A stretch of DNA of 43,166 nucleotides, from positions 1 through 43,166 of the forward strand of contig CAITAM010000086.1 in assembly GCA_903890265.1 (NCBI GenBank), in the 5' to 3' direction. This DNA is from an uncultured Pseudomonadota bacterium (lineage in GTDB: Bacteria > Pseudomonadota > Gammaproteobacteria > Steroidobacterales > Steroidobacteraceae). The position numbers and the translations under genes were made by a program. The notes beneath the pieces were generated by a model that did not search any database, was not told where the DNA came from, and worked only from the letters and a program-made list of their open reading frames with translations. Shown piece after piece: positions 1 through 43,166 of the stretch. The number at the start of each line of letters is the position of its first letter. Within the stretch, counting starts at the first letter, position 1.

Positions 1-802
1 CGCAGACCTTGCGGTATTGGGCGTCGTTGCCGGTGGCCAGCATCACGTGGCCGTCCGCGACAGCAAATACCTGGTACGGGACGATGTTCGGGTGTGCCGT
101 GCCCATCCGCGGTGGCACGGTACCGGACACCAGGTAGTTCATGTTCTGGTTCGCGAGGACGCCGACCATGGAATCCAGCAGGGCGATGTCCACGTGCTGG
201 CCCTGCCCGGTTCGCTCCCTCTGCAGGAGCGCCGCCTGAATACCGATGACACCGTAGACACCGGAAAAGATGTCGGCGAAGGCGACGCCCATTTTCTGCG
301 GCGTGCCATCGGCTTCACCCGTCAGCGCCATGATTCCGCTCATGGCCTGAATCATCGCGTCGTAGCCTGCGCGCTCGGCGTAAGGGCCGGTCTGCCCGAA
401 GCCCGTCACCGAGCAGTAGACGAGGCGCGGGTTAATCTCCCGCAGGGACGCGTAGTCGAGGCCGAACTTCACGAGCCCACCGACCTTGAAGTTTTCAATG
501 AACACGTCCGCGCGGGCCGCCAGGTCGCGGACAAAGGCGCGGCCCTCGTCGCTCTTGAGATCGGCCGTCACCGATCGCTTGCCCCGATTGCAGCAGTGGT
601 AATAGGCCGCGTCGCTGCCGCCACCGGCCGCGTGCTCGACAAACGGCGGCCCCCAGCGACGGGTGTCGTCTCCCTCGGGCGCCTCCACCTTGATCACGTC
701 CGCACCGAGGTCCGCGAGGGTCTGGCCGATCCACGGTCCCGCAAGAATCCGCGCCAGCTCGACGACGCGCAGTCCGGCCAGGGGGCGTTGCGATTCGCTC
801 AT
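1..802 (-). CDS. Family III CoA-transferase (CaiB/BaiF type), truncated by the window edge
   Basis: My own reverse-strand translation from ATG 802-800 gives MSESQRPLAGLRVVELARILAGPWIGQTLADLGADVIKVEAPEGDDTRRWGPP...NRGKRSV...FIENFKVGG. It stays open to position 1, so it is absent from the ORF track. It starts 4 nt after the gcdH stop. Confidence 0.85.
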   Translation of the reverse strand, partial: MSESQRPLAGLRVVELARILAGPWIGQTLADLGADVIKVEAPEGDDTRRWGPPFVEHAAGGGSDAAYYHCCNRGKRSVTADLKSDEGRAFVRDLAARADVFIENFKVGGLVKFGLDYASLREINPRLVYCSVTGFGQTGPYAERAGYDAMIQAMSGIMALTGEADGTPQKMGVAFADIFSGVYGVIGIQAALLQRERTGQGQHVDIALLDSMVGVLANQNMNYLVSGTVPPRMGTAHPNIVPYQVFAVADGHVMLATGNDAQYRKVC

Positions 803-806
803 GAGG

Positions 807-2033
807 TCAGAAGAAGGCCTGCAGGCCGGTCTGGGCGCGGCCGAGGATCAGGGCGTGGACGTCGTGGGTCCCCTCGTAGGTATTCACCGTCTCGAGGTTC
901 TGCGAGTGGCGCATCACGTGATAGTCCGCCTGAATGCCGTTCCCGCCGTGCATGTCGCGCGCCATCCGGGCAATGTCCAGGGCCTTGCCGCAGTTGTTGC
1001 GCTTCACGAGCGAGATCATCTCGGGCGCGGCACGCCCGTCGTCCAGCAACCGACCGACTCTGAGCGAGCCCTGCAGGCCGAGTGCAATTTCGGTCTGCAT
1101 GTCCGCGAGCTTTTTCTGAAAGAGCTGCGTCTGCGCCAGAGGCCGCCCGAACTGCACGCGGTCGAGCCCGTACTGGCGCGCGCGATGCCAGCAATCCTCG
1201 GCCGCCCCGAGAACGCCCCAGGAGATGCCGTAGCGGGCGCGGTTGAGGCAGCCGAACGGTCCCTTGAGACCCGAGACGCCGGGAAGGAGCTGGGACTCGC
1301 CGACCACCACACCGTCCATGACGATCTCGCCGGTAATCGACGTGCGAAGCGACAGCTTGCCCGGGATCTTCGGTGCAGACAGCCCTTTCATGCCCTTCTC
1401 AAGCACGAAGCCGCGGATCGCGCCGTCATGCGCGTCGGACTTCGCCCAGACGACGAACACATCGGCTATCGGACTGTTCGAGATCCAGATCTTCGACCCC
1501 GTCAGCCGGTAGCCGTCCGCAACCTTCTCCGCCCGGGTCCGCATCGAGGCGGGGTCGGAGCCTGCATTGGGTTCGGTCAGACCAAAACAGCCGATCCATT
1601 CGCCACGGGCGAGCTTTGGCAGGTACTTCAGGCGCTGCTCCTCGTTGCCATAGGCGTAGATCGGGTACATCACGAGCGACGACTGAACGCTCATCATTGA
1701 GCGATAGCCCGAGTCCACCCGCTCGATTTCCCGCGCGACGAGCCCGTAGGCCACGTAGGACGCCCCGGCACAGCCGTAGGTTGCCGGCACGGTGATGCCG
1801 AGCAGTCCGAGCTCGCCGAGCTCGGCAAAGATCCCGGGATCGGTGCTTTCGTTCAGGTACGCCTCCGTGACCATGGGCAGCAGGCGCGACTGGGCGAAAC
1901 TGCGTGCCGCATCGCGGATCATGCGCTCCTCGTCATTCAGCTGGTCATCGAGGAAAAACGGGTCCGCCCAGTCAAAGGTGCCGAGCGAGGGACCGAATGA
2001 CGTGCCTTTTGCGGCGTGGGTTGCTGTTGCCAT
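807..2033 (-). CDS. gcdH: Glutaryl-CoA dehydrogenase (acyl-CoA dehydrogenase family)
   Basis: Track ORF 807..2096 reads [13 protein letters not shown]...[13 protein letters not shown]...[23 protein letters not shown], typical of GcdH. I take the start at internal [10 protein letters not shown] (2033). Confidence 0.9.
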
Positions 2034-2320
2034 GGTGTTGACCGCTCCGTACTTGAGAACGCCTGGACCGCCCCGGAAACCGGGCGCCAACGTCAAAAAT
2101 GATCTCTATATTGGGCCATCCGCGGGTGCTTTGGCAGCATTGACGGCGCGCGCCGCGCGTGGTCCGGCGCGGCCGGCGGGCGATTCGACCGCGTACCGTC
2201 CAGGGCAGCGGATACCCGTCTCGCGCTAATTCGTGCCTAAACTGCTGCCGCGGGTTCAGGACAGGGCGCTCCCTGCCGACCAACCCGGGGATAAGCCGCG
2301 CAGCCGTTGGGACAGCCACC

Positions 2321-3730
2321 TTGGAAACCGCCGACTGGAAAGCAAAGTACCTCACGGCCATCCGCGAAATGGAGGCCAGTGAGCAGCGGTGGTCTGCGGT
2401 CGAAAAGGCCCTGAGGCGCCTCGTCAGCCGGCTTTGCGCGGCCGCGAGCGGCATCGACACGCGCCTTGACGGCCAGCTGGACGCGGCCTCCGCCGCCGTC
2501 CGGCGGGACCTCGACCCCGCCGAACTCAAGGCGATTGGCGACTCACTGGGCGACACCGTGCTCGCGATGGAGCGCGAGGGCCCCGCGGTCGCCGGGCCGA
2601 AGGCATCGCCCCAGCGGGAGGTCGCCCCGCCGGCGCCGGAAGCCCGTCCCCCCAGGTCCTCGCGTCCCGCCCCGGCCGGGCGCGCCGAGCTGGCTGCCAC
2701 GCTCACCGCCGTGCACGGCCTTTTGGAGCACCTCGCCGCACTGGACGCGGGATCGGGACTCCCCGCGGCACTGAATACCCAGCTGGCCGCCGCCAGTGAC
2801 GACGCTGCCCTCGCGCGAGTCCTCGACCAGGTGGCGGACCTGGTCCGCGACCGCAGCGACGCCGTGGCAAGCGACCGGCGCGAGGTCGCGGCGATGCTGG
2901 GTCAGGTCACCCAGCGCCTCGAGGAGATGACGGAGTTCCTGAGTGGCAGCACCGACGAAAGCAACGCCGCGCGCTCCGACGTGGACACCCTGAACAAGGA
3001 GGTCATGGCCGAAGTCGCCACCCTGTCCACCGAAGCCGCGAGTTCGAACGACCTCGCCCGGCTGCGCACGCTGGTGGCATCGCGCCTCGAGGCCGTGGCC
3101 AGTCGGGTCAGGGAATTCCGGGCGCATCAGGAATCGCGCTTCATCGCGCACGCAGCCCGCGTCGAGCGTATGCGTAGCCGTATCATCGAGCTTGAGAAGC
3201 AGACCGTCGAACTGCACCGCGGGCTCGCGGCCGAACGGCGGCACGCCCGTACCGACGTCCTCACGGGTGTCGCGAACCGTGCCTCGCTCGATGAACGGCT
3301 GGCGGAGGAGATTGAGCGTCGCCGGCGCTTCAAGACCGCCGTAGCGGTGCTCGTCTGGGACATTGATCTCTTCAAGAAGATCAACGACGAGTACGGCCAT
3401 CGCTCCGGCGACGCGGTACTCCGTGAGGTCGCCCGGGCACTCGCGGCGCGCAAGCGCGCGACCGATCACCTCGCGCGCTTCGGGGGTGAGGAATTTGTCA
3501 TGCTGCTGGTCGGCACGACCGTCAATGAGGCCCTGCGTGTAGCAGACGGTCTGCGCGAAGCCATCGCTGCCATGAAGTTCGGCTTCCGCGGCTCACCGGT
3601 CCGCGTGACGGTCTCGTGTGGCATCACCGAGCTTGCCGACGACGACGACCCGCAGACGGTCTTCGACCGCGCCGACGCCGCGCTGTACCGGGCGAAGAAC
3701 GAGGGGCGAAACCGCTGCATCGCGGCATAA
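2321..3730 (+). CDS. Diguanylate cyclase (GGDEF domain) with a long coiled-coil/Pro-rich N-terminal region
   Basis: The C-terminus of ORF 2159..3730 reads DVLTGVANRASL...DIDLFKKINDEYGHRSGD...RFGGEEF...DRADAALYRAKNEGRNR. An RATD I-site lies 5 residues before GGEEF. The start is uncertain: TTG 2321, ATG 2369 or the upstream 2159. Confidence 0.85.
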   Translation: METADWKAKYLTAIREMEASEQRWSAVEKALRRLVSRLCAAASGIDTRLDGQLDAASAAVRRDLDPAELKAIGDSLGDTVLAMEREGPAVAGPKASPQREVAPPAPEARPPRSSRPAPAGRAELAATLTAVHGLLEHLAALDAGSGLPAALNTQLAAASDDAALARVLDQVADLVRDRSDAVASDRREVAAMLGQVTQRLEEMTEFLSGSTDESNAARSDVDTLNKEVMAEVATLSTEAASSNDLARLRTLVASRLEAVASRVREFRAHQESRFIAHAARVERMRSRIIELEKQTVELHRGLAAERRHARTDVLTGVANRASLDERLAEEIERRRRFKTAVAVLVWDIDLFKKINDEYGHRSGDAVLREVARALAARKRATDHLARFGGEEFVMLLVGTTVNEALRVADGLREAIAAMKFGFRGSPVRVTVSCGITELADDDDPQTVFDRADAALYRAKNEGRNRCIAA

Positions 3731-3755
3731 CCCTGACCGGCGCGCGGGAGACGTT

Positions 3756-3826
3756 CTGACGTCGCGCCTGATGTCGCGCCTGATGTCGCGCCTGATGTCG
3801 CGCCTGATGTCGCGCCTGATGTCGCG
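3756..3826. repeat. 12-bp tandem repeat, unit GTCGCGCCTGAT: five perfect copies (3761-3820) plus partial flanking copies
   Basis: Read directly from the sequence: ctgac gtcgcgcctgat x5 gtcgcga. It is intergenic, between the GGDEF stop (3730) and the amidohydrolase ATG (3865). Confidence 0.95.
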
Positions 3827-3864
3827 AGTGTGGCACGCTAGCGCTTTGCCCGCCGGAGCGCCTC

Positions 3865-5661
3865 ATGCCGCAGAACAAGTGCCCGCGTACGGTCTGTCTG
3901 TTTGTCGCCTTCCTGCTGCAGGCCACGGGCGCACCGCAGGCTCTTGCCGAGCCGAAGGCCGCGGCCGATGTCATCTTCGTCAACGGCCACATCGTGACGG
4001 AGGATGCCAACGACCGTGTCGCCGAGGCGCTCGCGGTCAGATCGGGCAGGATCCTTGCCGTTGGCAGTAACGACGAGATCCGCGCACTCGCGGGCCACAG
4101 TACCCGCCAGATCGACCTGCGGGGCCACACCGTGACGCCCGGCCTGATCGACACCCACGTCCATCTTGCCAGCGGCGGACTGGATACGCTGATCACGGTC
4201 GATCTGAGCGACGCGAGCTCGATCGCCGAGGTTCGCGCGCGCATCAGGAGCCGCGCGGCCACCCTCAAACCGGGCGAGTGGCTGCGCGCAAGCGGCTGGG
4301 ACGAGGGCAAGCTCGCTGAGGGTCGCTACATCCTCGCCAGCGACATCGATGACCTCACGCCACTCAACCCCGCCTGGCTGGATCACACGAGCGGTCATTA
4401 CGGCGCGCTGAACTCGGTTGCGATGAAGCAGCTCGGTATCACCCGCGAGTATCAGACACCACCGGCAGGGACCGTGGACCGGGACGCCGGCGGCGTGCCG
4501 ACGGGCGTGGTCAAGGAGTCGGTGCGTGACTACGTGCTGGCGCGGTTGCCGGCACCGACCGCGGCCGAGCGTCGCGCCGGAATCAAGGCGGGTCTGGCGA
4601 TCATGCACAGGGAAGGCATGACGGCGATCAAGGACGCGGACCTGCAACCCGCCGAGTGGGACGCCTACGTCGCGCTCGCCCGCGCCGGGGAGCTCAGCGC
4701 GCACGTCTGCGCCCTGTTTCATACCGATCCGTCGCTCGCCGCGGCGATGGCGACCAAGGCGCGGGTGCTAGGCCTGCCACGCCCGCCGCAGGTGGCCGCA
4801 CCCAACCTCGTCTCGTGTGGCGTCAAGGTCTACATGGATGGCAGTGGCGGAGCACGCACCGCTTGGATGTACGACGACTGGAACGTGCGCCGTACCGAGG
4901 TCGATACCGGCAACAAGGGGTACCCGGCGCTTGATCCGGCGCTCTATCGCCAGATCGTCCACCTCTACCACGATGCGGGCATTCACATCGCGACCCATGC
5001 CGTGGGGGATCGCGCGATCGACTGGGTCGTCGACAGCTACGAAGAGGCGCTCGCCGCGCACCCGGCCAAGGGCCTGCGGCACGCGATCATCCATGCCAAC
5101 ACCCCGACGGACCATGCCATCGGCGTCATGGCCAAGCTGCAGCAAACCTATGACGCCGGCTATCCCGAAACTCAGGGCCCTTTTATCTGGTGGATTGGCG
5201 ACAACTACGCCGGCAATCTCGGCCCGGCACGCAGCCAGCGACTGAACCCCTACGCGACCTACGTTGCCCACGGCATTCGCTGGGGCGGCGGCTCGGATTA
5301 CTCGGTGACTCCGCTGCCGGCACGCTACGGACTCTGGTCGTCGGTCGAGCGACGCACGCTCAAGGGCACGTACGGCGAGCAACCCTTCGGCACCGCGGAA
5401 AGCGTGCCGGTCGCGGTGGCGCTGCGCTCGTACACGACCTGGGCCGCGCACCAGCTCTTCCTGGATGCCGAGGCGGGATCACTGGAGCCGGGGAAGAGTG
5501 CTGACCTCGCGGTCTGGGACCAGAACCTGCTCGAGGTCCCCGCCGCCGGTCTCAAGGACCTGAAGTGCCTGATGACCGTGTTCCGCGGCGGCATCGTTTT
5601 TGAATCGCCGGGCAGCGACGTCGTCGTCGGCCGGGCGGGCCGTACGGTCGCCGCCCGCTAG
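3865..5661 (+). CDS. Secreted metal-dependent amidohydrolase (Amidohydro_3/YtcJ-like)
   Basis: It has a signal-like N-terminus (CLFVAFLLQATGAPQALA), then VIFVNGHIVT...TPGLIDTHVHL, HAVGDRAID and GGGSDYSV motifs. GGAG lies 6 nt before the ATG. Confidence 0.85.
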   Translation: MPQNKCPRTVCLFVAFLLQATGAPQALAEPKAAADVIFVNGHIVTEDANDRVAEALAVRSGRILAVGSNDEIRALAGHSTRQIDLRGHTVTPGLIDTHVHLASGGLDTLITVDLSDASSIAEVRARIRSRAATLKPGEWLRASGWDEGKLAEGRYILASDIDDLTPLNPAWLDHTSGHYGALNSVAMKQLGITREYQTPPAGTVDRDAGGVPTGVVKESVRDYVLARLPAPTAAERRAGIKAGLAIMHREGMTAIKDADLQPAEWDAYVALARAGELSAHVCALFHTDPSLAAAMATKARVLGLPRPPQVAAPNLVSCGVKVYMDGSGGARTAWMYDDWNVRRTEVDTGNKGYPALDPALYRQIVHLYHDAGIHIATHAVGDRAIDWVVDSYEEALAAHPAKGLRHAIIHANTPTDHAIGVMAKLQQTYDAGYPETQGPFIWWIGDNYAGNLGPARSQRLNPYATYVAHGIRWGGGSDYSVTPLPARYGLWSSVERRTLKGTYGEQPFGTAESVPVAVALRSYTTWAAHQLFLDAEAGSLEPGKSADLAVWDQNLLEVPAAGLKDLKCLMTVFRGGIVFESPGSDVVVGRAGRTVAAR

Positions 5662-6041
5662 CCCGTCGTCTCGACCGCACTGCCCGCCGTGCGCGACGCC
5701 TCGCCTTCCTTCATCTCCCGCTGCAGGAAGTAGTTCAGCGCCGTTCGGATGACGGCAATCGAGGCCAGCTTGCCGATCTGATCCCACGAGGGCGCGACGG
5801 CGGTCGAGAGGATGTCGGCGCCGAGCTGCAACTCGAGCGCGAGCGCGAGGAACCGGGCGAGCTGCAGGCGCGACTCGCTGAACGCGTCGCCTTTGCCGCT
5901 GCGAAGCACGTTCCACCAGGTCTGGCAGGCGGCGGCGACGCCCACGCCGATCATCGCGGCGCCGGTCACCTCGACGGCCAGCTTGAGCCACAGCACCGCG
6001 AACCGGAGTAACTCCTCCGCACTGCCCAGACCTGGTTCCAT
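5658..6041 (-). CDS. DUF1622-like small membrane protein
   Basis: ORF 5658..6059 shows hydrophobic helices (LWLKLAVEVTGAAMIGVGVAAA; FLALALELQLGADIL). I recognise the family only from memory. The start is taken at the second Met. Confidence 0.6.
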   Translation of the reverse strand: MEPGLGSAEELLRFAVLWLKLAVEVTGAAMIGVGVAAACQTWWNVLRSGKGDAFSESRLQLARFLALALELQLGADILSTAVAPSWDQIGKLASIAVIRTALNYFLQREMKEGEASRTAGSAVETTG

Positions 6042-6059
6042 TGTCCCTGCACCCCTCAC

Positions 6060-6077
6060 GGGGCGCCGAGGCGCCCC
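6060..6077 (-). terminator. GC-rich hairpin GGGGCGC-cgag-GCGCCCC between the serine-hydrolase and DUF1622 genes; no U-tract
   Basis: The inverted repeat is read directly. It lies between the stop at 6138 and the start at 6041 on the minus strand. It could be a weak terminator, an attenuator or an RNA-stability element. Confidence 0.25.
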
Positions 6078-6137
6078 TTACCGTGACGATTCATTGTACC
6101 GGCGACCGCCGGCGGTAAGCGAAGGCAGCCAGCCCGT

Positions 6138-7661
6138 TCAGGGCGCCGACCGGTCCGCAGCCGACGGCGGCACCGCCTGCATCAACAGCCCGAGCGAGCG
6201 CGTCAGGTCCTTTTCCGCGGCCTTCTCGCCTTTGAAATGCCCGAGACGGACGACGACCAGATCGTGGGTCGGCACGACGAAGGTGTACTGCCCGCCAGCG
6301 CCCGCCATGTAGTACGCGCTCTTCGGCAGGGGGTATCCGCCGTCGCCATTGAGCCAGAAGAAGCCACCGTAGACCGGCTGCCCTTGCGCAAGCCAGGCGG
6401 GCGCGGCGCTGCTGACGAACGCCGTGTAACCCTTCGGCAAGAGCCGCCTGCCGTTGGCAACGCCGTCGTTGAGGAAGAGGTTACCGAGCCGCGCCCAGTC
6501 CCGGCCGCAGGCCAGGTCATAGCCCTGCGTCAGCAGGTCGCCGTCGGCATCGGTTTCAATCACCATCGACCGCACGCCGATGCGGTCGAACAGCGCACGC
6601 TGCGGGAACTGCAGGTAGTCGCCGTGGCGACGCTCGACGGCGCGGCGGATCAGGTAGTTGACGAGGACGGGGTCCGTGTTGCGGTAGCGCCCGACCCGGT
6701 TGACGGGATACTGCAGGCTCCGGCTGGCGGCATAGCGGAACGCGTTGTCGCCCGTGTAGAGGTACAGGTGCCCGGGGTAGGGCCCGTTCGGGTCGAAATC
6801 CGGGTCGTAGGGCGCGACGACACCGAGGCCGCTCGACATGCGCAGGAGATCCGCGATCCGGATGGCCTGCCGCGGATCACCGGGCTGCTGCCACTCCGGT
6901 ACCGGCGCCGGCTGCCACAGGTCGTAGGCACCCTCGGTGATCAGCACACCCATCAGCGCCGCCGTGACGCTCTTGCCCATCGACCAGCTCTCGAGCGGTG
7001 TCGTGGGCGTAATGCCGGGCGCGTAGCGCTCGGCGAGCAAACGCCCCTTCCAGGTGACCACGACGGCCGCGGTCTCGCTCTCGGGGTGCTCGAACGCGGC
7101 GTCGACCGCCGCGAGTAGCCTGGTGCGATCGATGGCACTTGGCCAGGGCGCCACTGGCAGACGGTCGCCGAGGGGCCAGGGCGTGGAGGACGCGGCTGGC
7201 AACCGTGGACGGAACTGCTCCGGCTTGAAGCGGGGTGACGTCTCGCCCACCGGAAACGTGAGGCAACCCTGGCTGCCGAGAAAGGCGGCCACGCGGCGCC
7301 GCCCGTCCGGCAGCGCCACGGACACCGTCCTTGCCTGCCGGTCGATCTCGGGCTGGCCGAGCATCGCCCGCGCGGCGTACGGCGCCGTAAAGTAGCCCAC
7401 GTGCTCCGCGGCGAACGCGGGGTCGAGACCGGTGATGAACACCGCCGAGCACATCACGCGCGCGTAAGCCCCGGCCTCGTGCAGCAGCCGATCGCCCGGG
7501 GGCGGCTCCGGCACGGCGAGCTCCAGGGCTTTCGCGCGCTCGAGACCGGCAATGACGACGGCATCCGCGGTCTCCCCCGCCGCAGGCCGGACAAACGCAC
7601 CCACGGACGCCGCGAGCAGCAGCAGCCCCAGCAGTCTCGCCCGGTCGATTCCCGTCGACAT
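6138..7661 (-). CDS. Beta-lactamase-fold serine hydrolase (class C/aminohexanoate-dimer-hydrolase-like), exported
   Basis: It has an SxxK motif in ESWSMGKSVTAALMG. The start is taken at MSTGIDRARLLGLLLLAASVGAF (signal-like), with AGGGGAA upstream. The extra 61 codons in the track ORF are unlikely to be coding. Confidence 0.8.
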   Translation of the reverse strand: MSTGIDRARLLGLLLLAASVGAFVRPAAGETADAVVIAGLERAKALELAVPEPPPGDRLLHEAGAYARVMCSAVFITGLDPAFAAEHVGYFTAPYAARAMLGQPEIDRQARTVSVALPDGRRRVAAFLGSQGCLTFPVGETSPRFKPEQFRPRLPAASSTPWPLGDRLPVAPWPSAIDRTRLLAAVDAAFEHPESETAAVVVTWKGRLLAERYAPGITPTTPLESWSMGKSVTAALMGVLITEGAYDLWQPAPVPEWQQPGDPRQAIRIADLLRMSSGLGVVAPYDPDFDPNGPYPGHLYLYTGDNAFRYAASRSLQYPVNRVGRYRNTDPVLVNYLIRRAVERRHGDYLQFPQRALFDRIGVRSMVIETDADGDLLTQGYDLACGRDWARLGNLFLNDGVANGRRLLPKGYTAFVSSAAPAWLAQGQPVYGGFFWLNGDGGYPLPKSAYYMAGAGGQYTFVVPTHDLVVVRLGHFKGEKAAEKDLTRSLGLLMQAVPPSAADRSAP

Positions 7662-7770
7662 GTCCCGTTCCCCTGTCCGTCGCGCCTGTGCCGAGACTAG
7701 GCAGTTCAGGGTGGCAGGTAAAGCGTGGCGCGGGGCCTTTGCGTGCCAGCGCGCGCGATATACTCCCGGC

Positions 7771-8382
7771 GTGACAGTGCACAGCTTCTTTCCGACCCGG
7801 GTGTACGCGGCCCCTCTGCTGCCCGAGGGCGGCAAGGCACTCAACGACCGCCTGGAGCGGGAGTGCCGGCAGCTCGCCCACGATGACGGGGCTGGCCGTC
7901 AGTGGTCGGCCGTGAACTACGCCGGTGGCTACACCTCGTACGGATCCGCCAACCGCATGCACACGGTCTCACCGACCTTTGCGGAACTCGAACGCCACCT
8001 CGCAGCGCACGTTCGGGACTTTTCCCGGGTGCTCGGTCTTGACCTGCGCGGCCGCCGCCTGCGGATGACGGACTGCTGGGTCAACATCATGCGGCACCGG
8101 GCGCACCACGGGCTCCACCTGCACCCGCTGTCGACGCTGAGCGGTACCTACTACGTGCGCGTACCCAGGGGCAGCCCGGGCCTTAAAATCGAGGACCCGC
8201 GACTCGACCGGATGATGGCGACACCGCCACGCAGAGCCGATGCCGAGGTGTCGCCATGGATCACGTTGCCGGCAACGGCCGGCGAGATCCTGCTGTTCGA
8301 AAGCTGGCTGCGGCACGAGGTCGTGTCCAATCCGTCACGCACCGCCCGGATCAGCATCAGCTTCAACTACAGCTGGTTCTGA
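7771..8382 (+). CDS. 2OG-Fe(II) oxygenase-like protein (TIGR02466-type)
   Basis: The translation reads VHSFFPTRVY...HGLHLHPLSTLSGTYYV...LLFESWLRHEV...ISFNY. I propose a GTG start at 7771. The upstream part of the track ORF overlaps the divergent gene. Confidence 0.7.
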   Translation: MTVHSFFPTRVYAAPLLPEGGKALNDRLERECRQLAHDDGAGRQWSAVNYAGGYTSYGSANRMHTVSPTFAELERHLAAHVRDFSRVLGLDLRGRRLRMTDCWVNIMRHRAHHGLHLHPLSTLSGTYYVRVPRGSPGLKIEDPRLDRMMATPPRRADAEVSPWITLPATAGEILLFESWLRHEVVSNPSRTARISISFNYSWF

Positions 8383-8407
8383 ACCGGGCGGCGCGCAGCG
8401 GCCACGG

Positions 8408-8626
8408 TCAGCGCTGCATCACCTGCTTGACTTCCGTCTGCTTGATTGCCGCAGCGCGTCCGTCAAGATCCTGGTACTCGTACATACCGGTCTTGCTATT
8501 GAGCTTCGGCTGGCCCTTCGCCTGGATCAGCGTGCCATCGTTGGTGCTGATGATGTAGCGCGGCGTTGAACAACCCGCCAGGACGGCAACGGTTACGAGG
8601 GCAGCAAACAAAATCGACTTTTTCAT
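8408..8626 (-). CDS. YgdI/YgdR-family small lipoprotein
   Basis: MKKSILFAALVTVAVLAGC is a lipobox, followed by STPRYIISTNDGTLIQAKGQPK...GMYEYQDLDG. GGGAG lies upstream of this Met. Confidence 0.8.
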   Translation of the reverse strand: MKKSILFAALVTVAVLAGCSTPRYIISTNDGTLIQAKGQPKLNSKTGMYEYQDLDGRAAAIKQTEVKQVMQR

Positions 8627-8736
8627 TAACGGACTCCCTGACTGCGTAATGGCTCTCGCCTGCGAAATGTCCCGGATCACCCGGGACCGATGAGCGTGGC
8701 CGGCGAACCGACCCTGCCGAACACGACGGTTTCCTG

Positions 8737-11163
8737 TTATGCCCGAAGCCGGAGGTTCTCGGGGTCGTACAGGGGCTCCGTGGCGACCACCGCCCGCCGG
8801 CGCTCGCCGAGGATCTCCACCGCCAGCTCGGTGCCGGGAGTGGCCAGATCCGTGCGTACGTAGGCAAGCGCGATGCTCTTCTGCAAGCGGTAGCCAAAAC
8901 CGCCCGACGTGACGAGCCCGACGTACTCGTCACCCGAGTACACGACGGAAACTGCTGCCGCATCGGCGTCAGTCGCGTCCACAATCAGCGGTACGAAACG
9001 CTCCCGCGGGCCTGCCGCGTGCTCCCTGGCAAGCGCGGCCTGGCCGATGAAGCCGCCCGCCTTGTCGAGCTTCACGAACCGGTCAAGCGACGCCATGTAG
9101 GGCGTGTACTCGGTCGTCAGGTCCGCCTTCCACGACCGGTAGCACTTCTCGAGTCGCAGGCTGTCCATGGCATAGAGGCCGAAGTCATGGATACCGAACG
9201 ACTGGCCGGCCGCCCAGATCAGCTCGTAGATGCCCTGGAGGTGCTCAAGCGGGATGTGCAGCTCCCAGCCGAGCTCGCCCACGTAGTTCACCCTCGCAGC
9301 AATGGCCTTGGTGTAGCCGATGTCGATCGTGCGCACCGAAAGCCACGGGAAGGCGTCGTTGTCGAGTCGGGCCCCGGTGACCTGCGCCAGCACCTCGCGT
9401 GACTTCGGACCGACCACGATCAGGGTGCCGTAGCGTGCGGTCAGGTTGCTGAGCCTGACGTCGCGACTTGCCGCTGGCAGGTTCTCGGTCAGCCAGTGCT
9501 CGTCATGCAACTCACCGGCCGCGGCGCTGATGAGCCAGTAACGCTCGTCACCGAGGTTGGTCAGCGTCATCTCGGTCATGATCCCGCCGGAGGCCGTGCA
9601 CAGGTAGTTGAGCGCGGTGCGCCCCGGCTTTGGCACGACGCCGGTGACCAGATGGTCAAGCCAGCCCCTCGCATCCTTGCCGGTCACCTCGAACTTGGCG
9701 AACCCCGGCAGGTCGAGGATGGCGACGCGCTCGGCCACCACCTCGCACTCGCGCGCCACCGCCGCGTGCCACGCGGGGCGACGGAACGACAGCTCGGGAT
9801 CGGTCGGATCACCCGCTTCGGGGAAGTAGACCGCCCGTTCCCAGCCGCCGCGGGCGCCAAACTTCGCGCCCTTGGCCTTCAGCAGCTGGTAACACGGCGA
9901 GGCCTTGGCCGGACGGCCCGCCGGACGCTCCTCGGCGGGGTAGCCGATGCCGTACTCGTGCTGGTACGTCTCGGTTGCCTTGGCGAGAACGAACTTCGCG
10001 TTCGCGTGTGGCAGGTAGCGACGCGAATCAAGCGGCCACATGTCCCATTCGGGCTGGCCGTTGACCACCCACTCCGCGATCGACTTGCCGGCGCCACCGG
10101 CCTGGACGATGCCGAAGGTAAATCCGCAGCAATGGTAGAACCCGGGCAGACCCGGCGCGGGGCCAAGCAGCGGATTGCCGTCCGGCGCGTAGGGGATGGG
10201 ACCGTTGATCACGGTCTTGACACCCACCGAACCGAGGATCGGTACCCGACCACAGGCCGCCTCGATGTACTTCTCAAGCCGCTCCAGCGCGTCGTCAAAC
10301 AGCTGGTTGGCGAAATGCTCGGGGATGCCGTCCAGCCAATGCGCGGTCGCATCCCACTCGTAGGGCCCGAGCAGCAGGCTGTGGCGCTCCTGGCGCAGGT
10401 AGTAGCTGACGTCCGGGTCGCGCATCAGTGGCAGTCGCGCCGACCCGCGCTCGACAAGCTCCGGAATGTCCTCCGTCACCAGGTACTGGTGCGACATGGT
10501 CACGATGGGCAGGTATACCCCGACCATCGCCGCCACCTCGCCGCCGCGGTAGCCCGCCGCGTTGATGACACGCTCCGCGCGGATCGTTCCCTTGTCGGTG
10601 TGCACCAGCCACTCGCCGGACGAGCCTCGCTCGATGGCGGTTACCCGCGTGTTGCGGTAGACCTCCGCGCCGTTATCCCGGGCGCCCTTGGCCAGCGCCT
10701 GGGTCATCTGCGCCGGATCGATATCGCCGTCGTACGGATCGTACAGCCCGGCTTCGAGTCCATCCGTCACGATGAACGGGTGATGCTTCTTCAGCTCGTC
10801 GAGCGACAGCATCTCGAAATCCATGCCCTGGGCACGGGCCTGCGACACGACATGCCGGAACTCATCAACCCGGTCCTTGGTATGGGCGAGGCGCAGGCTG
10901 CCGGTAATGTGGTAGTTGATGTCGTAGCCCACCCGCTTCGACAGCGCGGCATACAGGCTCGTGCTGTAGCGCTGCAGCTTCATGAGGTTCCACGACGTCG
11001 TGAAGTTCGGGCAATTGCCGGCGGCGTGCCAGGTGGAACCGGCGGTCAGCTCATCGCGCTCGATCAGCACGACATCCTTCCAGCCGAGTTCCGTCAGGTG
11101 GTAGAGCGCGCTGCAGCCCACCGCACCACCACCGATCACCACCACCCGCGCTTGCGTCTTCAT
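8737..11163 (-). CDS. FAD-dependent oxidoreductase fused to a GcvT aminomethyltransferase fold (dimethylglycine/sarcosine dehydrogenase family)
   Basis: It reads VVVIGGGAVGCS...GSTWHAAGN, with a C-terminal GcvT-like region (YVGELGWELH, GLYAMDSLRLEK). Confidence 0.9.
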   Translation of the reverse strand: MKTQARVVVIGGGAVGCSALYHLTELGWKDVVLIERDELTAGSTWHAAGNCPNFTTSWNLMKLQRYSTSLYAALSKRVGYDINYHITGSLRLAHTKDRVDEFRHVVSQARAQGMDFEMLSLDELKKHHPFIVTDGLEAGLYDPYDGDIDPAQMTQALAKGARDNGAEVYRNTRVTAIERGSSGEWLVHTDKGTIRAERVINAAGYRGGEVAAMVGVYLPIVTMSHQYLVTEDIPELVERGSARLPLMRDPDVSYYLRQERHSLLLGPYEWDATAHWLDGIPEHFANQLFDDALERLEKYIEAACGRVPILGSVGVKTVINGPIPYAPDGNPLLGPAPGLPGFYHCCGFTFGIVQAGGAGKSIAEWVVNGQPEWDMWPLDSRRYLPHANAKFVLAKATETYQHEYGIGYPAEERPAGRPAKASPCYQLLKAKGAKFGARGGWERAVYFPEAGDPTDPELSFRRPAWHAAVARECEVVAERVAILDLPGFAKFEVTGKDARGWLDHLVTGVVPKPGRTALNYLCTASGGIMTEMTLTNLGDERYWLISAAAGELHDEHWLTENLPAASRDVRLSNLTARYGTLIVVGPKSREVLAQVTGARLDNDAFPWLSVRTIDIGYTKAIAARVNYVGELGWELHIPLEHLQGIYELIWAAGQSFGIHDFGLYAMDSLRLEKCYRSWKADLTTEYTPYMASLDRFVKLDKAGGFIGQAALAREHAAGPRERFVPLIVDATDADAAAVSVVYSGDEYVGLVTSGGFGYRLQKSIALAYVRTDLATPGTELAVEILGERRRAVVATEPLYDPENLRLRA

Positions 11164-11244
11164 TATTAAAGAAACTCCTCAGTTACACCGCGCCGTCGAC
11201 GCCACCGGCCACGCCCGGGCGACTGGCCCTTCCGCCCCATGTCG

Positions 11245-13704
11245 TCAGGCTTTGATACGCACATTCTTAGGATCGTAGAAGGCCTCCAGCTGGACGGTTG
11301 CCGGGTAACGCTGGCAGGCAACCTCCACCTCGAACCGGCCGTCGCGCAGCCACGCGGCATCGACTCCGCCGTCATGGTGCACGTACCCGAGACCCAGCGA
11401 CGCGCCAAGCCGGTGCCCGAAGGCACCGGACTTGATGGAACCGACGATCTCCCCGTTACGGACGATGGGCTCCTCGTGGTAGAGCAGCGGCACGGACGCG
11501 GGATCGCCCTCGATCCGCACCTGCACGAGCCGCTTCTCGAGCCGCCCAAGGCTGCGCTGGGCGAGAAGCACCTCGCGGCCGCGGAAGCCGCCCTCCTTGT
11601 CCCACGCGACCGTGAACCCGAGCCCTCCCTCGAGCGGGGTGTCCTCATCCGCCACGTCGTGTCCCCAGTGGCGATAGCCTTTTTCCACACGGCAGGCGCT
11701 CATCGCGTGGTAACCGGCATGCACGAGCCCCAGCGGGCGGCCGGCCTCGAGCAGTTGCTCGTACACGTGGGCCACGAATTCCGTGCTGACGTAGAGCTCC
11801 CAGCCCAGCTCGCCGACGTAGGTAATTCGGCTTGCGCGCAATCGCGAGTAGCCGATCTCGAGTTCCCGCGACCAGCCGAACGGGTGCGCGGCGTTGGACA
11901 GGTCCGCGCCGGACAGACCCTCCAGCAGTTCACGACTGCGCGGTCCCATGATGCCAAGCATGGCAACGCCCGCCGTGACGTCCGTGACCGTGCAATGCGC
12001 GCCGCGCTCTGCCGCAATCGCACGCCGCAGCCAGGCAAGATCACGGGTCTGCGCCGCCGCGGCGGTGACCACGAGGAATTCCTCCGCTCCGGTCCGGGTA
12101 ATCGTCAGATCCGCCTCGATGCCCGCCGCGTCGTTGAGCCACTGGGTGTAGACCACCCGCCCGACAGGGACGTCCACATTGGACGTCGACATGAAGTTCA
12201 GGATCCGGCAGGCATCGGCGCCCTGCACCAGAAACTTTGAAAAGCTGGTCTGGTCGTAAAGAGCGACCGCATCTCGCGTCGCAAGGCACTCCGCACGGCA
12301 GGCGTCGAACCAGTTCTGGCGTCCGTACGAGTAGACGTAGTCCGGCTTGCTGCCCGGGGCGGCATACCAGTTCGGTCGTTCCCATCCGGCCGTCTCGCCC
12401 ATGCAGGCGCCCGATGCGACGAGGCGATCGTGCAGAGGCGAACGCCGGGCACCCCGCGCGGTCTTGTACTGGTAGTACGGCCAGTGCATCGCGTAGAGCA
12501 GGCCAAGCGTCTCCACCGTGCGGTCGTGCAGGTAACGCTTATTGGACTGGAACGGGATGACGCGGCGGATGTCCATGTCGGCCAGGTCCATCGGCGGCTT
12601 CCGGTCGACGACCCACTGCGCGACAACCTTGCCGACCCCGCCGCTCGCGGCGATGCCGACGGAATTGAAACCCGCCGCGACGAAGAGGTCCCGGACCTCG
12701 GGCGCCTCGCCGATGTAATAGCGGTCATCCGGCGTAAAGCTTTCCGGGCCATTGAAGAAGAGCGCGATCCCGGCGTTGGCGAGCGCGGGAACCCGTTCAA
12801 TGGCATCGTTCAGTATCGGCTCGAAGTGCTCGGAGTCCTCCGGCAGCGTATCGAAGCAGAAATCCTCGGAGATGCCCTTCATACCCCAGGGCTTCGCCAC
12901 GGGCTCAAAACAGCCCATCAGCAGCTTGCCGGCGTCTTCCTTGTAGTAGGCGCACTCGTCCTGAACCCGGAGCACCGGCAACCCGGACGGCAGCCCCGCG
13001 ATGGGCTCGGTGACGATATAGAAGTGCTCCGCGGCGTGCAGCGGCACCGCGACCCCTGCCGCTGCCGCCAGATCACGTGACCACATGCCACCGGCGAGAA
13101 TGACCGTGTCGGCGGCAATGAAGCCGGCCGCGGTCTCGACGCCGGTCGCCCGGCCCTGCTCGACCCGAATCCGCTCCACTTTCGTGTTCTCGAAAATGCG
13201 CGCACCGCGCTGCTTCGCGCCCTTCGCCAGCGCCTGAGTCGTGTCGATCGGGTTGGTCTGGCCGTCCTTCGGAATGAAAATACCGCCGACGAGATCGTCC
13301 ACCTTCAGCAGCGGCCAGCGCTCAAGAATCTCGCCGGGCGTGAGGACATGCATCTCGAGCCCGAACATCCGGCCCATGCAGACACCGCGCTTCAGCTCCT
13401 CGAAGCGGGCCTCGGTCTTCGCCACCGAAATGGATCCGTTCTGCCGAAAGCCGGTCGCCTGGCCGGTCTCGGCCTCCAGCGAGTGATAGAGGTCTGCGGT
13501 GTACTTCGCGAGTTCGGTCAGATTACGCGTGGCCCGCAGCTGACCGACGAGACCCGCGGCATGCCACGTCGTGCCACACGTGAGCTGACGGCGCTCCAGC
13601 AGCACGACGTCGGTCACGCCCAGTTTGGTCAGGTGGTAGGCGATCGAACAGCCGGCAACGCCGCCACCCACGATCACGACGTTGGCGTGGTTCGGAATAC
13701 TCAT
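11245..13704 (-). CDS. Second FAD/GcvT-fold dehydrogenase paralog (dimethylglycine/sarcosine dehydrogenase family)
   Basis: It reads VVIVGGGVAGCS...GTTWHAAGLVGQL (flavinylation-type His motif) ...YVGELGWELY...GYHAMSACRVEKGY. Confidence 0.9.
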   Translation of the reverse strand: MSIPNHANVVIVGGGVAGCSIAYHLTKLGVTDVVLLERRQLTCGTTWHAAGLVGQLRATRNLTELAKYTADLYHSLEAETGQATGFRQNGSISVAKTEARFEELKRGVCMGRMFGLEMHVLTPGEILERWPLLKVDDLVGGIFIPKDGQTNPIDTTQALAKGAKQRGARIFENTKVERIRVEQGRATGVETAAGFIAADTVILAGGMWSRDLAAAAGVAVPLHAAEHFYIVTEPIAGLPSGLPVLRVQDECAYYKEDAGKLLMGCFEPVAKPWGMKGISEDFCFDTLPEDSEHFEPILNDAIERVPALANAGIALFFNGPESFTPDDRYYIGEAPEVRDLFVAAGFNSVGIAASGGVGKVVAQWVVDRKPPMDLADMDIRRVIPFQSNKRYLHDRTVETLGLLYAMHWPYYQYKTARGARRSPLHDRLVASGACMGETAGWERPNWYAAPGSKPDYVYSYGRQNWFDACRAECLATRDAVALYDQTSFSKFLVQGADACRILNFMSTSNVDVPVGRVVYTQWLNDAAGIEADLTITRTGAEEFLVVTAAAAQTRDLAWLRRAIAAERGAHCTVTDVTAGVAMLGIMGPRSRELLEGLSGADLSNAAHPFGWSRELEIGYSRLRASRITYVGELGWELYVSTEFVAHVYEQLLEAGRPLGLVHAGYHAMSACRVEKGYRHWGHDVADEDTPLEGGLGFTVAWDKEGGFRGREVLLAQRSLGRLEKRLVQVRIEGDPASVPLLYHEEPIVRNGEIVGSIKSGAFGHRLGASLGLGYVHHDGGVDAAWLRDGRFEVEVACQRYPATVQLEAFYDPKNVRIKA

Positions 13705-13763
13705 TTTCGACTACCTCTCGGGCCGCAGCGACCGCGGCGATGACGTGTGTTCCGCCGCTGCCG

Positions 13764-14885
13764 TCATCGGCGCTGCCCGCTGAGGGCCTGCGCCAGCGGC
13801 GGGGCGGCATCGGGCCGGAACGCACGAATGTCCTTGCCCACGACCGAGGCGACCGTCGCCGCGATCTGCGACTGAGTAACCGGCGAGGTGTTTTTGAGCT
13901 CACCCAGCGCCGGGGTGCGCGGGCCGATAACGGCGATCCAGATGTTGTCTGAGCCCTTCTGTTCGACACCGTGATCCTTCCATTCGACCGGCCCGGACCC
14001 CCGGCCGTGATCGGCCGTCACGATGAAGGTCGTGTGCCCGCGGTACGCCGGCAGGGACTGCATCTGACGCCAGAGGTCGGCGACGAAGGCATCAAAGCTG
14101 TGCGCGCCTTCCAGCACGAGATCGTAGCGGCCCGCGTGCGCGAAATTGTCGGTGTCGCCAAACCCGACGAAGAGTACGCGTGGCTGATGCGTCGCGAGGT
14201 GGCGGCGGAGCGCGACATGCAGAAAGGAATCGTAGGGATCCTCGCCTTCCAGCCGCGTCGTCGTCTGGTACAGCTCGCTCAGCAGGACGCCCGTGTCCGT
14301 GCGATCGGCCCGGTCGACCAGTGTCGCCCCGGACCTGACGGGCAGGCCCGAGCGGCCCTCGTTGAAGATGTCATGGAACACGCTCCAGGTGCCGAAGATC
14401 TCCACGCGGCCCTTGAGATCGGGCAACGAATTCAGCCACTCGAACACCGTGACGTTCGGATTCGGCCCGTACTCGTTCTTGTCGATGCGCGAGTCCGCGA
14501 CACCCGTCGACATTTCGTTGTAGCCGGGATACGAGAACCACCAGGGATTGGTTACGCGGGCGACACTGCCGGCCGTCTGGTTGCCGTAGAGCAGCCCGTC
14601 GTGCGCTACCGTCCCCCACAGGAACGGCATAAGGCGGCGCCGGCGTTCACTGACGTCGTCCGCCCAGAAGCGCTCCCGGAGTTCCGGCACGGGGGTCCAG
14701 CTGCCGCCTTCCTCGCCGTTCAGGAGGGTGGGGTCCGCGCCGGTAAAGACCTCCTGCCAGCGCAGCCCGTCGCAGACGATGAGGACCACGGTCTCGCGGG
14801 CCTCTTTCTGCTGCGTCGCGGCATCCGCGCCAGTCCACAGCCCGGTCGCAACGAAGAAGACGAGTGTCGCCAGGTACCTGCTCAT
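13764..14885 (-). CDS. Exported alkaline-phosphatase-superfamily metalloenzyme
   Basis: The start is taken at MSRYLATLVFFVATGLWTGADA (signal). Motifs are VLIVCDGLRW, FGDTDNFAH and FIVTADHGRG. The specific substrate is unknown. Confidence 0.65.
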   Translation of the reverse strand: MSRYLATLVFFVATGLWTGADAATQQKEARETVVLIVCDGLRWQEVFTGADPTLLNGEEGGSWTPVPELRERFWADDVSERRRRLMPFLWGTVAHDGLLYGNQTAGSVARVTNPWWFSYPGYNEMSTGVADSRIDKNEYGPNPNVTVFEWLNSLPDLKGRVEIFGTWSVFHDIFNEGRSGLPVRSGATLVDRADRTDTGVLLSELYQTTTRLEGEDPYDSFLHVALRRHLATHQPRVLFVGFGDTDNFAHAGRYDLVLEGAHSFDAFVADLWRQMQSLPAYRGHTTFIVTADHGRGSGPVEWKDHGVEQKGSDNIWIAVIGPRTPALGELKNTSPVTQSQIAATVASVVGKDIRAFRPDAAPPLAQALSGQRR

Positions 14886-15136
14886 AACCGCTCCTTCCGT
14901 CGCCAGTCGCCGGCCGAGGCTGAGGCCGCGCCGCATATTACTTGATCGTGCCGCCGATCGGCCGGTCCGTTAGCGACACCCAACGGCCCGGGCCGGCTAA
15001 CCGCTCGGCTGGGCGTCAGGCCCGATCGGAATTGCCCTGCACCGCAACAAAACGGCAAACTTCGCAGTCCCGCACCGCACACCGTCGCGGTGGCCCCGAC
15101 CTGTCCCGCCGCGGGACCCCCGTTCAAGGAAGCGAA

Positions 15137-17572
15137 GTGTCCACATCAACCACCGTCCTGTACCGAGCCATCCGCACGACCTTGCTGGCGTTCCTGTCCA
15201 CGCTGGCCCTGGCCGACCGCGCCGCCGCGGACCAGCCGGCGGTCGCCGCGAGCGGCCTCGACGAGATCACGGTCTTTGGCTCGCGCGCCGGCGCCCGGAC
15301 GGTGTTTGACAGCGCGGTTCCGATCGACGTGTTCGCCCCTGCCGATGTCCAGGCGGCGCTCCGCTCCGGTGAGGTCGGCCAGGCGCTGCAAGCGCTCTCG
15401 CCGTCCATCAACATGCCGCGCGCGTCCGCCTCGGGCACCTCGGACTCGGTTCGCACGCTGCAGTTTCGCGGCCTTGCCCCCGACCAGCTGCTGGTGCTCG
15501 TCAACGGCAAACGACGTCACACCAACGCGGTGATGGACATCGAGGGCCAGTTCCCGGGCACCGTCGCGGTCGACGTCAACGCGATCCCGCCGAGTGCGAT
15601 CGATCACATCGAAGTGCTGCGCGACGGCGCCGGTGCGGTGTACGGCAGCGATGCCATCGCGGGCGTCGTCAACATCGTCCTCAAATCGGACACCAATGGC
15701 GGCGAGATCGGCGCGGGCTACGGTGAAAACCACACCCACTTCGCGCCCACCGGCAGCAGTATCTCCGACGGCCGCAATCGCACCGTTGGCTTCGATTACG
15801 GCCTGCCGTTCGCCGGCACGGGCACGCTGCATTTCGGCGCCGACTACCAGAACCGCGGCTCGACCAACCGCGCCGGGTACGCTGATGCCGCGCAGGCCTC
15901 CTACAACGCGACGCCGGCCGACCTCGCCACCAACGACCACGTCGTATTCCGGTCGGGCGACCCGAAGCTCGAATCAAAGGGACTGTTCTACGACGGCAAG
16001 CTGGGCCTCGACGGCGGCGTGTCGCTGTACTCGTTCGCGACGGCCGCCTGGCGCGACACCGAGGGTGCGGCCTTCTTCCGCTACCCCGGCGATCCGACCA
16101 ACGTGGCGGCCATTTACCCGAACGGCTTCCTGCCGGTGTCGACGGGCAAGAACCATGACATCGACTGGGTCGCCGGCCTGCGGGGCAAGGGCGGCTCGTG
16201 GGACTGGGACCTGAGCGGCCGGGAGGGCTACAACACGTTCTCGTACGGGCTCGAGCATTCGCTGAACGCGTCGCTCGGCGCGGCCAGTCCGACGAGCTTC
16301 CACGTCGCGAACTTCACCTACGAGGAACGCGCACTCAATCTCGATCTTTCGCGCGAACTCGCCCTCAGCAACTCGGCGGCCCCGCTCAACATTGCCGCGG
16401 GGCTCGAATACATGCACGAGGCCTACCACACCTCACCCGGCGATCCGGCGTCCTATGCGGCCGGGCCGTTCACCTCAAGTCCGCCGGGCTCGCAGGGTGA
16501 CAACGGTCTTCCTCCGGCAGACACGGTGCACCTGTCCCGCAGCGTGGAGTCCGCGTACCTCGATCTTGATCAGGATCTGGGTCGTACGCTGCTCGTGGGT
16601 GTCGCCGGCCGCTACTCGCATTACAGTGATTTCGGCAGCGCCACGACCGGTAAATTCACGGTCCGCTACAAGCTGACCGACGATTTGCTGATCCGCGGTG
16701 CGGTATCCAACAGCTTCCGCGCGCCGGCACTCGCGCAGACCGGCATTCGATTCGAGACCCTCGCCTTCAACTCGACCGGTACGGGTCTGCAGAACAGCGC
16801 CTTCCTGCCGCCGGGCGCCCCGCTCGCGCAGGGCCAGGGAGCACTGCCGCTGAAGCCGGAGAAGTCGACCAATTACACGGCGGGCATCGCGTGGCGAGCG
16901 GGATCGCAGCTGTCCGCCTCGGCGGACGTGTATCAGATCCGAATCCACGACCGCATTGTCCCCACCGGTCAGATTCCGGTGACGGATCCCACCATCGCCT
17001 CGGTGCAGTTCCTGACCAACGGCCTCGACACGACGACGAAGGGCCTGGACATCGTGGTCAGTAACAAAACGAGCCTGAGCGAGGGCACGCTGCTCCTCAG
17101 TGCCGCATTCAATCGTGGCTACACGCACGAGGACGGTCTGCGCGGCGTGCTGGGATCACCCGGGGTCGCCAACGAGACGGTGCTTGTCCCGCTCATCTAC
17201 GGATCGCCGTCCACCAAGCTTATTTTCACGCTCGACTACACGTCGAACAATCGCTGGGGAATCCGCCTGCAGCCCACGCGCTACGGTACCCTGTACGCGT
17301 TCTCCTACGACCCCGCGCTGCCGACGCTGGACGGCGCCAACGTCCAGAAGTACGGGTCGGCGTGGACCTTCGATGCCGACCTGCACTACGACTTCACTGC
17401 CGATCTGACCGGCTCGATCGGCGGCTACAACGTCACCAACCGCTATCCAGACCGCTCCACCCCGGGAGGCTCGTACTACGGCGCCCTGCCCTACAACTAC
17501 GCGAACCCCATCGGTATCAACGGCGCGTACTACTACGCCCAGGTGACGCTGAAGCTCGGCAAGAAGCACTGA
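15137..17572 (+). CDS. TonB-dependent outer-membrane receptor
   Basis: A GTG start follows AAGGA (15126-15130). It has a signal peptide, a TonB-box-like DEITVFGSR, plug motifs (LQFRGL, VLVNGKR, IEVLRGP-like) and long beta-barrel repeats. Confidence 0.9.
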   Translation: MSTSTTVLYRAIRTTLLAFLSTLALADRAAADQPAVAASGLDEITVFGSRAGARTVFDSAVPIDVFAPADVQAALRSGEVGQALQALSPSINMPRASASGTSDSVRTLQFRGLAPDQLLVLVNGKRRHTNAVMDIEGQFPGTVAVDVNAIPPSAIDHIEVLRDGAGAVYGSDAIAGVVNIVLKSDTNGGEIGAGYGENHTHFAPTGSSISDGRNRTVGFDYGLPFAGTGTLHFGADYQNRGSTNRAGYADAAQASYNATPADLATNDHVVFRSGDPKLESKGLFYDGKLGLDGGVSLYSFATAAWRDTEGAAFFRYPGDPTNVAAIYPNGFLPVSTGKNHDIDWVAGLRGKGGSWDWDLSGREGYNTFSYGLEHSLNASLGAASPTSFHVANFTYEERALNLDLSRELALSNSAAPLNIAAGLEYMHEAYHTSPGDPASYAAGPFTSSPPGSQGDNGLPPADTVHLSRSVESAYLDLDQDLGRTLLVGVAGRYSHYSDFGSATTGKFTVRYKLTDDLLIRGAVSNSFRAPALAQTGIRFETLAFNSTGTGLQNSAFLPPGAPLAQGQGALPLKPEKSTNYTAGIAWRAGSQLSASADVYQIRIHDRIVPTGQIPVTDPTIASVQFLTNGLDTTTKGLDIVVSNKTSLSEGTLLLSAAFNRGYTHEDGLRGVLGSPGVANETVLVPLIYGSPSTKLIFTLDYTSNNRWGIRLQPTRYGTLYAFSYDPALPTLDGANVQKYGSAWTFDADLHYDFTADLTGSIGGYNVTNRYPDRSTPGGSYYGALPYNYANPIGINGAYYYAQVTLKLGKKH

Positions 17573-17632
17573 GAAGGCGGGGGCATCCGGACGCGCCGCA
17601 GGGACGCGCCCGGAGGCACCGACAGCCGGGCG

Positions 17633-17989
17633 TCAGCGCCAGATGCAATAGGTCTTGCGCAGGGTCTCGTGAATCGTCCACACGCCCTTGGTGTTCGGCG
17701 GGAAGTAGGCGGCGTCTCCGCCGCGAAAGTCGAACGTGTCGCCGGCGGCCGTCACGAACGTGGCATGGCCGCTGATGAAGTGCGAGAACTCTGCATCGAC
17801 GATGGCGCGCGCGAAGGTCCCCGGCGACGCCTCCCACGTCCCGGTACTGACGGAGCCGTCCTCCGCCTCAAAGGCGCTGTGGGTCGCGAGCTTGGGCGAC
17901 GGATGTTCGCCCACGGGGGGCGGCGCGGCTCCAAGCCTGAAGTCCAGCGCGCTCAGGTGACCGGGCCGGCGTAGATGAACGATTCCCAT
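17633..17989 (-). CDS. Small cupin-domain protein (DUF861-like)
   Basis: It reads TGTWEASPGTF...EFSHFISGHATFVTAAGDTFDFRGGDAAYFPPNTKGVWTIHETLRKTY. The start is taken at MGIVHL. Confidence 0.65.
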   Translation of the reverse strand: MGIVHLRRPGHLSALDFRLGAAPPPVGEHPSPKLATHSAFEAEDGSVSTGTWEASPGTFARAIVDAEFSHFISGHATFVTAAGDTFDFRGGDAAYFPPNTKGVWTIHETLRKTYCIWR

Positions 17990-18111
17990 GCGGAGTCTCC
18001 AAGGGTTAGGGTCGTGACAAATTGTTCGTCGCAGAGGGCAGGCGCGAGCGGCTCGCACCGCGCGGGTCGCGCCGCCCGTGCAGCAGGTCGCCGCGGTCGG
18101 CGCGCAGCAGG

Positions 18112-19173
18112 TTACCGCGCAAACGCGTCCGTCGCGGCCACGAGCGCCAGGCGAGTGCCCTTCTCAAACGCGGAGTGGCCCGCGTCGGCAATGACGTGCA
18201 GCGTCGACTCCGGCATGGCGCGGTGCAGGTCCCAGGCGCTGCGCATGGGACAGACGACGTCGTAGCGACCCTGCACGATCACGGTCGGGATGTGCCGGAT
18301 CTTGTCCACGTTCGCGAGCAGGTGATCGTCGGTGGCGAAAAAGCCACCGTTGACGAAATAGTGGCACTCAATGCGCGCAAACGCGGCGGCGTAGCCCGGG
18401 TTCCTGAACTGCGCGACGTAATCGGGGTTCAGGTGCAGGTAGCTCGTCGCGCCTTCCCAGATCGACCACGCCCGGGCTGCCTCGATCAGCGTTGGCCGGT
18501 GGTCACTGGTCAGACGCCGGTAGTAGGCGGCCATCATGTCATGGCGTTCCGCCTCGGGAATGGGCGCGACGTACTGTTCCCAGAGGTCCGGGAACAGCGA
18601 CGCGGCGCCGCGGGGGTCCTGGTAGAACCACTCGAGCTCCGTCCGTCGCAACATGAAAATCCCGCGCAGCACGAGTTCCGACACGGACGTCGGGTAGACC
18701 TGCGCGTAGGCCAGTGCGAGCGTCGAGCCCCACGAGCCGCCGAACACCTGCCACTGGACGATACCGAGGTGGACCCGAAGCTTCTCGATGTCCTCGACGA
18801 GGTCCCACGTGGTGTTCTCGATGAGGCTGGCGTGGGGCCGACTCCGACCGCAGCCACGCTGGTCGAACAGCACGATCCGATAACGCTTGGGATCGAAGAA
18901 GCGCCGCATCTTGGGATCGGTGCCGCCACCCGGCCCGCCGTGCAGAAAGACCACGGGCTTGCCGCGCGGATTGCCGCTCTCTTCGAAGTAGATCTTGTGC
19001 AGTGGCGAGACCCGCAGCATGCCGCTGCGATAACAGTCGATCTCGGGGTAGAGGTCTCGCGGGCGGGCGAGACGCACCGCTTTCTTCGCACGGCTCGCGA
19101 CAGCGCGGCCACTCGGGGCGGTACGTGCGCCAGAGGCCAACTTTCGCCGCACGGCCGTTCGCTTGGTCGCCAT
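18112..19173 (-). CDS. pip: Proline iminopeptidase
   Basis: It reads YPEIDCYRSGML...VVFLHGGPGGG...LFDQRGCGRS...FGGSWGSTLALAYA...RGIF. The start is taken at MATKRT. Confidence 0.9.
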   Translation of the reverse strand: MATKRTAVRRKLASGARTAPSGRAVASRAKKAVRLARPRDLYPEIDCYRSGMLRVSPLHKIYFEESGNPRGKPVVFLHGGPGGGTDPKMRRFFDPKRYRIVLFDQRGCGRSRPHASLIENTTWDLVEDIEKLRVHLGIVQWQVFGGSWGSTLALAYAQVYPTSVSELVLRGIFMLRRTELEWFYQDPRGAASLFPDLWEQYVAPIPEAERHDMMAAYYRRLTSDHRPTLIEAARAWSIWEGATSYLHLNPDYVAQFRNPGYAAAFARIECHYFVNGGFFATDDHLLANVDKIRHIPTVIVQGRYDVVCPMRSAWDLHRAMPESTLHVIADAGHSAFEKGTRLALVAATDAFAR

Positions 19174-19322
19174 TTCCCGTCTCCCTGAAGGACGCGCTCG
19201 CGCTGCGCTTTGTCCCAGTCTAGGAAAAAGGCCCAGACGGCGCCAGTCGCAATGACCCCCGCTCAAGGCGTCGTCGACAGCAGGCGAATTCGTGCGTCAG
19301 AATCGACCCGGTCTTCGTTGGG

Positions 19323-20306
19323 TCACCGTCGTTTCAGCGATTCAACGAGCCCAAGCCAGTTGCCGTAAAACGCTTCGGCAGCCGCCGCCCAGCGATGGGT
19401 CGCCGAGGCCAGCGCGAGGTCGAACGGAAAATCCGCCAGCCGCGTCGACGCCGGAGCCGCACGCGCCCGCTCGGCGAATCCGTCCAGCGCCGCCCGCGCG
19501 GCCGGGCCGAAGTAACCCTCCGGCTCTGCGGGGTACGTCGCACGCTCGCCGGCGAGGAACCGACCGACATCCCGCCGGAATTCGCGCAGCAGCGTATCGG
19601 CGAGATACTCGGGATGCCCCTGGCAGAACACCAGCAGGCTTCGTGACTGCTTGGCAAAGAGGTCCGCGCCGTTGTCGGCGGACGACGTCAGCATCTCGTA
19701 GCCCGCACCGACCAGATCGGGCAGCCGGATTTCGTTCCAGCGGGAGTGCGGCGTCAGCACCACCTCCGGCAGTCCCTTGAGCAACGCATGGCCGGACTGG
19801 CCGGCGTGCTCAAAGACGCCGCTGCGCTTCTCGGCAAGCCGGATTCTCGGCACACGGTCGAGCCGCCACACGGCCGCGTGGGCCGCAAGGCACGACCACA
19901 GGCTCGTCGGCAGGTGCCCGTCGGCGTACTCTAGCAAGTCGCAGAGGCTCGACCAGTACGGTTCGTCCTCCACGTGCCCGGCTTTTGGCTCCGTGCCCGT
20001 CACGATCAGGGCATCGGGCGCCGATGCGGTGAGCGCGGCCAGGCTCCAGTACCGGCCGTCCATATGGCGTGCGACCGCGTCGCCGCGGACGATGCCGTCG
20101 AGGCAGGCGTAGCGAACCCTGATACGGCGGGTACCGGCACCGGCAGCGAGCAAGCGCGTGAACTGCCGCTCCGTGCCAAGCAGGGCACTGTCCGGCATGT
20201 TGTTCACGATCCCGATGGTCAGCGCGGCACCGCGGTCGTGGTCGACCGCCAGTCCTCGCCCCTCGGCGGCTGGCTGCCCTGGCGGCAGATCGATCTCGAT
20301 GGACAC
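19323..20306 (-). CDS. metA: MetA-family homoserine O-acyltransferase
   Basis: It reads LTIGIVNNMPD...LIVTGTEP...SCLAAHAAV (Cys) ...PHSRWNE...CQGHPEY...NWL. A GTG start at 20306 follows AGGAAG with a 5-nt spacer. Confidence 0.8.
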   Translation of the reverse strand: MSIEIDLPPGQPAAEGRGLAVDHDRGAALTIGIVNNMPDSALLGTERQFTRLLAAGAGTRRIRVRYACLDGIVRGDAVARHMDGRYWSLAALTASAPDALIVTGTEPKAGHVEDEPYWSSLCDLLEYADGHLPTSLWSCLAAHAAVWRLDRVPRIRLAEKRSGVFEHAGQSGHALLKGLPEVVLTPHSRWNEIRLPDLVGAGYEMLTSSADNGADLFAKQSRSLLVFCQGHPEYLADTLLREFRRDVGRFLAGERATYPAEPEGYFGPAARAALDGFAERARAAPASTRLADFPFDLALASATHRWAAAAEAFYGNWLGLVESLKRR

Positions 20307-20383
20307 GCAAACTTCCTGAATCTGGGCGCAGCGGGCGGCGCCGGGGCAGCACGGCTTCAACTCGCCACGAGTGAGCCGGTCAT

Positions 20384-20408
20384 CGTTGCCCCTCATAATA
20401 TGGCAACG
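20384..20408. promoter_or_regulatory. 7-N11-7 inverted repeat CGTTGCC-cctcataatat-GGCAACG enclosing a -10-like CATAAT/TATTAT; candidate operator/promoter
   Basis: Read directly. It sits in the only AT-rich patch of the 367-bp divergent region between the metA-like and ATP-grasp genes. AATATGG recurs 29 bp away (20426-20432). Confidence 0.25.
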
Positions 20409-20673
20409 CGGGCACCGGTTGAAACAATATGGAAATATCAAGTACGGGCCCAACGGCAAGGCCGGACACCGACAGGCATGCGGTATGCGCGTGGTCGGAG
20501 GCCGGGTTCGCGGCCACGGTCGGCTCGCCAGTGCCCCGGGCGTCCTCACCGGGCGCGGTTGCGGCCGGGTGGCGAAAGTAACGACCGGTCCGCACTTTCT
20601 CCGGCGACCCGCCTAGCCCGGCCGTGGCTCGCTATACTCCGGCGCCGGAGCCCGACATTGCCGCGGTAGGATC

Positions 20674-21909
20674 GTGCCCCTTATGCCCACCTCATCGCCG
20701 CCCGTTGCCGTGTTTGATGACACCTGGTCACCCACGCTGACGTTCACGTACTCGCTGGGGCGGCGCGGGGTACCGCTGCACTTCTACGGCAGCGGCTCCG
20801 GCCAATGGACCCGCTTTCGTCATACGAGGGCCGCTTGCCCGCCACCCGGTCTGCCGGACGAATTCCTGCCCTGGCTTCAGGAGAAGATCGCCGCAGGTAC
20901 CATCGCCCGGATCGCGCCGACCAGCGACCTCATCGCCTATTACATTTCGGCGCTGCGGGACCATTTTCCTCGCGACGTGGCCCGGGCGATCGCACCGCTC
21001 AGTGAGATCGAGGCGTGCCTCATCAAGTCGCGTTTCGCCGACCGGTGCCTGTCCGTGGGCTGCGAGACACCGGCCGTCGCGTCGCCGACCGGACTGGATG
21101 AGGCCCTCGAGGCGGCCGAGCGCCTGGGCTACCCGGTCATCCTCAAGCCCAAAAGTCACCTTGGACTCGGCTTCGCCGAGCGTGGCTCGATCGCGCACAG
21201 CGCCGACGAGCTGCGGCAGCAGTTCCGCCCCTACTCGGTCCAGTCGGGACAGAACTATTTCCTGTCCCGCTATCCCGAGTTGCCGTGGCCCTTGCTGCAG
21301 AAATACCTGCCCGCGGCGCAACGGCGGGTCTACAGCGTGTCCGGAGTCCGGGATCGCGACACGGGTATCGTCTCCGCGGCCGTGTCCTTCAAAGGCGAGC
21401 AATGGCCCCCGGGCGTCGGCACGAGCATTCGGCAGGTGGGCGTCAACGACCCGCGTATCCTCACGGCCGGGCTCGGCGTCGTCGAGCACTTCCTGAGTTC
21501 AGGCATCTTCGAACTCGAACTGGTGGAGGATGCCGACGGCGGACTGAACGCGATTGATCTCAATCCGAGGGGCTTTGGTTTCATGGGGCTCGACCTCGCC
21601 CGAGGCCAGGACCTGCCGTGGCTCTGGTACTCGAGCACGTTGCACCCGGTGACGCCACTCGACCAGAGCACCCTGATCGACGCCGTGGAAGCCGTTCCGC
21701 CCGCGATCGGCCTCTGGGTGCTGCTCGCCAATTCGATCGCCGGGCCGTCGAAAAAGCGCGCTATCGTTTCCATGCTGGGGCACGGCGCAGACCCTGCGCC
21801 CCTCGTGCGCAGCAACCTTGCCCACCTGAAGCACCCTCGCAGCCTGCTTCGCGCCCAGTGGCACGCCTACCGGACGCACCGGGATCGGCTGGCCCCGGCA
21901 GCGCCTTAA
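20674..21909 (+). CDS. ATP-grasp-fold ligase (carboxylate-amine/thiol ligase type)
   Basis: It reads GYPVILKPKSH...LLQKYLP...YSVSGV...FELELVEDADGGLNAIDLNPR. The start is GTG 20674 or ATG 20683. Confidence 0.7.
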   Translation: MPLMPTSSPPVAVFDDTWSPTLTFTYSLGRRGVPLHFYGSGSGQWTRFRHTRAACPPPGLPDEFLPWLQEKIAAGTIARIAPTSDLIAYYISALRDHFPRDVARAIAPLSEIEACLIKSRFADRCLSVGCETPAVASPTGLDEALEAAERLGYPVILKPKSHLGLGFAERGSIAHSADELRQQFRPYSVQSGQNYFLSRYPELPWPLLQKYLPAAQRRVYSVSGVRDRDTGIVSAAVSFKGEQWPPGVGTSIRQVGVNDPRILTAGLGVVEHFLSSGIFELELVEDADGGLNAIDLNPRGFGFMGLDLARGQDLPWLWYSSTLHPVTPLDQSTLIDAVEAVPPAIGLWVLLANSIAGPSKKRAIVSMLGHGADPAPLVRSNLAHLKHPRSLLRAQWHAYRTHRDRLAPAAP

Positions 21910-22937
21910 GGCAACGGACCGTCGCCCGCCGCGCCCGATACCCGCCGCGCGTACTGGCGCAGCAGCGTCAAGGACGTGTCCCAGCCGTTGATCAGCGTGT
22001 CGAACGACGAGTAGTCCAGTGCCTTTTTACTGCTCACCGATCGCGCACCCTTCAATACCAGCGCCTTGCACAGCGTCGACATCTCATCGTGCAGCTGCAC
22101 AAGCTCGGCGCGCTCGGGCGCACCGTCCGCGAACAGCCACTCGAAGTACCGCGCGGCCAGGTCGCACATCGCGCCGAGCTGGCGGAAATTGGCGAACGCC
22201 CAGGCGTGGTAGTACTCAAGGCCCCGCTCCTGCAAGCGCGGCAATTCGGCACGCAGCCGGTCGGTAAAGCCAATGACAGGATTGCCGACCGGTCGCCGGC
22301 TGATCTCACGCAAGAGATGCCGTGCCGATCGCTCGCGCAGGTCCCGTCCACTCATCCGCCGCACGCGATCGACGTGGACGACTTCCGCAAATAACGGCAT
22401 GTACTCGGCCGACGGCTCCGCGTCGAGGCGAAACGTCGCGCGGTAGTCCGCGCCGCCCAGACGGAAGTATCCGCCGTTGTGGAAGTAGCCGAGCGTCCCG
22501 GCCCGGGGATCGATCTCGGCGAGAATAATCGTCGACTTCGTGTGCTTGCGCTGGTAGTCCGTCCCGGCGGTATCCGGCAGCCAGAAGGCGTCTGCTTCCG
22601 TGCTGATCAGACGCCCCTCGCCGAGGTAGTCCAGCGCGTGCTCGTGCAGCGTGCGCCAGACGTTCATTTCCTGCACGTCCACGCCGTACAGCTCGAACAG
22701 GTCCGTGTGCGCGGGCTTGAGAAAGGTCCACTGGTCCCCGTCAAAGTGCAGCGACACCGTGACCGGGAGCATGGCATGCGGATCCAAGCCGAGGGAATGG
22801 ACGAGCTCTATCCAGACGTCCACGTAGCAGTTCTTTTCGGGCCACGCGGACGATTCGCCGTGCAAGGCGTGCCGTTGGTAGCCGTCTGCCGAAAGACCCG
22901 CGATCGTCTGCCGGAGCGACTCGCCGTCGGTGCTCAT
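21906..22937 (-). CDS. DUF1839-family protein (unknown function)
   Basis: It reads GESSAWPEKNCYVDVWIELVHSLGLDP...FWLPDTAGTDYQRKHTKSTI...GYFHNGGYF. I recognise the family from memory. The ATG at 22937 lies 2 nt after the ligase stop. Confidence 0.65.
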   Translation of the reverse strand: MSTDGESLRQTIAGLSADGYQRHALHGESSAWPEKNCYVDVWIELVHSLGLDPHAMLPVTVSLHFDGDQWTFLKPAHTDLFELYGVDVQEMNVWRTLHEHALDYLGEGRLISTEADAFWLPDTAGTDYQRKHTKSTIILAEIDPRAGTLGYFHNGGYFRLGGADYRATFRLDAEPSAEYMPLFAEVVHVDRVRRMSGRDLRERSARHLLREISRRPVGNPVIGFTDRLRAELPRLQERGLEYYHAWAFANFRQLGAMCDLAARYFEWLFADGAPERAELVQLHDEMSTLCKALVLKGARSVSSKKALDYSSFDTLINGWDTSLTLLRQYARRVSGAAGDGPLP

Positions 22938-22939
22938 GC

Positions 22940-23854
22940 TCAGAGACCCAGCTTGGTCCGAACCGCACCGGGCCATCGGGCGGGATCAAAGCCGTGGGTT
23001 TTGAAGAGTGCGATGACGATTCGCTCGAGCCCGAAGCCCAGGCAGGCGGTACTCGCGGGCTCGCCGCTCGGCAGGACGATATCGAAGGCAGAGCCGAAGT
23101 ACTGCTGGTGGTAATTGAAGGAACACACGGCGGTCGGCGAGTCACCGTCGTTGACGGGCACGAGCACCTCGAATTTCAGCTGCTGCTGTGCCTGGCTCGC
23201 CGCCATGATCTTGCCGGCCCGGCCGAAAAAAGGATCGGACGCGACGTCGGACACGGCGTCGAGCCCGAGCGATTGGAGGAGCGTGAGGCCACGCTGCAGC
23301 CACATGTCCCGCCACTCCACCACCTGCGCCGGGGTGCCGACCCGGACGAATTCGCGCACCCGAAACGATTGCATCCGCGTGGGCTGCGGTGACGGCTCGT
23401 GACGAAACACCCAGTTGAACATCGTCACGAGATGGCCACTGTCCGGCACGACACCGGTAAAGCTCGGGTAGACCGGGTAGCAGGCCGCCGGATTCAGCAC
23501 GACATCGGTCATCTGCAAGAGGTCGCCCCACGGCTCGCCCGCGGCAATGCGTTGCGAAAAGCCCTTGGAACCGCGTTCATCGCCGAAATAACTGCATACC
23601 GCGCCACACAGGTGCGGGAACGAATCCATGTAATTGAGTTTCTCGATGATCTTGCGGCTGATCACCGGCGGGAACACGCAATAGCGCGCACCGTCGTCCC
23701 TCGAAATCTCATCGACCAGCGCGTTGAACCGTGCCAGCACGAGCTCGAATACCGCACCCCGGCCGAATGCTCCCTGGACACCGACGGGGATGATGAGGCC
23801 GTGCTCGACCAGACCATCGTACAGGGACGTCGGGGGGGCGCTTGCTCCGCTCAT
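22940..23854 (-). CDS. Amino acid:[carrier protein] ligase; class-II aaRS catalytic core (SerRS-like) without a tRNA-binding arm
   Basis: The protein is only 304 aa. Motif-2-like sequence is FRHEPSPQPTRMQSFRVREF and motif-3-like sequence is GFGLERIVIALF. Cys/Glu/Cys candidates (PAACYP, FRHE, AVCSFNYH) match the Zn site described for this family. Confidence 0.8.
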   Translation of the reverse strand: MSGASAPPTSLYDGLVEHGLIIPVGVQGAFGRGAVFELVLARFNALVDEISRDDGARYCVFPPVISRKIIEKLNYMDSFPHLCGAVCSYFGDERGSKGFSQRIAAGEPWGDLLQMTDVVLNPAACYPVYPSFTGVVPDSGHLVTMFNWVFRHEPSPQPTRMQSFRVREFVRVGTPAQVVEWRDMWLQRGLTLLQSLGLDAVSDVASDPFFGRAGKIMAASQAQQQLKFEVLVPVNDGDSPTAVCSFNYHQQYFGSAFDIVLPSGEPASTACLGFGLERIVIALFKTHGFDPARWPGAVRTKLGL

Positions 23855-23867
23855 AGCTCGGTCTCCG

Positions 23868-25037
23868 TCAGTCGTCCTTGACCACGAGCAGCAGAGACGC
23901 GCTCTTCGCTGCTATGCGCTCATTGGAAACCATGAGCGATGCCGATAGCAGGTCCCGGTAATGCCGGCCCACGGAAAACGGCGAGTCGTTCTTATAGCCC
24001 ATCAGGCCGGCGATCTGCAGCGCCTGATGCACGATCCGCGGGCCCGCCTCCGAACAGGCGCACTTCAGCTGGTTGAAGCGCAGGGCCCAGTTCATTGTAG
24101 TCAGTTCCTCGCGTCGGCCGGCGTCAGCCGAAATCTCGTCGAACTCCGCCGCCACCTGCTGCCAGTTATGGCGCATGGACTGCAGGTCCTGGCTGACACG
24201 GGCGAGCAGGATGGCCGAGGGCGGCGTTTCGCCGATTCGCTTGCGGGCCTCCGCGCGAACCACCGCACTTGCCCTCGACACGGCGTCGGCCGCGATCCCG
24301 GACCAGAGTCCAGCCCAGAGCACGTGCGAGTAAGGGACCATGGTGACGGCCGACGAGTCGGCGTAGGACCCGGGGATGATCTGATCGACGTGGCCGCTGG
24401 ACTCGAGCTTGAACCCCGGACTGACGGTCCCGCGCATGCCGAGCGGGTCCCAGGTGGACGTCTGGGTCAGGGTGTAATCGTCCTTCTTCACGAGCACGAG
24501 CACCTGGTCGCTCGCCGGTGACTCGGCCGTGCGGCGGCAGGTGACGAGAATCCCGTCCGCATGGCCGCAATACGATCCCGTGGTCGCGTCCTTGTTGAGC
24601 GTGAAGCGATCGCCGGCAATGTCCACCGCACAGATGCTGGAGCGGGTATCGCCGTAAGTGCCGACCTCCGAGGTCATCGAGGCGAGCAGCCACTGATGCT
24701 CGACGAGGCCGCGCATGTAGTCCTGAAAGTAGGCGGAGTGGGCGCCATGGCGGGCAATGCACCCGACCTGGATGTGGTGCATGGCAAGCACCATGCTGCT
24801 CGCGCCACAACCCTGGCCCAGGGCCGCGCACATGGCGGCGAGATCGCGAAGGCCCATGCCGGCGCCGCCAAACTCCTCCGGTACCGCGGCAGACAACGCC
24901 TTCTCGGCGCGCAGCGCCGCGAGGGTCTCGACCGGGAAGCGTGCGTGCCGATCGACGTCCGGCGCGTGTTTGCTGGCCACGTCCGCGGCGATCTGCTTCA
25001 TCCTGTCGATCATCGGATGTCGGTTCGGCATGGCCAT
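23868..25037 (-). CDS. Acyl-CoA-dehydrogenase-fold flavoprotein
   Basis: It shows the ACAD three-domain pattern (RFPVETLAALRAEKAL..., WDPLGMRGTVSPGF, GRHYRDLLSA). The RBS GAGAGGA fits the second Met (25031) better than the first. Confidence 0.85.
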   Translation of the reverse strand: MAMPNRHPMIDRMKQIAADVASKHAPDVDRHARFPVETLAALRAEKALSAAVPEEFGGAGMGLRDLAAMCAALGQGCGASSMVLAMHHIQVGCIARHGAHSAYFQDYMRGLVEHQWLLASMTSEVGTYGDTRSSICAVDIAGDRFTLNKDATTGSYCGHADGILVTCRRTAESPASDQVLVLVKKDDYTLTQTSTWDPLGMRGTVSPGFKLESSGHVDQIIPGSYADSSAVTMVPYSHVLWAGLWSGIAADAVSRASAVVRAEARKRIGETPPSAILLARVSQDLQSMRHNWQQVAAEFDEISADAGRREELTTMNWALRFNQLKCACSEAGPRIVHQALQIAGLMGYKNDSPFSVGRHYRDLLSASLMVSNERIAAKSASLLLVVKDD

Positions 25038-25174
25038 CCTCTCGTACCAGCGGCGCAGTTGATCGCCGGCTCCTCGTTGTCCCCGCGCGGATCTTACCGG
25101 ATCAGCGCTGCAGTTCCGGGAAGTAAATCCGGGTTTTGCCGACGCTTTCGCTGCACAAAACGCGTCGATGCGCG

Positions 25175-27688
25175 TCAGTTCGTCCAGTGCAGCACCCGTT
25201 CGCGAGTTATGTTCGCTGCCCGAAGGATCAGGCGACTCCCGAGCGGCAACCCGTTGCCCGCGAGCACGAGGCGCAGCGCAGCGCTGCCGGGCAGCAGGTC
25301 CACGTAGTTGTCGGAAAACGTGGCACCCGGCAGTTCCAGCGCAAGACCACGGACGTAGCGCGAAGCACTGACGATCAGCGCGGCCTGGTCGTGGTCTCGA
25401 TCGACCGTGATCGACACGTCATCCCATCGCGCCGAGGGGACGTCGACACCCGGCGGGCGGTACCCGCACTCGGCCAGTACCGCGCCCTGCCGATCCCGGA
25501 GCCTTGCTACGACGGTGTCATGCACCGGGGGGCCGAAGCGGTACACGTAGGACAGGTCCTGCCAGGTGTCGAACAGCTCGTTGGCGGATACGACCACGGT
25601 TGCGTGTGCCGCGATCTCGATCGGTGCCGAGCCGATCGTGCCGACGGGCGTTCCATCGCGGTACGTGGTCACCTCAAGGTGGCCCTCGACGACACCGGGC
25701 CGGTCGCTGGTCACGCATAGCGCAAGGCCCGCGCAGCCCCGGTCGGCGATGGTGACACCGAGCGGCTGGAGCACGCGGCGCAGCCCGTACCACGCCGCCT
25801 TCGGCCGGCCCGCGGAGTCGAGGATGCCCCAGCCGGCACCGGGCCACAGGTCGCGCAGGAACAGCACCAGGGCTCCCCGGCAGCGTGACGGTCCGCTTCG
25901 CCACTCGGCCATCGTCGCGGCCATCAACTCCGCGCTGACCAGCCGGCTGAGCGCGAGGTAGCGCTCGTGATCGGCGTAGCGCACGGCAGCAGGCGCCATG
26001 CCAAAGAGCTGCGCGAAATAACGATCCCGGACGTCATCAAAGTCCCAGCCCGCCCCGAGATCGCGTGGCGCACGCTCGTGCCACCTCGCCTGGTGAACAC
26101 GACTGTCCGCGCCGGGCAGCATTTCATCGAGCGAGTCGCGCTCCGGCACGTTGGCGAGAGCGAGGCATTCGGTCGCAAAGACCGGCGCGTCGTTCCGTCG
26201 CTCGTGCATCGAGAGCTGGTACGCGCCCACGCCGTAGTAGGACGTCGTGCCAGACGAGGGATCGTGCGGGAACGACCCGCCGTGCGCGCTCGACGGCCAG
26301 TACGGCACAGCGGGTGACAGCGATCTTGCGAGCTCGGCGATGGGGCCGTGAAAGAGCGTCGGAGTCCACAACTCCCGCTGCGTGCCCCACATCGCAGCCT
26401 GCTGCTCGACTTCGCTGTTGCCGCAGATCACGGCAAGGCACGGGCGGCGACGGAGATCCGAGATCGTCTGGCGTACCTCCTCGGTGACGGACTGCAGGAA
26501 ATCGCCATCATCGGCCGGATAATCCATGTTGGCGAACATCAGGTCCTGCCAGACAAGAATTCCCCTGGCGTCGCAGGCATCGAAGAAGGCGTCGCTCTCG
26601 TAGGTCATCGTGCCAACGACACGGACGGTGTTCATTCCGGCCGCCGCCACCAGGGACAGCATGCGCTCGTACTCGGCGGCCGTTGCGGTCAGCGAGACGG
26701 GATCCGGGGGTGTCCAGCAGACGCCACGGCAGAATACGGGCACGTCGTTGATGAACAGGCGGAATTCGGTGGCCGTGGTCTGCAGCGAGACGCGGCGAAA
26801 GCCGACGGCACCGAGGTCGACCTCGCTGCCGTCTGCCGCGCACAGGTACGCGTCGTAGAGCGCCGGCTCCCCGTGGGTATGGGGCCACCATTTCGCCACG
26901 TTCTCGACACGAAGTACCGCCGTGGCCGCTTGGTCGGCCGACACGTCGATGGGCGCGCTGAATACCTCGCCCAGTCGCCTGAGCTCAAGCCGCAGGCCGT
27001 CGCACCGATCGCCATCGCAGCGCGCACGAAGCGCCAAGACGCCGGTCGTGCCCTCGAGCTCGCAGTCAAGGTCGATCGCCGACAGGGACGACCCGGCCGA
27101 CGTGCCGAGCCAGACGTCGCGCCACGGACCGACCGCGGCCGCGGGCGGCGACCAGCCGGGAGTACGCCCGAGCAATGTCGTCCGCCACCAGCGCAGCTGC
27201 TGGTTCTCGACCATGGGCGTGCGCCAACGGGGCCGTGGCCTGCGCTCCTTCAGCAGACGGTCAAGCGCCGCGAAGCGAATGACGAGCGCATGGGCGCCGG
27301 GTTCCGGCGAGCCGAGCGGCAGTTCGTGGCGCAGGAACATGTTGCGGCTGGAGAGGAGCTCCCGATCATCCAGCCAGACGGTGGCGGCCGTGGCGAGGCC
27401 GTCCAGGCCGAGCGTCAGCGGGGCTCGTGGTGCCGGGACGTCGACGCGGACCCGGTACCACCAATCCACGTCGTCGAAACGACGTGGCGGACCGTTTAGC
27501 GACCACCGACCGAGGGCGCGCAGCGACGCCGCGGCGGTCGACGGGACGGTTGTAGGGAGCCACTCCGGGCCCGCACTGGCGACGTCCCGCGGGGTCACGC
27601 ACTGGCCGGCCGGCGTGCAGCAGAACTCCCAGTCGTCATGCAGGCGCCGGACGGCCGCGAACCTCGTCCCGAGACGGCGCTGCTCCAT
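25175..27688 (-). CDS. Glycoside hydrolase family 2, beta-mannosidase-like; no signal peptide
   Basis: It reads DWWYRVRV...NTVRVVGTMTYESDAFFDACDARGILVWQDLMFAN...ICGNSEVEQ...FATECLA. Both Glu-containing motifs are present. Confidence 0.8.
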   Translation of the reverse strand: MEQRRLGTRFAAVRRLHDDWEFCCTPAGQCVTPRDVASAGPEWLPTTVPSTAAASLRALGRWSLNGPPRRFDDVDWWYRVRVDVPAPRAPLTLGLDGLATAATVWLDDRELLSSRNMFLRHELPLGSPEPGAHALVIRFAALDRLLKERRPRPRWRTPMVENQQLRWWRTTLLGRTPGWSPPAAAVGPWRDVWLGTSAGSSLSAIDLDCELEGTTGVLALRARCDGDRCDGLRLELRRLGEVFSAPIDVSADQAATAVLRVENVAKWWPHTHGEPALYDAYLCAADGSEVDLGAVGFRRVSLQTTATEFRLFINDVPVFCRGVCWTPPDPVSLTATAAEYERMLSLVAAAGMNTVRVVGTMTYESDAFFDACDARGILVWQDLMFANMDYPADDGDFLQSVTEEVRQTISDLRRRPCLAVICGNSEVEQQAAMWGTQRELWTPTLFHGPIAELARSLSPAVPYWPSSAHGGSFPHDPSSGTTSYYGVGAYQLSMHERRNDAPVFATECLALANVPERDSLDEMLPGADSRVHQARWHERAPRDLGAGWDFDDVRDRYFAQLFGMAPAAVRYADHERYLALSRLVSAELMAATMAEWRSGPSRCRGALVLFLRDLWPGAGWGILDSAGRPKAAWYGLRRVLQPLGVTIADRGCAGLALCVTSDRPGVVEGHLEVTTYRDGTPVGTIGSAPIEIAAHATVVVSANELFDTWQDLSYVYRFGPPVHDTVVARLRDRQGAVLAECGYRPPGVDVPSARWDDVSITVDRDHDQAALIVSASRYVRGLALELPGATFSDNYVDLLPGSAALRLVLAGNGLPLGSRLILRAANITRERVLHWTN

Positions 27689-27697
27689 GACTGGGTG

Positions 27698-27964
27698 TTA
27701 CCCGGCGTCGACCAGTTTTTCGACCGCCGCCTGGATCGTCGCAATGCTCGTAAAGACGCCCCGGGTCAGCATCTGGTCGGGAAACTCGATGCCAAAGTGT
27801 TCTTCAAGCGCCAGCATGACGTTGACCGTCGCGTGGGACGTCAATCCGTGGGCACTGAGTTCGGCATCGCGCGCAATGGAACTCGCTGGCGCGGCGAGCC
27901 GCCCGTGCTCGGCAAGAATCTGGCGAATGCTCTCGTCCTGTTGCTCTTTACTGCTCATGTCCAT
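27698..27964 (-). CDS. Stand-alone acyl/peptidyl carrier protein
   Basis: The 88-aa protein reads ...GLTSHATVNVMLALEEHFGIEFPDQML..., an ACP helix II pattern with a candidate phosphopantetheinyl Ser. Its stop lies 9 nt before the GH2 ATG. Confidence 0.8.
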   Translation of the reverse strand: MDMSSKEQQDESIRQILAEHGRLAAPASSIARDAELSAHGLTSHATVNVMLALEEHFGIEFPDQMLTRGVFTSIATIQAAVEKLVDAG

Positions 27965-28154
27965 CGTGTCCGTGCACTGGGTAAAAGGCCTGTCACGGCC
28001 CGCGTGGCGACTGGCATTTACGCTCAGGCAGTATGTGAAATCAACGACTTTTGTCGCGCAATTTCTTATTAATGCAAATTTGAGACGCCCGGCGTATTCC
28101 TCGGTCGGTCACGCCCTGATAGCAAGAACCGCCGCGATTACGCACACTCGACCC

Positions 28155-29096
28155 ATGATCTCCTCCAGCCCGGTCCGGCGCTTCTGGCTGGCGGCAGCAG
28201 CCCTCGCGGCTGTCTGCGCGTTTACGGGTCGCGAATGGCTGATCGCCTGGCGCACGGCCAGGGCCGACTTTGCGGGCCACACCGCCGATGCGACGGCGCC
28301 ACGCTGCGCCAGCGCCCGCTCACCCGACCCGATCACGTTCGGCGTGGCCGGTTCCGGTGCGCTGCACGGCTGGTACTCGGCCTCGCGGAACGGTGCCACC
28401 GTGATCGTGCTGCACGGCTCCGGGTCGACGGCGGCATCGATGGTCGCGGAAATGTGCCTGCTCGCCGGCGCCGGATTCGGCGTGCTGGCTTATGACAGTC
28501 CGGGCTTTGGCGAGAGCCCGGGTCACGTCCGCTGGGCCGACGACGAGGAAGCCGCGTTTCACCGTGCCGTGGCCTGGATCGAGGCCCGGGACCCGATGCG
28601 GCCCGAGGCGATCGGCGCCCTCGGATTCTCCATGGGAGCCTACGTGCTGACCTGCGCCGTCGGGCGCGAACCGCGCGTGGGTGCCGTGGTGCTGATTGCC
28701 TCCCCCGATGACCTGCAGCGCCAGATCCTTCACGAGTCGGGGTCATTCCCCGTGCTCAAATGGCCGGCGGCGTACCTGGCGTCGCGCTACCTGCGCGGGC
28801 TTCCCGCTGACAACCGCCAGCCGATAGACTGCATCTCTGACATCAGCCCGCGGCCCCTATTGATGATCCGAGGAGTAAACGACCGCGTCGTACCGGAGGC
28901 CGCCACGACCGCGCTGTACGCGCGCGCGCGGGCACCGAAGGATCTTTGGCTCGTGCCGTCGGCTGGGCACGGAGGCTATCTAGAGGCCGCGCCGCACGCG
29001 TACCCCGAGCACCTGATCGGCTTTTTCGATCGCGCGCTTCGCGCAGCACCCGGGCCACGGACGAGCGAACCGGCGCACGGCGGGCGCAGCCCGTGA
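28155..29096 (+). CDS. Membrane-anchored alpha/beta hydrolase (canonical Ser nucleophile)
   Basis: This is the in-frame tail of track ORF 26922..29096, starting at MISSSPVRRFWLAAAALAAVCAF (TM). Motifs are VIVLHGSG, GFSMGAY and SAGHGGY. Confidence 0.8.
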   Translation: MISSSPVRRFWLAAAALAAVCAFTGREWLIAWRTARADFAGHTADATAPRCASARSPDPITFGVAGSGALHGWYSASRNGATVIVLHGSGSTAASMVAEMCLLAGAGFGVLAYDSPGFGESPGHVRWADDEEAAFHRAVAWIEARDPMRPEAIGALGFSMGAYVLTCAVGREPRVGAVVLIASPDDLQRQILHESGSFPVLKWPAAYLASRYLRGLPADNRQPIDCISDISPRPLLMIRGVNDRVVPEAATTALYARARAPKDLWLVPSAGHGGYLEAAPHAYPEHLIGFFDRALRAAPGPRTSEPAHGGRSP

Positions 29097-30850
29097 CGCT
29101 GCCGGTCGACTTCCTCTACCTTGGCGGCTGCGCCGTCCGGCTGCACCGGGCGTCCGGTCCGCGAGCAATCGTCATCTGCCCGGCGCTCGGCGTGGAAGGG
29201 TTGGTGCTGCACCGGATCGTCCACGACCTCGCGCAGTCACTGCAGCGGGACGGCCACCCGGTACTGGCTATCGACTACCCCGGGACCGGGGATTCCAGGG
29301 ACACGGAGGCGTCCGCCGACCAGGTGCCGCTGTGGGTCGACGGTGTCGTCCGGGCCGTTCAGTTCCTCAGACACCAGCCCGGGGTGCGGGACGTGGTGCT
29401 GGTCGGATTCGACCTGGGCGCCTTGCTGGCGGTGTTGGCGGCCGCGCGGACGGCCGTCGCTGGCGTTGCCCTCGTCGGCCCGCCGGGCAGCGGCCGCGCC
29501 TTCGTCAGGGCGCTGGTGGCCCGTCAGGCGGTCAACGGGGCACCGGACGAGGCATCACGGGTCACCGGCACCCGCGGCGACCTGGAAATCAACGGCTTTG
29601 TTTACAGCGCCGCAACGCTGTCCTCGCTCGAGACCATCACCGTCAAGGACTTGCCGCGTGCACCGGCGCCGGACGTCCTCGTGCTGGGGCGTGGTGGCTG
29701 GGCCCCCGAGGAGCGCCTCTGCCGCGAGTTGCAGTCGCTCGGCGCCAACGCCCGGCTGGAGACGCTCGCGGGCTATGCCGACATGCGCTGGCACTCGACG
29801 TTTTCGGTGCTCGCCCCGGAGGCCTTCGTCGGGCTTCGCCGGTGGCTTGCGGCGCTGCCCCCCTCGGCGAACGAAGCGCCATCTGCCCATGACGAACCGG
29901 CCGATACCCTGGCGGGCCTCGGCTGGGAGGAGTCGCCGCGAACGTTCGGGCACGGTTGCCTGCTGCGCGGCGTTCTCTGCACGCCGGCGCAACGCACGCC
30001 GGACGTCTGCGTTCTGATCATCAATCACGGCGCCAATCGCCGTATCGGCTGGGGTGGAATGTACGTTCCGCTCGCACGGCAACTGGCGGTGCTCGGAATC
30101 GCGTCCTTCCGAGTGGACCTGGCCGGCCTCGGCGACAGCGACCGACGGCCCAACCAGGCCGATCGGGCGCTCTACGACACCGATTACTTTGAGGACGTCG
30201 AGACGGCGCTGCAATACCTGCACGAGCAGGGCTTCGGCCGACTCGCACTGCTGGGTCACTGCAGCGGCGCGTACCATGCCTTTCACGCCGCCTCACGGAA
30301 TCCGCGCGTCATCGCACTCGCGCTCGTCAATCTCGCGCTCTTTCACTGGATTCCGGGCACCTCGCTCGACGAATCCGAGCGAAAGAGCGCAAAGCGCCTC
30401 GGATGGTATGTCGCCGAGGCGGTCAATCCCGCCACGTGGCGGCGGCTGGTCAGCGGCCGGATCAACGTCGGCCACATCGCGAGCGCCTTTGCGCGCCGCG
30501 CGGGCCGGCTGATCCGCGTCCGTGCCAGTGCCGCGCTGCCCGCGTCCACCGGGACCGCGATCAGTGTCGTGGACACGTTCCGCGGGTTCTCGGCGCGCGG
30601 CACACGGGTACTCGTGGTCTACAGTGACAACGATGGCGGCCTTGACGAGTTCTCTCTGCACTGCGGCCGCGGCGGCCGCCGGGTGCTGCGGCTGCCCGGG
30701 GTGTCGCTCGCGTTGCTGCCGGGCGCCGATCACAACGTTTCCGCGCAGAGCGCGCGGGCGCTGTATTTCATCTACCTGCAGCAGTTCCTTGCCGAGGCGG
30801 CCGGCCTGCCGCTCAGCGTGCGACCGGCCAGCCCGTCGCAGTCCGTCTAG
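29093..30850 (+). CDS. Two-domain alpha/beta-hydrolase fusion (resembles the exosortase-A-associated hydrolase 2 + hydrolase 1 pair)
   Basis: A GTG start overlaps the upstream stop (GTGA, coordinates per the ORF track). The N-terminal half reads VICPALG...DYPGTGDS...LVGFDLGALLA. The C-terminal half reads LIINHGAN...DLAGLGDS...LLGHCSGAYHA...VYSDNDGG...PGADHN. Confidence 0.7.
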   Translation: MTLPVDFLYLGGCAVRLHRASGPRAIVICPALGVEGLVLHRIVHDLAQSLQRDGHPVLAIDYPGTGDSRDTEASADQVPLWVDGVVRAVQFLRHQPGVRDVVLVGFDLGALLAVLAAARTAVAGVALVGPPGSGRAFVRALVARQAVNGAPDEASRVTGTRGDLEINGFVYSAATLSSLETITVKDLPRAPAPDVLVLGRGGWAPEERLCRELQSLGANARLETLAGYADMRWHSTFSVLAPEAFVGLRRWLAALPPSANEAPSAHDEPADTLAGLGWEESPRTFGHGCLLRGVLCTPAQRTPDVCVLIINHGANRRIGWGGMYVPLARQLAVLGIASFRVDLAGLGDSDRRPNQADRALYDTDYFEDVETALQYLHEQGFGRLALLGHCSGAYHAFHAASRNPRVIALALVNLALFHWIPGTSLDESERKSAKRLGWYVAEAVNPATWRRLVSGRINVGHIASAFARRAGRLIRVRASAALPASTGTAISVVDTFRGFSARGTRVLVVYSDNDGGLDEFSLHCGRGGRRVLRLPGVSLALLPGADHNVSAQSARALYFIYLQQFLAEAAGLPLSVRPASPSQSV

Positions 30851-32082
30851 CGGGCACCCGAAGGCCCCGGAAACCCACGGGCCTCGACCACCGCACGCTG
30901 CACCAGGAGGTCGATGTCGCACGAGTGCCGGTGCCTCGCCCACACCGCCTCGGCGCGCTGTCGCCACCCCGCGGCGCTGCGCTCGCTGACCCAGCGTCCG
31001 AGCGTCTCTCGCAGCGTGCCGATTTCAAACGGCAGGTAGTCCTCGTCCGGCACCAGCCCCGATCCCCGGACACCGAACGGCGTGGACAGGACCGGCAGGC
31101 GCGCCGCGAGGTACTCGAAGAGCTTCACGTTCGCCCCGGCGCCGCGGGTGATGGGGTTGAGACCGGCATCCGCAGCACAGAAAAACGGCAGGATATCGGG
31201 CACGCGCCCCGTGGCGATCATCGTCTGCGTCCGAAAGGGCGCCGGACAGACGCCGCCCAGCACCAGAAACTGCAAGTTGTGCGCGGTCAGGAACTCCGCT
31301 TCCCGTTCGCTGAATGCCCGCAGCTCGTCCAGCGCCTCGTTGTTCGGACCGTAGCGACTGCCGGCGAACAGCAGCAGCCGGGCATCCGGCTTCACCTCAA
31401 GCTCGCGGCGCGTCGACTCGCGCAGCGCGACCGGCGCCTCGTAACGACGCGGATCCACCCCGCAGCGCACGATCGGCATGCGGCGCAACCCGCTCGGGTC
31501 GTGCGAACGGAAAAACTCATGATCTTCCTCGGCGCACGCGAATACGTCGGTGAATTCCGTGGCAACCGAGACCTCGTGGCGGCGCATCGCGGGCGCATAC
31601 GCCCGCATGGCGGGCGAGCCCTGCTCCAGCAGGCGGTGCTCGAGCTGGTGACTGAGCAGGAACCAGGGCTTCTCCGTCCACGGCCCGGGCACCCGCGGGA
31701 CGTAGGCGTGATCGGCAACGACCGCGTCCGCCCATGCCAGATGGTTCCTCAGCCGTGCGGTAATGCGGCCGGATCCCAGCATGGCGGGGATCCACTGGCG
31801 CGGCCGGTCGCGGTAGCGGGAAATGGCGTGGACGATGGCCGGGTATGGGCCGAGGTACGTCTCCTCACGGACACTGGGCTCGACCTGATCGATACGGTGG
31901 TCCCGGTACCCGGGCCGGTAGGCGGAATAATCCGAGCGACGCCCGGTCAGGCTGTAGATCAGAACCTCGTAGCCCATCCGGCCGAGCGCCGCGGCAAAGC
32001 CCGCCGTGCGCAGCTGCCCGCCGCTTATGACCGGGAAAATCCGCAGTCCCGACAGAACAAGTATGCGCGTCGGGCGGCTCAC
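30847..32082 (-). CDS. Glycosyltransferase, GT-B fold (GT4/group 1)
   Basis: It reads RILVLSGLRIFPVISGGQLRT...LLFAGSRYGPN...GANVKLFEYLAARLPVLST. The GTG at 32082 overlaps the GT2 stop (GTGA). ATG 32109 is an alternative. The Arg-rich 170 aa upstream in the track ORF are unlikely to be real. Confidence 0.8.
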   Translation of the reverse strand: MSRPTRILVLSGLRIFPVISGGQLRTAGFAAALGRMGYEVLIYSLTGRRSDYSAYRPGYRDHRIDQVEPSVREETYLGPYPAIVHAISRYRDRPRQWIPAMLGSGRITARLRNHLAWADAVVADHAYVPRVPGPWTEKPWFLLSHQLEHRLLEQGSPAMRAYAPAMRRHEVSVATEFTDVFACAEEDHEFFRSHDPSGLRRMPIVRCGVDPRRYEAPVALRESTRRELEVKPDARLLLFAGSRYGPNNEALDELRAFSEREAEFLTAHNLQFLVLGGVCPAPFRTQTMIATGRVPDILPFFCAADAGLNPITRGAGANVKLFEYLAARLPVLSTPFGVRGSGLVPDEDYLPFEIGTLRETLGRWVSERSAAGWRQRAEAVWARHRHSCDIDLLVQRAVVEARGFPGPSGAR

Positions 32083-33269
32083 GGTCGGCGCCTCTCGGTG
32101 CGTACCCATTGGGTATGGCTGCGGTTCGTAAGCCGGGTCCAGACCTTCCAGACGACAAACCACGGTACGCGCATGAAATCGAGCACGCCACGCAGACCGA
32201 TACCGCTCAACTGCCAGCCGCGACCGACATAGGCCAGAAGTGCCGCGACGCCGAGCGCATCCGCCACCGCGAGCCATCGGGCACCAGCGCTGCCGAGGAC
32301 GATCAGGCACCCGGTCGCGGTCGCCACCGCCGCGAGCGCAATGACCAGGGTCGACAGCGGCGGGAGGACGAGATCGGCCAGCAGATCGGCGCAGACCGGA
32401 TCGCGCCGCGACACCGTTGCCGTCAGCAGCGTCCTCGCATGCGAGCGCACCAACGCCGCCCGACCGGCCTCCCAGCGCTGGCGTTGCTTCGCGGCGGCGC
32501 CCGACGACGACACCATGTCGCCGAGCACGAACGCCTCGTCGGCGTAGTACACGCGGGCTCCTGCACGAAGCGCAATGTCCATCCCGAACTCGATGTCTTC
32601 CGCCAGCGAATAAGCGCAATAGGGAACTTGTCTCAACAACTCAACCGTCACGCACCAGCCGTTACCGCGAATTCCGCAGGAGAGTGAAAACCGCTCCCGG
32701 GCACGCGAGCGAACGATGTGAAAGCAGGAGAGAGCGACGCTCATCAGCCGTGTCCGCCAGGAATCCATGGGATTCAGCGCGCCGTAGTGGCACTGCACCG
32801 CCTGAGCGCCGGCATCCAGCCGCGACGCCATGGCCTGCAGCAGGTTTTCGGAGACGACACTGTCCGCGTCCACCACGACAATGGCCTGAGAAAACGGGTC
32901 CGCGAGGACCTGCTCGAAGGCGAATTCCAGCGCGTAACCCTTGCCGCGCCGGTCAGCGCTCGTCCGGACGAGCACCTCGGCACCGGCCGCCTGCGCGATC
33001 TCGGCGGTCCGATCGGTGCAGTTGTCGGCGATGACGAGAATGCGCCGGCGCTCCTGCGGCCAGACGACGGCCTTGAGGCTCTGTACCGTTCGCTCGATGC
33101 CGAGCTCCTCGTTGTGTGCCGGCACCACGACGACGAAGTGCCACTCCGCACGGTCGTCGGAATAGCCCGGAAGCCGCCCGGAAAACAGCGTCATTGCCAG
33201 CAGGTAGAGACAGCCGAGCGCGACCGGGACAGTCGCAATCGCGACGACGATCAGCAGCAATGTCGTCAT
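32079..33269 (-). CDS. Membrane glycosyltransferase family 2
   Basis: It has an N-terminal TM, then VVVPAHNEE...VIADNCTDRT...RRGKGYAL...VVVDADS and C-terminal TM segments. Confidence 0.85.
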   Translation of the reverse strand: MTTLLLIVVAIATVPVALGCLYLLAMTLFSGRLPGYSDDRAEWHFVVVVPAHNEELGIERTVQSLKAVVWPQERRRILVIADNCTDRTAEIAQAAGAEVLVRTSADRRGKGYALEFAFEQVLADPFSQAIVVVDADSVVSENLLQAMASRLDAGAQAVQCHYGALNPMDSWRTRLMSVALSCFHIVRSRARERFSLSCGIRGNGWCVTVELLRQVPYCAYSLAEDIEFGMDIALRAGARVYYADEAFVLGDMVSSSGAAAKQRQRWEAGRAALVRSHARTLLTATVSRRDPVCADLLADLVLPPLSTLVIALAAVATATGCLIVLGSAGARWLAVADALGVAALLAYVGRGWQLSGIGLRGVLDFMRVPWFVVWKVWTRLTNRSHTQWVRTERRRP

Positions 33270-33372
33270 GGCAGCGCCCCCGGTAACTCAAAGACGCCCC
33301 AGGCCCCGGCACCCGGCCCGCGGATGCCCTGGACCCCTGAGAACCTGCGACCGGTCACGACGGACAACCGAC

Positions 33373-34323
33373 TCAGAAGCTGTTCAGCACCGAGCCAACA
33401 ACGTGAGTCCCGGTGGTTGCGAGCCGTCGCAGGGCATTCTTCAGGTCCGCCCGACGGGTGTGCCCCGTGCGACTCAGCATCAACGCACGACCCGCGACCT
33501 TCGCGAGCAGCAGCCCGTCGGCAAACTGCCCCAACGGCGGCGTGTCCAGAATGACAAACTCGTACTCCGCCCGCCACCGAGCGACCATGCGGTGGAACGC
33601 GGGGTCGGACAGCATTTCGAGGGGACTCGGCATCGGCGCACCGGCGAAGACGACGGAGAGTTCGGCGATATCCTCGACGTCGTAGGCCTGCAATGGCGCG
33701 CTGAAGGCGATGGCCTGCGACAGGCCCCATTCTTCCGATGAAGACAGGAAAAGCTTGTGCTGCGCCGAGGCGCGGAAATCCGTGTCGATGAGGAGCGTCC
33801 GGCGCCCCAGCTGCGCGTAGCAGATCGCAAGCTCAGCGGCGAGCAGGGAGCGCCCCTCGCGGGTTCCGGGGCTCAGCACCGCGAGCATGCCGTTGTGTTC
33901 GTGGTTCTGCGCCTTGAGCACGAGCTCGGTTCGAAGCGCGCGCACCGCATCGCCGCGTACGCTCCGCGGATTCAGCACCTCGGCAAGCTGCGGTCCCGGC
34001 ACGACGACATTACCGACCCGAAGCGCGCGACTGCGCTCGGGCTCCGGCTCCGGCTGGCTCGCCACCATCCGGACGAGGCTTTTTGCGTCGCCCGAATGCG
34101 GCTCCTTGCCGCCTTGTCCGAGCATGGCGATGATGCCGTCGAGCTGGATCTGGGTAAGGAACCCGAGCCGCAGGGCCGCGGTCGCAAAACCGATCTTCTC
34201 GCCCTGGGCCATCCGCCGGATGGTGTGAATGGCTTCGTCCGAGAGACCAAGCTGGCCGACGATGGCGTCACCGAGCTCGTGCTCCCATTCATTGAGCGTG
34301 TCGCCGGTCACCTTGACCTTCAT
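33373..34323 (-). CDS. EpsG-like chain-length-determinant P-loop protein (BY-kinase/MinD fold) with an atypical Walker A
   Basis: It reads VLSPGTREGRSLLAAELA (Walker A with Arg), LLIDTDFR (A') and FVILDTPP (B). There is no C-terminal Tyr cluster. The ATG overlaps the upstream stop (ATGA). Confidence 0.8.
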   Translation of the reverse strand: MKVKVTGDTLNEWEHELGDAIVGQLGLSDEAIHTIRRMAQGEKIGFATAALRLGFLTQIQLDGIIAMLGQGGKEPHSGDAKSLVRMVASQPEPEPERSRALRVGNVVVPGPQLAEVLNPRSVRGDAVRALRTELVLKAQNHEHNGMLAVLSPGTREGRSLLAAELAICYAQLGRRTLLIDTDFRASAQHKLFLSSSEEWGLSQAIAFSAPLQAYDVEDIAELSVVFAGAPMPSPLEMLSDPAFHRMVARWRAEYEFVILDTPPLGQFADGLLLAKVAGRALMLSRTGHTRRADLKNALRRLATTGTHVVGSVLNSF

Positions 34324-35771
34324 GGACTACTCCGGGACGGCCGGATCGGGCCGAACTCCGCCAGCACAGGGAGGCCGAAATCCCGCTCGTGATCGTCGCG
34401 ATGGCGGATCCTGCGGTTCCAGAACAATTCGTACGCCAATGGCCCCGCGAGACCCATGAGCAGTCCGCCGACCAGGCCCATGAGAAGAAGCTTAACTTTA
34501 CTCGGCTTGGACGGCTTGAAGGGCGGCGTCGCACGATCGATCAGCGTCACGTTGGCGCCCCGACTGTTGGATGCGAACATGATCTGGTCGTAGCCATCCA
34601 GGGCCCGCTTGTAGACCGACTGGGCCGACTCGAGCTCGACCAGCAGCTTCGCTCCCTCGTCCTGCAACTCACGTGTCGCCAGCACCTTCTGGCGCTGGGC
34701 GCCGATCGCTCCCGAGTACTTGCCTTCGAGCTGACGCGCGCTGCGCACTTTCTGCGAGTTGTTTTCCGCCAGGATTCGCAGTTCCGCCGACAGCTGCGCC
34801 CGAACCGCTTCGATCTGCGCGTCCGCTTCGAGGATCTTCGGATGGTTTGGGCCAAAGGTGTTGAGCAGCTTGGCCTTTTCCGCCTCCTTGAGTTCGAGCT
34901 GTGACTTCAGGGTGTTGATCGCGTTGGAGGTCAGCGCCTCGTCCGTTGCCGCCACGTTCGAGGTCGCACGCGATTCGGCGGTCCGCCTCTCATTTTGCGC
35001 TTCCTGCAGCCGGGTCTCGAGGTCCGACAGACCCTGCACATCGATGTCAGATTTCGATTGGGCAGACACGACTTCGGTGAGACCGTTCTTGGCACGGAAA
35101 TCCGTTACCTTGGCCTGGGCTGCGGCGACCTTTGCGCGCAGCTCACCCAACTGCTCCGTGTAACGCTTCGCCCGCTCGGTGGCCGGCCCGCTGGTGCGCT
35201 CACGGTAGAGATCGAGATAGGTATCGGCGACCTCATTGGCGATCGCGGCCGCCGCGTCGGCGGTACGGCCCGTCGCGTTCACGTAGAGCAGTTGGCCGCC
35301 GCGGCCCTCGTAGACCGCGAGCTTGGTCGCGAGCACACGCACCGCCGCGTCACGCAGCACGTTCTGGTCACCGCGTACCCCGCCGGTGAATGACTTGTCG
35401 GCCGTCAGGTTCAGTTTGTCGACCACCTGGTTGAGTACCACCGGGCTCGTGATGAGTTCGGTCTGGGTTGCAATGAAGCTCTGCAGCAGCCCAAGTGGCA
35501 TTTGCTCGCCGGCCAGCGGGTCACGATTCTGGTAGTCAAAAATGAGCGTGGCGCTCGCCGTGTACGCTTTCGGGATGACCTGGATCAGAAGTACCGTGCC
35601 CAAAAGCGTGACGGCAGCAATGGACAGCGAGAGACGCCAGTAGGCGCGCGCAATGCTCAGAAACTGCCCTGCGGAAAAGCCAACCCCGGCATAGCCCTCG
35701 TGTATGGTCGGATAGACCGCATCGAGATCGCTGGAAACGACGAGTCCGGATGAGCGATTAGGACCGTTCAA
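34320..35771 (-). CDS. Wzz/EpsF-like polysaccharide chain-length determinant (PCP family)
   Basis: It has an N-terminal TM followed by YTASATLIFD, a long coiled-coil and a C-terminal TM (LLLMGLVGGLLMGLAG). The apparent TTG start overlaps the Wza-like stop (TTGA). Confidence 0.85.
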   Translation of the reverse strand: MNGPNRSSGLVVSSDLDAVYPTIHEGYAGVGFSAGQFLSIARAYWRLSLSIAAVTLLGTVLLIQVIPKAYTASATLIFDYQNRDPLAGEQMPLGLLQSFIATQTELITSPVVLNQVVDKLNLTADKSFTGGVRGDQNVLRDAAVRVLATKLAVYEGRGGQLLYVNATGRTADAAAAIANEVADTYLDLYRERTSGPATERAKRYTEQLGELRAKVAAAQAKVTDFRAKNGLTEVVSAQSKSDIDVQGLSDLETRLQEAQNERRTAESRATSNVAATDEALTSNAINTLKSQLELKEAEKAKLLNTFGPNHPKILEADAQIEAVRAQLSAELRILAENNSQKVRSARQLEGKYSGAIGAQRQKVLATRELQDEGAKLLVELESAQSVYKRALDGYDQIMFASNSRGANVTLIDRATPPFKPSKPSKVKLLLMGLVGGLLMGLAGPLAYELFWNRRIRHRDDHERDFGLPVLAEFGPIRPSRSSP

Positions 35772-36670
35772 AACAGACTCTCCCTGACCTTCAGCACGTC
35801 GCCCGCCTGGAGCAGGTCGGTGAGTTTCACCGAAACCATATGGGTCTTGCCCGATGCATCCTTGCGCTCGATCTCCAGCCGGCTGTCGCTGCCGCGCGGC
35901 GTGATACCCCCGGCTCGGGCGATGCCCTGGCGCACGGTCATGCCCGGCTCAAGCCGGTACGCATTCGGTGTGACAACCGCGCCGTAGACGTAGAACGTCT
36001 CCGCTTTCGGAACAAAGACTGACTCGCCGCTCTGGATCAGGTAGTCGGCGCCGACCGACAGGGACTGGGTGACGCTCTGCAGGTTAATCGTGCGCCGACT
36101 GACCGTACCGTCCGGCTGGGGATGCAGAACGTAAATCACATCGCCCGCACTTTCGTTGGTGCCACCGGCCTGCGCAAGGAGGTCAAGGATGGTCGTTCCG
36201 CCATCCACGACGTAGCGACCCGGCGTGTGAACTTCACCGAGCACCGTGACGCGCTGACTCCGGGACTGCGTCAGCGCCACGGTGACGTGCGGATTCTTGA
36301 GGAATCCGCCACTGACCAGCGCCGCTTCGATGCGCTTCGCTGCATCAATTGCGCTTCGACCGGCGACGTCGACCGGACCCACGAGTGGCACGTTCAGCGT
36401 CCCGTCGGCCGCGACAAAGAGCGTGCCGTCCATGTCCGGTTGGCCGAAGACCTTCAGGCTGACGCTGTCGCCGGGCCCGAGCGGTACCAGCGGCGGGCCC
36501 TCGCTGGCGGACGGCTCCGCCGCGTACGCCTGCGGGCCCAGCGCCAGGCCTGCGCAGCAGAGCAGCATGGCGAGCCAGCCAAGGCTCACCCTCCACGCCG
36601 GCGCGAAACGCAGCGAAACGTTGGCATATGTCATTTTTCGACTATGGCCGATCGGGTTTGTGTCCGACAT
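35768..36670 (-). CDS. Polysaccharide export protein (Wza/EpsE-like: Poly_export + SLBB)
   Basis: It reads LGPGDSVSLKVFGQPDMDG...DGTLNVPLVGPVDVAG...VTVLGEVHTPGRY...FYVYGAV. An alternative start is MTYANV at 36634. Confidence 0.85.
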   Translation of the reverse strand: MSDTNPIGHSRKMTYANVSLRFAPAWRVSLGWLAMLLCCAGLALGPQAYAAEPSASEGPPLVPLGPGDSVSLKVFGQPDMDGTLFVAADGTLNVPLVGPVDVAGRSAIDAAKRIEAALVSGGFLKNPHVTVALTQSRSQRVTVLGEVHTPGRYVVDGGTTILDLLAQAGGTNESAGDVIYVLHPQPDGTVSRRTINLQSVTQSLSVGADYLIQSGESVFVPKAETFYVYGAVVTPNAYRLEPGMTVRQGIARAGGITPRGSDSRLEIERKDASGKTHMVSVKLTDLLQAGDVLKVRESLF

Positions 36671-36690
36671 TGCGCAGTTCTCACTTCGCT

Positions 36691-36706
36691 TTCAAAAACC
36701 GTGCCG
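36691..36706 (-). promoter_or_regulatory. Sigma-54-like element CGGCAC-GGTTT-TTGAA upstream of the export operon (GG present, -12 reads GA not GC)
   Basis: This is the reverse complement of ttcaaaaaccgtgccg. The GG-to-(G) spacing equals the consensus 12 nt. It lies 21-36 nt upstream of ATG 36670. Confidence 0.2.
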
Positions 36707-36973
36707 CGTTCACGCCTGCGGTGGCCTCGCGCCATGACCGTTTGCGCGGCCGGTCCGCGGCGACCCCGGGGCTCATCCTTCGCTGTGAATGACGCCGGTT
36801 TGACGCGCCAACCGCAGCCCACCGCGCTTCTGTGAATTAGGGCACGACGGCCCTCTGTCGGTATTTTACACTCCGGAAGGGCAGAAGAGCGTCAGGTATG
36901 CCCGACGCGCGGGGCGGTTGCCACCGGAGTCGGGATCGCGCTCGGTCGCTCGCACGGGTCCGCGCGTCTCGCT

Positions 36974-36988
36974 TGGATTGCCTTTCGC
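36974..36988 (+). promoter_or_regulatory. Sigma-54-like element TGGATT-GCCTT-TCGC upstream of the outer-membrane barrel gene
   Basis: It has GG-N10-GC with correct spacing, 31 nt before ATG 37019. Flanking consensus positions are poorly matched, and such strings occur by chance in GC-rich DNA. Confidence 0.15.
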
Positions 36989-37018
36989 CCCAGTCACGAC
37001 ACCACGAAGCATCCTGAA

Positions 37019-38263
37019 ATGAAACCAAATTGTAATTTTCTGTGTCGGGCGGCGAGCCACAACGCTTGGCTGTTGCTTCCGGTGGTACTGGGTCCCGCGA
37101 TCGCGCACGCCCAGTTTGGTGGTACCGCGACGGCATCGGCCGGACTCGAGCACAACTCCAACGTGTTCGCCCTGCCTTCCGGTGAGTCGCCGGCAAGCCC
37201 GTACGCCGGATCGGGGCAAGGGGACACGCTGACCACACTCGGTGTCGAGCTTCGTCCCACCTACCAGCTCAGCCAACAGAAGTTCCTGATCGGGCTCAAC
37301 GGAAACGACTTCCGGTACAACCATTTCACGACCCTCAACCACCGCGAATACGGGGCGAGCGCCGAGTGGCAGTGGGTTGCCGGCGGAGCGCTGGACGGCG
37401 ACCTTCTCGCGTCCCGAACCCGCGACATGGTTCGTTTTGCCGATGTGCGCAGCAGCGAGCTCTTTCTGCAGACGACGACCAACGCCTCCGGGCGCGCCGA
37501 ATGGCATTTGAACCGGCGCTGGAGCATCGAGGCGCGGGGAAGCGCTTTCGAGAACGACTCGCCGCGACCCAATGCGCAATCGCTAGTCCTGAAAGAGCAC
37601 TCCTATGGTTCGTCCATCAAATTCGGCAATACGGTCGACACGTTTTTCGCGATCGCCGGCGATCGCTACGACGGAACCTACACCGGCGCTGAGGCACTGG
37701 CCGGGTTAAGTCCGAACACCACCATTACCTACCATCGCGAGACCCTGCACCTCGTTGGCGATCGGTCGGTCAGCAAGGACGACGTATTGCACGGGGAAAT
37801 CGGGTACACGAAGACGACCATCAGCACCGGATCCAACTACCCCGGCGCCGTGACGGGGAACCTCAGGTACCGGCACCAGCTGACGGGCAAGACCTCCGTC
37901 GAGGCCGGCCTTCGGCGTGAAGTGGTGTCCTATATCACCACGGCCGGGCAGGAAATCAGCACTCTCGGCGACGTTGGCGCGCTCTGGCACGCCACCGGCA
38001 AGATCGACGTAACCGTGCGGGTGGCCGCTGGCAAGGACACGTACCCGGGCTGGAGCTCCCAGCCGAACGGCCTGCCGTCCCCGACTCCCCTTCCAGAGCG
38101 CAGCGACACGAGCCACCAGGAGAGACTGTCCCTGACGTACACCCCGTGGATTCATGTCTCCGTCGCTCCCTACGTGCAATGGAACAGCCGATCCTCGAGT
38201 ATCGACTCCTACGGTTACTCGCAAGCCATCTACGGGATCGTCATTAAAGGGCTGCTGCCGTAG
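37019..38263 (+). CDS. Outer-membrane beta-barrel protein associated with exopolysaccharide loci (EpsL-like)
   Basis: It has a signal peptide (AWLLLPVVLGPAIAHA/Q) and alternating beta-strand pattern throughout (LSLTYTPWIHVSVAPYVQWN...). The family call is from memory and context. Confidence 0.6.
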   Translation: MKPNCNFLCRAASHNAWLLLPVVLGPAIAHAQFGGTATASAGLEHNSNVFALPSGESPASPYAGSGQGDTLTTLGVELRPTYQLSQQKFLIGLNGNDFRYNHFTTLNHREYGASAEWQWVAGGALDGDLLASRTRDMVRFADVRSSELFLQTTTNASGRAEWHLNRRWSIEARGSAFENDSPRPNAQSLVLKEHSYGSSIKFGNTVDTFFAIAGDRYDGTYTGAEALAGLSPNTTITYHRETLHLVGDRSVSKDDVLHGEIGYTKTTISTGSNYPGAVTGNLRYRHQLTGKTSVEAGLRREVVSYITTAGQEISTLGDVGALWHATGKIDVTVRVAAGKDTYPGWSSQPNGLPSPTPLPERSDTSHQERLSLTYTPWIHVSVAPYVQWNSRSSSIDSYGYSQAIYGIVIKGLLP

Positions 38264-38389
38264 CCACTGACCGCGCGATTTCCGAGGCGTCCCCGACCGC
38301 GCCGCATTCGCCGACAATGCCGGCGATTACCGACCTCATCTGTTCCGCGCGCCCCGGGACCAGCAGCCATTAGCCACGGCAGAACCCAT

Positions 38390-39445
38390 GTGAAGGCCTC
38401 CAACACCATTCCGTCGCTTGATGGCCTGCGCGCGGTGAGCTTTCTCCTGGTCTACGCGGCCCATTCGGGACTCGATCGCGTGGTTCCGGGCGGATTCGGC
38501 GTGACCATATTCTTCTTCCTCAGCGGGTTCCTGATCACCACGCTCCTCAGAGCCGAGTACGATCGCCGCGAGTCGCTGAACCTGAAGCATTTCTGGCTGC
38601 GGCGGGCGTTACGGATCCTGCCACCGTTCTACCTCGTGCTCGTTCTTTCCATCGTCGTCTCACTTCTGCTGGGGCCACCCGCGGTGGTTTCATCCGGCGC
38701 GGTCGCCGCACAGCTCCTGCATTACACGAATTACTGGATGATCGGCCACGGCGGCGGGAGCGTGCCCATCGGGACCAATGTCTACTGGTCCCTCGCAGTC
38801 GAGGAGCACTTCTACCTCATTTTTCCCTGGTGCTACCTTGCGATGCGCCGCCATGGTTTTTCAGGCCGGCAGCAGGCGGCGACTCTCTACGCGGCCTGCG
38901 CTGCGGTCCTGCTGTGGCGTATCGCCCTCGTCATGGGGCTTGGTGCCAGCGTCGACCGGACCTATCTCGCCACGGACACCCGCGTGGACTCCATTCTTTT
39001 CGGCTGCGCGCTCGCCGTATTCAACAATCCGGTCGCTGACGCGCGCCGCTGGCCCGAACGCGCCGTCAAATACGTCCTGTTGCCGGGCTCCCTGGCGCTC
39101 CTCGTCGCGTGCCTGCTGATACGCTCACCGGAGTTTCGCGAGACGCTCCGCTACTCCCTGCAGGGCATCGCGCTCACCGGCGTATTTACCGCCGCGCTAC
39201 TCTTGCCGTATTGGGGACCCTTCAGGCTCCTGAACTCAAGACCGCTGACCGTACTCGGCACGCTGTCCTACCCGCTGTACCTGGTCCACTTCATGGTTCT
39301 GAACGTGTACTCGGTGCTTTGGCCAGGGTCGCCGCTCGGCGTGCGTGCCGTTGCGTCCGCCGCTGTCTCGCTCCTGATCGCCTGGCTCATTCACGTGCTG
39401 GTCGAGCGACCCGCTGCCCGCCTGAGACACCGTTACGCGGCCTGA
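38390..39445 (+). CDS. Membrane acyltransferase family 3 (OafA/WecH-type O-acyltransferase)
   Basis: It reads IPSLDGLRAVSFLLVYAAH...GVTIFFFLSGFLIT, with about 10 hydrophobic segments. The start is GTG. Confidence 0.85.
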   Translation: MKASNTIPSLDGLRAVSFLLVYAAHSGLDRVVPGGFGVTIFFFLSGFLITTLLRAEYDRRESLNLKHFWLRRALRILPPFYLVLVLSIVVSLLLGPPAVVSSGAVAAQLLHYTNYWMIGHGGGSVPIGTNVYWSLAVEEHFYLIFPWCYLAMRRHGFSGRQQAATLYAACAAVLLWRIALVMGLGASVDRTYLATDTRVDSILFGCALAVFNNPVADARRWPERAVKYVLLPGSLALLVACLLIRSPEFRETLRYSLQGIALTGVFTAALLLPYWGPFRLLNSRPLTVLGTLSYPLYLVHFMVLNVYSVLWPGSPLGVRAVASAAVSLLIAWLIHVLVERPAARLRHRYAA

Positions 39446-39514
39446 CGTCGGCTAGCCGCGGGTTCGCCGCGACTTGCACTGCGCGGCCATGGGCCCGACA
39501 AGAGGACCGGCGAA

Positions 39515-40300
39515 CTAGCCGGCCTCGTGGCGGTCAGCCACCACCCGGGCGAGTTGCGCCAGCGTGGTCGTGCTCTTCATGTCCTCGTCGCGCAGGGCTA
39601 CCCGGTACTCGTCCTCGATCGCCAGCAACAGACGCAGGGCACCGAGCGAGTCCCACTCGGGCAGCGTCGCCGGGCTGTCCCCGGGACCCGGCCGGACGGG
39701 CAGACCCAGAATCCGCTGGGCAAGGGCCTGAATGTCGATCTCGTCATCCGTTTCGGTGCTCTGATCTCGCTGGCGGGCAGGCACGCCCGCAACGCTCGTC
39801 CCTGCGGCGACCGTGCCCGAGACCATGCTGCCGCTCGCCACCGTACAGCCATCGCCAAGCGTTGCGCCGCGCAGCAGTGTTACCCGGGCACCGATCGTCA
39901 CGTCCGCGCCGATCACAATGGGCGCCGATTCACCCTCGGCCTTGCGGTCACTGACCGAGTGGAAGTCGCTGTCCATCACCGTGCAATACGGTCCGAGCAC
40001 GGTCCGGGGTCCAATGCGGACCGCGACCCGCGCCGAAATGGCGCCCCCGTAGGAGACGTGCACGTCGTTACCGAGGTCGATCACGCCTCCGCCGATCGTC
40101 ACCAGGTGAGACGGCGACGGATGAGAACAGATCGTCACCCGCGACCCGAGGGTTATCCTGCCGTCGTTCGATATTGTTGGGCGCCCTTCACACCGGACGC
40201 CCTCCCCGACCTCGTTGACGTCACGCAGCCAGCGGCGTTGCGAACGCTGGCGCAGCCACCCTCGCCACCCGGACTCTCCTCGGCCACGGGCCGCGGTCAT
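39515..40300 (-). CDS. Left-handed beta-helix (hexapeptide) acyltransferase fused to a C-terminal carrier-protein domain
   Basis: Hexapeptide repeats are IGADVTIGARVTLLRGATLGDGCTVASGSMV. After a linker comes LPEWDSLGALRLLLAIEDEY, a DSL phosphopantetheine-site pattern. The ATG overlaps the upstream stop (ATGA). Confidence 0.75.
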   Translation of the reverse strand: MTAARGRGESGWRGWLRQRSQRRWLRDVNEVGEGVRCEGRPTISNDGRITLGSRVTICSHPSPSHLVTIGGGVIDLGNDVHVSYGGAISARVAVRIGPRTVLGPYCTVMDSDFHSVSDRKAEGESAPIVIGADVTIGARVTLLRGATLGDGCTVASGSMVSGTVAAGTSVAGVPARQRDQSTETDDEIDIQALAQRILGLPVRPGPGDSPATLPEWDSLGALRLLLAIEDEYRVALRDEDMKSTTTLAQLARVVADRHEAG

Positions 40301-42663
40301 GCCGGACCCGGCATCGACAGGTCGACGACATCGGGCAAGGCGTAGGGCTGCGCGGCATCCCAGACGAATCGGTTCTCGTCCGTCGCCGCGAAACCGGATC
40401 CTTGCCAGAACGTGAGGCAGGGCTTGTTCTTTGCCGTCGGCAGGTACTGGGCGACGACGCGCTCCGCCCCTGCCTCACGCGCCCGTGCGACAGCAAAGTG
40501 CACCATGGATTCCTCGACCCGCCGACCCATGACGCGGCAGCTGAGGACGAAGTCCACGATGTGCAGGTCGGTGCCACGACGCTCAAGACCCAATAGCCCG
40601 GTCAGGCCCGCCTCACCGAGCCGGTCGGCGACGCTGATGGTCCAGAAGGACTGCCCGGGCGTGGCAGCCCAGGTCGTGAGCTCGGCTTCGGTCAACCTTC
40701 GTGTCGCGAGGTTGAGCTGGTTGGTCTTGTTAAGGAGCTGCGTCGCGCGCACGACGTTGTCCGGCCCCAGAGGGCTGGCGGACACGCGGATACCGAGCTC
40801 GCGAAGCCACTCGTCCACGGAACCCACCTGGGCCTTGAGTGCCTCGCGCTGCCGCTCATCGGCGTACATGCGCGTGCGCTCAAGATCCTCGCGACTGCGC
40901 GATGGCGCGTCAAAGCAGCGCAGGGCTTCCAGCGTGCTGCGGTAGAGGAACGGGCTCTTCGGCCACTCGGGCACGAGCACCTCGGGCAGCGCATGGCGGA
41001 CCCGGGCACGCTCAACGGGGTTGTCGTCAATGAAAACGATGGACTGCAAGCCCAGATTCAGCTGTGCTGCGAGCTCAGCGATATTGGCCGCCTTGTCGCG
41101 CCAGTTGATTCGCCAGCCGACGAAGTCGTCAACGCCGAGCTTCATGCCGGGGTGGTTCCTGATTGCCTCGAGCGCGACCGATTCCTCATTCTTGCTGACA
41201 ATCGCGAGCACCACACCGCGGCGCTTGAGGTCGCGAATCGCCGACTGAAAGTCGGCGTAGGCCTCGCCGACCCCATCGAGCCCCCCGAGGCGCAGGTTCT
41301 CCCACCCGGCATCGCCAACGATGCCACCCCACAGCGTATCGTCCAGATCGAGGACGAGCAGCTTGCGTGGACCACCGCTCAGGCTCGCCAGACCGGCGCG
41401 AATGTCCGCCGCCGCCTCACGCAGCACGTCGCGATGAAAGGCCATCTTGCCGAGGTACCAGGCCTTGGTGTTCCACGCCTTCGGCCCGACGGTCATCAGC
41501 CATCGGCCGGCGTCGAGTACGTAGACGTTCGGGAGCTCGGCAAGCGAGGTCATCAGCCGCAGATTCATTCTGGCGAGCACGCTGCTCGCCCCCTGGGTGC
41601 GGCCGTTCGTCAGGCCAAAGCCCCGACGCCAGGGCGGCTGGGCCCACGAGGCCACAAACACCGTCCGGTAGTGGTCCGCGCCACGCCGGATCAACGCGCA
41701 GAAGGCATCCACCTCCGCGTCCACTGCCGCGAGTTCCACGTCTTCGTAGGCGAGCAGACGGCCGAACGCCGGGACTGCCGTCTCGGCAAGAGTCCAGACG
41801 ACCGCGAAGTCAGCGCCCCCGGGCGGCGGCTCCGTAAGAAGCACCTGGGCGACCTGCGCGTAGGGCGCGATGACGGAGGTGTATCGTGAGCCATCCTCGG
41901 GGTCGGCCAGGTCCAGTGCGAGCTCGTCGATCGTGAAATCCGCAACGAGGTGCCCACCGCCCCGGGCGGGCACGTCCGTCGCCGCGACGGGCGGCGGGGT
42001 GGCACTCGGTTGGGTCGCTGCCGCCGACTCTCCCGGCTTCGCGAGGACGCGGGCCGGTATGCCTCCGGCCATCGTGTTGGGTGGCAGATCGGTCTCGACG
42101 ACACTGCCGGCCATGACAACGGTGCCGTCACCGATTTTGACGCCAGGCCTGACCGTGACACGACCGGCCAGCCAGACGTTCGCGCCAATCTCGATGGGCC
42201 GGGCGGCGGCCGGATCGATCTCACCGACGGCCTCCGGCACATCAATGTCGGAGATGATGCAAAACTGCCCGATCATGGTGCCGGCGCCGATTCGCACCCC
42301 GCGCGCCGCGGCGATGACGGAGCCGTAGTTAACCCAGACCCCTTCTCCCACGTCCATCTGCGCGGAGGGACCGACCTGGAACTCGGTGGGAACCCAGGTC
42401 GAGGTCACGGCGACGCGCGGCCCGATGACCAGCCGGCCCCGGTTCTCGACCCGTACCGGTCCCACGGCGCGCACCCCGTGACCCAGTGACTGCGCGCGCC
42501 GGAAAGCCCAGCGGGCGCGTATACGGGCCACGAGCCCCAACGCGATGCCACTCAGTCGCTCGGCGACGGACCTCTCGGGATCCGACTTCAGGCGCGCGAG
42601 CAGTTGCTGAAACGTGCCATGGGAATCGCCTGACGTCATACCAAGTTCCATTTCAGTCGACAT
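40297..42663 (-). CDS. Tri-domain fusion: hexapeptide acyltransferase + FkbH-like HAD-IIIC domain + C-terminal GNAT-like domain
   Basis: The N-terminal part reads IGANVWLAGRVTVRPGVKIGDGTVVMAGSVV. The middle part reads LLVLDLDDTLWGGIVGD...AIVSKNEE...VFIDDNP. The C-terminal part reads LLNKTNQLNL...FVLSCRVMGRRVE. Confidence 0.85.
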   Translation of the reverse strand: MSTEMELGMTSGDSHGTFQQLLARLKSDPERSVAERLSGIALGLVARIRARWAFRRAQSLGHGVRAVGPVRVENRGRLVIGPRVAVTSTWVPTEFQVGPSAQMDVGEGVWVNYGSVIAAARGVRIGAGTMIGQFCIISDIDVPEAVGEIDPAAARPIEIGANVWLAGRVTVRPGVKIGDGTVVMAGSVVETDLPPNTMAGGIPARVLAKPGESAAATQPSATPPPVAATDVPARGGGHLVADFTIDELALDLADPEDGSRYTSVIAPYAQVAQVLLTEPPPGGADFAVVWTLAETAVPAFGRLLAYEDVELAAVDAEVDAFCALIRRGADHYRTVFVASWAQPPWRRGFGLTNGRTQGASSVLARMNLRLMTSLAELPNVYVLDAGRWLMTVGPKAWNTKAWYLGKMAFHRDVLREAAADIRAGLASLSGGPRKLLVLDLDDTLWGGIVGDAGWENLRLGGLDGVGEAYADFQSAIRDLKRRGVVLAIVSKNEESVALEAIRNHPGMKLGVDDFVGWRINWRDKAANIAELAAQLNLGLQSIVFIDDNPVERARVRHALPEVLVPEWPKSPFLYRSTLEALRCFDAPSRSREDLERTRMYADERQREALKAQVGSVDEWLRELGIRVSASPLGPDNVVRATQLLNKTNQLNLATRRLTEAELTTWAATPGQSFWTISVADRLGEAGLTGLLGLERRGTDLHIVDFVLSCRVMGRRVEESMVHFAVARAREAGAERVVAQYLPTAKNKPCLTFWQGSGFAATDENRFVWDAAQPYALPDVVDLSMPGPA

Positions 42664-42858
42664 AAATCCCGGGCGTCACACGGCCGGCCTGCGGCTCTGC
42701 GCCGGCGACTGGCAATGTGACACCGGGGCACCCGTCCGGCAATTGCCGCCCCGTCAAAGTGCGACCGCGTTCGCTTCATCGCTGGGATCATGCCAGTCGG
42801 CCGTGAAACGCCCGTGGCATAACCCGCTCGCCGGCCGGTCCGAAAACCTCGGTGATGG

Positions 42859-43166
42859 CTACGGGAATAGGTCTGCCCGATCGAGCGGCACGCCGGTCGC
42901 GTCCTTTGCCGACAGGACCGGCGCCCCCTCAAGGGGCCACGAAATGCCGATCGCCGGATCATCCCAGCGGATGCACCGTTCGTGGTCCGGGTACCAGTAG
43001 TCGGTCGTTTTGTACAAGAACTCGGCTACGGGGCTCGTGACGAGAAATCCGTGTCCAAATCCAGGCGGAATCCACATCTGCCGACGGTTCTCCGACGACA
43101 GGAACAGCCCAAACCAGCGCCCGAAATGAGGCGACGACGCCCGAAGGTCCACGGCGACGTCGAACA
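42859..43166 (-). CDS. rfbC: dTDP-4-dehydrorhamnose 3,5-epimerase, N-terminus outside the window
   Basis: It reads FDVAVDLRASSPHFGRWFG...MWIPPGFGHGFLV...YKTTDYWYPDHERCIRWDDP. The frame stays open to the window end. Confidence 0.9.
   Translation of the reverse strand, partial: FDVAVDLRASSPHFGRWFGLFLSSENRRQMWIPPGFGHGFLVTSPVAEFLYKTTDYWYPDHERCIRWDDPAIGISWPLEGAPVLSAKDATGVPLDRADLFP

Follow-up and report, generated by a model that had tools for sequence, protein, structure and literature searches.

A six-gene carrier-protein cassette built around an amino acid:[carrier protein] ligase and its possible role in aminoacylating a sugar-containing acceptor

What an amino acid would be used for once a synthetase-like enzyme has charged it onto a carrier protein is the question raised by a group of genes in the window, the whole stretch of 43,166 nucleotides analysed here. 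The original prediction described five tightly packed minus-strand genes for an ACP, a GH2 protein, an ACAD-fold flavoprotein, an aaRS-like ligase and a DUF1839 protein. The open reading frame list and recomputed coordinates agree with this layout and with all its spacings, namely 9 nt between ACP and GH2, 137 nt (25038-25174) between GH2 and ACAD, 13 nt between ACAD and ligase, and 2 nt between ligase and DUF1839. The cassette genes look real from their third-position GC (0.77-0.84) and from homologues of 40-73% identity. The best matches (70-73%) come from MAGs of Steroidobacteraceae and other Gammaproteobacteria, and by these the host is a gammaproteobacterium-like lineage. It had also been assumed that the product and the roles of the neighbouring genes were not established. 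The literature indeed treats the cassette as an orphan, but the neighbourhood, and with it the idea of DUF1839 attaching the amino acid to an amino sugar, had been published before (PMC2922099, 2010, Biol Direct; PMC10318531, 2023, JBC supplement). What the window copy adds is a sixth gene that had been missed and a more definite proposal for how the transfer may take place.

The ligase (22940-23854, 304 aa) reached 387 bits against the NCBIfam model for amino acid--[ACP] ligases (NF005479, cut-off 357) and 74 bits against SerRS models (PRK00960, methanogen-type). Among PDB chains, it matched Bll0957 (3mey/4h2w) with 262 bits (E 6e-77) and type-2 SerRS with 59 bits. It is about 50% identical to crystallised Bll0957, and motifs 2 and 3 and the zinc ligands of the two align. 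The previously noted motifs FRVREF and GFGLERI were found, as was the Cys/Glu/Cys set, which corresponds to the zinc ligands Cys125, Glu168 and Cys271 by alignment. The SerRS chain is matched at residues 224-506 only, that is, in its catalytic core, and a tRNA-binding domain is thus missing. This bears out the proposal of a carrier-protein ligase without a tRNA-binding arm, and judged by its sequence the enzyme is a class-II SerRS-like amino acid:[carrier protein] ligase and not a SerRS. That it might instead be a true SerRS that has diverged but still charges tRNA, or a paralogue in decay, with the cluster being a chance juxtaposition, draws on its homology to the methanogen-type SerRS catalytic core (74 bits as above; 3w3s, E 3e-15) and retains next to no probability, as the protein has 304 aa compared with about 520 aa for SerRS, scores five-fold higher with the carrier-protein ligase model and above its cut-off, and is accompanied by an ACP gene in 42 of 43 long related loci; tRNA genes were searched for and none was found in the window. 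A role as tRNA-charging SerRS is effectively refuted by size, the missing tRNA-binding domain, model scores and ACP synteny.

The 88-aa protein (27698-27964, minus strand) scored 97.7 bits with PRK07081 of NCBIfam (cut-off 72), also matched PP-binding of Pfam, and had its best PDB matches to 2jq4, the NMR structure of Atu2571, and to chain 4h2w_C (E 2e-16). Its predicted phosphopantetheine attachment site is Ser43 in the motif GLTSHA (codon 27836-27838), so that the view of a cognate aminoacyl carrier protein with a modifiable Ser holds. According to reviews, the Ppant arm of a carrier protein from the same operon receives Gly or Ala from amino acid:[carrier protein] ligases. In the window copy this is probably alanine rather than glycine, since Gly273 aligns with Ala281 of Bll0957, a Gly-specific enzyme, and CVAFG in Bll0957 corresponds to CLGFG in the ligase and its family. 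Among 59 homologues, the motif ACLGFGLER shows conservation of 90% or more. A Rhizobium orthologue, which has the same carrier-protein-binding helix as the second Bll0957-derived sequence in 4h2w, also has Gly at the Ala281 position. This second sequence, which was crystallised with the Atu2571 carrier protein, is taken to be an Atu2573-type helix swap.

Conservation was assessed by tabulating gene neighbourhoods, a check that had been proposed together with the cassette, and the neighbourhood proved to be conserved. When the 43 related genome loci with a length of 17 kb or more were compared, 42 contained the complete five-gene set, an arrangement far beyond chance, and ACAD-ligase-DUF1839 are contiguous in every case. 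Strict synteny extends over Alpha-, Beta- and Gammaproteobacteria, Myxococcota, Gemmatimonadota, Planctomycetota and Actinomycetota. Together with a dedicated AcpS-type PPTase gene, which adjoins the ACP gene in about 20 loci, this points to functional coupling of the cassette proteins. The five genes are conserved together as predicted, but the conserved set has six members, the missing one being a tandem alpha/beta-hydrolase (29093-30850, plus strand, 585 aa; P0121 in the public collection). Of the 43 long loci, 38 carry it, and in 38 of 51 loci it comes after GH2 in the same orientation. All six cassette proteins look cytoplasmic.

The N-terminal half of this hydrolase is hydr2_PEP-like and the C-terminal half hydr1_PEP-like. 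With 71 bits against TIGR03101 (hydr2, cut-off 203) and 101 bits against TIGR03100 (hydr1, cut-off 168), it stays below both curated cut-offs and belongs to a related family rather than to hydr2 or hydr1 themselves. Its N-terminal half is probably non-catalytic, because the nucleophile position is held by Asp107, and in most homologues by Arg. The C-terminal half has an invariant Cys390 (G-H-C-S-G) and an invariant His547, and alignment to 9w30 places the Cys at the Ser elbow. NCBIfam defines the hydr1/hydr2 pair as part of the exosortase-A cassette, which also has an AMP-ligase; a hydr2 and hydr1 pair is also found fused to, or beside, an NRPS-type A-PCP protein. From the invariant Cys and His and the vicinity of such pairs to A-PCP proteins, we infer that the hydrolase is a partner of the carrier protein.

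The DUF1839 protein (21906-22937, minus strand) matches Pfam PF08893 with E 5e-97. Its open reading frame spans 21906-22976, and a start at the ATG at 22937 yields the 343-aa form of the public protein collection (P0001). A sequence search gave no PDB chain match (best E 0.5) and none to the BtrH_N or DUF6005 models. The AF2 model (pLDDT 91, pTM 0.90) has a bipartite fold that Foldseek matched in full length and with probability 1.0 to CtaG (E 3e-7), AziU2/U3 and CcbD (E 2e-5) in the PDB. As sequence similarity was not detectable, the link to CtaG and CcbD is at the level of the fold. Cys37, His153 and Asp164 are invariant in a 40-sequence alignment and Cys37 sits at a helix N-terminus in the model. 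The fold match and these residues predict that DUF1839 acts as a papain-like transacylase (amide synthase) that depends on a carrier protein. AziU2/U3, whose Foldseek scores are as good as those of CtaG and CcbD, belong to an aziridine-forming system and are not acyl transferases, and this counts against the transacylase reading. The spacing of the invariant residues nearly equals that of the CtaG triad Cys11/His128/Asp144, which serves ping-pong transfer from a PCP thioester; the CtaG homologues AsbE and BtrH use PCP-bound donors and free amine acceptors (CtaG paper). CcbD acylates an amino sugar: it moves carrier-protein-bound proline to a thio-octose, at the amino group of the latter. DUF1839 is not among the CtaG homologues listed in the CtaG paper, and a published DUF1839 model gives a different active site, C-(T/S)-H (PMC10318531).

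The ACAD-fold flavoprotein (23868-25037, minus strand, 389 aa) matched the Pfam families Acyl-CoA_dh_N, _M, _1 and _2. A profile of its family lies as far from short-chain ACADs (86 bits) as from the amino-sugar N-oxygenases DnmZ, KijD3 and ORF36 (72-83 bits). In the alignment to SCAD (2vig) and DnmZ, both positions known to hold the catalytic base in ACADs lack Glu: Val370 occupies the position of MCAD Glu376 and SCAD Glu368, and the segment P-Y-S-H238 that of IVD Glu254. Oxygenation rather than dehydrogenation is therefore possible. The GH2 family, beta-mannosidase-like protein (25175-27688, minus strand, 837 aa) matched Glyco_hydro_2_N2 and Ig_mannosidase of Pfam and, in the PDB, the beta-mannosidases 5n6u (E 2e-47) and BtMan2A (E 3e-42). 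A signal peptide was not found in it. Both catalytic Glu are kept, as putative acid/base Glu426 (CGNSE) and putative nucleophile Glu507 (FATEC), and the sugar-binding motif WDW of beta-mannosidases is changed to W-S-P (PGWSPP, residues 177-182), suggesting a putative intact Glu pair in an altered sugar pocket. Across 52 homologues, the motifs CGNSE, FAsECLaFAN and PGWSPP reach 90% conservation or more; this strong conservation of the catalytic residues argues for a real carbohydrate step.

Taken together, an NRPS-free thiotemplate cassette of six genes might load an amino acid, tailor it and transfer it, likely to a sugar-containing acceptor, a reading for which the balance appears about even. 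The zinc-dependent, SerRS-derived ligase would activate a small amino acid with ATP and form a thioester on the Ppant arm of Ser43, as homologues do in vitro. The ACAD-fold flavoprotein could then modify the aminoacyl group on its carrier, or else the amine of the acceptor; oxygenation at N or C and oxidation of the amine are as likely as alpha,beta-dehydrogenation. An oxidised intermediate, as first proposed, stays plausible, although the missing catalytic-base Glu leaves room for oxygenation in place of dehydrogenation. From fold and invariant residues, the acyl group may pass to Cys37 of DUF1839 and on to the amine of a free acceptor in a ping-pong manner, as CtaG, BtrH, AsbE and CcbD do. 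The acceptor would most likely be found in the cytoplasm, as an amino sugar or a different molecule that contains a sugar, considering the analogy to CcbD and BtrH and the constant presence of a GH2 gene in the cassette. Delivery to a sugar or polymer, part of the original prediction, gains support from the match of the DUF1839 model to CcbD, which takes a carrier-protein-bound amino acid to an amino sugar. As the weakest step, Cys390 of the hydrolase might act as a second thioester station for onward transfer or proofreading, and GH2 might bind, trim or unmask the carbohydrate partner. No experiment in the literature identifies the product, which counts against this explanation, as does the observation that two Cys enzymes and a glycosidase exceed the parts needed for a simple one-step decoration.

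The link to sugars is inferred from the conserved GH2 Glu residues, sugar-type neighbour genes and the EPS locus that adjoins the cassette in the window. The location inside a polysaccharide locus is true for the window, but its EPS genes were not found near the cassette in other related loci, and the Azospirillum operon is surrounded by unrelated genes without polysaccharide genes nearby. In the neighbourhood census, polysaccharide genes were the commonest accessory neighbours, with Acyl_transf_3, polysaccharide deacetylase, Asn-synthase, epimerases and sugar transferases enriched, and a polysaccharide context is thus recurrent but not universal. The core cassette has no glycosyltransferase, transporter or flippase, which, like the cytoplasmic look of its proteins, counts against transfer to a sugar. 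It is doubtful, yet worth considering, that the product is a small molecule that diffuses (aminoacylated amine, aminoacylated polyamine, or an aminoglycoside- or siderophore-like compound) and not a decorated surface polymer, with DUF1839 as CtaG/AsbE-type amide synthase, the hydrolase as shuttle or releasing thioesterase, and GH2 removing a protecting sugar in prodrug activation. The characterised relatives of the DUF1839 fold (CtaG, AsbE, BtrH, MllDE, CcbD, AziU2/U3) all belong to specialised-metabolite pathways, and the cassette is self-contained, patchy and often borne on plasmids or chromids like a biosynthetic gene cluster; the Azospirillum context and occasional SAM-methyltransferase, flavin reductase and AMP-binding accessory genes fit as well. 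However, the core lacks an exporter, a regulator-plus-resistance pair or a scaffold-building enzyme, primary metabolism would need to supply the second building block, polysaccharide genes prevail among the accessory neighbours, and the hydr1/hydr2 families are defined through association with EPS/exosortase loci.

Transfer of the aminoacyl group to a lipid (as aminoacyl or N-acyl head group) or to a protein, PEP-CTERM or other, would make the alpha/beta-hydrolase the true transferase and GH2 non-catalytic or unrelated, and is regarded as improbable. Several databases label hydrolase homologues 'lysophospholipase' or 'pimeloyl-ACP methyl ester esterase', the Foldseek neighbours of the hydrolase model are lipases and monoacylglycerol lipases, hydr1/hydr2 relatives are linked to the PEP-CTERM protein-sorting system, and protein- or lipid-modifying aaRS paralogues such as PoxA and ErdS are known (review). 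Against this, the catalytic residues of GH2 are strongly conserved, relatives of the DUF1839 fold use small amines or amino sugars, and no lipid-synthesis genes recurred in the census.

Transfer to a sugar-containing acceptor finds analogies in several known systems. In teichoic acid D-alanylation (DltA/DltC/DltB/DltD) and glycine addition to Vibrio lipid A (AlmEFG), a glycoconjugate of the cell envelope receives an amino acid that was first bound as thioester to a small carrier protein dedicated to it. The window cassette may share this overall logic, with an aaRS-like loader in place of the ATP-grasp or adenylation enzyme of these systems and of butirosin; apart from the carrier-protein fold no component is homologous, and an envelope target is hypothetical. 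DltB is loosely analogous to the membrane acyltransferase Acyl_transf_3, a frequent accessory gene (23 of 77 loci) outside the conserved core. The cassette for the AHBA side chain of butirosin comprises the ACP BtrI, the ATP-grasp loader BtrJ, BtrK, the flavin monooxygenase BtrO/BtrV, the transacylase BtrH and BtrG. Loading of a stand-alone ACP, flavoenzyme tailoring of the tethered group and papain-like transacylation to an amine of a sugar-based acceptor would be common to both. In the window, by contrast, loader, tailoring enzymes and transacylase come from other protein families, a decarboxylase and gamma-glutamyl protecting-group enzymes are absent, and nothing in the Btr set corresponds to the GH2 protein or the Cys alpha/beta-hydrolase. 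With the CtaG class (CtaG, AsbE, BtrH, MllDE) and the lincosamide enzymes CcbD/LmbD, DUF1839 shares the features described above and a gene position beside a stand-alone carrier protein and loader, but its donor is loaded by an aaRS-like ligase and not by adenylation or ATP-grasp enzymes. The exosortase-A (XrtA/PEP-CTERM) cassette consists of an AMP-forming ligase (TIGR03098), a PLP decarboxylase (TIGR03099), TIGR03100, TIGR03101 and, according to TIGRFAM and Genome Property descriptions, an ACP. It likewise pairs a carrier protein and loader with hydr-type hydrolases, and EPS genes tend to be near; in the window, the hydrolases are fused and the loader is aaRS-like, and DUF1839, ACAD and GH2 have no place in the XrtA cassette.

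Closest are the operons of A. tumefaciens (Atu2571-Atu2575) and B. japonicum (Bll0957/Bll0958/Bsr0959), with the same ligase and carrier-protein families (NF005479, PRK07081) and the same partners ACAD, DUF1839 (Atu2574) and GH2 (PMC2922099, PMC10318531), from which the window differs by its gammaproteobacterium-like host and the adjoining EPS locus. In other genomes, ACAD-ligase-DUF1839 and ACP-GH2-hydrolase form two movable modules, and the 137-nt gap is thus a module junction. Alpha- and betaproteobacteria have a single operon (ACP-ACAD-ligase-DUF1839-GH2-hydrolase), which the hydrolase closes in Azospirillum and Mycetohabitans, whereas the window has ACP-GH2 followed by ACAD-ligase-DUF1839 on the minus strand, and the hydrolase, on the plus strand, points away from them and is preceded by an extra hydrolase with an N-terminal membrane anchor. 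This accessory alpha/beta-hydrolase (28155-29096, plus strand, 313 aa; Abhydrolase_1 and Hydrolase_4 of Pfam) is non-conserved, with homologues in just 3 of 77 related loci, and its stop codon overlaps with the GTG at which the conserved hydrolase begins.

Amino acid:[carrier protein] ligases, SerRS-like enzymes that load an amino acid onto a carrier protein, were discovered and crystallised between 2010 and 2013, and a 2022 review still described their biological role as unknown. The conserved neighbours of the ligase had been listed in a note added in proof by Aravind, de Souza and Iyer (2010, PMC2922099), which names an ACP, a redox enzyme, the Agrobacterium tumefaciens DUF1839 protein Atu2574, a glycosidase and lipopolysaccharide genes. 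The same neighbourhood of GH2, ligase, ACAD and ACP genes was reported again by Ozhelvaci and Steczkiewicz (2023, PMC10318531). In the literature, no later functional work, product or phenotype was found, only transcriptome or proteome listings and reviews. The original prediction, an aminoacyl-carrier intermediate that is tailored and delivered to a sugar or polymer, is reasonable, yet it re-derives a published hypothesis, as the 2010 and 2023 papers already describe both the neighbourhood and the idea. The window is a further copy of a known orphan cassette and the general picture is unchanged; this copy offers no special handle on the role of the cassette beyond some refinements. For the putative transfer enzyme, solved structural analogues of known mechanism, CtaG and CcbD, are now at hand, and a sixth operon member, with a Cys nucleophile, provides a tie to the exosortase-associated hydrolases, a pair that is no less orphan.

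The five minus-strand genes, ACP (27698-27964), GH2-like (25175-27688), ACAD-fold (23868-25037), ligase (22940-23854) and DUF1839 (21906-22937), lie exactly where they had been placed, and the DUF1839 gene starts at the predicted ATG, giving the 343-aa form found in a public protein collection (P0001). Recomputed intergenic distances of 9, 137, 13 and 2 nt also agreed. A conserved sixth member, a tandem alpha/beta-hydrolase on the plus strand (29093-30850), had been missed. The cassette genes are real, as judged from a third-position GC of 0.77-0.84 and from homologues at 40-73% identity. A scan for relatives, with one genome per species, yielded 77 loci with a ligase relative in Gammaproteobacteria, Betaproteobacteria, Myxococcota, Gemmatimonadota, Planctomycetota, Acidobacteriota and Actinomycetota, the nearest (70-73%) being Steroidobacteraceae and further gammaproteobacterial MAGs. 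The order ACAD-ligase-DUF1839 was unbroken in every sufficiently long locus, and ACP-GH2 formed a second module whose position and orientation vary between loci. All five genes were present in 42 of the 43 loci of at least 17 kb, which bears out the predicted conservation of the neighbourhood, and the sixth protein was found in 38 of these 43; in 38 of 51 loci it follows GH2 immediately. In annotated Azospirillum and Mycetohabitans replicons, ACP, ACAD, ligase, DUF1839, GH2 and alpha/beta-hydrolase are arranged in this order in a single tight operon. The cassette is widespread: for DUF1839 alone, clustering of the proteins at 90% identity gives about 2,400 clusters. Bacteria of agricultural and ecological importance are among its hosts, such as Agrobacterium, Rhizobium, Azospirillum, Burkholderia and Mycetohabitans.

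Neither the 137-nt gap nor the divergent region gave an Rfam match, a tRNA or a promoter-like site, the sole terminator-like site in and around the cluster sits inside a gene, and no FNR/CRP-like box was found near the cassette. In about 20 related loci, the ACP gene is flanked by an AcpS-type PPTase gene, but tblastn found no dedicated PPTase in the window.

The 88-aa carrier protein scored 97.7 bits against PRK07081 (cut-off 72) and aligned end to end with the A. tumefaciens carrier protein Atu2571 (2jq4, 4h2w_C; E 2e-16). The modifiable Ser is present, since Ser43 lies opposite the second Ser of Atu2571 GLSSFA, the predicted Ppant attachment position, and a four-helix fold is expected from homology to the solved structures. 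The assignment of the ligase to the amino acid:[carrier protein] ligase family proved correct: it reached 387 bits against NF005479 (cut-off 357) and only 74 and 67 bits against SerRS models, and in the PDB 262 bits against the crystallised Bradyrhizobium japonicum homologue Bll0957 (about 50% identity, E 6e-77) and 59 bits against type-2 SerRS. The 304-aa protein aligned to Bll0957 residues 47-332 and covers only residues 224-506 of the 527-aa SerRS 3w3s; it is a class-II catalytic core alone, and the tRNA-binding domain is absent. ACP and ligase are syntenic in 42 of the 43 long loci. That a true SerRS or a chance cluster was encountered here is therefore scarcely credible despite the shared catalytic core, as family scores, protein length and synteny all speak against it, and a genuine SerRS was ruled out on these grounds.

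Cys125, Glu168 and Cys271 of the ligase lie opposite the Cys, Glu and Cys of Bll0957 AACYPV, FRMREY and HTGCVAFG, which we take to be the zinc ligands Cys131, Glu176 and Cys279 of the 2010 structure paper, and are kept across 59 homologues. At the position of Ala281 in the Gly-specific Bll0957, presumably a gatekeeper, the ligase family has Gly. The same residue is found in a Rhizobium orthologue whose carrier-protein-binding helix matches the second Bll0957-derived sequence crystallised with Atu2571 (4h2w); we take this sequence to be Atu2573-type, and Atu2573 presumably prefers Ala. Because the family and the Rhizobium orthologue share this Gly, the ligase of the window is predicted to load Ala rather than Gly.

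The DUF1839 protein matched PF08893 over almost its full length (E 5e-97, profile positions 2-312 of 313), and an AlphaFold2 model built on 40 homologues was confident (pLDDT 91, pTM 0.90). The model is mixed alpha/beta to about residue 190, with Cys37 at the beginning of a helix in this N-terminal domain, and ends in a C-terminal bundle of five long helices (residues 197-335). A Foldseek search against the PDB returned CtaG (E 3e-7, TM 0.56-0.63, about 330 aligned columns), AziU2/U3 and CcbD (E 2e-5, TM about 0.5, about 330 aligned columns), all over the full length and with probability 1.0, and the best match beyond these reached only E 0.05. An alignment of 40 sequences shows no variation at Cys37, His153 and Asp164, a candidate catalytic triad whose spacing of 116 and 11 residues resembles that of CtaG Cys11, His128 and Asp144; a published model instead proposed an active site C-(T/S)-H and described DUF1839 as papain-like with a remote relation to DUF6005 (Ozhelvaci and Steczkiewicz 2023, PMC10318531). 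CtaG is a papain-like ligase in which an acyl group passes from a PCP thioester to Cys11, acting with His128 and Asp144, and on to an amine; for AsbE and BtrH, which are structurally homologous to it, the donors are PCP-bound and the acceptors free. CcbD and LmbD transfer carrier-protein-bound proline to the amino group of the lincosamide thio-octose by a Cys-His-Glu ping-pong mechanism. The predicted bipartite fold of DUF1839 matches those of CtaG and CcbD over the full length, but sequence similarity to them is undetectable. A tie at the sequence level was dropped, since the family profile found nothing better than E 0.5 among PDB chains and the Pfam models BtrH_N and DUF6005 gave no match with the threshold relaxed to E 10; the link holds at the level of the fold alone. 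DUF1839 may therefore work like the CtaG/CcbD class, and as no sequence homology was detected, membership is not claimed.

The ACAD-fold protein matched Pfam Acyl-CoA_dh_N, _M and _1/_2 and thus has the three-domain ACAD fold, but no catalytic Glu base was found at either known ACAD position. The SCAD alignment stops at HYRD, the next SCAD segment, ITEIYEGT, corresponds to SASLMVSN, and the position of the base (MCAD Glu376, SCAD Glu368) is occupied by Val370 and variable in 73 homologues; the helix-G position of IVD Glu254 reads P-Y-S-H. For lack of this Glu, the protein was not filed as a classical ACAD, and the "dehydrogenase" of the cassette may be no dehydrogenase. Overall similarity did not help to class it as a dehydrogenase or an oxygenase and was abandoned for this purpose, as the family profile gave 86 bits for short-chain ACADs and 72-83 bits for the amino-sugar N-oxygenases DnmZ, KijD3 and ORF36, and single-sequence and profile PDB searches scored both groups equally. 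Dehydrogenation, oxidation and oxygenation are all candidate chemistries, among which similarity does not choose. Just upstream of the cassette, about seven loci encode a protein in which a flavin-reductase domain is joined to a MarR-like C-terminal part; in L001, L002, L007, L043, L050 and L051 it precedes the ACP-GH2 module. This protein may be a regulator or may serve the ACAD-fold flavoprotein as a reductase.

The GH2 protein aligned with beta-mannosidase 5n6u (E 2e-47, residues 73-716) and BtMan2A (E 3e-42). Both catalytic Glu align, GNSE lying opposite GNNE and ATEC opposite SEFG of BtMan2A, and across 52 homologues the conservation of either motif is 90% or more; the acid/base and nucleophile roles are presumably those of BtMan2A Glu462 and Glu555. 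The motif GWDWGP of the beta-mannoside -1 subsite, in which WDW presumably binds the sugar, reads PGWSPP, and this replacement is conserved in the family, so the protein is a GH2 member but probably not a beta-mannosidase. We infer that the active site is a genuine one of the retaining glycosidase type, but specific for a different sugar.

The halves of the tandem hydrolase best match hydr2_PEP (TIGR03101) and hydr1_PEP (TIGR03100), both annotated as exosortase A system-associated. With 101 bits against TIGR03100 (cut-off 168) and 71 bits against TIGR03101 (cut-off 203), it falls below both curated cut-offs and is therefore no predicted member of these families; the Azospirillum orthologue reached 109 bits on each. 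The nucleophile elbow of the first domain holds Arg or Asp; in the second domain, the Cys of G-x-C-x-G (Cys390 in the window) and a His are invariant. Foldseek on the model returned generic lipases and esterases only, and a PDB sequence search was equally generic. In the window, the gene is divergent from the minus-strand cassette and lies behind a non-conserved, membrane-anchored alpha/beta-hydrolase gene (28155-29096, plus strand), whose stop codon overlaps the GTG start of the tandem hydrolase (GTGA), so that the two appear translationally coupled. Homologues of this preceding hydrolase occurred in just 3 of the 77 loci (L006, L022 and L044).

On a Nevskiaceae MAG contig (L082; DASZZC010000688.1, 1-7005), a single protein combines an NRPS-type adenylation domain, a PCP and a hydr2-like domain, and is followed by a hydr1-like protein (GLCSG) and an Sfp-type PPTase; a 607-aa protein matching no family and then an Acyl_transf_3 gene are also encoded. 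Here the hydr2/hydr1 pair seems to form the core of a third type of carrier-protein cassette. The pair thus recurs alongside three mutually unrelated loaders of carrier proteins, which speaks for a role in handling thioesters on such proteins. Aminoacyl shuttles with a Cys-dependent alpha/beta-hydrolase fold, SyrC and CmaE, exist.

The proposed setting in a polysaccharide locus held for the window but not as a general feature. Domain matches place an EPS locus at 30.8-42.7 kb on the right flank, with export and assembly genes at 30847-38260 (EpsU-like GT2, GT4, EpsG-like tyrosine kinase, EpsF-like co-polymerase/chain-length determinant, Wza-like exporter and EpsL-like outer-membrane protein) and, further, an Acyl_transf_3 gene and an FkbH-domain protein. 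The EPS genes are akin to EpsL, EpsF, EpsG and EpsU of XrtB/PEP-CTERM-type loci, below those cut-offs, and no exosortase gene was seen in the 43-kb window. When the GT2, GT4, Wzc, Wzz, Wza and EpsL-like proteins of the window were searched by tblastn in the 77 loci, almost nothing was found near the cassette, and the EPS locus was therefore discarded as a part of the system and treated as local context only. Among 125 randomly chosen neighbour ORFs, the most frequent Pfam families were Acyl_transf_3, polysaccharide deacetylase and ACPS (6 each), followed by Asn synthase (4) and then epimerases and sugar transferases, whereas the Azospirillum operon is surrounded by unrelated genes. Thus, the polysaccharide context is recurrent but not obligatory. 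On the left flank, an ATP-grasp-like ORF (20674-21909, plus strand; weak CPSase and LysX matches) is convergent with the DUF1839 gene, the two overlapping by 4 nt; the ATP-grasp-like gene and the MetA and prolyl-aminopeptidase-like genes were placed outside the system, as none has a counterpart in related loci.

The mechanism considered most likely has four steps, although as a whole it could equally well prove right or wrong. The ligase would load a small amino acid onto Ser43 of the carrier protein, as established for homologues, and the ACAD-fold flavoprotein may alter the tethered residue or the acceptor amine. Cys37 of DUF1839 would then hand the acyl group to an amine, that of an amino sugar being the most plausible one. 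For the Cys390 hydrolase, proofreading or the role of a second thioester station is conceivable, and processing of the carbohydrate partner could be the task of the GH2 enzyme. Read more broadly, and only tentatively, the six-gene cassette would be a widespread NRPS-independent route of glycan or amino-sugar aminoacylation in bacteria of soils and in those associated with plants or fungi. The role of DltA would fall to an aaRS-derived ligase, and an alanyl or glycyl group, possibly N-oxygenated or oxidised, would be relayed via two thioester stations, the CtaG/CcbD-like Cys of DUF1839 and the Cys of the hydr1-like hydrolase, to a sugar amine that the GH2 enzyme has made ready. If true, this would assign functions at once to amino acid:[carrier protein] ligases, DUF1839 and the exosortase-associated hydr1/hydr2 proteins, and if the acceptor is a surface glycan, it would be a new envelope aminoacylation route in Gram-negative bacteria. 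The cassette could instead make a diffusible small molecule, which is conceivable though rather doubtful; the Azospirillum setting would suit such a product, and the polysaccharide-related genes among the neighbour ORFs would suit it less. Transfer to a lipid or a protein is improbable, the fold relatives of DUF1839 acting on small amines or amino sugars.

Other features of the window concern its flanks. The EPS locus contains a gene for a hexapeptide-repeat transferase with a C-terminal ACP-like tail, LPEWDSLGALRLL (39515-40300, minus strand), and directly upstream a gene for a hexapeptide transferase with an FkbH/HAD-IIIC domain (40297-42663, minus strand; TIGR01686, 284 bits), which on their domain content represent a putative second, unrelated carrier-protein element. 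At the other end, two tandem paralogues of about 815 aa each (8737-11178 and 11245-13710, both minus strand) have a DAO FAD-oxidoreductase fused to GCV_T domains, resemble dimethylglycine/sarcosine dehydrogenases and adjoin a TonB-dependent receptor gene and a phosphodiesterase-like gene.

Follow-up and report, generated by a model that had tools for sequence, protein, structure and literature searches.

The analyzed DNA, here called the window, is a stretch of 43,166 nucleotides. It contains two adjacent hydrolase genes, which we call H1 and H2, beside a cassette of carrier-protein genes. The genes and sites are as follows.

18112-19173, minus strand: prolyl aminopeptidase, an accessory gene flanking the cassette, also in locus L001
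19323-20396, minus strand: MetA-like acyltransferase, an accessory gene flanking the cassette, also in locus L001
20683-21909, plus strand: ATP-grasp protein, an accessory gene flanking the cassette
21906-22937, minus strand: DUF1839 protein (PF08893, 325 bits), a predicted papain-like carrier-protein-dependent amide synthase
22940-23854, minus strand: aaRS-like amino acid--[ACP] ligase (PRK07080, 387.4 bits; cut-off 357)
23868-25037, minus strand: acyl-CoA-dehydrogenase-family (ACAD-like) flavoprotein (Acyl-CoA_dh_N, _M and _1), cassette-conserved
25175-27688, minus strand: GH2 beta-mannosidase-like protein (Glyco_hydro_2_N2, 55 bits; PDB 5n6u, 2e-47)
27698-27964, minus strand: acyl carrier protein, ACP (PRK07081, 97.7 bits; cut-off 72; PP-binding)
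28155-29096, plus strand: H1, an ORF of 313 amino acids with an ATG start, a Ser alpha/beta hydrolase
29093-30850, plus strand: H2, an ORF of 585 amino acids with a GTG start and two alpha/beta-hydrolase-fold domains
29093-29917, plus strand: N half of H2, TIGR03101-like (51.0 bits), without a conserved nucleophile
29405-29419, plus strand: GFDLG elbow read from the sequence, with Asp107 (codon 29411-29413)
29918-30850, plus strand: C half of H2, the putative catalytic domain, TIGR03100-like (75.7 bits), with conserved Cys, His and acid
30254-30268, plus strand: GHCSG elbow read from the sequence, with Cys390 (codon 30260-30262)
30623-30640, plus strand: SDNDGG read from the sequence, with Asp514 (codon 30632-30634)
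30722-30733, plus strand: GADH read from the sequence, with His547 (codon 30731-30733)

The TGA of H1 and the GTG of H2 overlap at 29093-29096 (CCCGTGACG; GTGA). A four-nucleotide overlap is likewise kept, as ATGA, in the orthologous pair of locus L001, which is 42% identical, so the overlap is not due to chance. The ACP gene lies upstream of H1 on the opposite strand across a gap of 190 bp, in which a scan for promoters and terminators returned nothing. The coordinates and the recurrence of the divergent arrangement in loci L001 and L109 confirmed what an earlier note on this DNA had described, namely a plus-strand hydrolase pair with a GTGA overlap, divergent from the ACP gene.

Pfam marked two separate alpha/beta-hydrolase stretches in H2, and in its AlphaFold model (pLDDT 83.9, pTM 0.86) Asp107 and Cys390 each sit at a strand-turn-helix elbow, in agreement with the earlier view of H2 as two alpha/beta-hydrolase halves with the elbows GFDLG and GHCSG. 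The two halves are paralogous, their half-HMMs cross-matching each other. As had been predicted, the top NCBIfam match was TIGR03101 for the N half (51.0 bits; 71.0 bits with the whole of H2) and TIGR03100 for the C half (75.7 bits; 101.2 bits with the whole of H2), but the curated cut-offs are much higher (202.75 and 168.45 bits, respectively), and H2 is therefore a relative and not a member. The nearest solved sequences and folds were Ser lipases and feruloyl esterases, and the 50 best fold matches listed consisted of generic single-domain Ser hydrolases, with no two-domain analogue among them. H2 would be cytoplasmic, because its N-terminus has neither a signal peptide nor a long hydrophobic segment. 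Our literature search found no paper on the family, biochemistry included.

Among 175 aligned relatives, Cys390 and His547 are invariant (175/175 each), and an acidic residue, Asp or Glu, occupies position 514 in 167. In the AlphaFold model, strand 383-389 ends just before Cys390 and helix 391-402 follows it; in alignments this Cys matches the Ser of solved serine hydrolases. The sequences and the modelled elbow together give the C half an elbow nucleophile, a conserved acid and a conserved His. The Cys-Asp-His triad that had been proposed for the second half is thus conserved family-wide and, as judged from these relatives, the C-terminal domain carries it as Cys390-His547-Asp514.

The elbow position of the N half also aligns with the Ser of PDB serine hydrolases (for example, 9pir). 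It is occupied by Arg in 162 of the 175 relatives, by Gln in six, by Asp in three, by Gly in three and by His in one. Position 107 is Gln in the sister clade P0003-5, whose cassette and H1-H2 overlap are like those of the window. Asp107 is therefore a rare replacement at a position that is Arg in 93% of the relatives, and the census, together with the Gln of the sister clade, shows that the N half has no conserved nucleophile; the proposal of Asp107 as a conserved nucleophile was not borne out. A conserved His or acid completing a triad in the N half was not found among the 175 relatives, and the half retains other conserved polar residues. The H2 of the window has lost several charged residues that are conserved in the family (R59A, R107D, E140A and R322G), and may therefore differ in behaviour from typical members.

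An exhaustive HMMER search gave full-length proteins for all of the best 150 representatives, including those from Azospirillum, Cupriavidus and Burkholderia. The fusion, which had been taken as a variant, is thus a widespread and common architecture and no peculiarity of the window; a word-indexed search with 27 relatives had suggested that it is rare, and the exhaustive search overturned this. Split Arg/Cys pairs exist as well; their two genes overlap and follow one another in the TIGR03101-like to TIGR03100-like order of the fusion, and every N-type partner that was read has Arg (GARLG, GTRLG, GLRLG or GLRVG) and is paired with a GxCSG partner. A profile search with the C half recovered single-domain GxCSG proteins with TIGR03100 scores of 56-101 bits, still under the cut-off. 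These proteins form a large, unnamed family, fused into a single two-domain protein in some cases and split over two overlapping genes in others, and are distantly related to the 'exosortase A-associated hydrolase 2 / hydrolase 1' pair. The likeness to that pair, which was compared through the profile models, includes the identity of the top-scoring model of each half and the order of the two, the adjacency and overlap of the split relatives, the presence of both the TIGR03100-like and the TIGR03101-like sequence in the one ORF of H2, a split relative in an XrtA-deacetylase locus, and fused members near TIGR03098- and TIGR03099-like genes. H2 differs from the pair in being fused, in scoring under the cut-offs, and in its surroundings, where the loader is aaRS-like and accompanied by ACAD, DUF1839 and GH2 genes, with no exosortase among the scanned ORFs. 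None of the papers found joins exosortase, ACP, decarboxylase and hydrolase, and the TIGR numbers were found only in a paper on the Bep cluster of B. cenocepacia (PMC3584217).

The ligase and the ACP of the window both score above their respective cut-offs (PRK07080 and PRK07081), identifying them as an amino acid--[ACP] ligase system. The DUF1839 protein has an invariant Cys37 and several invariant His residues. Its AF2 model (pLDDT 91) matched CcbD, CtaG and AziU3 in Foldseek with a probability of 1.0 and TM values of 0.5-0.6; structure comparison alone was informative here, a Pfam scan at E up to 5 giving no second family. The protein is predicted from its model to be a CcbD/CtaG-like carrier-protein-dependent amide synthase, and within the cassette it is a strong candidate enzyme for transferring the group to an amino sugar. 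The GH2 protein is cassette-conserved, with no signal peptide apparent by eye; its GNSE and TE motifs, aligned to 5n6u, are presumably the expected sites of the two catalytic Glu residues. No exosortase, AMP-ligase or PLP-decarboxylase was matched among the ORFs scanned in the 43-kb window, and its export genes best matched the EpsE/F/G/L (XrtB-type) models, below the cut-offs. The assignment of the window to an exosortase-A-type locus in the earlier note was therefore not upheld within these 43 kb, although an exosortase may be encoded elsewhere in the genome.

We surveyed the gene context of 24 non-redundant loci of the family. Genes for carrier-protein loading were present in 19 of them: the aa:CP-ligase cassette in about 11-13 of the 24, a set of ACP, TIGR03098-like ligase and TIGR03099-like decarboxylase in three, other adenylating enzyme and ACP sets in two, and, in three, split pairs beside NRPS/PKS genes without a listed thioesterase domain. 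One of these NRPS/PKS-linked pairs lies in a genuine XrtA locus (deacetylase TIGR03006, 324 bits vs 276). In five loci (two of R. tumorigenes and those of B. cenocepacia, B. gladioli and Burkholderia JSH-S8) a loading enzyme was absent within about 10 kb; their fused hydrolases lie inside Wzx/Wzy-type EPS clusters, and in B. gladioli an ACP gene lies about 7 kb off, in a separate fatty-acid gene cluster. The exchange of ligase type between loci suggested previously is real: the window has the aaRS-like ligase, and Shinella has a fused hydrolase with a near-canonical XrtA-type AMP-ligase (TIGR03098, 567 bits), an ACP and a decarboxylase (TIGR03099, 413 bits). Around TIGR03098-like ligases in 80 genome loci, no related hydrolase was found within 8 kb, even at relaxed HMM thresholds, except in three Shinella/Rhizobium loci. 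In the reverse direction, all three of the DUF1839 loci picked irrespective of hydrolases hold a two-domain hydrolase of 584-630 amino acids. Among cultured bacteria, Azospirillum, Mycetohabitans and Phyllobacterium share the operon, and a tblastn search also found it in Cupriavidus and Methylobacterium. In Azospirillum and Mycetohabitans it is a six-gene operon apart from EPS genes, in which the H2 and GH2 genes overlap by four nucleotides.

PHA synthases and dienelactone hydrolases are known to have Cys as the nucleophile of a lipase-box-like elbow, in a triad with His and Asp, and the C half of H2 resembles them in its GxCxG Cys elbow with His and Asp. PhaC gave no Pfam or NCBIfam match to H2 at E <= 0.01 and was absent from the 60 best PDB sequence matches and the 50 best fold matches; DLH gave a single match of 26.6 bits, to residues 42-126, which belong to the N half and leave the Cys elbow uncovered, and none of its stretches passed alone. 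CouN7, CmaE and SyrC have the alpha/beta-hydrolase fold, with Cys as the catalytic residue of CmaE and SyrC. CouN7 acylates a hydroxyl group of a sugar, and its pathway likewise includes a ligase, a carrier protein and an ACAD-like oxidase. Carrier proteins supply these three enzymes with the acyl or aminoacyl group that they pass on; in the case of CouN7 this is a pyrrole acid unit, and the recipient is a free-standing substrate (PMC8748450). Their likeness to H2 is mechanistic only, and they differ from it in being single-domain proteins of secondary-metabolite clusters without an Arg-bearing, nucleophile-less second domain. Type II thioesterases are likewise stand-alone alpha/beta hydrolases acting on acyl-S-carrier proteins, but use Ser in GHSxG (PMC8748450), and they have a single domain.

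A study of 2010 reportedly showed that aaRS-like ligases charge carrier proteins with amino acids, and Mocibob et al. are said to have noted, also in 2010, the gene neighbourhood of the aa:CP ligase. We take Atu2574 to be a member of the DUF1839 family. That protein is the example given by Aravind and co-workers for a 'highly conserved uncharacterised protein' that lies, with an ACP, a redox enzyme and a glycosidase, near the aa:CP ligase, a neighbourhood for which they predicted the aminoacylation of a cell-surface amino sugar (PMC2922099). The two-domain hydrolase is not mentioned, at least in the passage of that paper that describes the neighbourhood. A review from 2022 still described the biological role of the ligases and the fate of the charged carrier as unknown (PMC9437257).

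With somewhat more confidence than doubt, we propose that, in the course of making a sugar polymer, H2 removes an acyl or aminoacyl group from the carrier by way of a Cys thioester, with the N half as a non-catalytic partner. The aaRS-like ligase would charge the ACP with an amino acid, which the ACAD-like flavoprotein may modify. Cys390 would then attack the carrier thioester to form an acyl-S-enzyme, and His547 would activate the acceptor, which could be water or else a sugar or lipid-linked intermediate reacting through a hydroxyl or an amine; the N half would dock or bind the acceptor instead of serving as a second catalyst. Supporting such an off-loading role are the loading genes in 19/24 loci, the invariant Cys and His, the 3/3 reverse test and the H2/GH2 overlap. 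Counting against it are the five loci without a loader, the presence of DUF1839 as a rival transferase and the charged residues lost from the H2 of the window. The likeness of DUF1839 to CcbD weakens the assumption that it is H2 that acylates the sugar, and with DUF1839 as the candidate for that transfer, the H2 step may be hydrolytic or a second transfer.

The hydrolytic version, in which H2 is a thioesterase that passes the group to water for type II-like proofreading or product release and leaves the productive transfer to DUF1839, seems unlikely to us. It would fit the occurrence of H2 beside every type of carrier-protein loader regardless of the chemistry, as expected for recognition of the carrier arm, and the CcbD-like DUF1839, with its invariant Cys and His, would already provide the cassette with a transferase. 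However, editing thioesterases are more often dispensable accessories, which does not match the tight co-occurrence of H2 with the cassette in the reverse test and its translational coupling, and a simple hydrolase would not usually combine a conserved second domain with a nucleophile that is invariably Cys instead of Ser. Moreover, in locus L100 a separate PF00975 type II thioesterase gene adjoins one hydrolase pair; editing may therefore be covered there, leaving release or transfer to the pair.

We regard as distinctly improbable an action of H2 on the polysaccharide itself, as an ACP-independent esterase, deacylase or acyl-remodelling enzyme whose association with ACP genes reflects shared polysaccharide loci. 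The five Wzx/Wzy-type EPS loci without a loading enzyme within about 10 kb are in its favour, as is the TIGR03100-flagged Bcam1334, which adjoins an Acyl_transf_3 gene in the Bep cluster of B. cenocepacia (PMC3584217) and may be identical to our match H36 from the B. cenocepacia plasmid collection. Against it, H2 would be cytoplasmic as judged from its N-terminus, the six-gene operon lies away from EPS genes in Azospirillum and Mycetohabitans, and the split pairs stand directly beside NRPS/PKS genes.

The earlier note placed an Asp and a Cys at the nucleophile elbows of H2; read with both halves active, Asp107 and Cys390 would each be a nucleophile, and H2 would act in two covalent steps. Asp nucleophiles are used by haloalkane dehalogenases and epoxide hydrolases, and Asp107 is exactly at the elbow; the WHSTF motif, invariant among the five closest relatives, includes His234, which we assume to lie in the region where alpha/beta hydrolases have their catalytic His. 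The Gln of the sister clade despite the same cassette and H1-H2 overlap, the prevalence of Arg in the family and the lack of a conserved acid or His to complete the triad make two active halves very improbable. The possibility that H2 is a pseudogene in decay, or the artefactual product of an assembly or sequencing error that joined two genes, has nothing in its favour beyond the loss of some conserved residues and is for practical purposes refuted by the occurrence of the identical 585-aa ORF on 16 contigs of several metagenome samples, which removes the misjoining that the earlier note had allowed for, by the full-length two-domain proteins among the best 150 representatives, by full-length genes in the RefSeq annotation of cultured bacteria, and by the intact triad of the C half.

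If H2 off-loads the carrier through Cys390, as we prefer, the locus offers two candidate Cys enzymes that would act downstream of the aaRS-like ligases, namely the two-domain hydrolase and the CcbD-like DUF1839. Off-loading transferases of this kind would open the way to exopolysaccharides modified with aminoacyl or acyl groups and would be a new kind of trans-acting release enzyme. Through its signature, a Cys-His-Asp domain and a partner domain with Arg in place of the nucleophile, the family ties a very large number of 'alpha/beta fold hydrolases' to the exosortase-A hydrolase 1/2 pair and to NRPS/PKS genes without a listed thioesterase domain. Tentatively, and with clear reservations, we suggest that the Arg (or Asp)/Cys protein could be a composite transferase, in which the Cys half holds the acyl group while the N half binds either the acceptor or the acidic carrier protein, and which together with DUF1839 forms the missing downstream half of the aa:CP ligase pathway. 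The role of that pathway, unknown for 15 years, would then be the aminoacylation of sugars of cell-surface polysaccharides and, by extension, the exosortase-A hydrolase 1/2 pair would be a Cys enzyme with a nucleophile-less partner.

H1 would be an optional Ser hydrolase, exported or anchored and translationally coupled to H2, that may trim or deacylate outside the cytoplasm. Its elbow is a normal GFSMG, as noted before, with Ser159 (at 28629), and is accompanied by Asp243 and His272. Pfam matched Abhydrolase_1 (6e-17) and Hydrolase_4, and TIGR03100 gave only 15.5 bits; H1 is a generic Ser hydrolase and not the exosortase-A 'hydrolase 1'. The hydrophobic N-terminus is short (approximately 15 residues) and could be a cleaved signal peptide instead of a membrane anchor. 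A tie of H1 to the Asp/Gln elbow variant of H2 was considered and rejected, since locus L109 pairs an H1-like gene with an Arg-type H2. The triad is kept in the L001 orthologue, and the L109 orthologue, 37% identical to H1, has the GFSMG elbow.

The interval 28155-30850 was filled by two plus-strand open reading frames (ORFs), H1 and H2.

21906-22937, minus strand: DUF1839 gene, predicted carrier-protein-dependent amide synthase
22940-23854, minus strand: gene of the aaRS-like aa:CP ligase
27698-27964, minus strand: ACP gene, on the opposite strand, 190 bp upstream of H1
28155 (ATG)-29096 (TGA), plus strand: H1, ORF of 313 aa
29093 (GTG)-30850, plus strand: H2, ORF of 585 aa

The end of H1 and the start of H2 have the tetranucleotide GTGA in common. 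The earlier note had described this overlap, the hydrolase pair and its divergence from the ACP gene; these observations were confirmed, and every motif that it quoted was found at its position. The orthologous pair in the metagenome locus L001 (42% identical) has an equal 4-nt overlap, spelled ATGA. Because the N-termini of homologues align to the GTG at 29093 and the L001 pair keeps the overlap, this codon is the correct start of H2. The identical 585-aa ORF was present on 16 contigs from several samples, and a frameshift artefact was therefore ruled out.

Pfam recognized two alpha/beta-hydrolase stretches in H2. The top NCBIfam match of the N half (29093-29917) was TIGR03101, 'hydrolase 2' of the exosortase A (XrtA) system (51.0 bits versus a cut-off of 202.75), and that of the C half (29918-30850) was TIGR03100, 'hydrolase 1' (75.7 bits versus 168.45), so that H2 lies below the curated cut-offs of both models. 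The order of a TIGR03101-like half followed by a TIGR03100-like half bears out the earlier suggestion that the two hydrolase types are joined in one protein. The HMM of each half also matched the opposite half, and the halves are therefore paralogues. In an AlphaFold model from a 27-sequence input (pLDDT 83.9, pTM 0.86), H2 folds into two alpha/beta domains, and strand-turn-helix elbows hold Asp107 in one and Cys390 in the other. The matches listed by sequence and fold searches of the PDB were all single-domain enzymes, serine lipases and feruloyl esterases, whose nucleophile Ser aligns to Asp107 and Cys390.

The fusion had been considered unusual; it is common and no peculiarity of the window. 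A word-indexed search found 27 relatives of H2, and an exhaustive profile search with HMMER over 1.84 billion representatives found 7,081 proteins at E <= 1e-30, a count that takes in single-domain relatives. Each of the best 150 of the 7,081 scored at least 546 bits with both halves matched in one full-length stretch. Their lengths were mostly 554-685 aa, with two longer exceptions (the pair P0035/P0145): one of 1,184 aa, in which the entire two-domain unit is present twice in tandem, and one of 1,019 aa with a 430-aa N-terminal extension. By tblastn, full-length copies were found in plasmid and chromid records of Azospirillum, Rhizobium, Shinella, Burkholderia, Cupriavidus metallidurans CH34, Mycetohabitans and Methylobacterium, annotated, where listed, merely as 'alpha/beta (fold) hydrolase'. 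One compared locus, L005, has two fused hydrolases (1701-3668 and 10001-11953), with another ligase-like gene and an ACAD fragment ahead of the first.

We took a residue census of 175 family members aligned to one HMM, with the following results.

Cys390, C-half elbow: Cys in 175 of 175
His547: His in 175 of 175
Position 514, acid: Asp or Glu in 167 of 175
Position 107, N-half elbow: Arg in 162, Gln in 6, Asp in 3, Gly in 3, His in 1

The Cys triad proposed for the C half is upheld by these counts, and the alignment demonstrates a conserved Cys-His-acid site there. The proposal that Asp107 is a nucleophile was not supported. The three Asp sequences are H2 and two near-identical sequences. In a sister clade (P0003-5), which shares the cassette and the H1-H2 coupling with the window, the residue is Gln, so position 107 cannot be a required nucleophile. 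As judged from the aligned residues, the N half is nucleophile-less yet conserved; with its conserved polar residues (H18, C29, E35, R41, R59, D61, D67, S68, R107, R139 and E140, of which R41, R59, R107 and R139 make up an Arg cluster in typical members) it looks more like a binding module than a dead scaffold. H2 itself is changed at four charged positions that are at least 90% conserved in the family (R59A, R107D, E140A and R322G), suggesting that the N-half pocket was altered or relaxed in the window lineage. The sister clade retains R59 and E140.

Split forms share the signature of the fused family. In Variovorax paradoxus VAI-C, the gene for a 272-aa TIGR03101-like protein (GARLG) overlaps that for a 314-aa TIGR03100-like protein (GMCSG); two NRPS genes and a PPTase gene precede the pair, and polysaccharide export genes follow it. 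In locus L101, the gene for a 254-aa GTRLG protein overlaps that for a 292-aa GLCSG protein immediately after a PKS, and a bona fide XrtA-system deacetylase is present (TIGR03006, 324 bits versus 276). In locus L100, both partner types lie amid C-A-T NRPS modules. All 13 single-domain TIGR03100-like proteins that were read have GxCSG, and ten of them, scanned with NCBIfam, scored 56-101 bits on TIGR03100. For canonical TIGR03100 and TIGR03101 members the elbow residues are inferred, no sequence in the analysis scoring above the curated cut-offs.

To place the hydrolase in context, neighbours within about 10 kb were surveyed at 24 non-redundant loci with the fused or split form.

Cassette of ACP, ACAD, aa:CP ligase, DUF1839 and GH2 genes, either whole or truncated where the locus ends: about 11-13 of 24 loci (among them Azospirillum lipoferum 4B with AZOLI_RS28485-28510, Mycetohabitans endofungorum, Phyllobacterium, Methylobacterium bullatum and two Cupriavidus)
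ACP, TIGR03098-like ligase (567 bits), TIGR03099-like decarboxylase (413 bits) and ATP-grasp: 3 loci (Shinella, Rhizobium)
Other adenylating enzymes with ACP: 2 loci (L006, Roseateles)
NRPS or PKS: 3 loci (Variovorax, L100, L101)
No loading enzyme within about 10 kb, all Wzx/Wzy-type EPS clusters: 5 of 24 loci (R. tumorigenes twice, B. cenocepacia, B. gladioli, Burkholderia JSH-S8)

Carrier-protein thioester machinery was thus linked to the hydrolase in 19 of the 24 loci. The idea of a swapped loading enzyme held, fused hydrolases lying beside either the aaRS-like ligase cassette or the TIGR03098-like AMP-ligase set (Shinella, Rhizobium). Among 80 genome loci (L025-L099), most TIGR03098-like loci of Agrobacterium, Bradyrhizobium, Phreatobacter and Hyphomicrobium had no related hydrolase within 8 kb, and this ligase and the hydrolase pair are therefore not obligatorily linked. 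In the reverse direction, three DUF1839 proteins picked solely for their long contigs all had beside them a two-domain hydrolase (584-630 aa), an ACAD-family gene and a gene of ligase size, which in L109 was verified to be PRK07080. Two of the three loci had a called ACP gene, and two had a gene for a DegT-type aminotransferase, the kind that makes amino sugars. In Azospirillum and Mycetohabitans, the GH2 and hydrolase genes overlap by 4 nt.

In the mechanism that we propose, an acyl-S-enzyme would form when Cys390 attacks an acyl- or aminoacyl-S-phosphopantetheine. An acceptor or water would then be activated by His547, and the N half may dock the carrier or the acceptor. CmaE, SyrC and CouN7 have the alpha/beta-hydrolase fold, and CmaE and SyrC use a Cys. 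By mechanism, these three are the nearest precedents (PMC8748450). We prefer transfer or release to proofreading, because the coupling to the cassette is tight and because in L100 a distinct type II thioesterase already adjoins one of the hydrolase pairs; the same two points weigh against simple hydrolysis of the carrier thioester, which is nevertheless a serious rival. A role as an ACP-independent esterase is less likely, though the five ACP-free loci that carry the hydrolase speak for it.

The competing candidate transferase is DUF1839, whose identity (about 52-55% across thousands of clusters) is far above the conservation of H2. Its Cys37, in EKNCY, is invariant, as are several of its His residues. 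In Foldseek, the AlphaFold model of DUF1839 (pLDDT 91) matched CcbD, CtaG and AziU3 (probability 1.0, TM 0.5-0.6). In CcbD and LmbD, carrier-protein-bound proline moves to a catalytic Cys and from there to an amino sugar, which receives it on its amine (PMC12945683), and CtaG is a papain-like ligase working with carrier proteins (PMC12865890). By this modelled likeness, DUF1839 probably hands the aminoacyl group on to an acceptor amine. This fits a 2010 prediction in which the conserved uncharacterised ORF of the aa:CP ligase neighbourhood forms an amide with an amino sugar of the cell surface (PMC2922099). H2 therefore need not be the sugar-acylating enzyme in the window.

H2 is a variant of a known, functionally unexplained kind: the exosortase-A hydrolase 2 and hydrolase 1 pair is distantly related and would work alike, H2 falling short of both family cut-offs. 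The window ORFs scanned included no exosortase gene, and EpsE/F/G/L models gave the top matches of the export genes. Our literature search found no paper discussing the H2 family. The biological role of the aa:CP ligases is still described as unknown (PMC9437257), and the H2 locus makes this old question directly testable in cultured bacteria.

H1 is a generic serine alpha/beta hydrolase (Abhydrolase_1, 6e-17; Hydrolase_4; Peptidase_S15), with Ser159, Asp243 and His272 kept in the L001 orthologue and GFSMG present in that of L109 (37% identical). With a score of only 15.5 bits on TIGR03100, it is not the exosortase-locus 'hydrolase 1'. At its N-terminus, two Arg precede a hydrophobic stretch of about 15 residues (about 22 in the L109 orthologue); we infer that the catalytic domain is exported or N-terminally anchored. 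Of about 15 loci that contain the ligase cassette, those of three lineages (window, L001 and L109) were seen to have H1 or an orthologue, and H1 is an optional accessory. A tie between H1 and the Asp variant of H2 was rejected, because L109 combines an H1-like gene with an Arg-type H2.

Several other genes of the window were noted. The GH2 beta-mannosidase-like protein (25175-27688, minus strand) has no signal peptide by eye, and its GNSE and TE Glu residues, aligned to beta-mannosidase 5n6u, are at what we take to be the positions of the two catalytic Glu. The cassette is flanked (18112-21909) by genes for a prolyl aminopeptidase (TIGR01249, 457 bits), a MetA-like acyltransferase (336 bits, slightly below the MetA cut-off of 358) and an ATP-grasp protein; the first two also occur in L001, and the MetA-like gene in L006. 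A 788-aa protein (40297-42663, minus strand) in which a hexapeptide-repeat acyltransferase is fused to an FkbH domain (TIGR01686, 284 bits) would give the EPS locus a second activity for loading carrier proteins; no ACP gene was visible adjoining it, and in L002 and L003 an FkbH_N gene adjoins a PP-binding gene. Two adjacent genes of about 810 aa (8737-11163 and 11245-13704, minus strand) encode fusions of FAD amine-oxidase and GcvT-type aminomethyltransferase that resemble dimethylglycine or sarcosine dehydrogenases; to connect them with the reported glycine/alanine preference of aa:CP ligases is speculation. A GGDEF diguanylate cyclase (2159-3730, plus strand; TIGR00254, 162 bits), about 25 kb from the EPS genes, possibly regulates the EPS locus.

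What the first reader, a model, noticed from the sequence alone, without database searches (positions are those of the whole stretch)
39515..42663. Second carrier-protein module with unusual fusions: LbH-FkbH(HAD-IIIC)-GNAT-like coupled to LbH-ACP
The 788-aa protein has an N-terminal hexapeptide-repeat acyltransferase domain joined through an Ala/Pro-rich linker to a complete FkbH-like unit. That unit carries the DxDxT motif (LLVLDLDDTLWGG), VSKN and IDDNP, plus the usual C-terminal GNAT-like domain. Its stop overlaps (ATGA) the start of a 261-aa protein that is again an LbH acyltransferase, this time fused to a carrier domain (EWDSLGALRLLLAIEDEY).

FkbH-family enzymes are established to take a glycolytic three-carbon unit and load glyceryl onto an ACP in methoxymalonyl/tetronate pathways. 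FkbH-like genes in surface-polysaccharide loci are largely uncharacterised. Having both partners fused to their own LbH acyltransferase suggests a self-contained load-and-transfer machine for a small hydroxyacyl substituent on the polymer.
Basis: partly seen in the sequence, partly recalled or inferred. Interest (0 to 1): 0.65.

Follow-up and report, generated by a model that had tools for sequence, protein, structure and literature searches.

The report
FkbH-carrier cassette with split acyltransferase
Two overlapping genes in a freshwater bacterium's exopolysaccharide locus encode a conserved but uncharacterised machine that probably loads a small glyceryl-type acyl group onto its own carrier domain and passes it to a sugar; its two acyltransferase-like domains each keep only half of the usual active site, which suggests they work as a pair.

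Summary
The two ORFs, the ATGA overlap, all quoted motifs and all domains are real (LbH, Ala/Pro linker, BF1531-like pre-HAD, HAD-IIIC/FkbH, GNAT-fold C-terminus; LbH plus ACP). Four independent metagenome assemblies show no indels.

The fusions are not one-offs. The LbH-FkbH gene and the LbH-ACP gene form a two-gene cassette found across several phyla. Adjacency is near-obligatory (54 of 56 loci) and the stop and start codons usually overlap (47 of 57). The cassette mostly sits in Wzx/Wzy polysaccharide loci. Here it follows rmlBDAC in an EpsL/E/F/G-type EPS cluster.

New finding: the two LbH domains are paralogs with complementary active-site losses.
- The FkbH-fused copy lacks the catalytic His (0 of 166) but keeps the Asn and Trp.
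- The ACP-fused copy keeps the His (243 of 246) but lacks the Asn and Trp.

In solved relatives, the His and the Trp of one active site come from adjacent subunits. Stand-alone gene pairs and single-chain tandem fusions show the same split.

Best reading: FkbH loads a glyceryl-type unit onto the tethered ACP, and a mixed LbH assembly with one composite site transfers it to a sugar of the EPS. The function is inferred, not shown. This is a new variant of known kinds and is moderately interesting.

The parts
40297..42663 (-). Gene A, 788 aa: LbH(A) - linker - pre-HAD - HAD-IIIC - GNAT-fold C-terminal domain (an FkbH-like loader)
   Evidence: ORF. Domain HMMs. Structure model. Fold search. 1496 homologs, the best 120 almost all close to full length at 53-65% identity.
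42037..42663 (-). N-terminal helices plus the LbH-A domain (aa 1-209). The catalytic-His position is Pro143 (42235-42237). Asn112 (42328-42330) and Trp164 (42172-42174) are retained.
   Evidence: Hexapep and MAT/GAT matches. Across 166 family members the position is Pro in 132 and His in 0; Asn is kept in 163 and Trp in 163.
41965..42036 (-). Ala/Pro-rich disordered linker (aa 210-233)
   Evidence: Sequence PGESAAATQPSATPPPVAATDVPA. pLDDT is below 50 for residues 212-228.
41374..41964 (-). Pre-HAD alpha/beta domain (aa 234-430), homologous to the N-terminal part of BF1531. Function unknown; absent from classical ~360-aa FkbH/OzmB.
   Evidence: The family profile matches 3slr over profile positions 224-589 at E 2e-61. 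Foldseek TM 0.80 to 3slr.
40894..41373 (-). HAD-IIIC phosphatase domain (aa 431-590). Motif I DLDDT lies at 41335-41349; motifs VSKN, DK and IDDNP are also present.
   Evidence: TIGR01681 and TIGR01686 matches. D439, D441, T443, S490, K491, N492, K524, D546 and D547 are invariant in 121 of 121 sequences.
40300..40893 (-). C-terminal GNAT-fold domain of the FkbH unit (aa 591-788), with invariant Cys709 (40537-40539) in LSCRVMGRR
   Evidence: TIGR01686 covers up to residue 760. GNAT structures are among the Foldseek hits at TM 0.6-0.7. S708, C709, R710, G713 and R714 are invariant in 121 of 121. Cys709 lies between strand 699-707 and helix 713-730.
40297..40300 (-). ATGA stop/start overlap between gene A and gene B (translational coupling)
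   Evidence: Sequence. Among 57 related loci, 39 have a 4-nt overlap and 8 a 1-nt overlap.
39515..40300 (-). Gene B, 261 aa: LbH(B) - short acidic linker - acyl carrier domain
   Evidence: ORF. HMMs. Model. 241 homologs. 487 representatives at E<=1e-30.
39767..40300 (-). LbH-B domain (aa 1-178). Catalytic His114 (39959-39961) sits in an invariant DxDFH motif. The Asn position is Ser83 and the Trp position is Thr135.
   Evidence: His114 aligns with the catalytic His of maltose acetyltransferases. His is kept in 217 of 220 single-ACP members and 26 of 26 tandem-ACP members. Asn is absent and Trp essentially absent.
39518..39733 (-). Acyl carrier domain (aa 190-261) with phosphopantetheine-attachment Ser218 (39647-39649) in WDSLG
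   Evidence: PF00550 at 23.5 bits against GA 20.8. Profile hit to ACP 2lml at E 1.8e-7. Four-helix bundle with Ser218 at the N-terminus of helix II. The Foldseek top 50 are all ACPs. Ser is kept in 119 of 121.
42859..43152 (-). 3' part of rmlC (dTDP-4-dehydrorhamnose 3,5-epimerase), co-directional and immediately upstream of gene A. It runs off the window.
   Evidence: PF00908 at 113.7 bits, covering profile positions 82-166. In 99%-identical contigs the gene order is rmlB-rmlD-rmlA-rmlC-A-B.
38390..39445 (+). Convergent neighbour: an AT3-type membrane acyltransferase. It is context, not part of the cassette.
   Evidence: PF01757 at 91.1 bits.

Best explanation
The two genes form a conserved, translationally coupled cassette. 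It makes an acyl-S-carrier intermediate and uses it to acylate a sugar of the exopolysaccharide in the cytoplasm, probably an O-acylation.

Step 1 (inferred from family membership). The FkbH unit of protein A takes a glycolytic acyl phosphate, most likely 1,3-bisphosphoglycerate. It forms a thioester on Cys709, and the HAD domain removes the 3-phosphate. This is the route described for OzmB/FkbH.

Step 2 (inferred). The GNAT-fold domain passes the glyceryl group to the phosphopantetheine arm on Ser218 of protein B.

Step 3 (inferred). The LbH part transfers the acyl group from the tethered ACP to a sugar hydroxyl. The target may be an L-rhamnose-containing repeat unit, since rmlBDAC lies directly upstream.

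Shown by sequence. All catalytic motifs of the HAD, Cys/GNAT and ACP parts are intact and invariant. The two LbH domains are paralogs with reciprocal losses. LbH-B keeps the His-bearing loop. LbH-A keeps the Asn/Trp face that a neighbouring subunit contributes in solved homologs.

Proposal for the LbH parts. LbH-A and LbH-B co-assemble into a mixed beta-helix oligomer. Its only complete active site lies at a B-to-A interface. This would also staple the loader, the carrier and the transferase together.
For: Domains and motifs.

FkbH mechanism from the literature: 1,3-BPG goes to phosphoglyceryl-S-enzyme, then glyceryl-S-enzyme, then glyceryl-ACP (PMC9057759; PMC7489565).

Cassette conservation.
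- The pair recurs in Hyphomicrobium, Myxococcota, Gemmatimonadota, Acidimicrobiia, Methylomirabilota and others.
- 54 of 56 fused loci have an adjacent LbH-ACP gene. None of the 24 unfused cores has one; 21 of those 24 instead have a stand-alone ACP immediately upstream.
- 47 of 57 junctions overlap.

Glycan context. Wzx, GT2, Wzy_C, GH44, Bac_transf and GT4 recur next to the cassette. In the window the context is EpsL/E/F/G, glycosyltransferases and rml genes.

Split active site.
- LbH-A against LbH-B gives 34% identity at E 1e-27, and His114 aligns to Pro143.
- Family statistics support the reciprocal losses.
- The NeuO paper states that the catalytic His and the conserved Trp opposite it come from adjacent subunits in MAT, GAT, VatD, PaXAT, OatWY and NeuO (PMC3046976).
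- In GAT, H115A loses 90% of activity and W139A is reduced. The Asn85/Tyr83 that contact the substrate are numbered as another chain (PMC12775004).
- The same His-only and Trp-only split appears in adjacent stand-alone gene pairs in L034 and L058.
- It also appears in 12 single-chain tandem A-B proteins plus 2-3 in reverse order.
- A related LbH-ACP class keeps all three residues: N 19, H 19 and W 21 of 22.

Generality of the design. Related LbH-ACP proteins are fused to adenylation domains or FemAB-like GNATs.

Glycerate esters exist on EPS, for example gellan (PMC9104527 and PMC4432689).
Against: - No biochemical or genetic data exist for any member. No paper on this cassette was found.
- The acyl group is inferred only from membership of the FkbH family. 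This BF1531-type branch has an extra pre-HAD domain of unknown function and has never been assayed.
- A 1:1 coupled pair, and two-domain tandem chains, do not tile simply into a three-subunit ring. Two stacked homotrimers (A3 plus B3) would be geometrically simpler.
- The Trp is described as conserved in acetyl-CoA users. An acyl-ACP user may not need it (own knowledge: LpxA and LpxD use acyl-ACP).
- Two related loci (L003, L089) show no glycan genes nearby.
- No multimer model could be run and no RNA data were found.
Confidence: 0.55

Rival explanations
1. Same pathway but no composite site. LbH-B forms a homotrimer and is the only transferase. It has lost Asn and Trp because its donor is a polar acyl-S-ACP rather than acetyl-CoA. 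LbH-A forms a separate, catalytically dead homotrimer that only trimerises or docks the FkbH unit, giving an A3-B3 assembly.
For: The 1:1 translational coupling and the tandem A-B single chains fit A3+B3 stacking more simply than a mixed trimer. The Trp position in B is mostly Arg, Lys, Gln or Thr, which could bind glyceryl hydroxyls. Acyl-ACP-dependent LbH enzymes exist (LpxA and LpxD; own knowledge, and LpxD-ACP complexes appear among the ACP fold hits).
Against: It does not explain why a mere scaffold keeps Asn112, Trp164, Arg168 and Thr170 invariant, more strictly than B does. It does not explain why the losses are exactly reciprocal in three independent arrangements. It does not explain why the related LbH-ACP class that stands alone keeps Asn, His and Trp together.
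Confidence: 0.25
2. Both LbH domains are active acyltransferases doing two different acylations. For example, LbH-A might use acetyl-CoA without a His base while LbH-B uses the acyl-ACP.
For: LbH-A keeps the Asn/Trp face and the CoA-side residues. Some LbH N-acetyltransferases work without a catalytic base (own knowledge: QdtC and WlbB; QdtC is among the profile hits).
Against: His is absent in 0 of 166 and is replaced mostly by Pro. In GAT, H115A loses 90% of activity. The closest solved relatives are His-dependent O-acetyltransferases. The strict pairing with a complementary paralog is left unexplained.
Confidence: 0.07
3. The loader does not make glyceryl-ACP. This BF1531-type FkbH branch loads another small unit, such as a lactyl, glycolyl or phosphoglyceryl group, or the glyceryl group is modified before transfer.
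For: The branch has an extra pre-HAD domain and has never been assayed. Unfused relatives often carry a MaoC-dehydratase/SDR fusion, a glyoxalase or a GNAT next to ACP-FkbH, which suggests processing of the ACP-bound unit in those systems.
Against: The match to the FkbH model is strong, at 283.6 against a cutoff of 146.65. All HAD and Cys motifs are invariant. No tailoring genes travel with the fused cassette.
Confidence: 0.2
4. The cassette does not decorate a polysaccharide. It feeds a small molecule or lipid pathway, as classical FkbH systems feed polyketides and tetronates.
For: L003 and L089 lack glycan genes near the cassette, and an NRPS gene lies 6 kb away in L004.
Against: Recurrent neighbours are Wzx (14 loci), GT2 (13+9), Wzy_C (9), GH44 (8), Bac_transf (6) and GT4 (6). 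There is no ketosynthase, FabH-like or oxidising partner. In the window the cassette is co-directional with rmlBDAC inside an EPS locus. One relative fuses LbH-B to a GT2 glycosyltransferase.
Confidence: 0.08
5. The fusions are assembly or frameshift artefacts.
For: None found.
Against: There are no indels or joints in four independent runs. Variation between strains is mostly synonymous. Hundreds of independent homologs share the same architecture.
Confidence: 0.01

Closest known systems
FkbH / OzmB / Tmn16-type glyceryl-ACP-forming enzymes of methoxymalonyl and tetronate pathways
   Same: A HAD-IIIC phosphatase domain plus a C-terminal domain with a conserved Cys, covered by the same TIGR01686 model. 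A dedicated ACP is encoded next to it. The presumed substrate is 1,3-bisphosphoglycerate.
   Different: Classical enzymes are ~360 aa and lack both the pre-HAD and the LbH domains. Their ACP is free-standing. Their glyceryl-ACP is oxidised and methylated, or condensed by PKS or FabH-like partners. Here there are no such partners, and the context is a Wzx/Wzy polysaccharide locus.
BF1531 of Bacteroides fragilis (PDB 3slr), an uncharacterised FkbH-like protein
   Same: The pre-HAD plus HAD part is homologous (E 2e-61, TM 0.80). It belongs to the same ~550-aa core branch as the unfused relatives.
   Different: It has no N-terminal LbH domain. The deposited structure lacks the C-terminal domain. 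Its function is unknown.
MAT/GAT/WcaF/WbbJ/NeuO-type LbH sugar O-acetyltransferases
   Same: A left-handed beta-helix fold. The active site is built at a subunit interface from a loop His on one subunit and a Trp (plus Asn) on the neighbour.
   Different: Those enzymes are homotrimers in which every chain has all the residues, and they use acetyl-CoA. Here the residues are divided between two paralogs, and the donor is probably the tethered acyl-ACP.
LpxA/LpxD, acyl-ACP-dependent LbH acyltransferases of lipid A synthesis (own knowledge)
   Same: An LbH enzyme takes its acyl group from a phosphopantetheinyl carrier protein and puts it on a sugar.
   Different: They use the free housekeeping ACP and long 3-hydroxyacyl chains, and they are homotrimers. 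There is no close sequence relationship.
Gamma-carbonic-anhydrase / CA-like heterotrimer of plant and protist complex I (own knowledge; chains appear among the LbH profile hits)
   Same: A precedent for a mixed LbH trimer built from active-type and degenerate paralogs.
   Different: Different chemistry and cellular setting. It is an analogy for the assembly only.
Campylobacter jejuni cj1302, an FkbH-domain gene in the flagellar glycosylation locus
   Same: An FkbH-domain protein encoded among glycan-modification genes (PMC7099621).
   Different: No LbH fusion was reported in the text read, and no biochemistry was found. Its relation to this branch was not tested here.

Membership tests
FkbH domain family (TIGR01686) | Score above the curated cutoff of the family model | tested here: met
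   283.6 bits against a cutoff of 146.65, over residues 434-760.
FkbH domain family (TIGR01686) | Intact HAD motifs I-IV (DxDxT, S/T, K, DD) | tested here: met
   D439, D441, T443, S490, K524, D546 and D547 are present and invariant in 121 of 121 homologs.
FkbH domain family (TIGR01686) | Conserved Cys in the C-terminal domain that carries the acyl-S-enzyme intermediate | tested here: met
   Cys709 in LSCRVMGRR is invariant in 121 of 121. Its assignment as the acyl-accepting Cys rests on the described glyceryl-S-OzmB intermediate and on inference.
FkbH domain family (TIGR01686) | A dedicated carrier protein encoded next to it | tested here: met
   The ACP domain of gene B overlaps gene A's stop codon. 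The adjacency is conserved. Unfused relatives have a stand-alone ACP.
FkbH domain family (TIGR01686) | [quoted passage not shown] | not testable with these tools
   Requires an enzyme assay and mass spectrometry.
MAT/GAT-type LbH O-acyltransferase (the LbH-A domain) | Hexapeptide-repeat left-handed beta-helix | tested here: met
   Hexapep at 37.5 bits; GAT and MAT at E 1e-16 to 1e-26; beta-helix in the model.
MAT/GAT-type LbH O-acyltransferase (the LbH-A domain) | Catalytic His on the protruding loop | tested here: not met
   Pro143 occupies that position. His is present in 0 of 166 family members.
MAT/GAT-type LbH O-acyltransferase (the LbH-A domain) | Conserved Trp (and Asn) opposite the His, contributed to the neighbour's site | tested here: met
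   Trp164 is kept in 163 of 166 and Asn112 in 163 of 166.
MAT/GAT-type LbH O-acyltransferase (the LbH-B domain) | Hexapeptide-repeat left-handed beta-helix | tested here: met
   Hexapep at 40.1 bits; GAT and MAT at E 1e-16; beta-helix at residues 36-164 in the model.
MAT/GAT-type LbH O-acyltransferase (the LbH-B domain) | Catalytic His on the protruding loop | tested here: met
   His114 aligns to the MAT catalytic His. It is kept in 217 of 220 and 26 of 26.
MAT/GAT-type LbH O-acyltransferase (the LbH-B domain) | Conserved Trp (and Asn) opposite the His | tested here: not met
   Thr135 and Ser83 occupy these positions in the window. Across the family the Trp position is R/T/V/Q/K and the Asn position is G/S/A.
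Acyl carrier protein (PF00550) | Model score above threshold, a D-S-L serine, and a four-helix fold | tested here: met
   23.5 bits against GA 20.8. WDSLG with Ser218 kept in 119 of 121. Profile hit to 2lml at E 1.8e-7. The Foldseek top 50 are all ACPs at TM 0.72-0.82.
Acyl carrier protein (PF00550) | Phosphopantetheinylated in vivo | not testable with these tools
   Needs mass spectrometry of the native or Sfp-treated protein.
GNAT fold (C-terminal domain of protein A) | GNAT alpha/beta topology | tested here: met
   GNAT structures 3eo4, 6erd, 4mj8, 9mto and 4pv6 match at TM 0.6-0.7. No Pfam GNAT model matches, so this is fold level only.
XrtB/PEP-CTERM-type EPS locus (EpsL/E/F/G) | Equivalog models above their cutoffs | tested here: inconclusive
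   These are the best hits, but all are below cutoff: EpsL 156.5 of 275, EpsE 221.7 of 262.65, EpsF 230.8 of 422.75, EpsG 162 of 313.8. No exosortase gene was seen in the window.

The most novel reading that the evidence does not exclude
LbH-A and LbH-B form an obligate mixed left-handed-beta-helix acyltransferase. Its single complete active site takes the His loop from the carrier-bearing subunit and the Asn/Trp face from the loader-bearing subunit. The heteromer itself would then tether loader, carrier and transferase into one channelling machine. This would be the first split-site LbH acyltransferase. It would also be the first defined enzyme system for carrier-protein-dependent glyceroylation of a bacterial polysaccharide. 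The same split pair would be reused as stand-alone genes and as tandem fusions elsewhere.
Probability: 0.4. Interest if true: 0.75.

Novelty: new variant of a known kind. Interest (0 to 1): 0.6.

Why it matters
Non-carbohydrate substituents strongly change the physical and biological properties of exopolysaccharides. Glycerate on gellan is the textbook case. The reviews read here do not assign enzymes for glyceryl-type esters.

This cassette is a concrete two-gene candidate that could be tested directly. It links polyketide-style precursor capture (FkbH plus ACP) to glycan decoration.

The reciprocal loss of active-site halves in two LbH paralogs is seen in three independent gene arrangements. 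It offers a clean test case for how homo-oligomeric enzymes with interface active sites evolve into obligate heteromers.

It also warns that database annotations hide the real unit of function. Current labels include 'HAD-IIIC family phosphatase', 'maltose O-acetyltransferase' and 'phosphopantetheine-binding protein'.

Tried and rejected
- Literature searches gave no paper on this cassette. Terms tried were FkbH with polysaccharide/O-antigen/capsule terms, 'FkbH-like' with ACP/acetyltransferase/glycan, 'HAD-IIIC', and glyceryl-ACP/glyceroyl. One search was too loose to be informative.
- The genome-contig scan did not find the window's own species; the best hit was 58% identical. The organism is therefore unnamed. 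Runs holding the stretch are lake or freshwater metagenomes.
- No RNA runs were found, so there is no expression or operon evidence.
- The promoter and terminator scan gave nothing above chance.
- A consensus His at position 134 in many A-family members was considered as an alternative base. It was rejected because the window has Phe there and the position is not the loop His.
- The separate LbH genes next to ACP-FkbH in three Chloroflexota loci (L067, L071, L082) were too divergent to score for His/Asn/Trp.
- Misassembly was considered and rejected.
- Multimer modelling was not possible.

Full report
**1. Observation check**

The window holds the two ORFs exactly as described. They are 40297..42663(-) at 788 aa (protein A) and 39515..40300(-) at 261 aa (protein B). 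Their third-position GC (0.80-0.81) is like that of the other genes of this 67% GC window. A's TGA overlaps B's ATG as ATGA at 40297-40300. All quoted motifs are present: LLVLDLDDTLWGG, VSKN, IDDNP and EWDSLGALRLLLAIEDEY. The linker PGESAAATQPSATPPPVAATDVPA is Ala/Pro-rich.

- Protein A has a hexapeptide-repeat region most like WcaF, maltose and galactoside O-acetyltransferases (residues 87-209).
- It also has an FkbH domain at 283.6 bits against a cutoff of 146.65 (residues 434-760), containing a HAD-IIIC phosphatase.
- Protein B has a hexapeptide-repeat region and a PP-binding domain just above Pfam's threshold (23.5 against 20.8).

The marginal carrier call is firmed up in three ways. A family profile hits a solved ACP at E 1.8e-7. 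The AlphaFold model has a four-helix bundle with Ser218 at the start of helix II. Every one of the 50 best Foldseek hits is an ACP, with TM 0.72-0.82.

The model of A has mean pLDDT 83. It shows N-terminal helices, a beta-helix, a disordered linker (212-228) and three alpha/beta domains. Foldseek matches these to BF1531 (3slr, TM 0.80), to LbH acetyltransferases, to GNAT acetyltransferases (TM 0.6-0.7) and to the MDP-1 HAD fold. The 'GNAT-like' C-terminus is therefore supported at fold level.

Four runs from two lake or freshwater metagenome studies cover 39400-42800 with substitutions only, and no indels or joints. Those substitutions are 15 synonymous to 4 non-synonymous, and 15 to 3.

**2. 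The fusions form a conserved cassette**

Protein A has 1496 homologs at E<=1e-5. The best 120 clusters are almost all 720-820 aa and align over 90-100% of the query at 53-65% identity. Protein B has 241 homologs, of which 22 of 121 analysed carry two tandem ACPs. An exhaustive profile search finds 487 representatives (50% clusters) at E<=1e-30.

The order of A then B, with overlapping stop and start, was first seen in three loci: a Hyphomicrobium genome, a Myxococcaceae MAG and a third large contig.

I then parsed 80 loci from species-representative genomes with custom domain HMMs.
- 56 loci carry the LbH-fused form. These come from Myxococcota (including cultured Labilithrix luteola), Gemmatimonadota, Acidimicrobiia, Hyphomicrobium, Methylomirabilota and others.
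- 54 of those 56 have an LbH-ACP gene adjacent. One of the exceptions is cut by a contig end.
- The 24 loci with an unfused ~550-aa core (query residues ~237-783) never have such a partner.
- 21 of those 24 instead have a ~95-aa stand-alone ACP (motif ...LDSLGLVN...) immediately upstream.
- Stop and start overlap by 4 nt in 39 of 57 junctions and by 1 nt in 8.

The two fusions therefore arose and travel together.

**3. Genomic context**

In the window, the cassette lies co-directionally downstream of rmlC. Contigs that are 99% identical extend this to rmlB-rmlD-rmlA-rmlC-A-B, with Wzx, GH44, an AT3 acyltransferase and Wzy nearby.

On the other side lie several further genes:
- an AT3 acyltransferase;
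- an EpsL-like outer-membrane protein, plus EpsE (Wza-like), EpsF and EpsG (chain-length and kinase) homologs, all best hits but below the curated cutoffs;
- two glycosyltransferases;
- a fused exosortase-associated 'hydrolase 1/2' protein.

Across related loci the recurrent neighbours of the fused cassette are Wzx (14 loci), GT2 (13 and 9), Wzy_C (9), GH44 (8), MauG-like di-haem peroxidase (7), Bac_transf (6) and GT4 (6). A few loci (L003, L089) show no glycan genes nearby.

**4. The loader**

The following are invariant in 121 of 121 homologs:
- HAD motifs: D439, D441, T443; S490-K491-N492; K524; D546-D547.
- C-terminal motif: S708-C709-R710...G713-R714.

Cys709 sits between a beta-strand and a helix of the GNAT-fold domain.

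For OzmB/FkbH the literature describes this sequence: 1,3-bisphosphoglycerate, then phosphoglyceryl-S-enzyme, then dephosphorylation, then transfer to the ACP (PMC9057759; PMC7489565).

The extra pre-HAD domain (aa 234-430) is shared with BF1531 (profile E 2e-61). It is absent from the ~360-aa classical enzymes, and its role is unknown.

**5. The two LbH domains are complementary paralogs**

LbH-A and LbH-B are closer to each other than to any solved enzyme. They share 34% identity at E 1e-27 with one 1-aa gap. In that alignment the invariant His114 of B (DxDFH) faces Pro143 of A. His114 also aligns with the catalytic His of maltose acetyltransferases.

| Class | n | Asn85-equivalent | Catalytic His position | Trp139-equivalent |
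|---|---|---|---|---|
| A-type domains of LbH-FkbH proteins | 166 | Asn in 163 | His in 0 (Pro in 132) | Trp in 163 |
| B-type domains fused to ACP | 246 | G/S/A, Asn never seen among the commonest residues | His in 243 | R/T/V/Q/K |
| Related canonical LbH-ACP class | 22 | Asn in 19 | His in 19 | Trp in 21 |

The NeuO structure paper states two things. All crystallised family members have the catalytic His on a protruding loop. Acetyl-CoA users also have a conserved Trp opposite it 'contributed by the adjacent subunit', and it cites MAT, GAT, VatD, PaXAT and OatWY (PMC3046976). In GAT, H115A loses 90% of activity and W139A is impaired. The substrate-contacting Asn85/Tyr83 are numbered as another chain (PMC12775004). 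So A keeps exactly what a neighbouring subunit gives, and B keeps exactly what the loop-bearing subunit gives.

The same split occurs outside the cassette.
- Overlapping stand-alone gene pairs in two Gemmatimonadaceae loci show it (L058 21374-21997/21994-22581, and L034).
- So do 12 single-chain tandem A-B proteins, plus 2-3 in the reverse order. The A half has His in 0 and Trp in 10 of 11-12. The B half has His in 12 of 12 and Trp in 0.

These are Rosetta-stone-type indications that the two kinds of domain work together.

**6. Related designs**

Other members of the LbH-ACP superfamily are fused to adenylation domains (P0294, P0304, P0256) or to FemAB-like GNAT domains (P0300, P0335, P0319). 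One B-type LbH is fused to a GT2 glycosyltransferase (P0382). The general logic of a loader charging a carrier tethered to an LbH transferase, in sugar contexts, is therefore recurrent.

Unfused ACP-FkbH pairs are often followed by a MaoC-dehydratase/SDR fusion, a glyoxalase, a GNAT or a polysaccharide deacetylase. This suggests that in those systems the ACP-bound unit is processed further. No such genes travel with the fused cassette.

**7. Proposed mechanism**

Shown by sequence and structure:
- intact loader, carrier and His-bearing LbH;
- reciprocal losses between the two LbH domains;
- obligatory adjacency and coupling;
- glycan context.

Inferred:
- A captures 1,3-bisphosphoglycerate as an acyl-S-Cys709 intermediate, dephosphorylates it, and passes glyceryl to Ser218-Ppant of B.
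- The LbH part then transfers it to a sugar hydroxyl in the cytoplasm. The acceptor would be a nucleotide sugar or a lipid-linked repeat unit, plausibly rhamnose-containing.
- LbH-A and LbH-B co-assemble so that the only complete site is at a B-to-A interface.

The weakest points are the identity of the acyl group, the identity of the acceptor, and the quaternary structure. A 1:1 coupled pair and two-domain tandem chains fit A3+B3 stacking more simply than a mixed trimer. An acyl-ACP donor may also not need the Trp. I give the overall reading 0.55, and the composite-site element about 0.4-0.5 taken alone.

**8. Comparison with known systems and novelty**

The parts belong to known families: FkbH, ACP and LbH sugar acyltransferases. 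LbH-A fails the catalytic-His test for membership as an active MAT/GAT-type enzyme, and LbH-B fails the Asn/Trp test. Neither should be filed as an ordinary acetyltransferase.

I found no paper describing this cassette or an FkbH-dependent polysaccharide acylation. There is only a mention of an FkbH-domain gene (cj1302) in the Campylobacter flagellar glycosylation locus. Glycerate esters on EPS are known from gellan.

I rate this a new variant of known kinds. It is widespread but uncharacterised, with an unusual split-site feature. Interest is 0.6.

**9. Not resolved**

- The source organism could not be named. Only lake and freshwater metagenomes hold the sequence, and the best genome match is 58% identical.
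- There is no expression evidence.
- The role of the pre-HAD domain is unknown.
- Whether the MauG-like and GH44 neighbours are functionally linked is open.
- The stoichiometry of the assembly is unknown.

Noticed in passing
window 19323-25037: This is the 'first' carrier module. It holds an amino acid--[acyl-carrier-protein] ligase (22940-23854, NF005479 at 387 bits against a cutoff of 357), a DUF1839 protein (21906-22976), a FadE-like acyl-CoA dehydrogenase (23868-25037), an unannotated 411-aa protein (20674-21909) and a MetA/HTS-like acyltransferase (19323-20549). No carrier-protein ORF of 60 aa or more was obvious among the ORFs listed there.
   Followed up: partly
window 28946-30850 (+): A single 634-aa protein joins two alpha/beta-hydrolase domains that best match 'hydrolase 2' and 'hydrolase 1, exosortase A system-associated' (both below cutoff). 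No exosortase gene was seen in the window.
   Followed up: no
window 33373-38263: EpsG-, EpsF-, EpsE- and EpsL-like genes of the XrtB/PEP-CTERM type of EPS export set. They are the best hits but all fall below the curated cutoffs, so this may be a diverged version of that system.
   Followed up: partly
L034 21406-22577 (-) and L058 21374-22581 (-): Stand-alone, overlapping gene pairs encode an A-like LbH (no His, Trp kept) and a B-like LbH (His kept, no Trp). They lie about 9 kb from the FkbH cassette in Gemmatimonadaceae loci.
   Followed up: partly
P0246, P0251, P0257, P0259, P0261, P0274, P0276, P0281, P0284, P0289, P0312 (and, in reverse order, P0354 and P0359): Single-chain tandem LbH-A-like/LbH-B-like proteins of 370-430 aa show the same His-only and Trp-only split. 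Their genomic context was not examined.
   Followed up: partly
P0294, P0304, P0256; P0300, P0335, P0319; P0382: Related LbH-ACP units are fused to an adenylation (AMP-binding) domain or to FemAB-like Acetyltransf_6 domains. One B-type LbH is fused to a GT2 glycosyltransferase. These look like other self-contained 'activate, carry, transfer' designs.
   Followed up: partly
L059, L061, L064-L085 (unfused FkbH-core loci): A stand-alone ACP sits immediately upstream of the FkbH core in 21 of 24 loci. It is often followed by a MaoC-dehydratase/SDR fusion (9 loci) or a glyoxalase-fold protein (5), with GNAT (6) and polysaccharide-deacetylase genes nearby. This may be a route to a modified three-carbon acyl group such as lactyl.
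   Followed up: partly
L057, L060, L063: A divergent subgroup. The FkbH-fused LbH scores weakly. The partner LbH-ACP scores closer to the A-type model. A third, canonical-looking LbH gene follows immediately downstream.
   Followed up: no
fused-cassette loci, e.g. L004, L005, L022, L003; L036, L086-L088: A MauG-like di-haem cytochrome c peroxidase gene (7 loci) and a GH44 glycoside hydrolase gene (8 loci, including the window's close relative) recur next to the cassette. The reason is unknown.
   Followed up: no
P0123-P0200 subset; L049 3690-4925: 22 of 121 LbH-ACP homologs carry two tandem ACP domains.
   Followed up: partly
window 8737-13704 (-): Two adjacent paralogous ~810-aa genes of the dimethylglycine/sarcosine dehydrogenase type (DAO + GCV_T). 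They are followed by a TonB-dependent receptor gene at 14942-17572 and are unrelated to the EPS locus.
   Followed up: no
window 30847-32619 (-) versus 32079-33269 (-): The longest ORF of the GT1-like gene overlaps the GT2 gene by about 540 nt. The true start of the GT1-like gene is probably further downstream.
   Followed up: no
window 39538-39541: In two runs (X5, X7) the assembled contigs break within the last codons of gene B, and a different contig continues downstream. This suggests strain-level variation in what follows the cassette.
   Followed up: no
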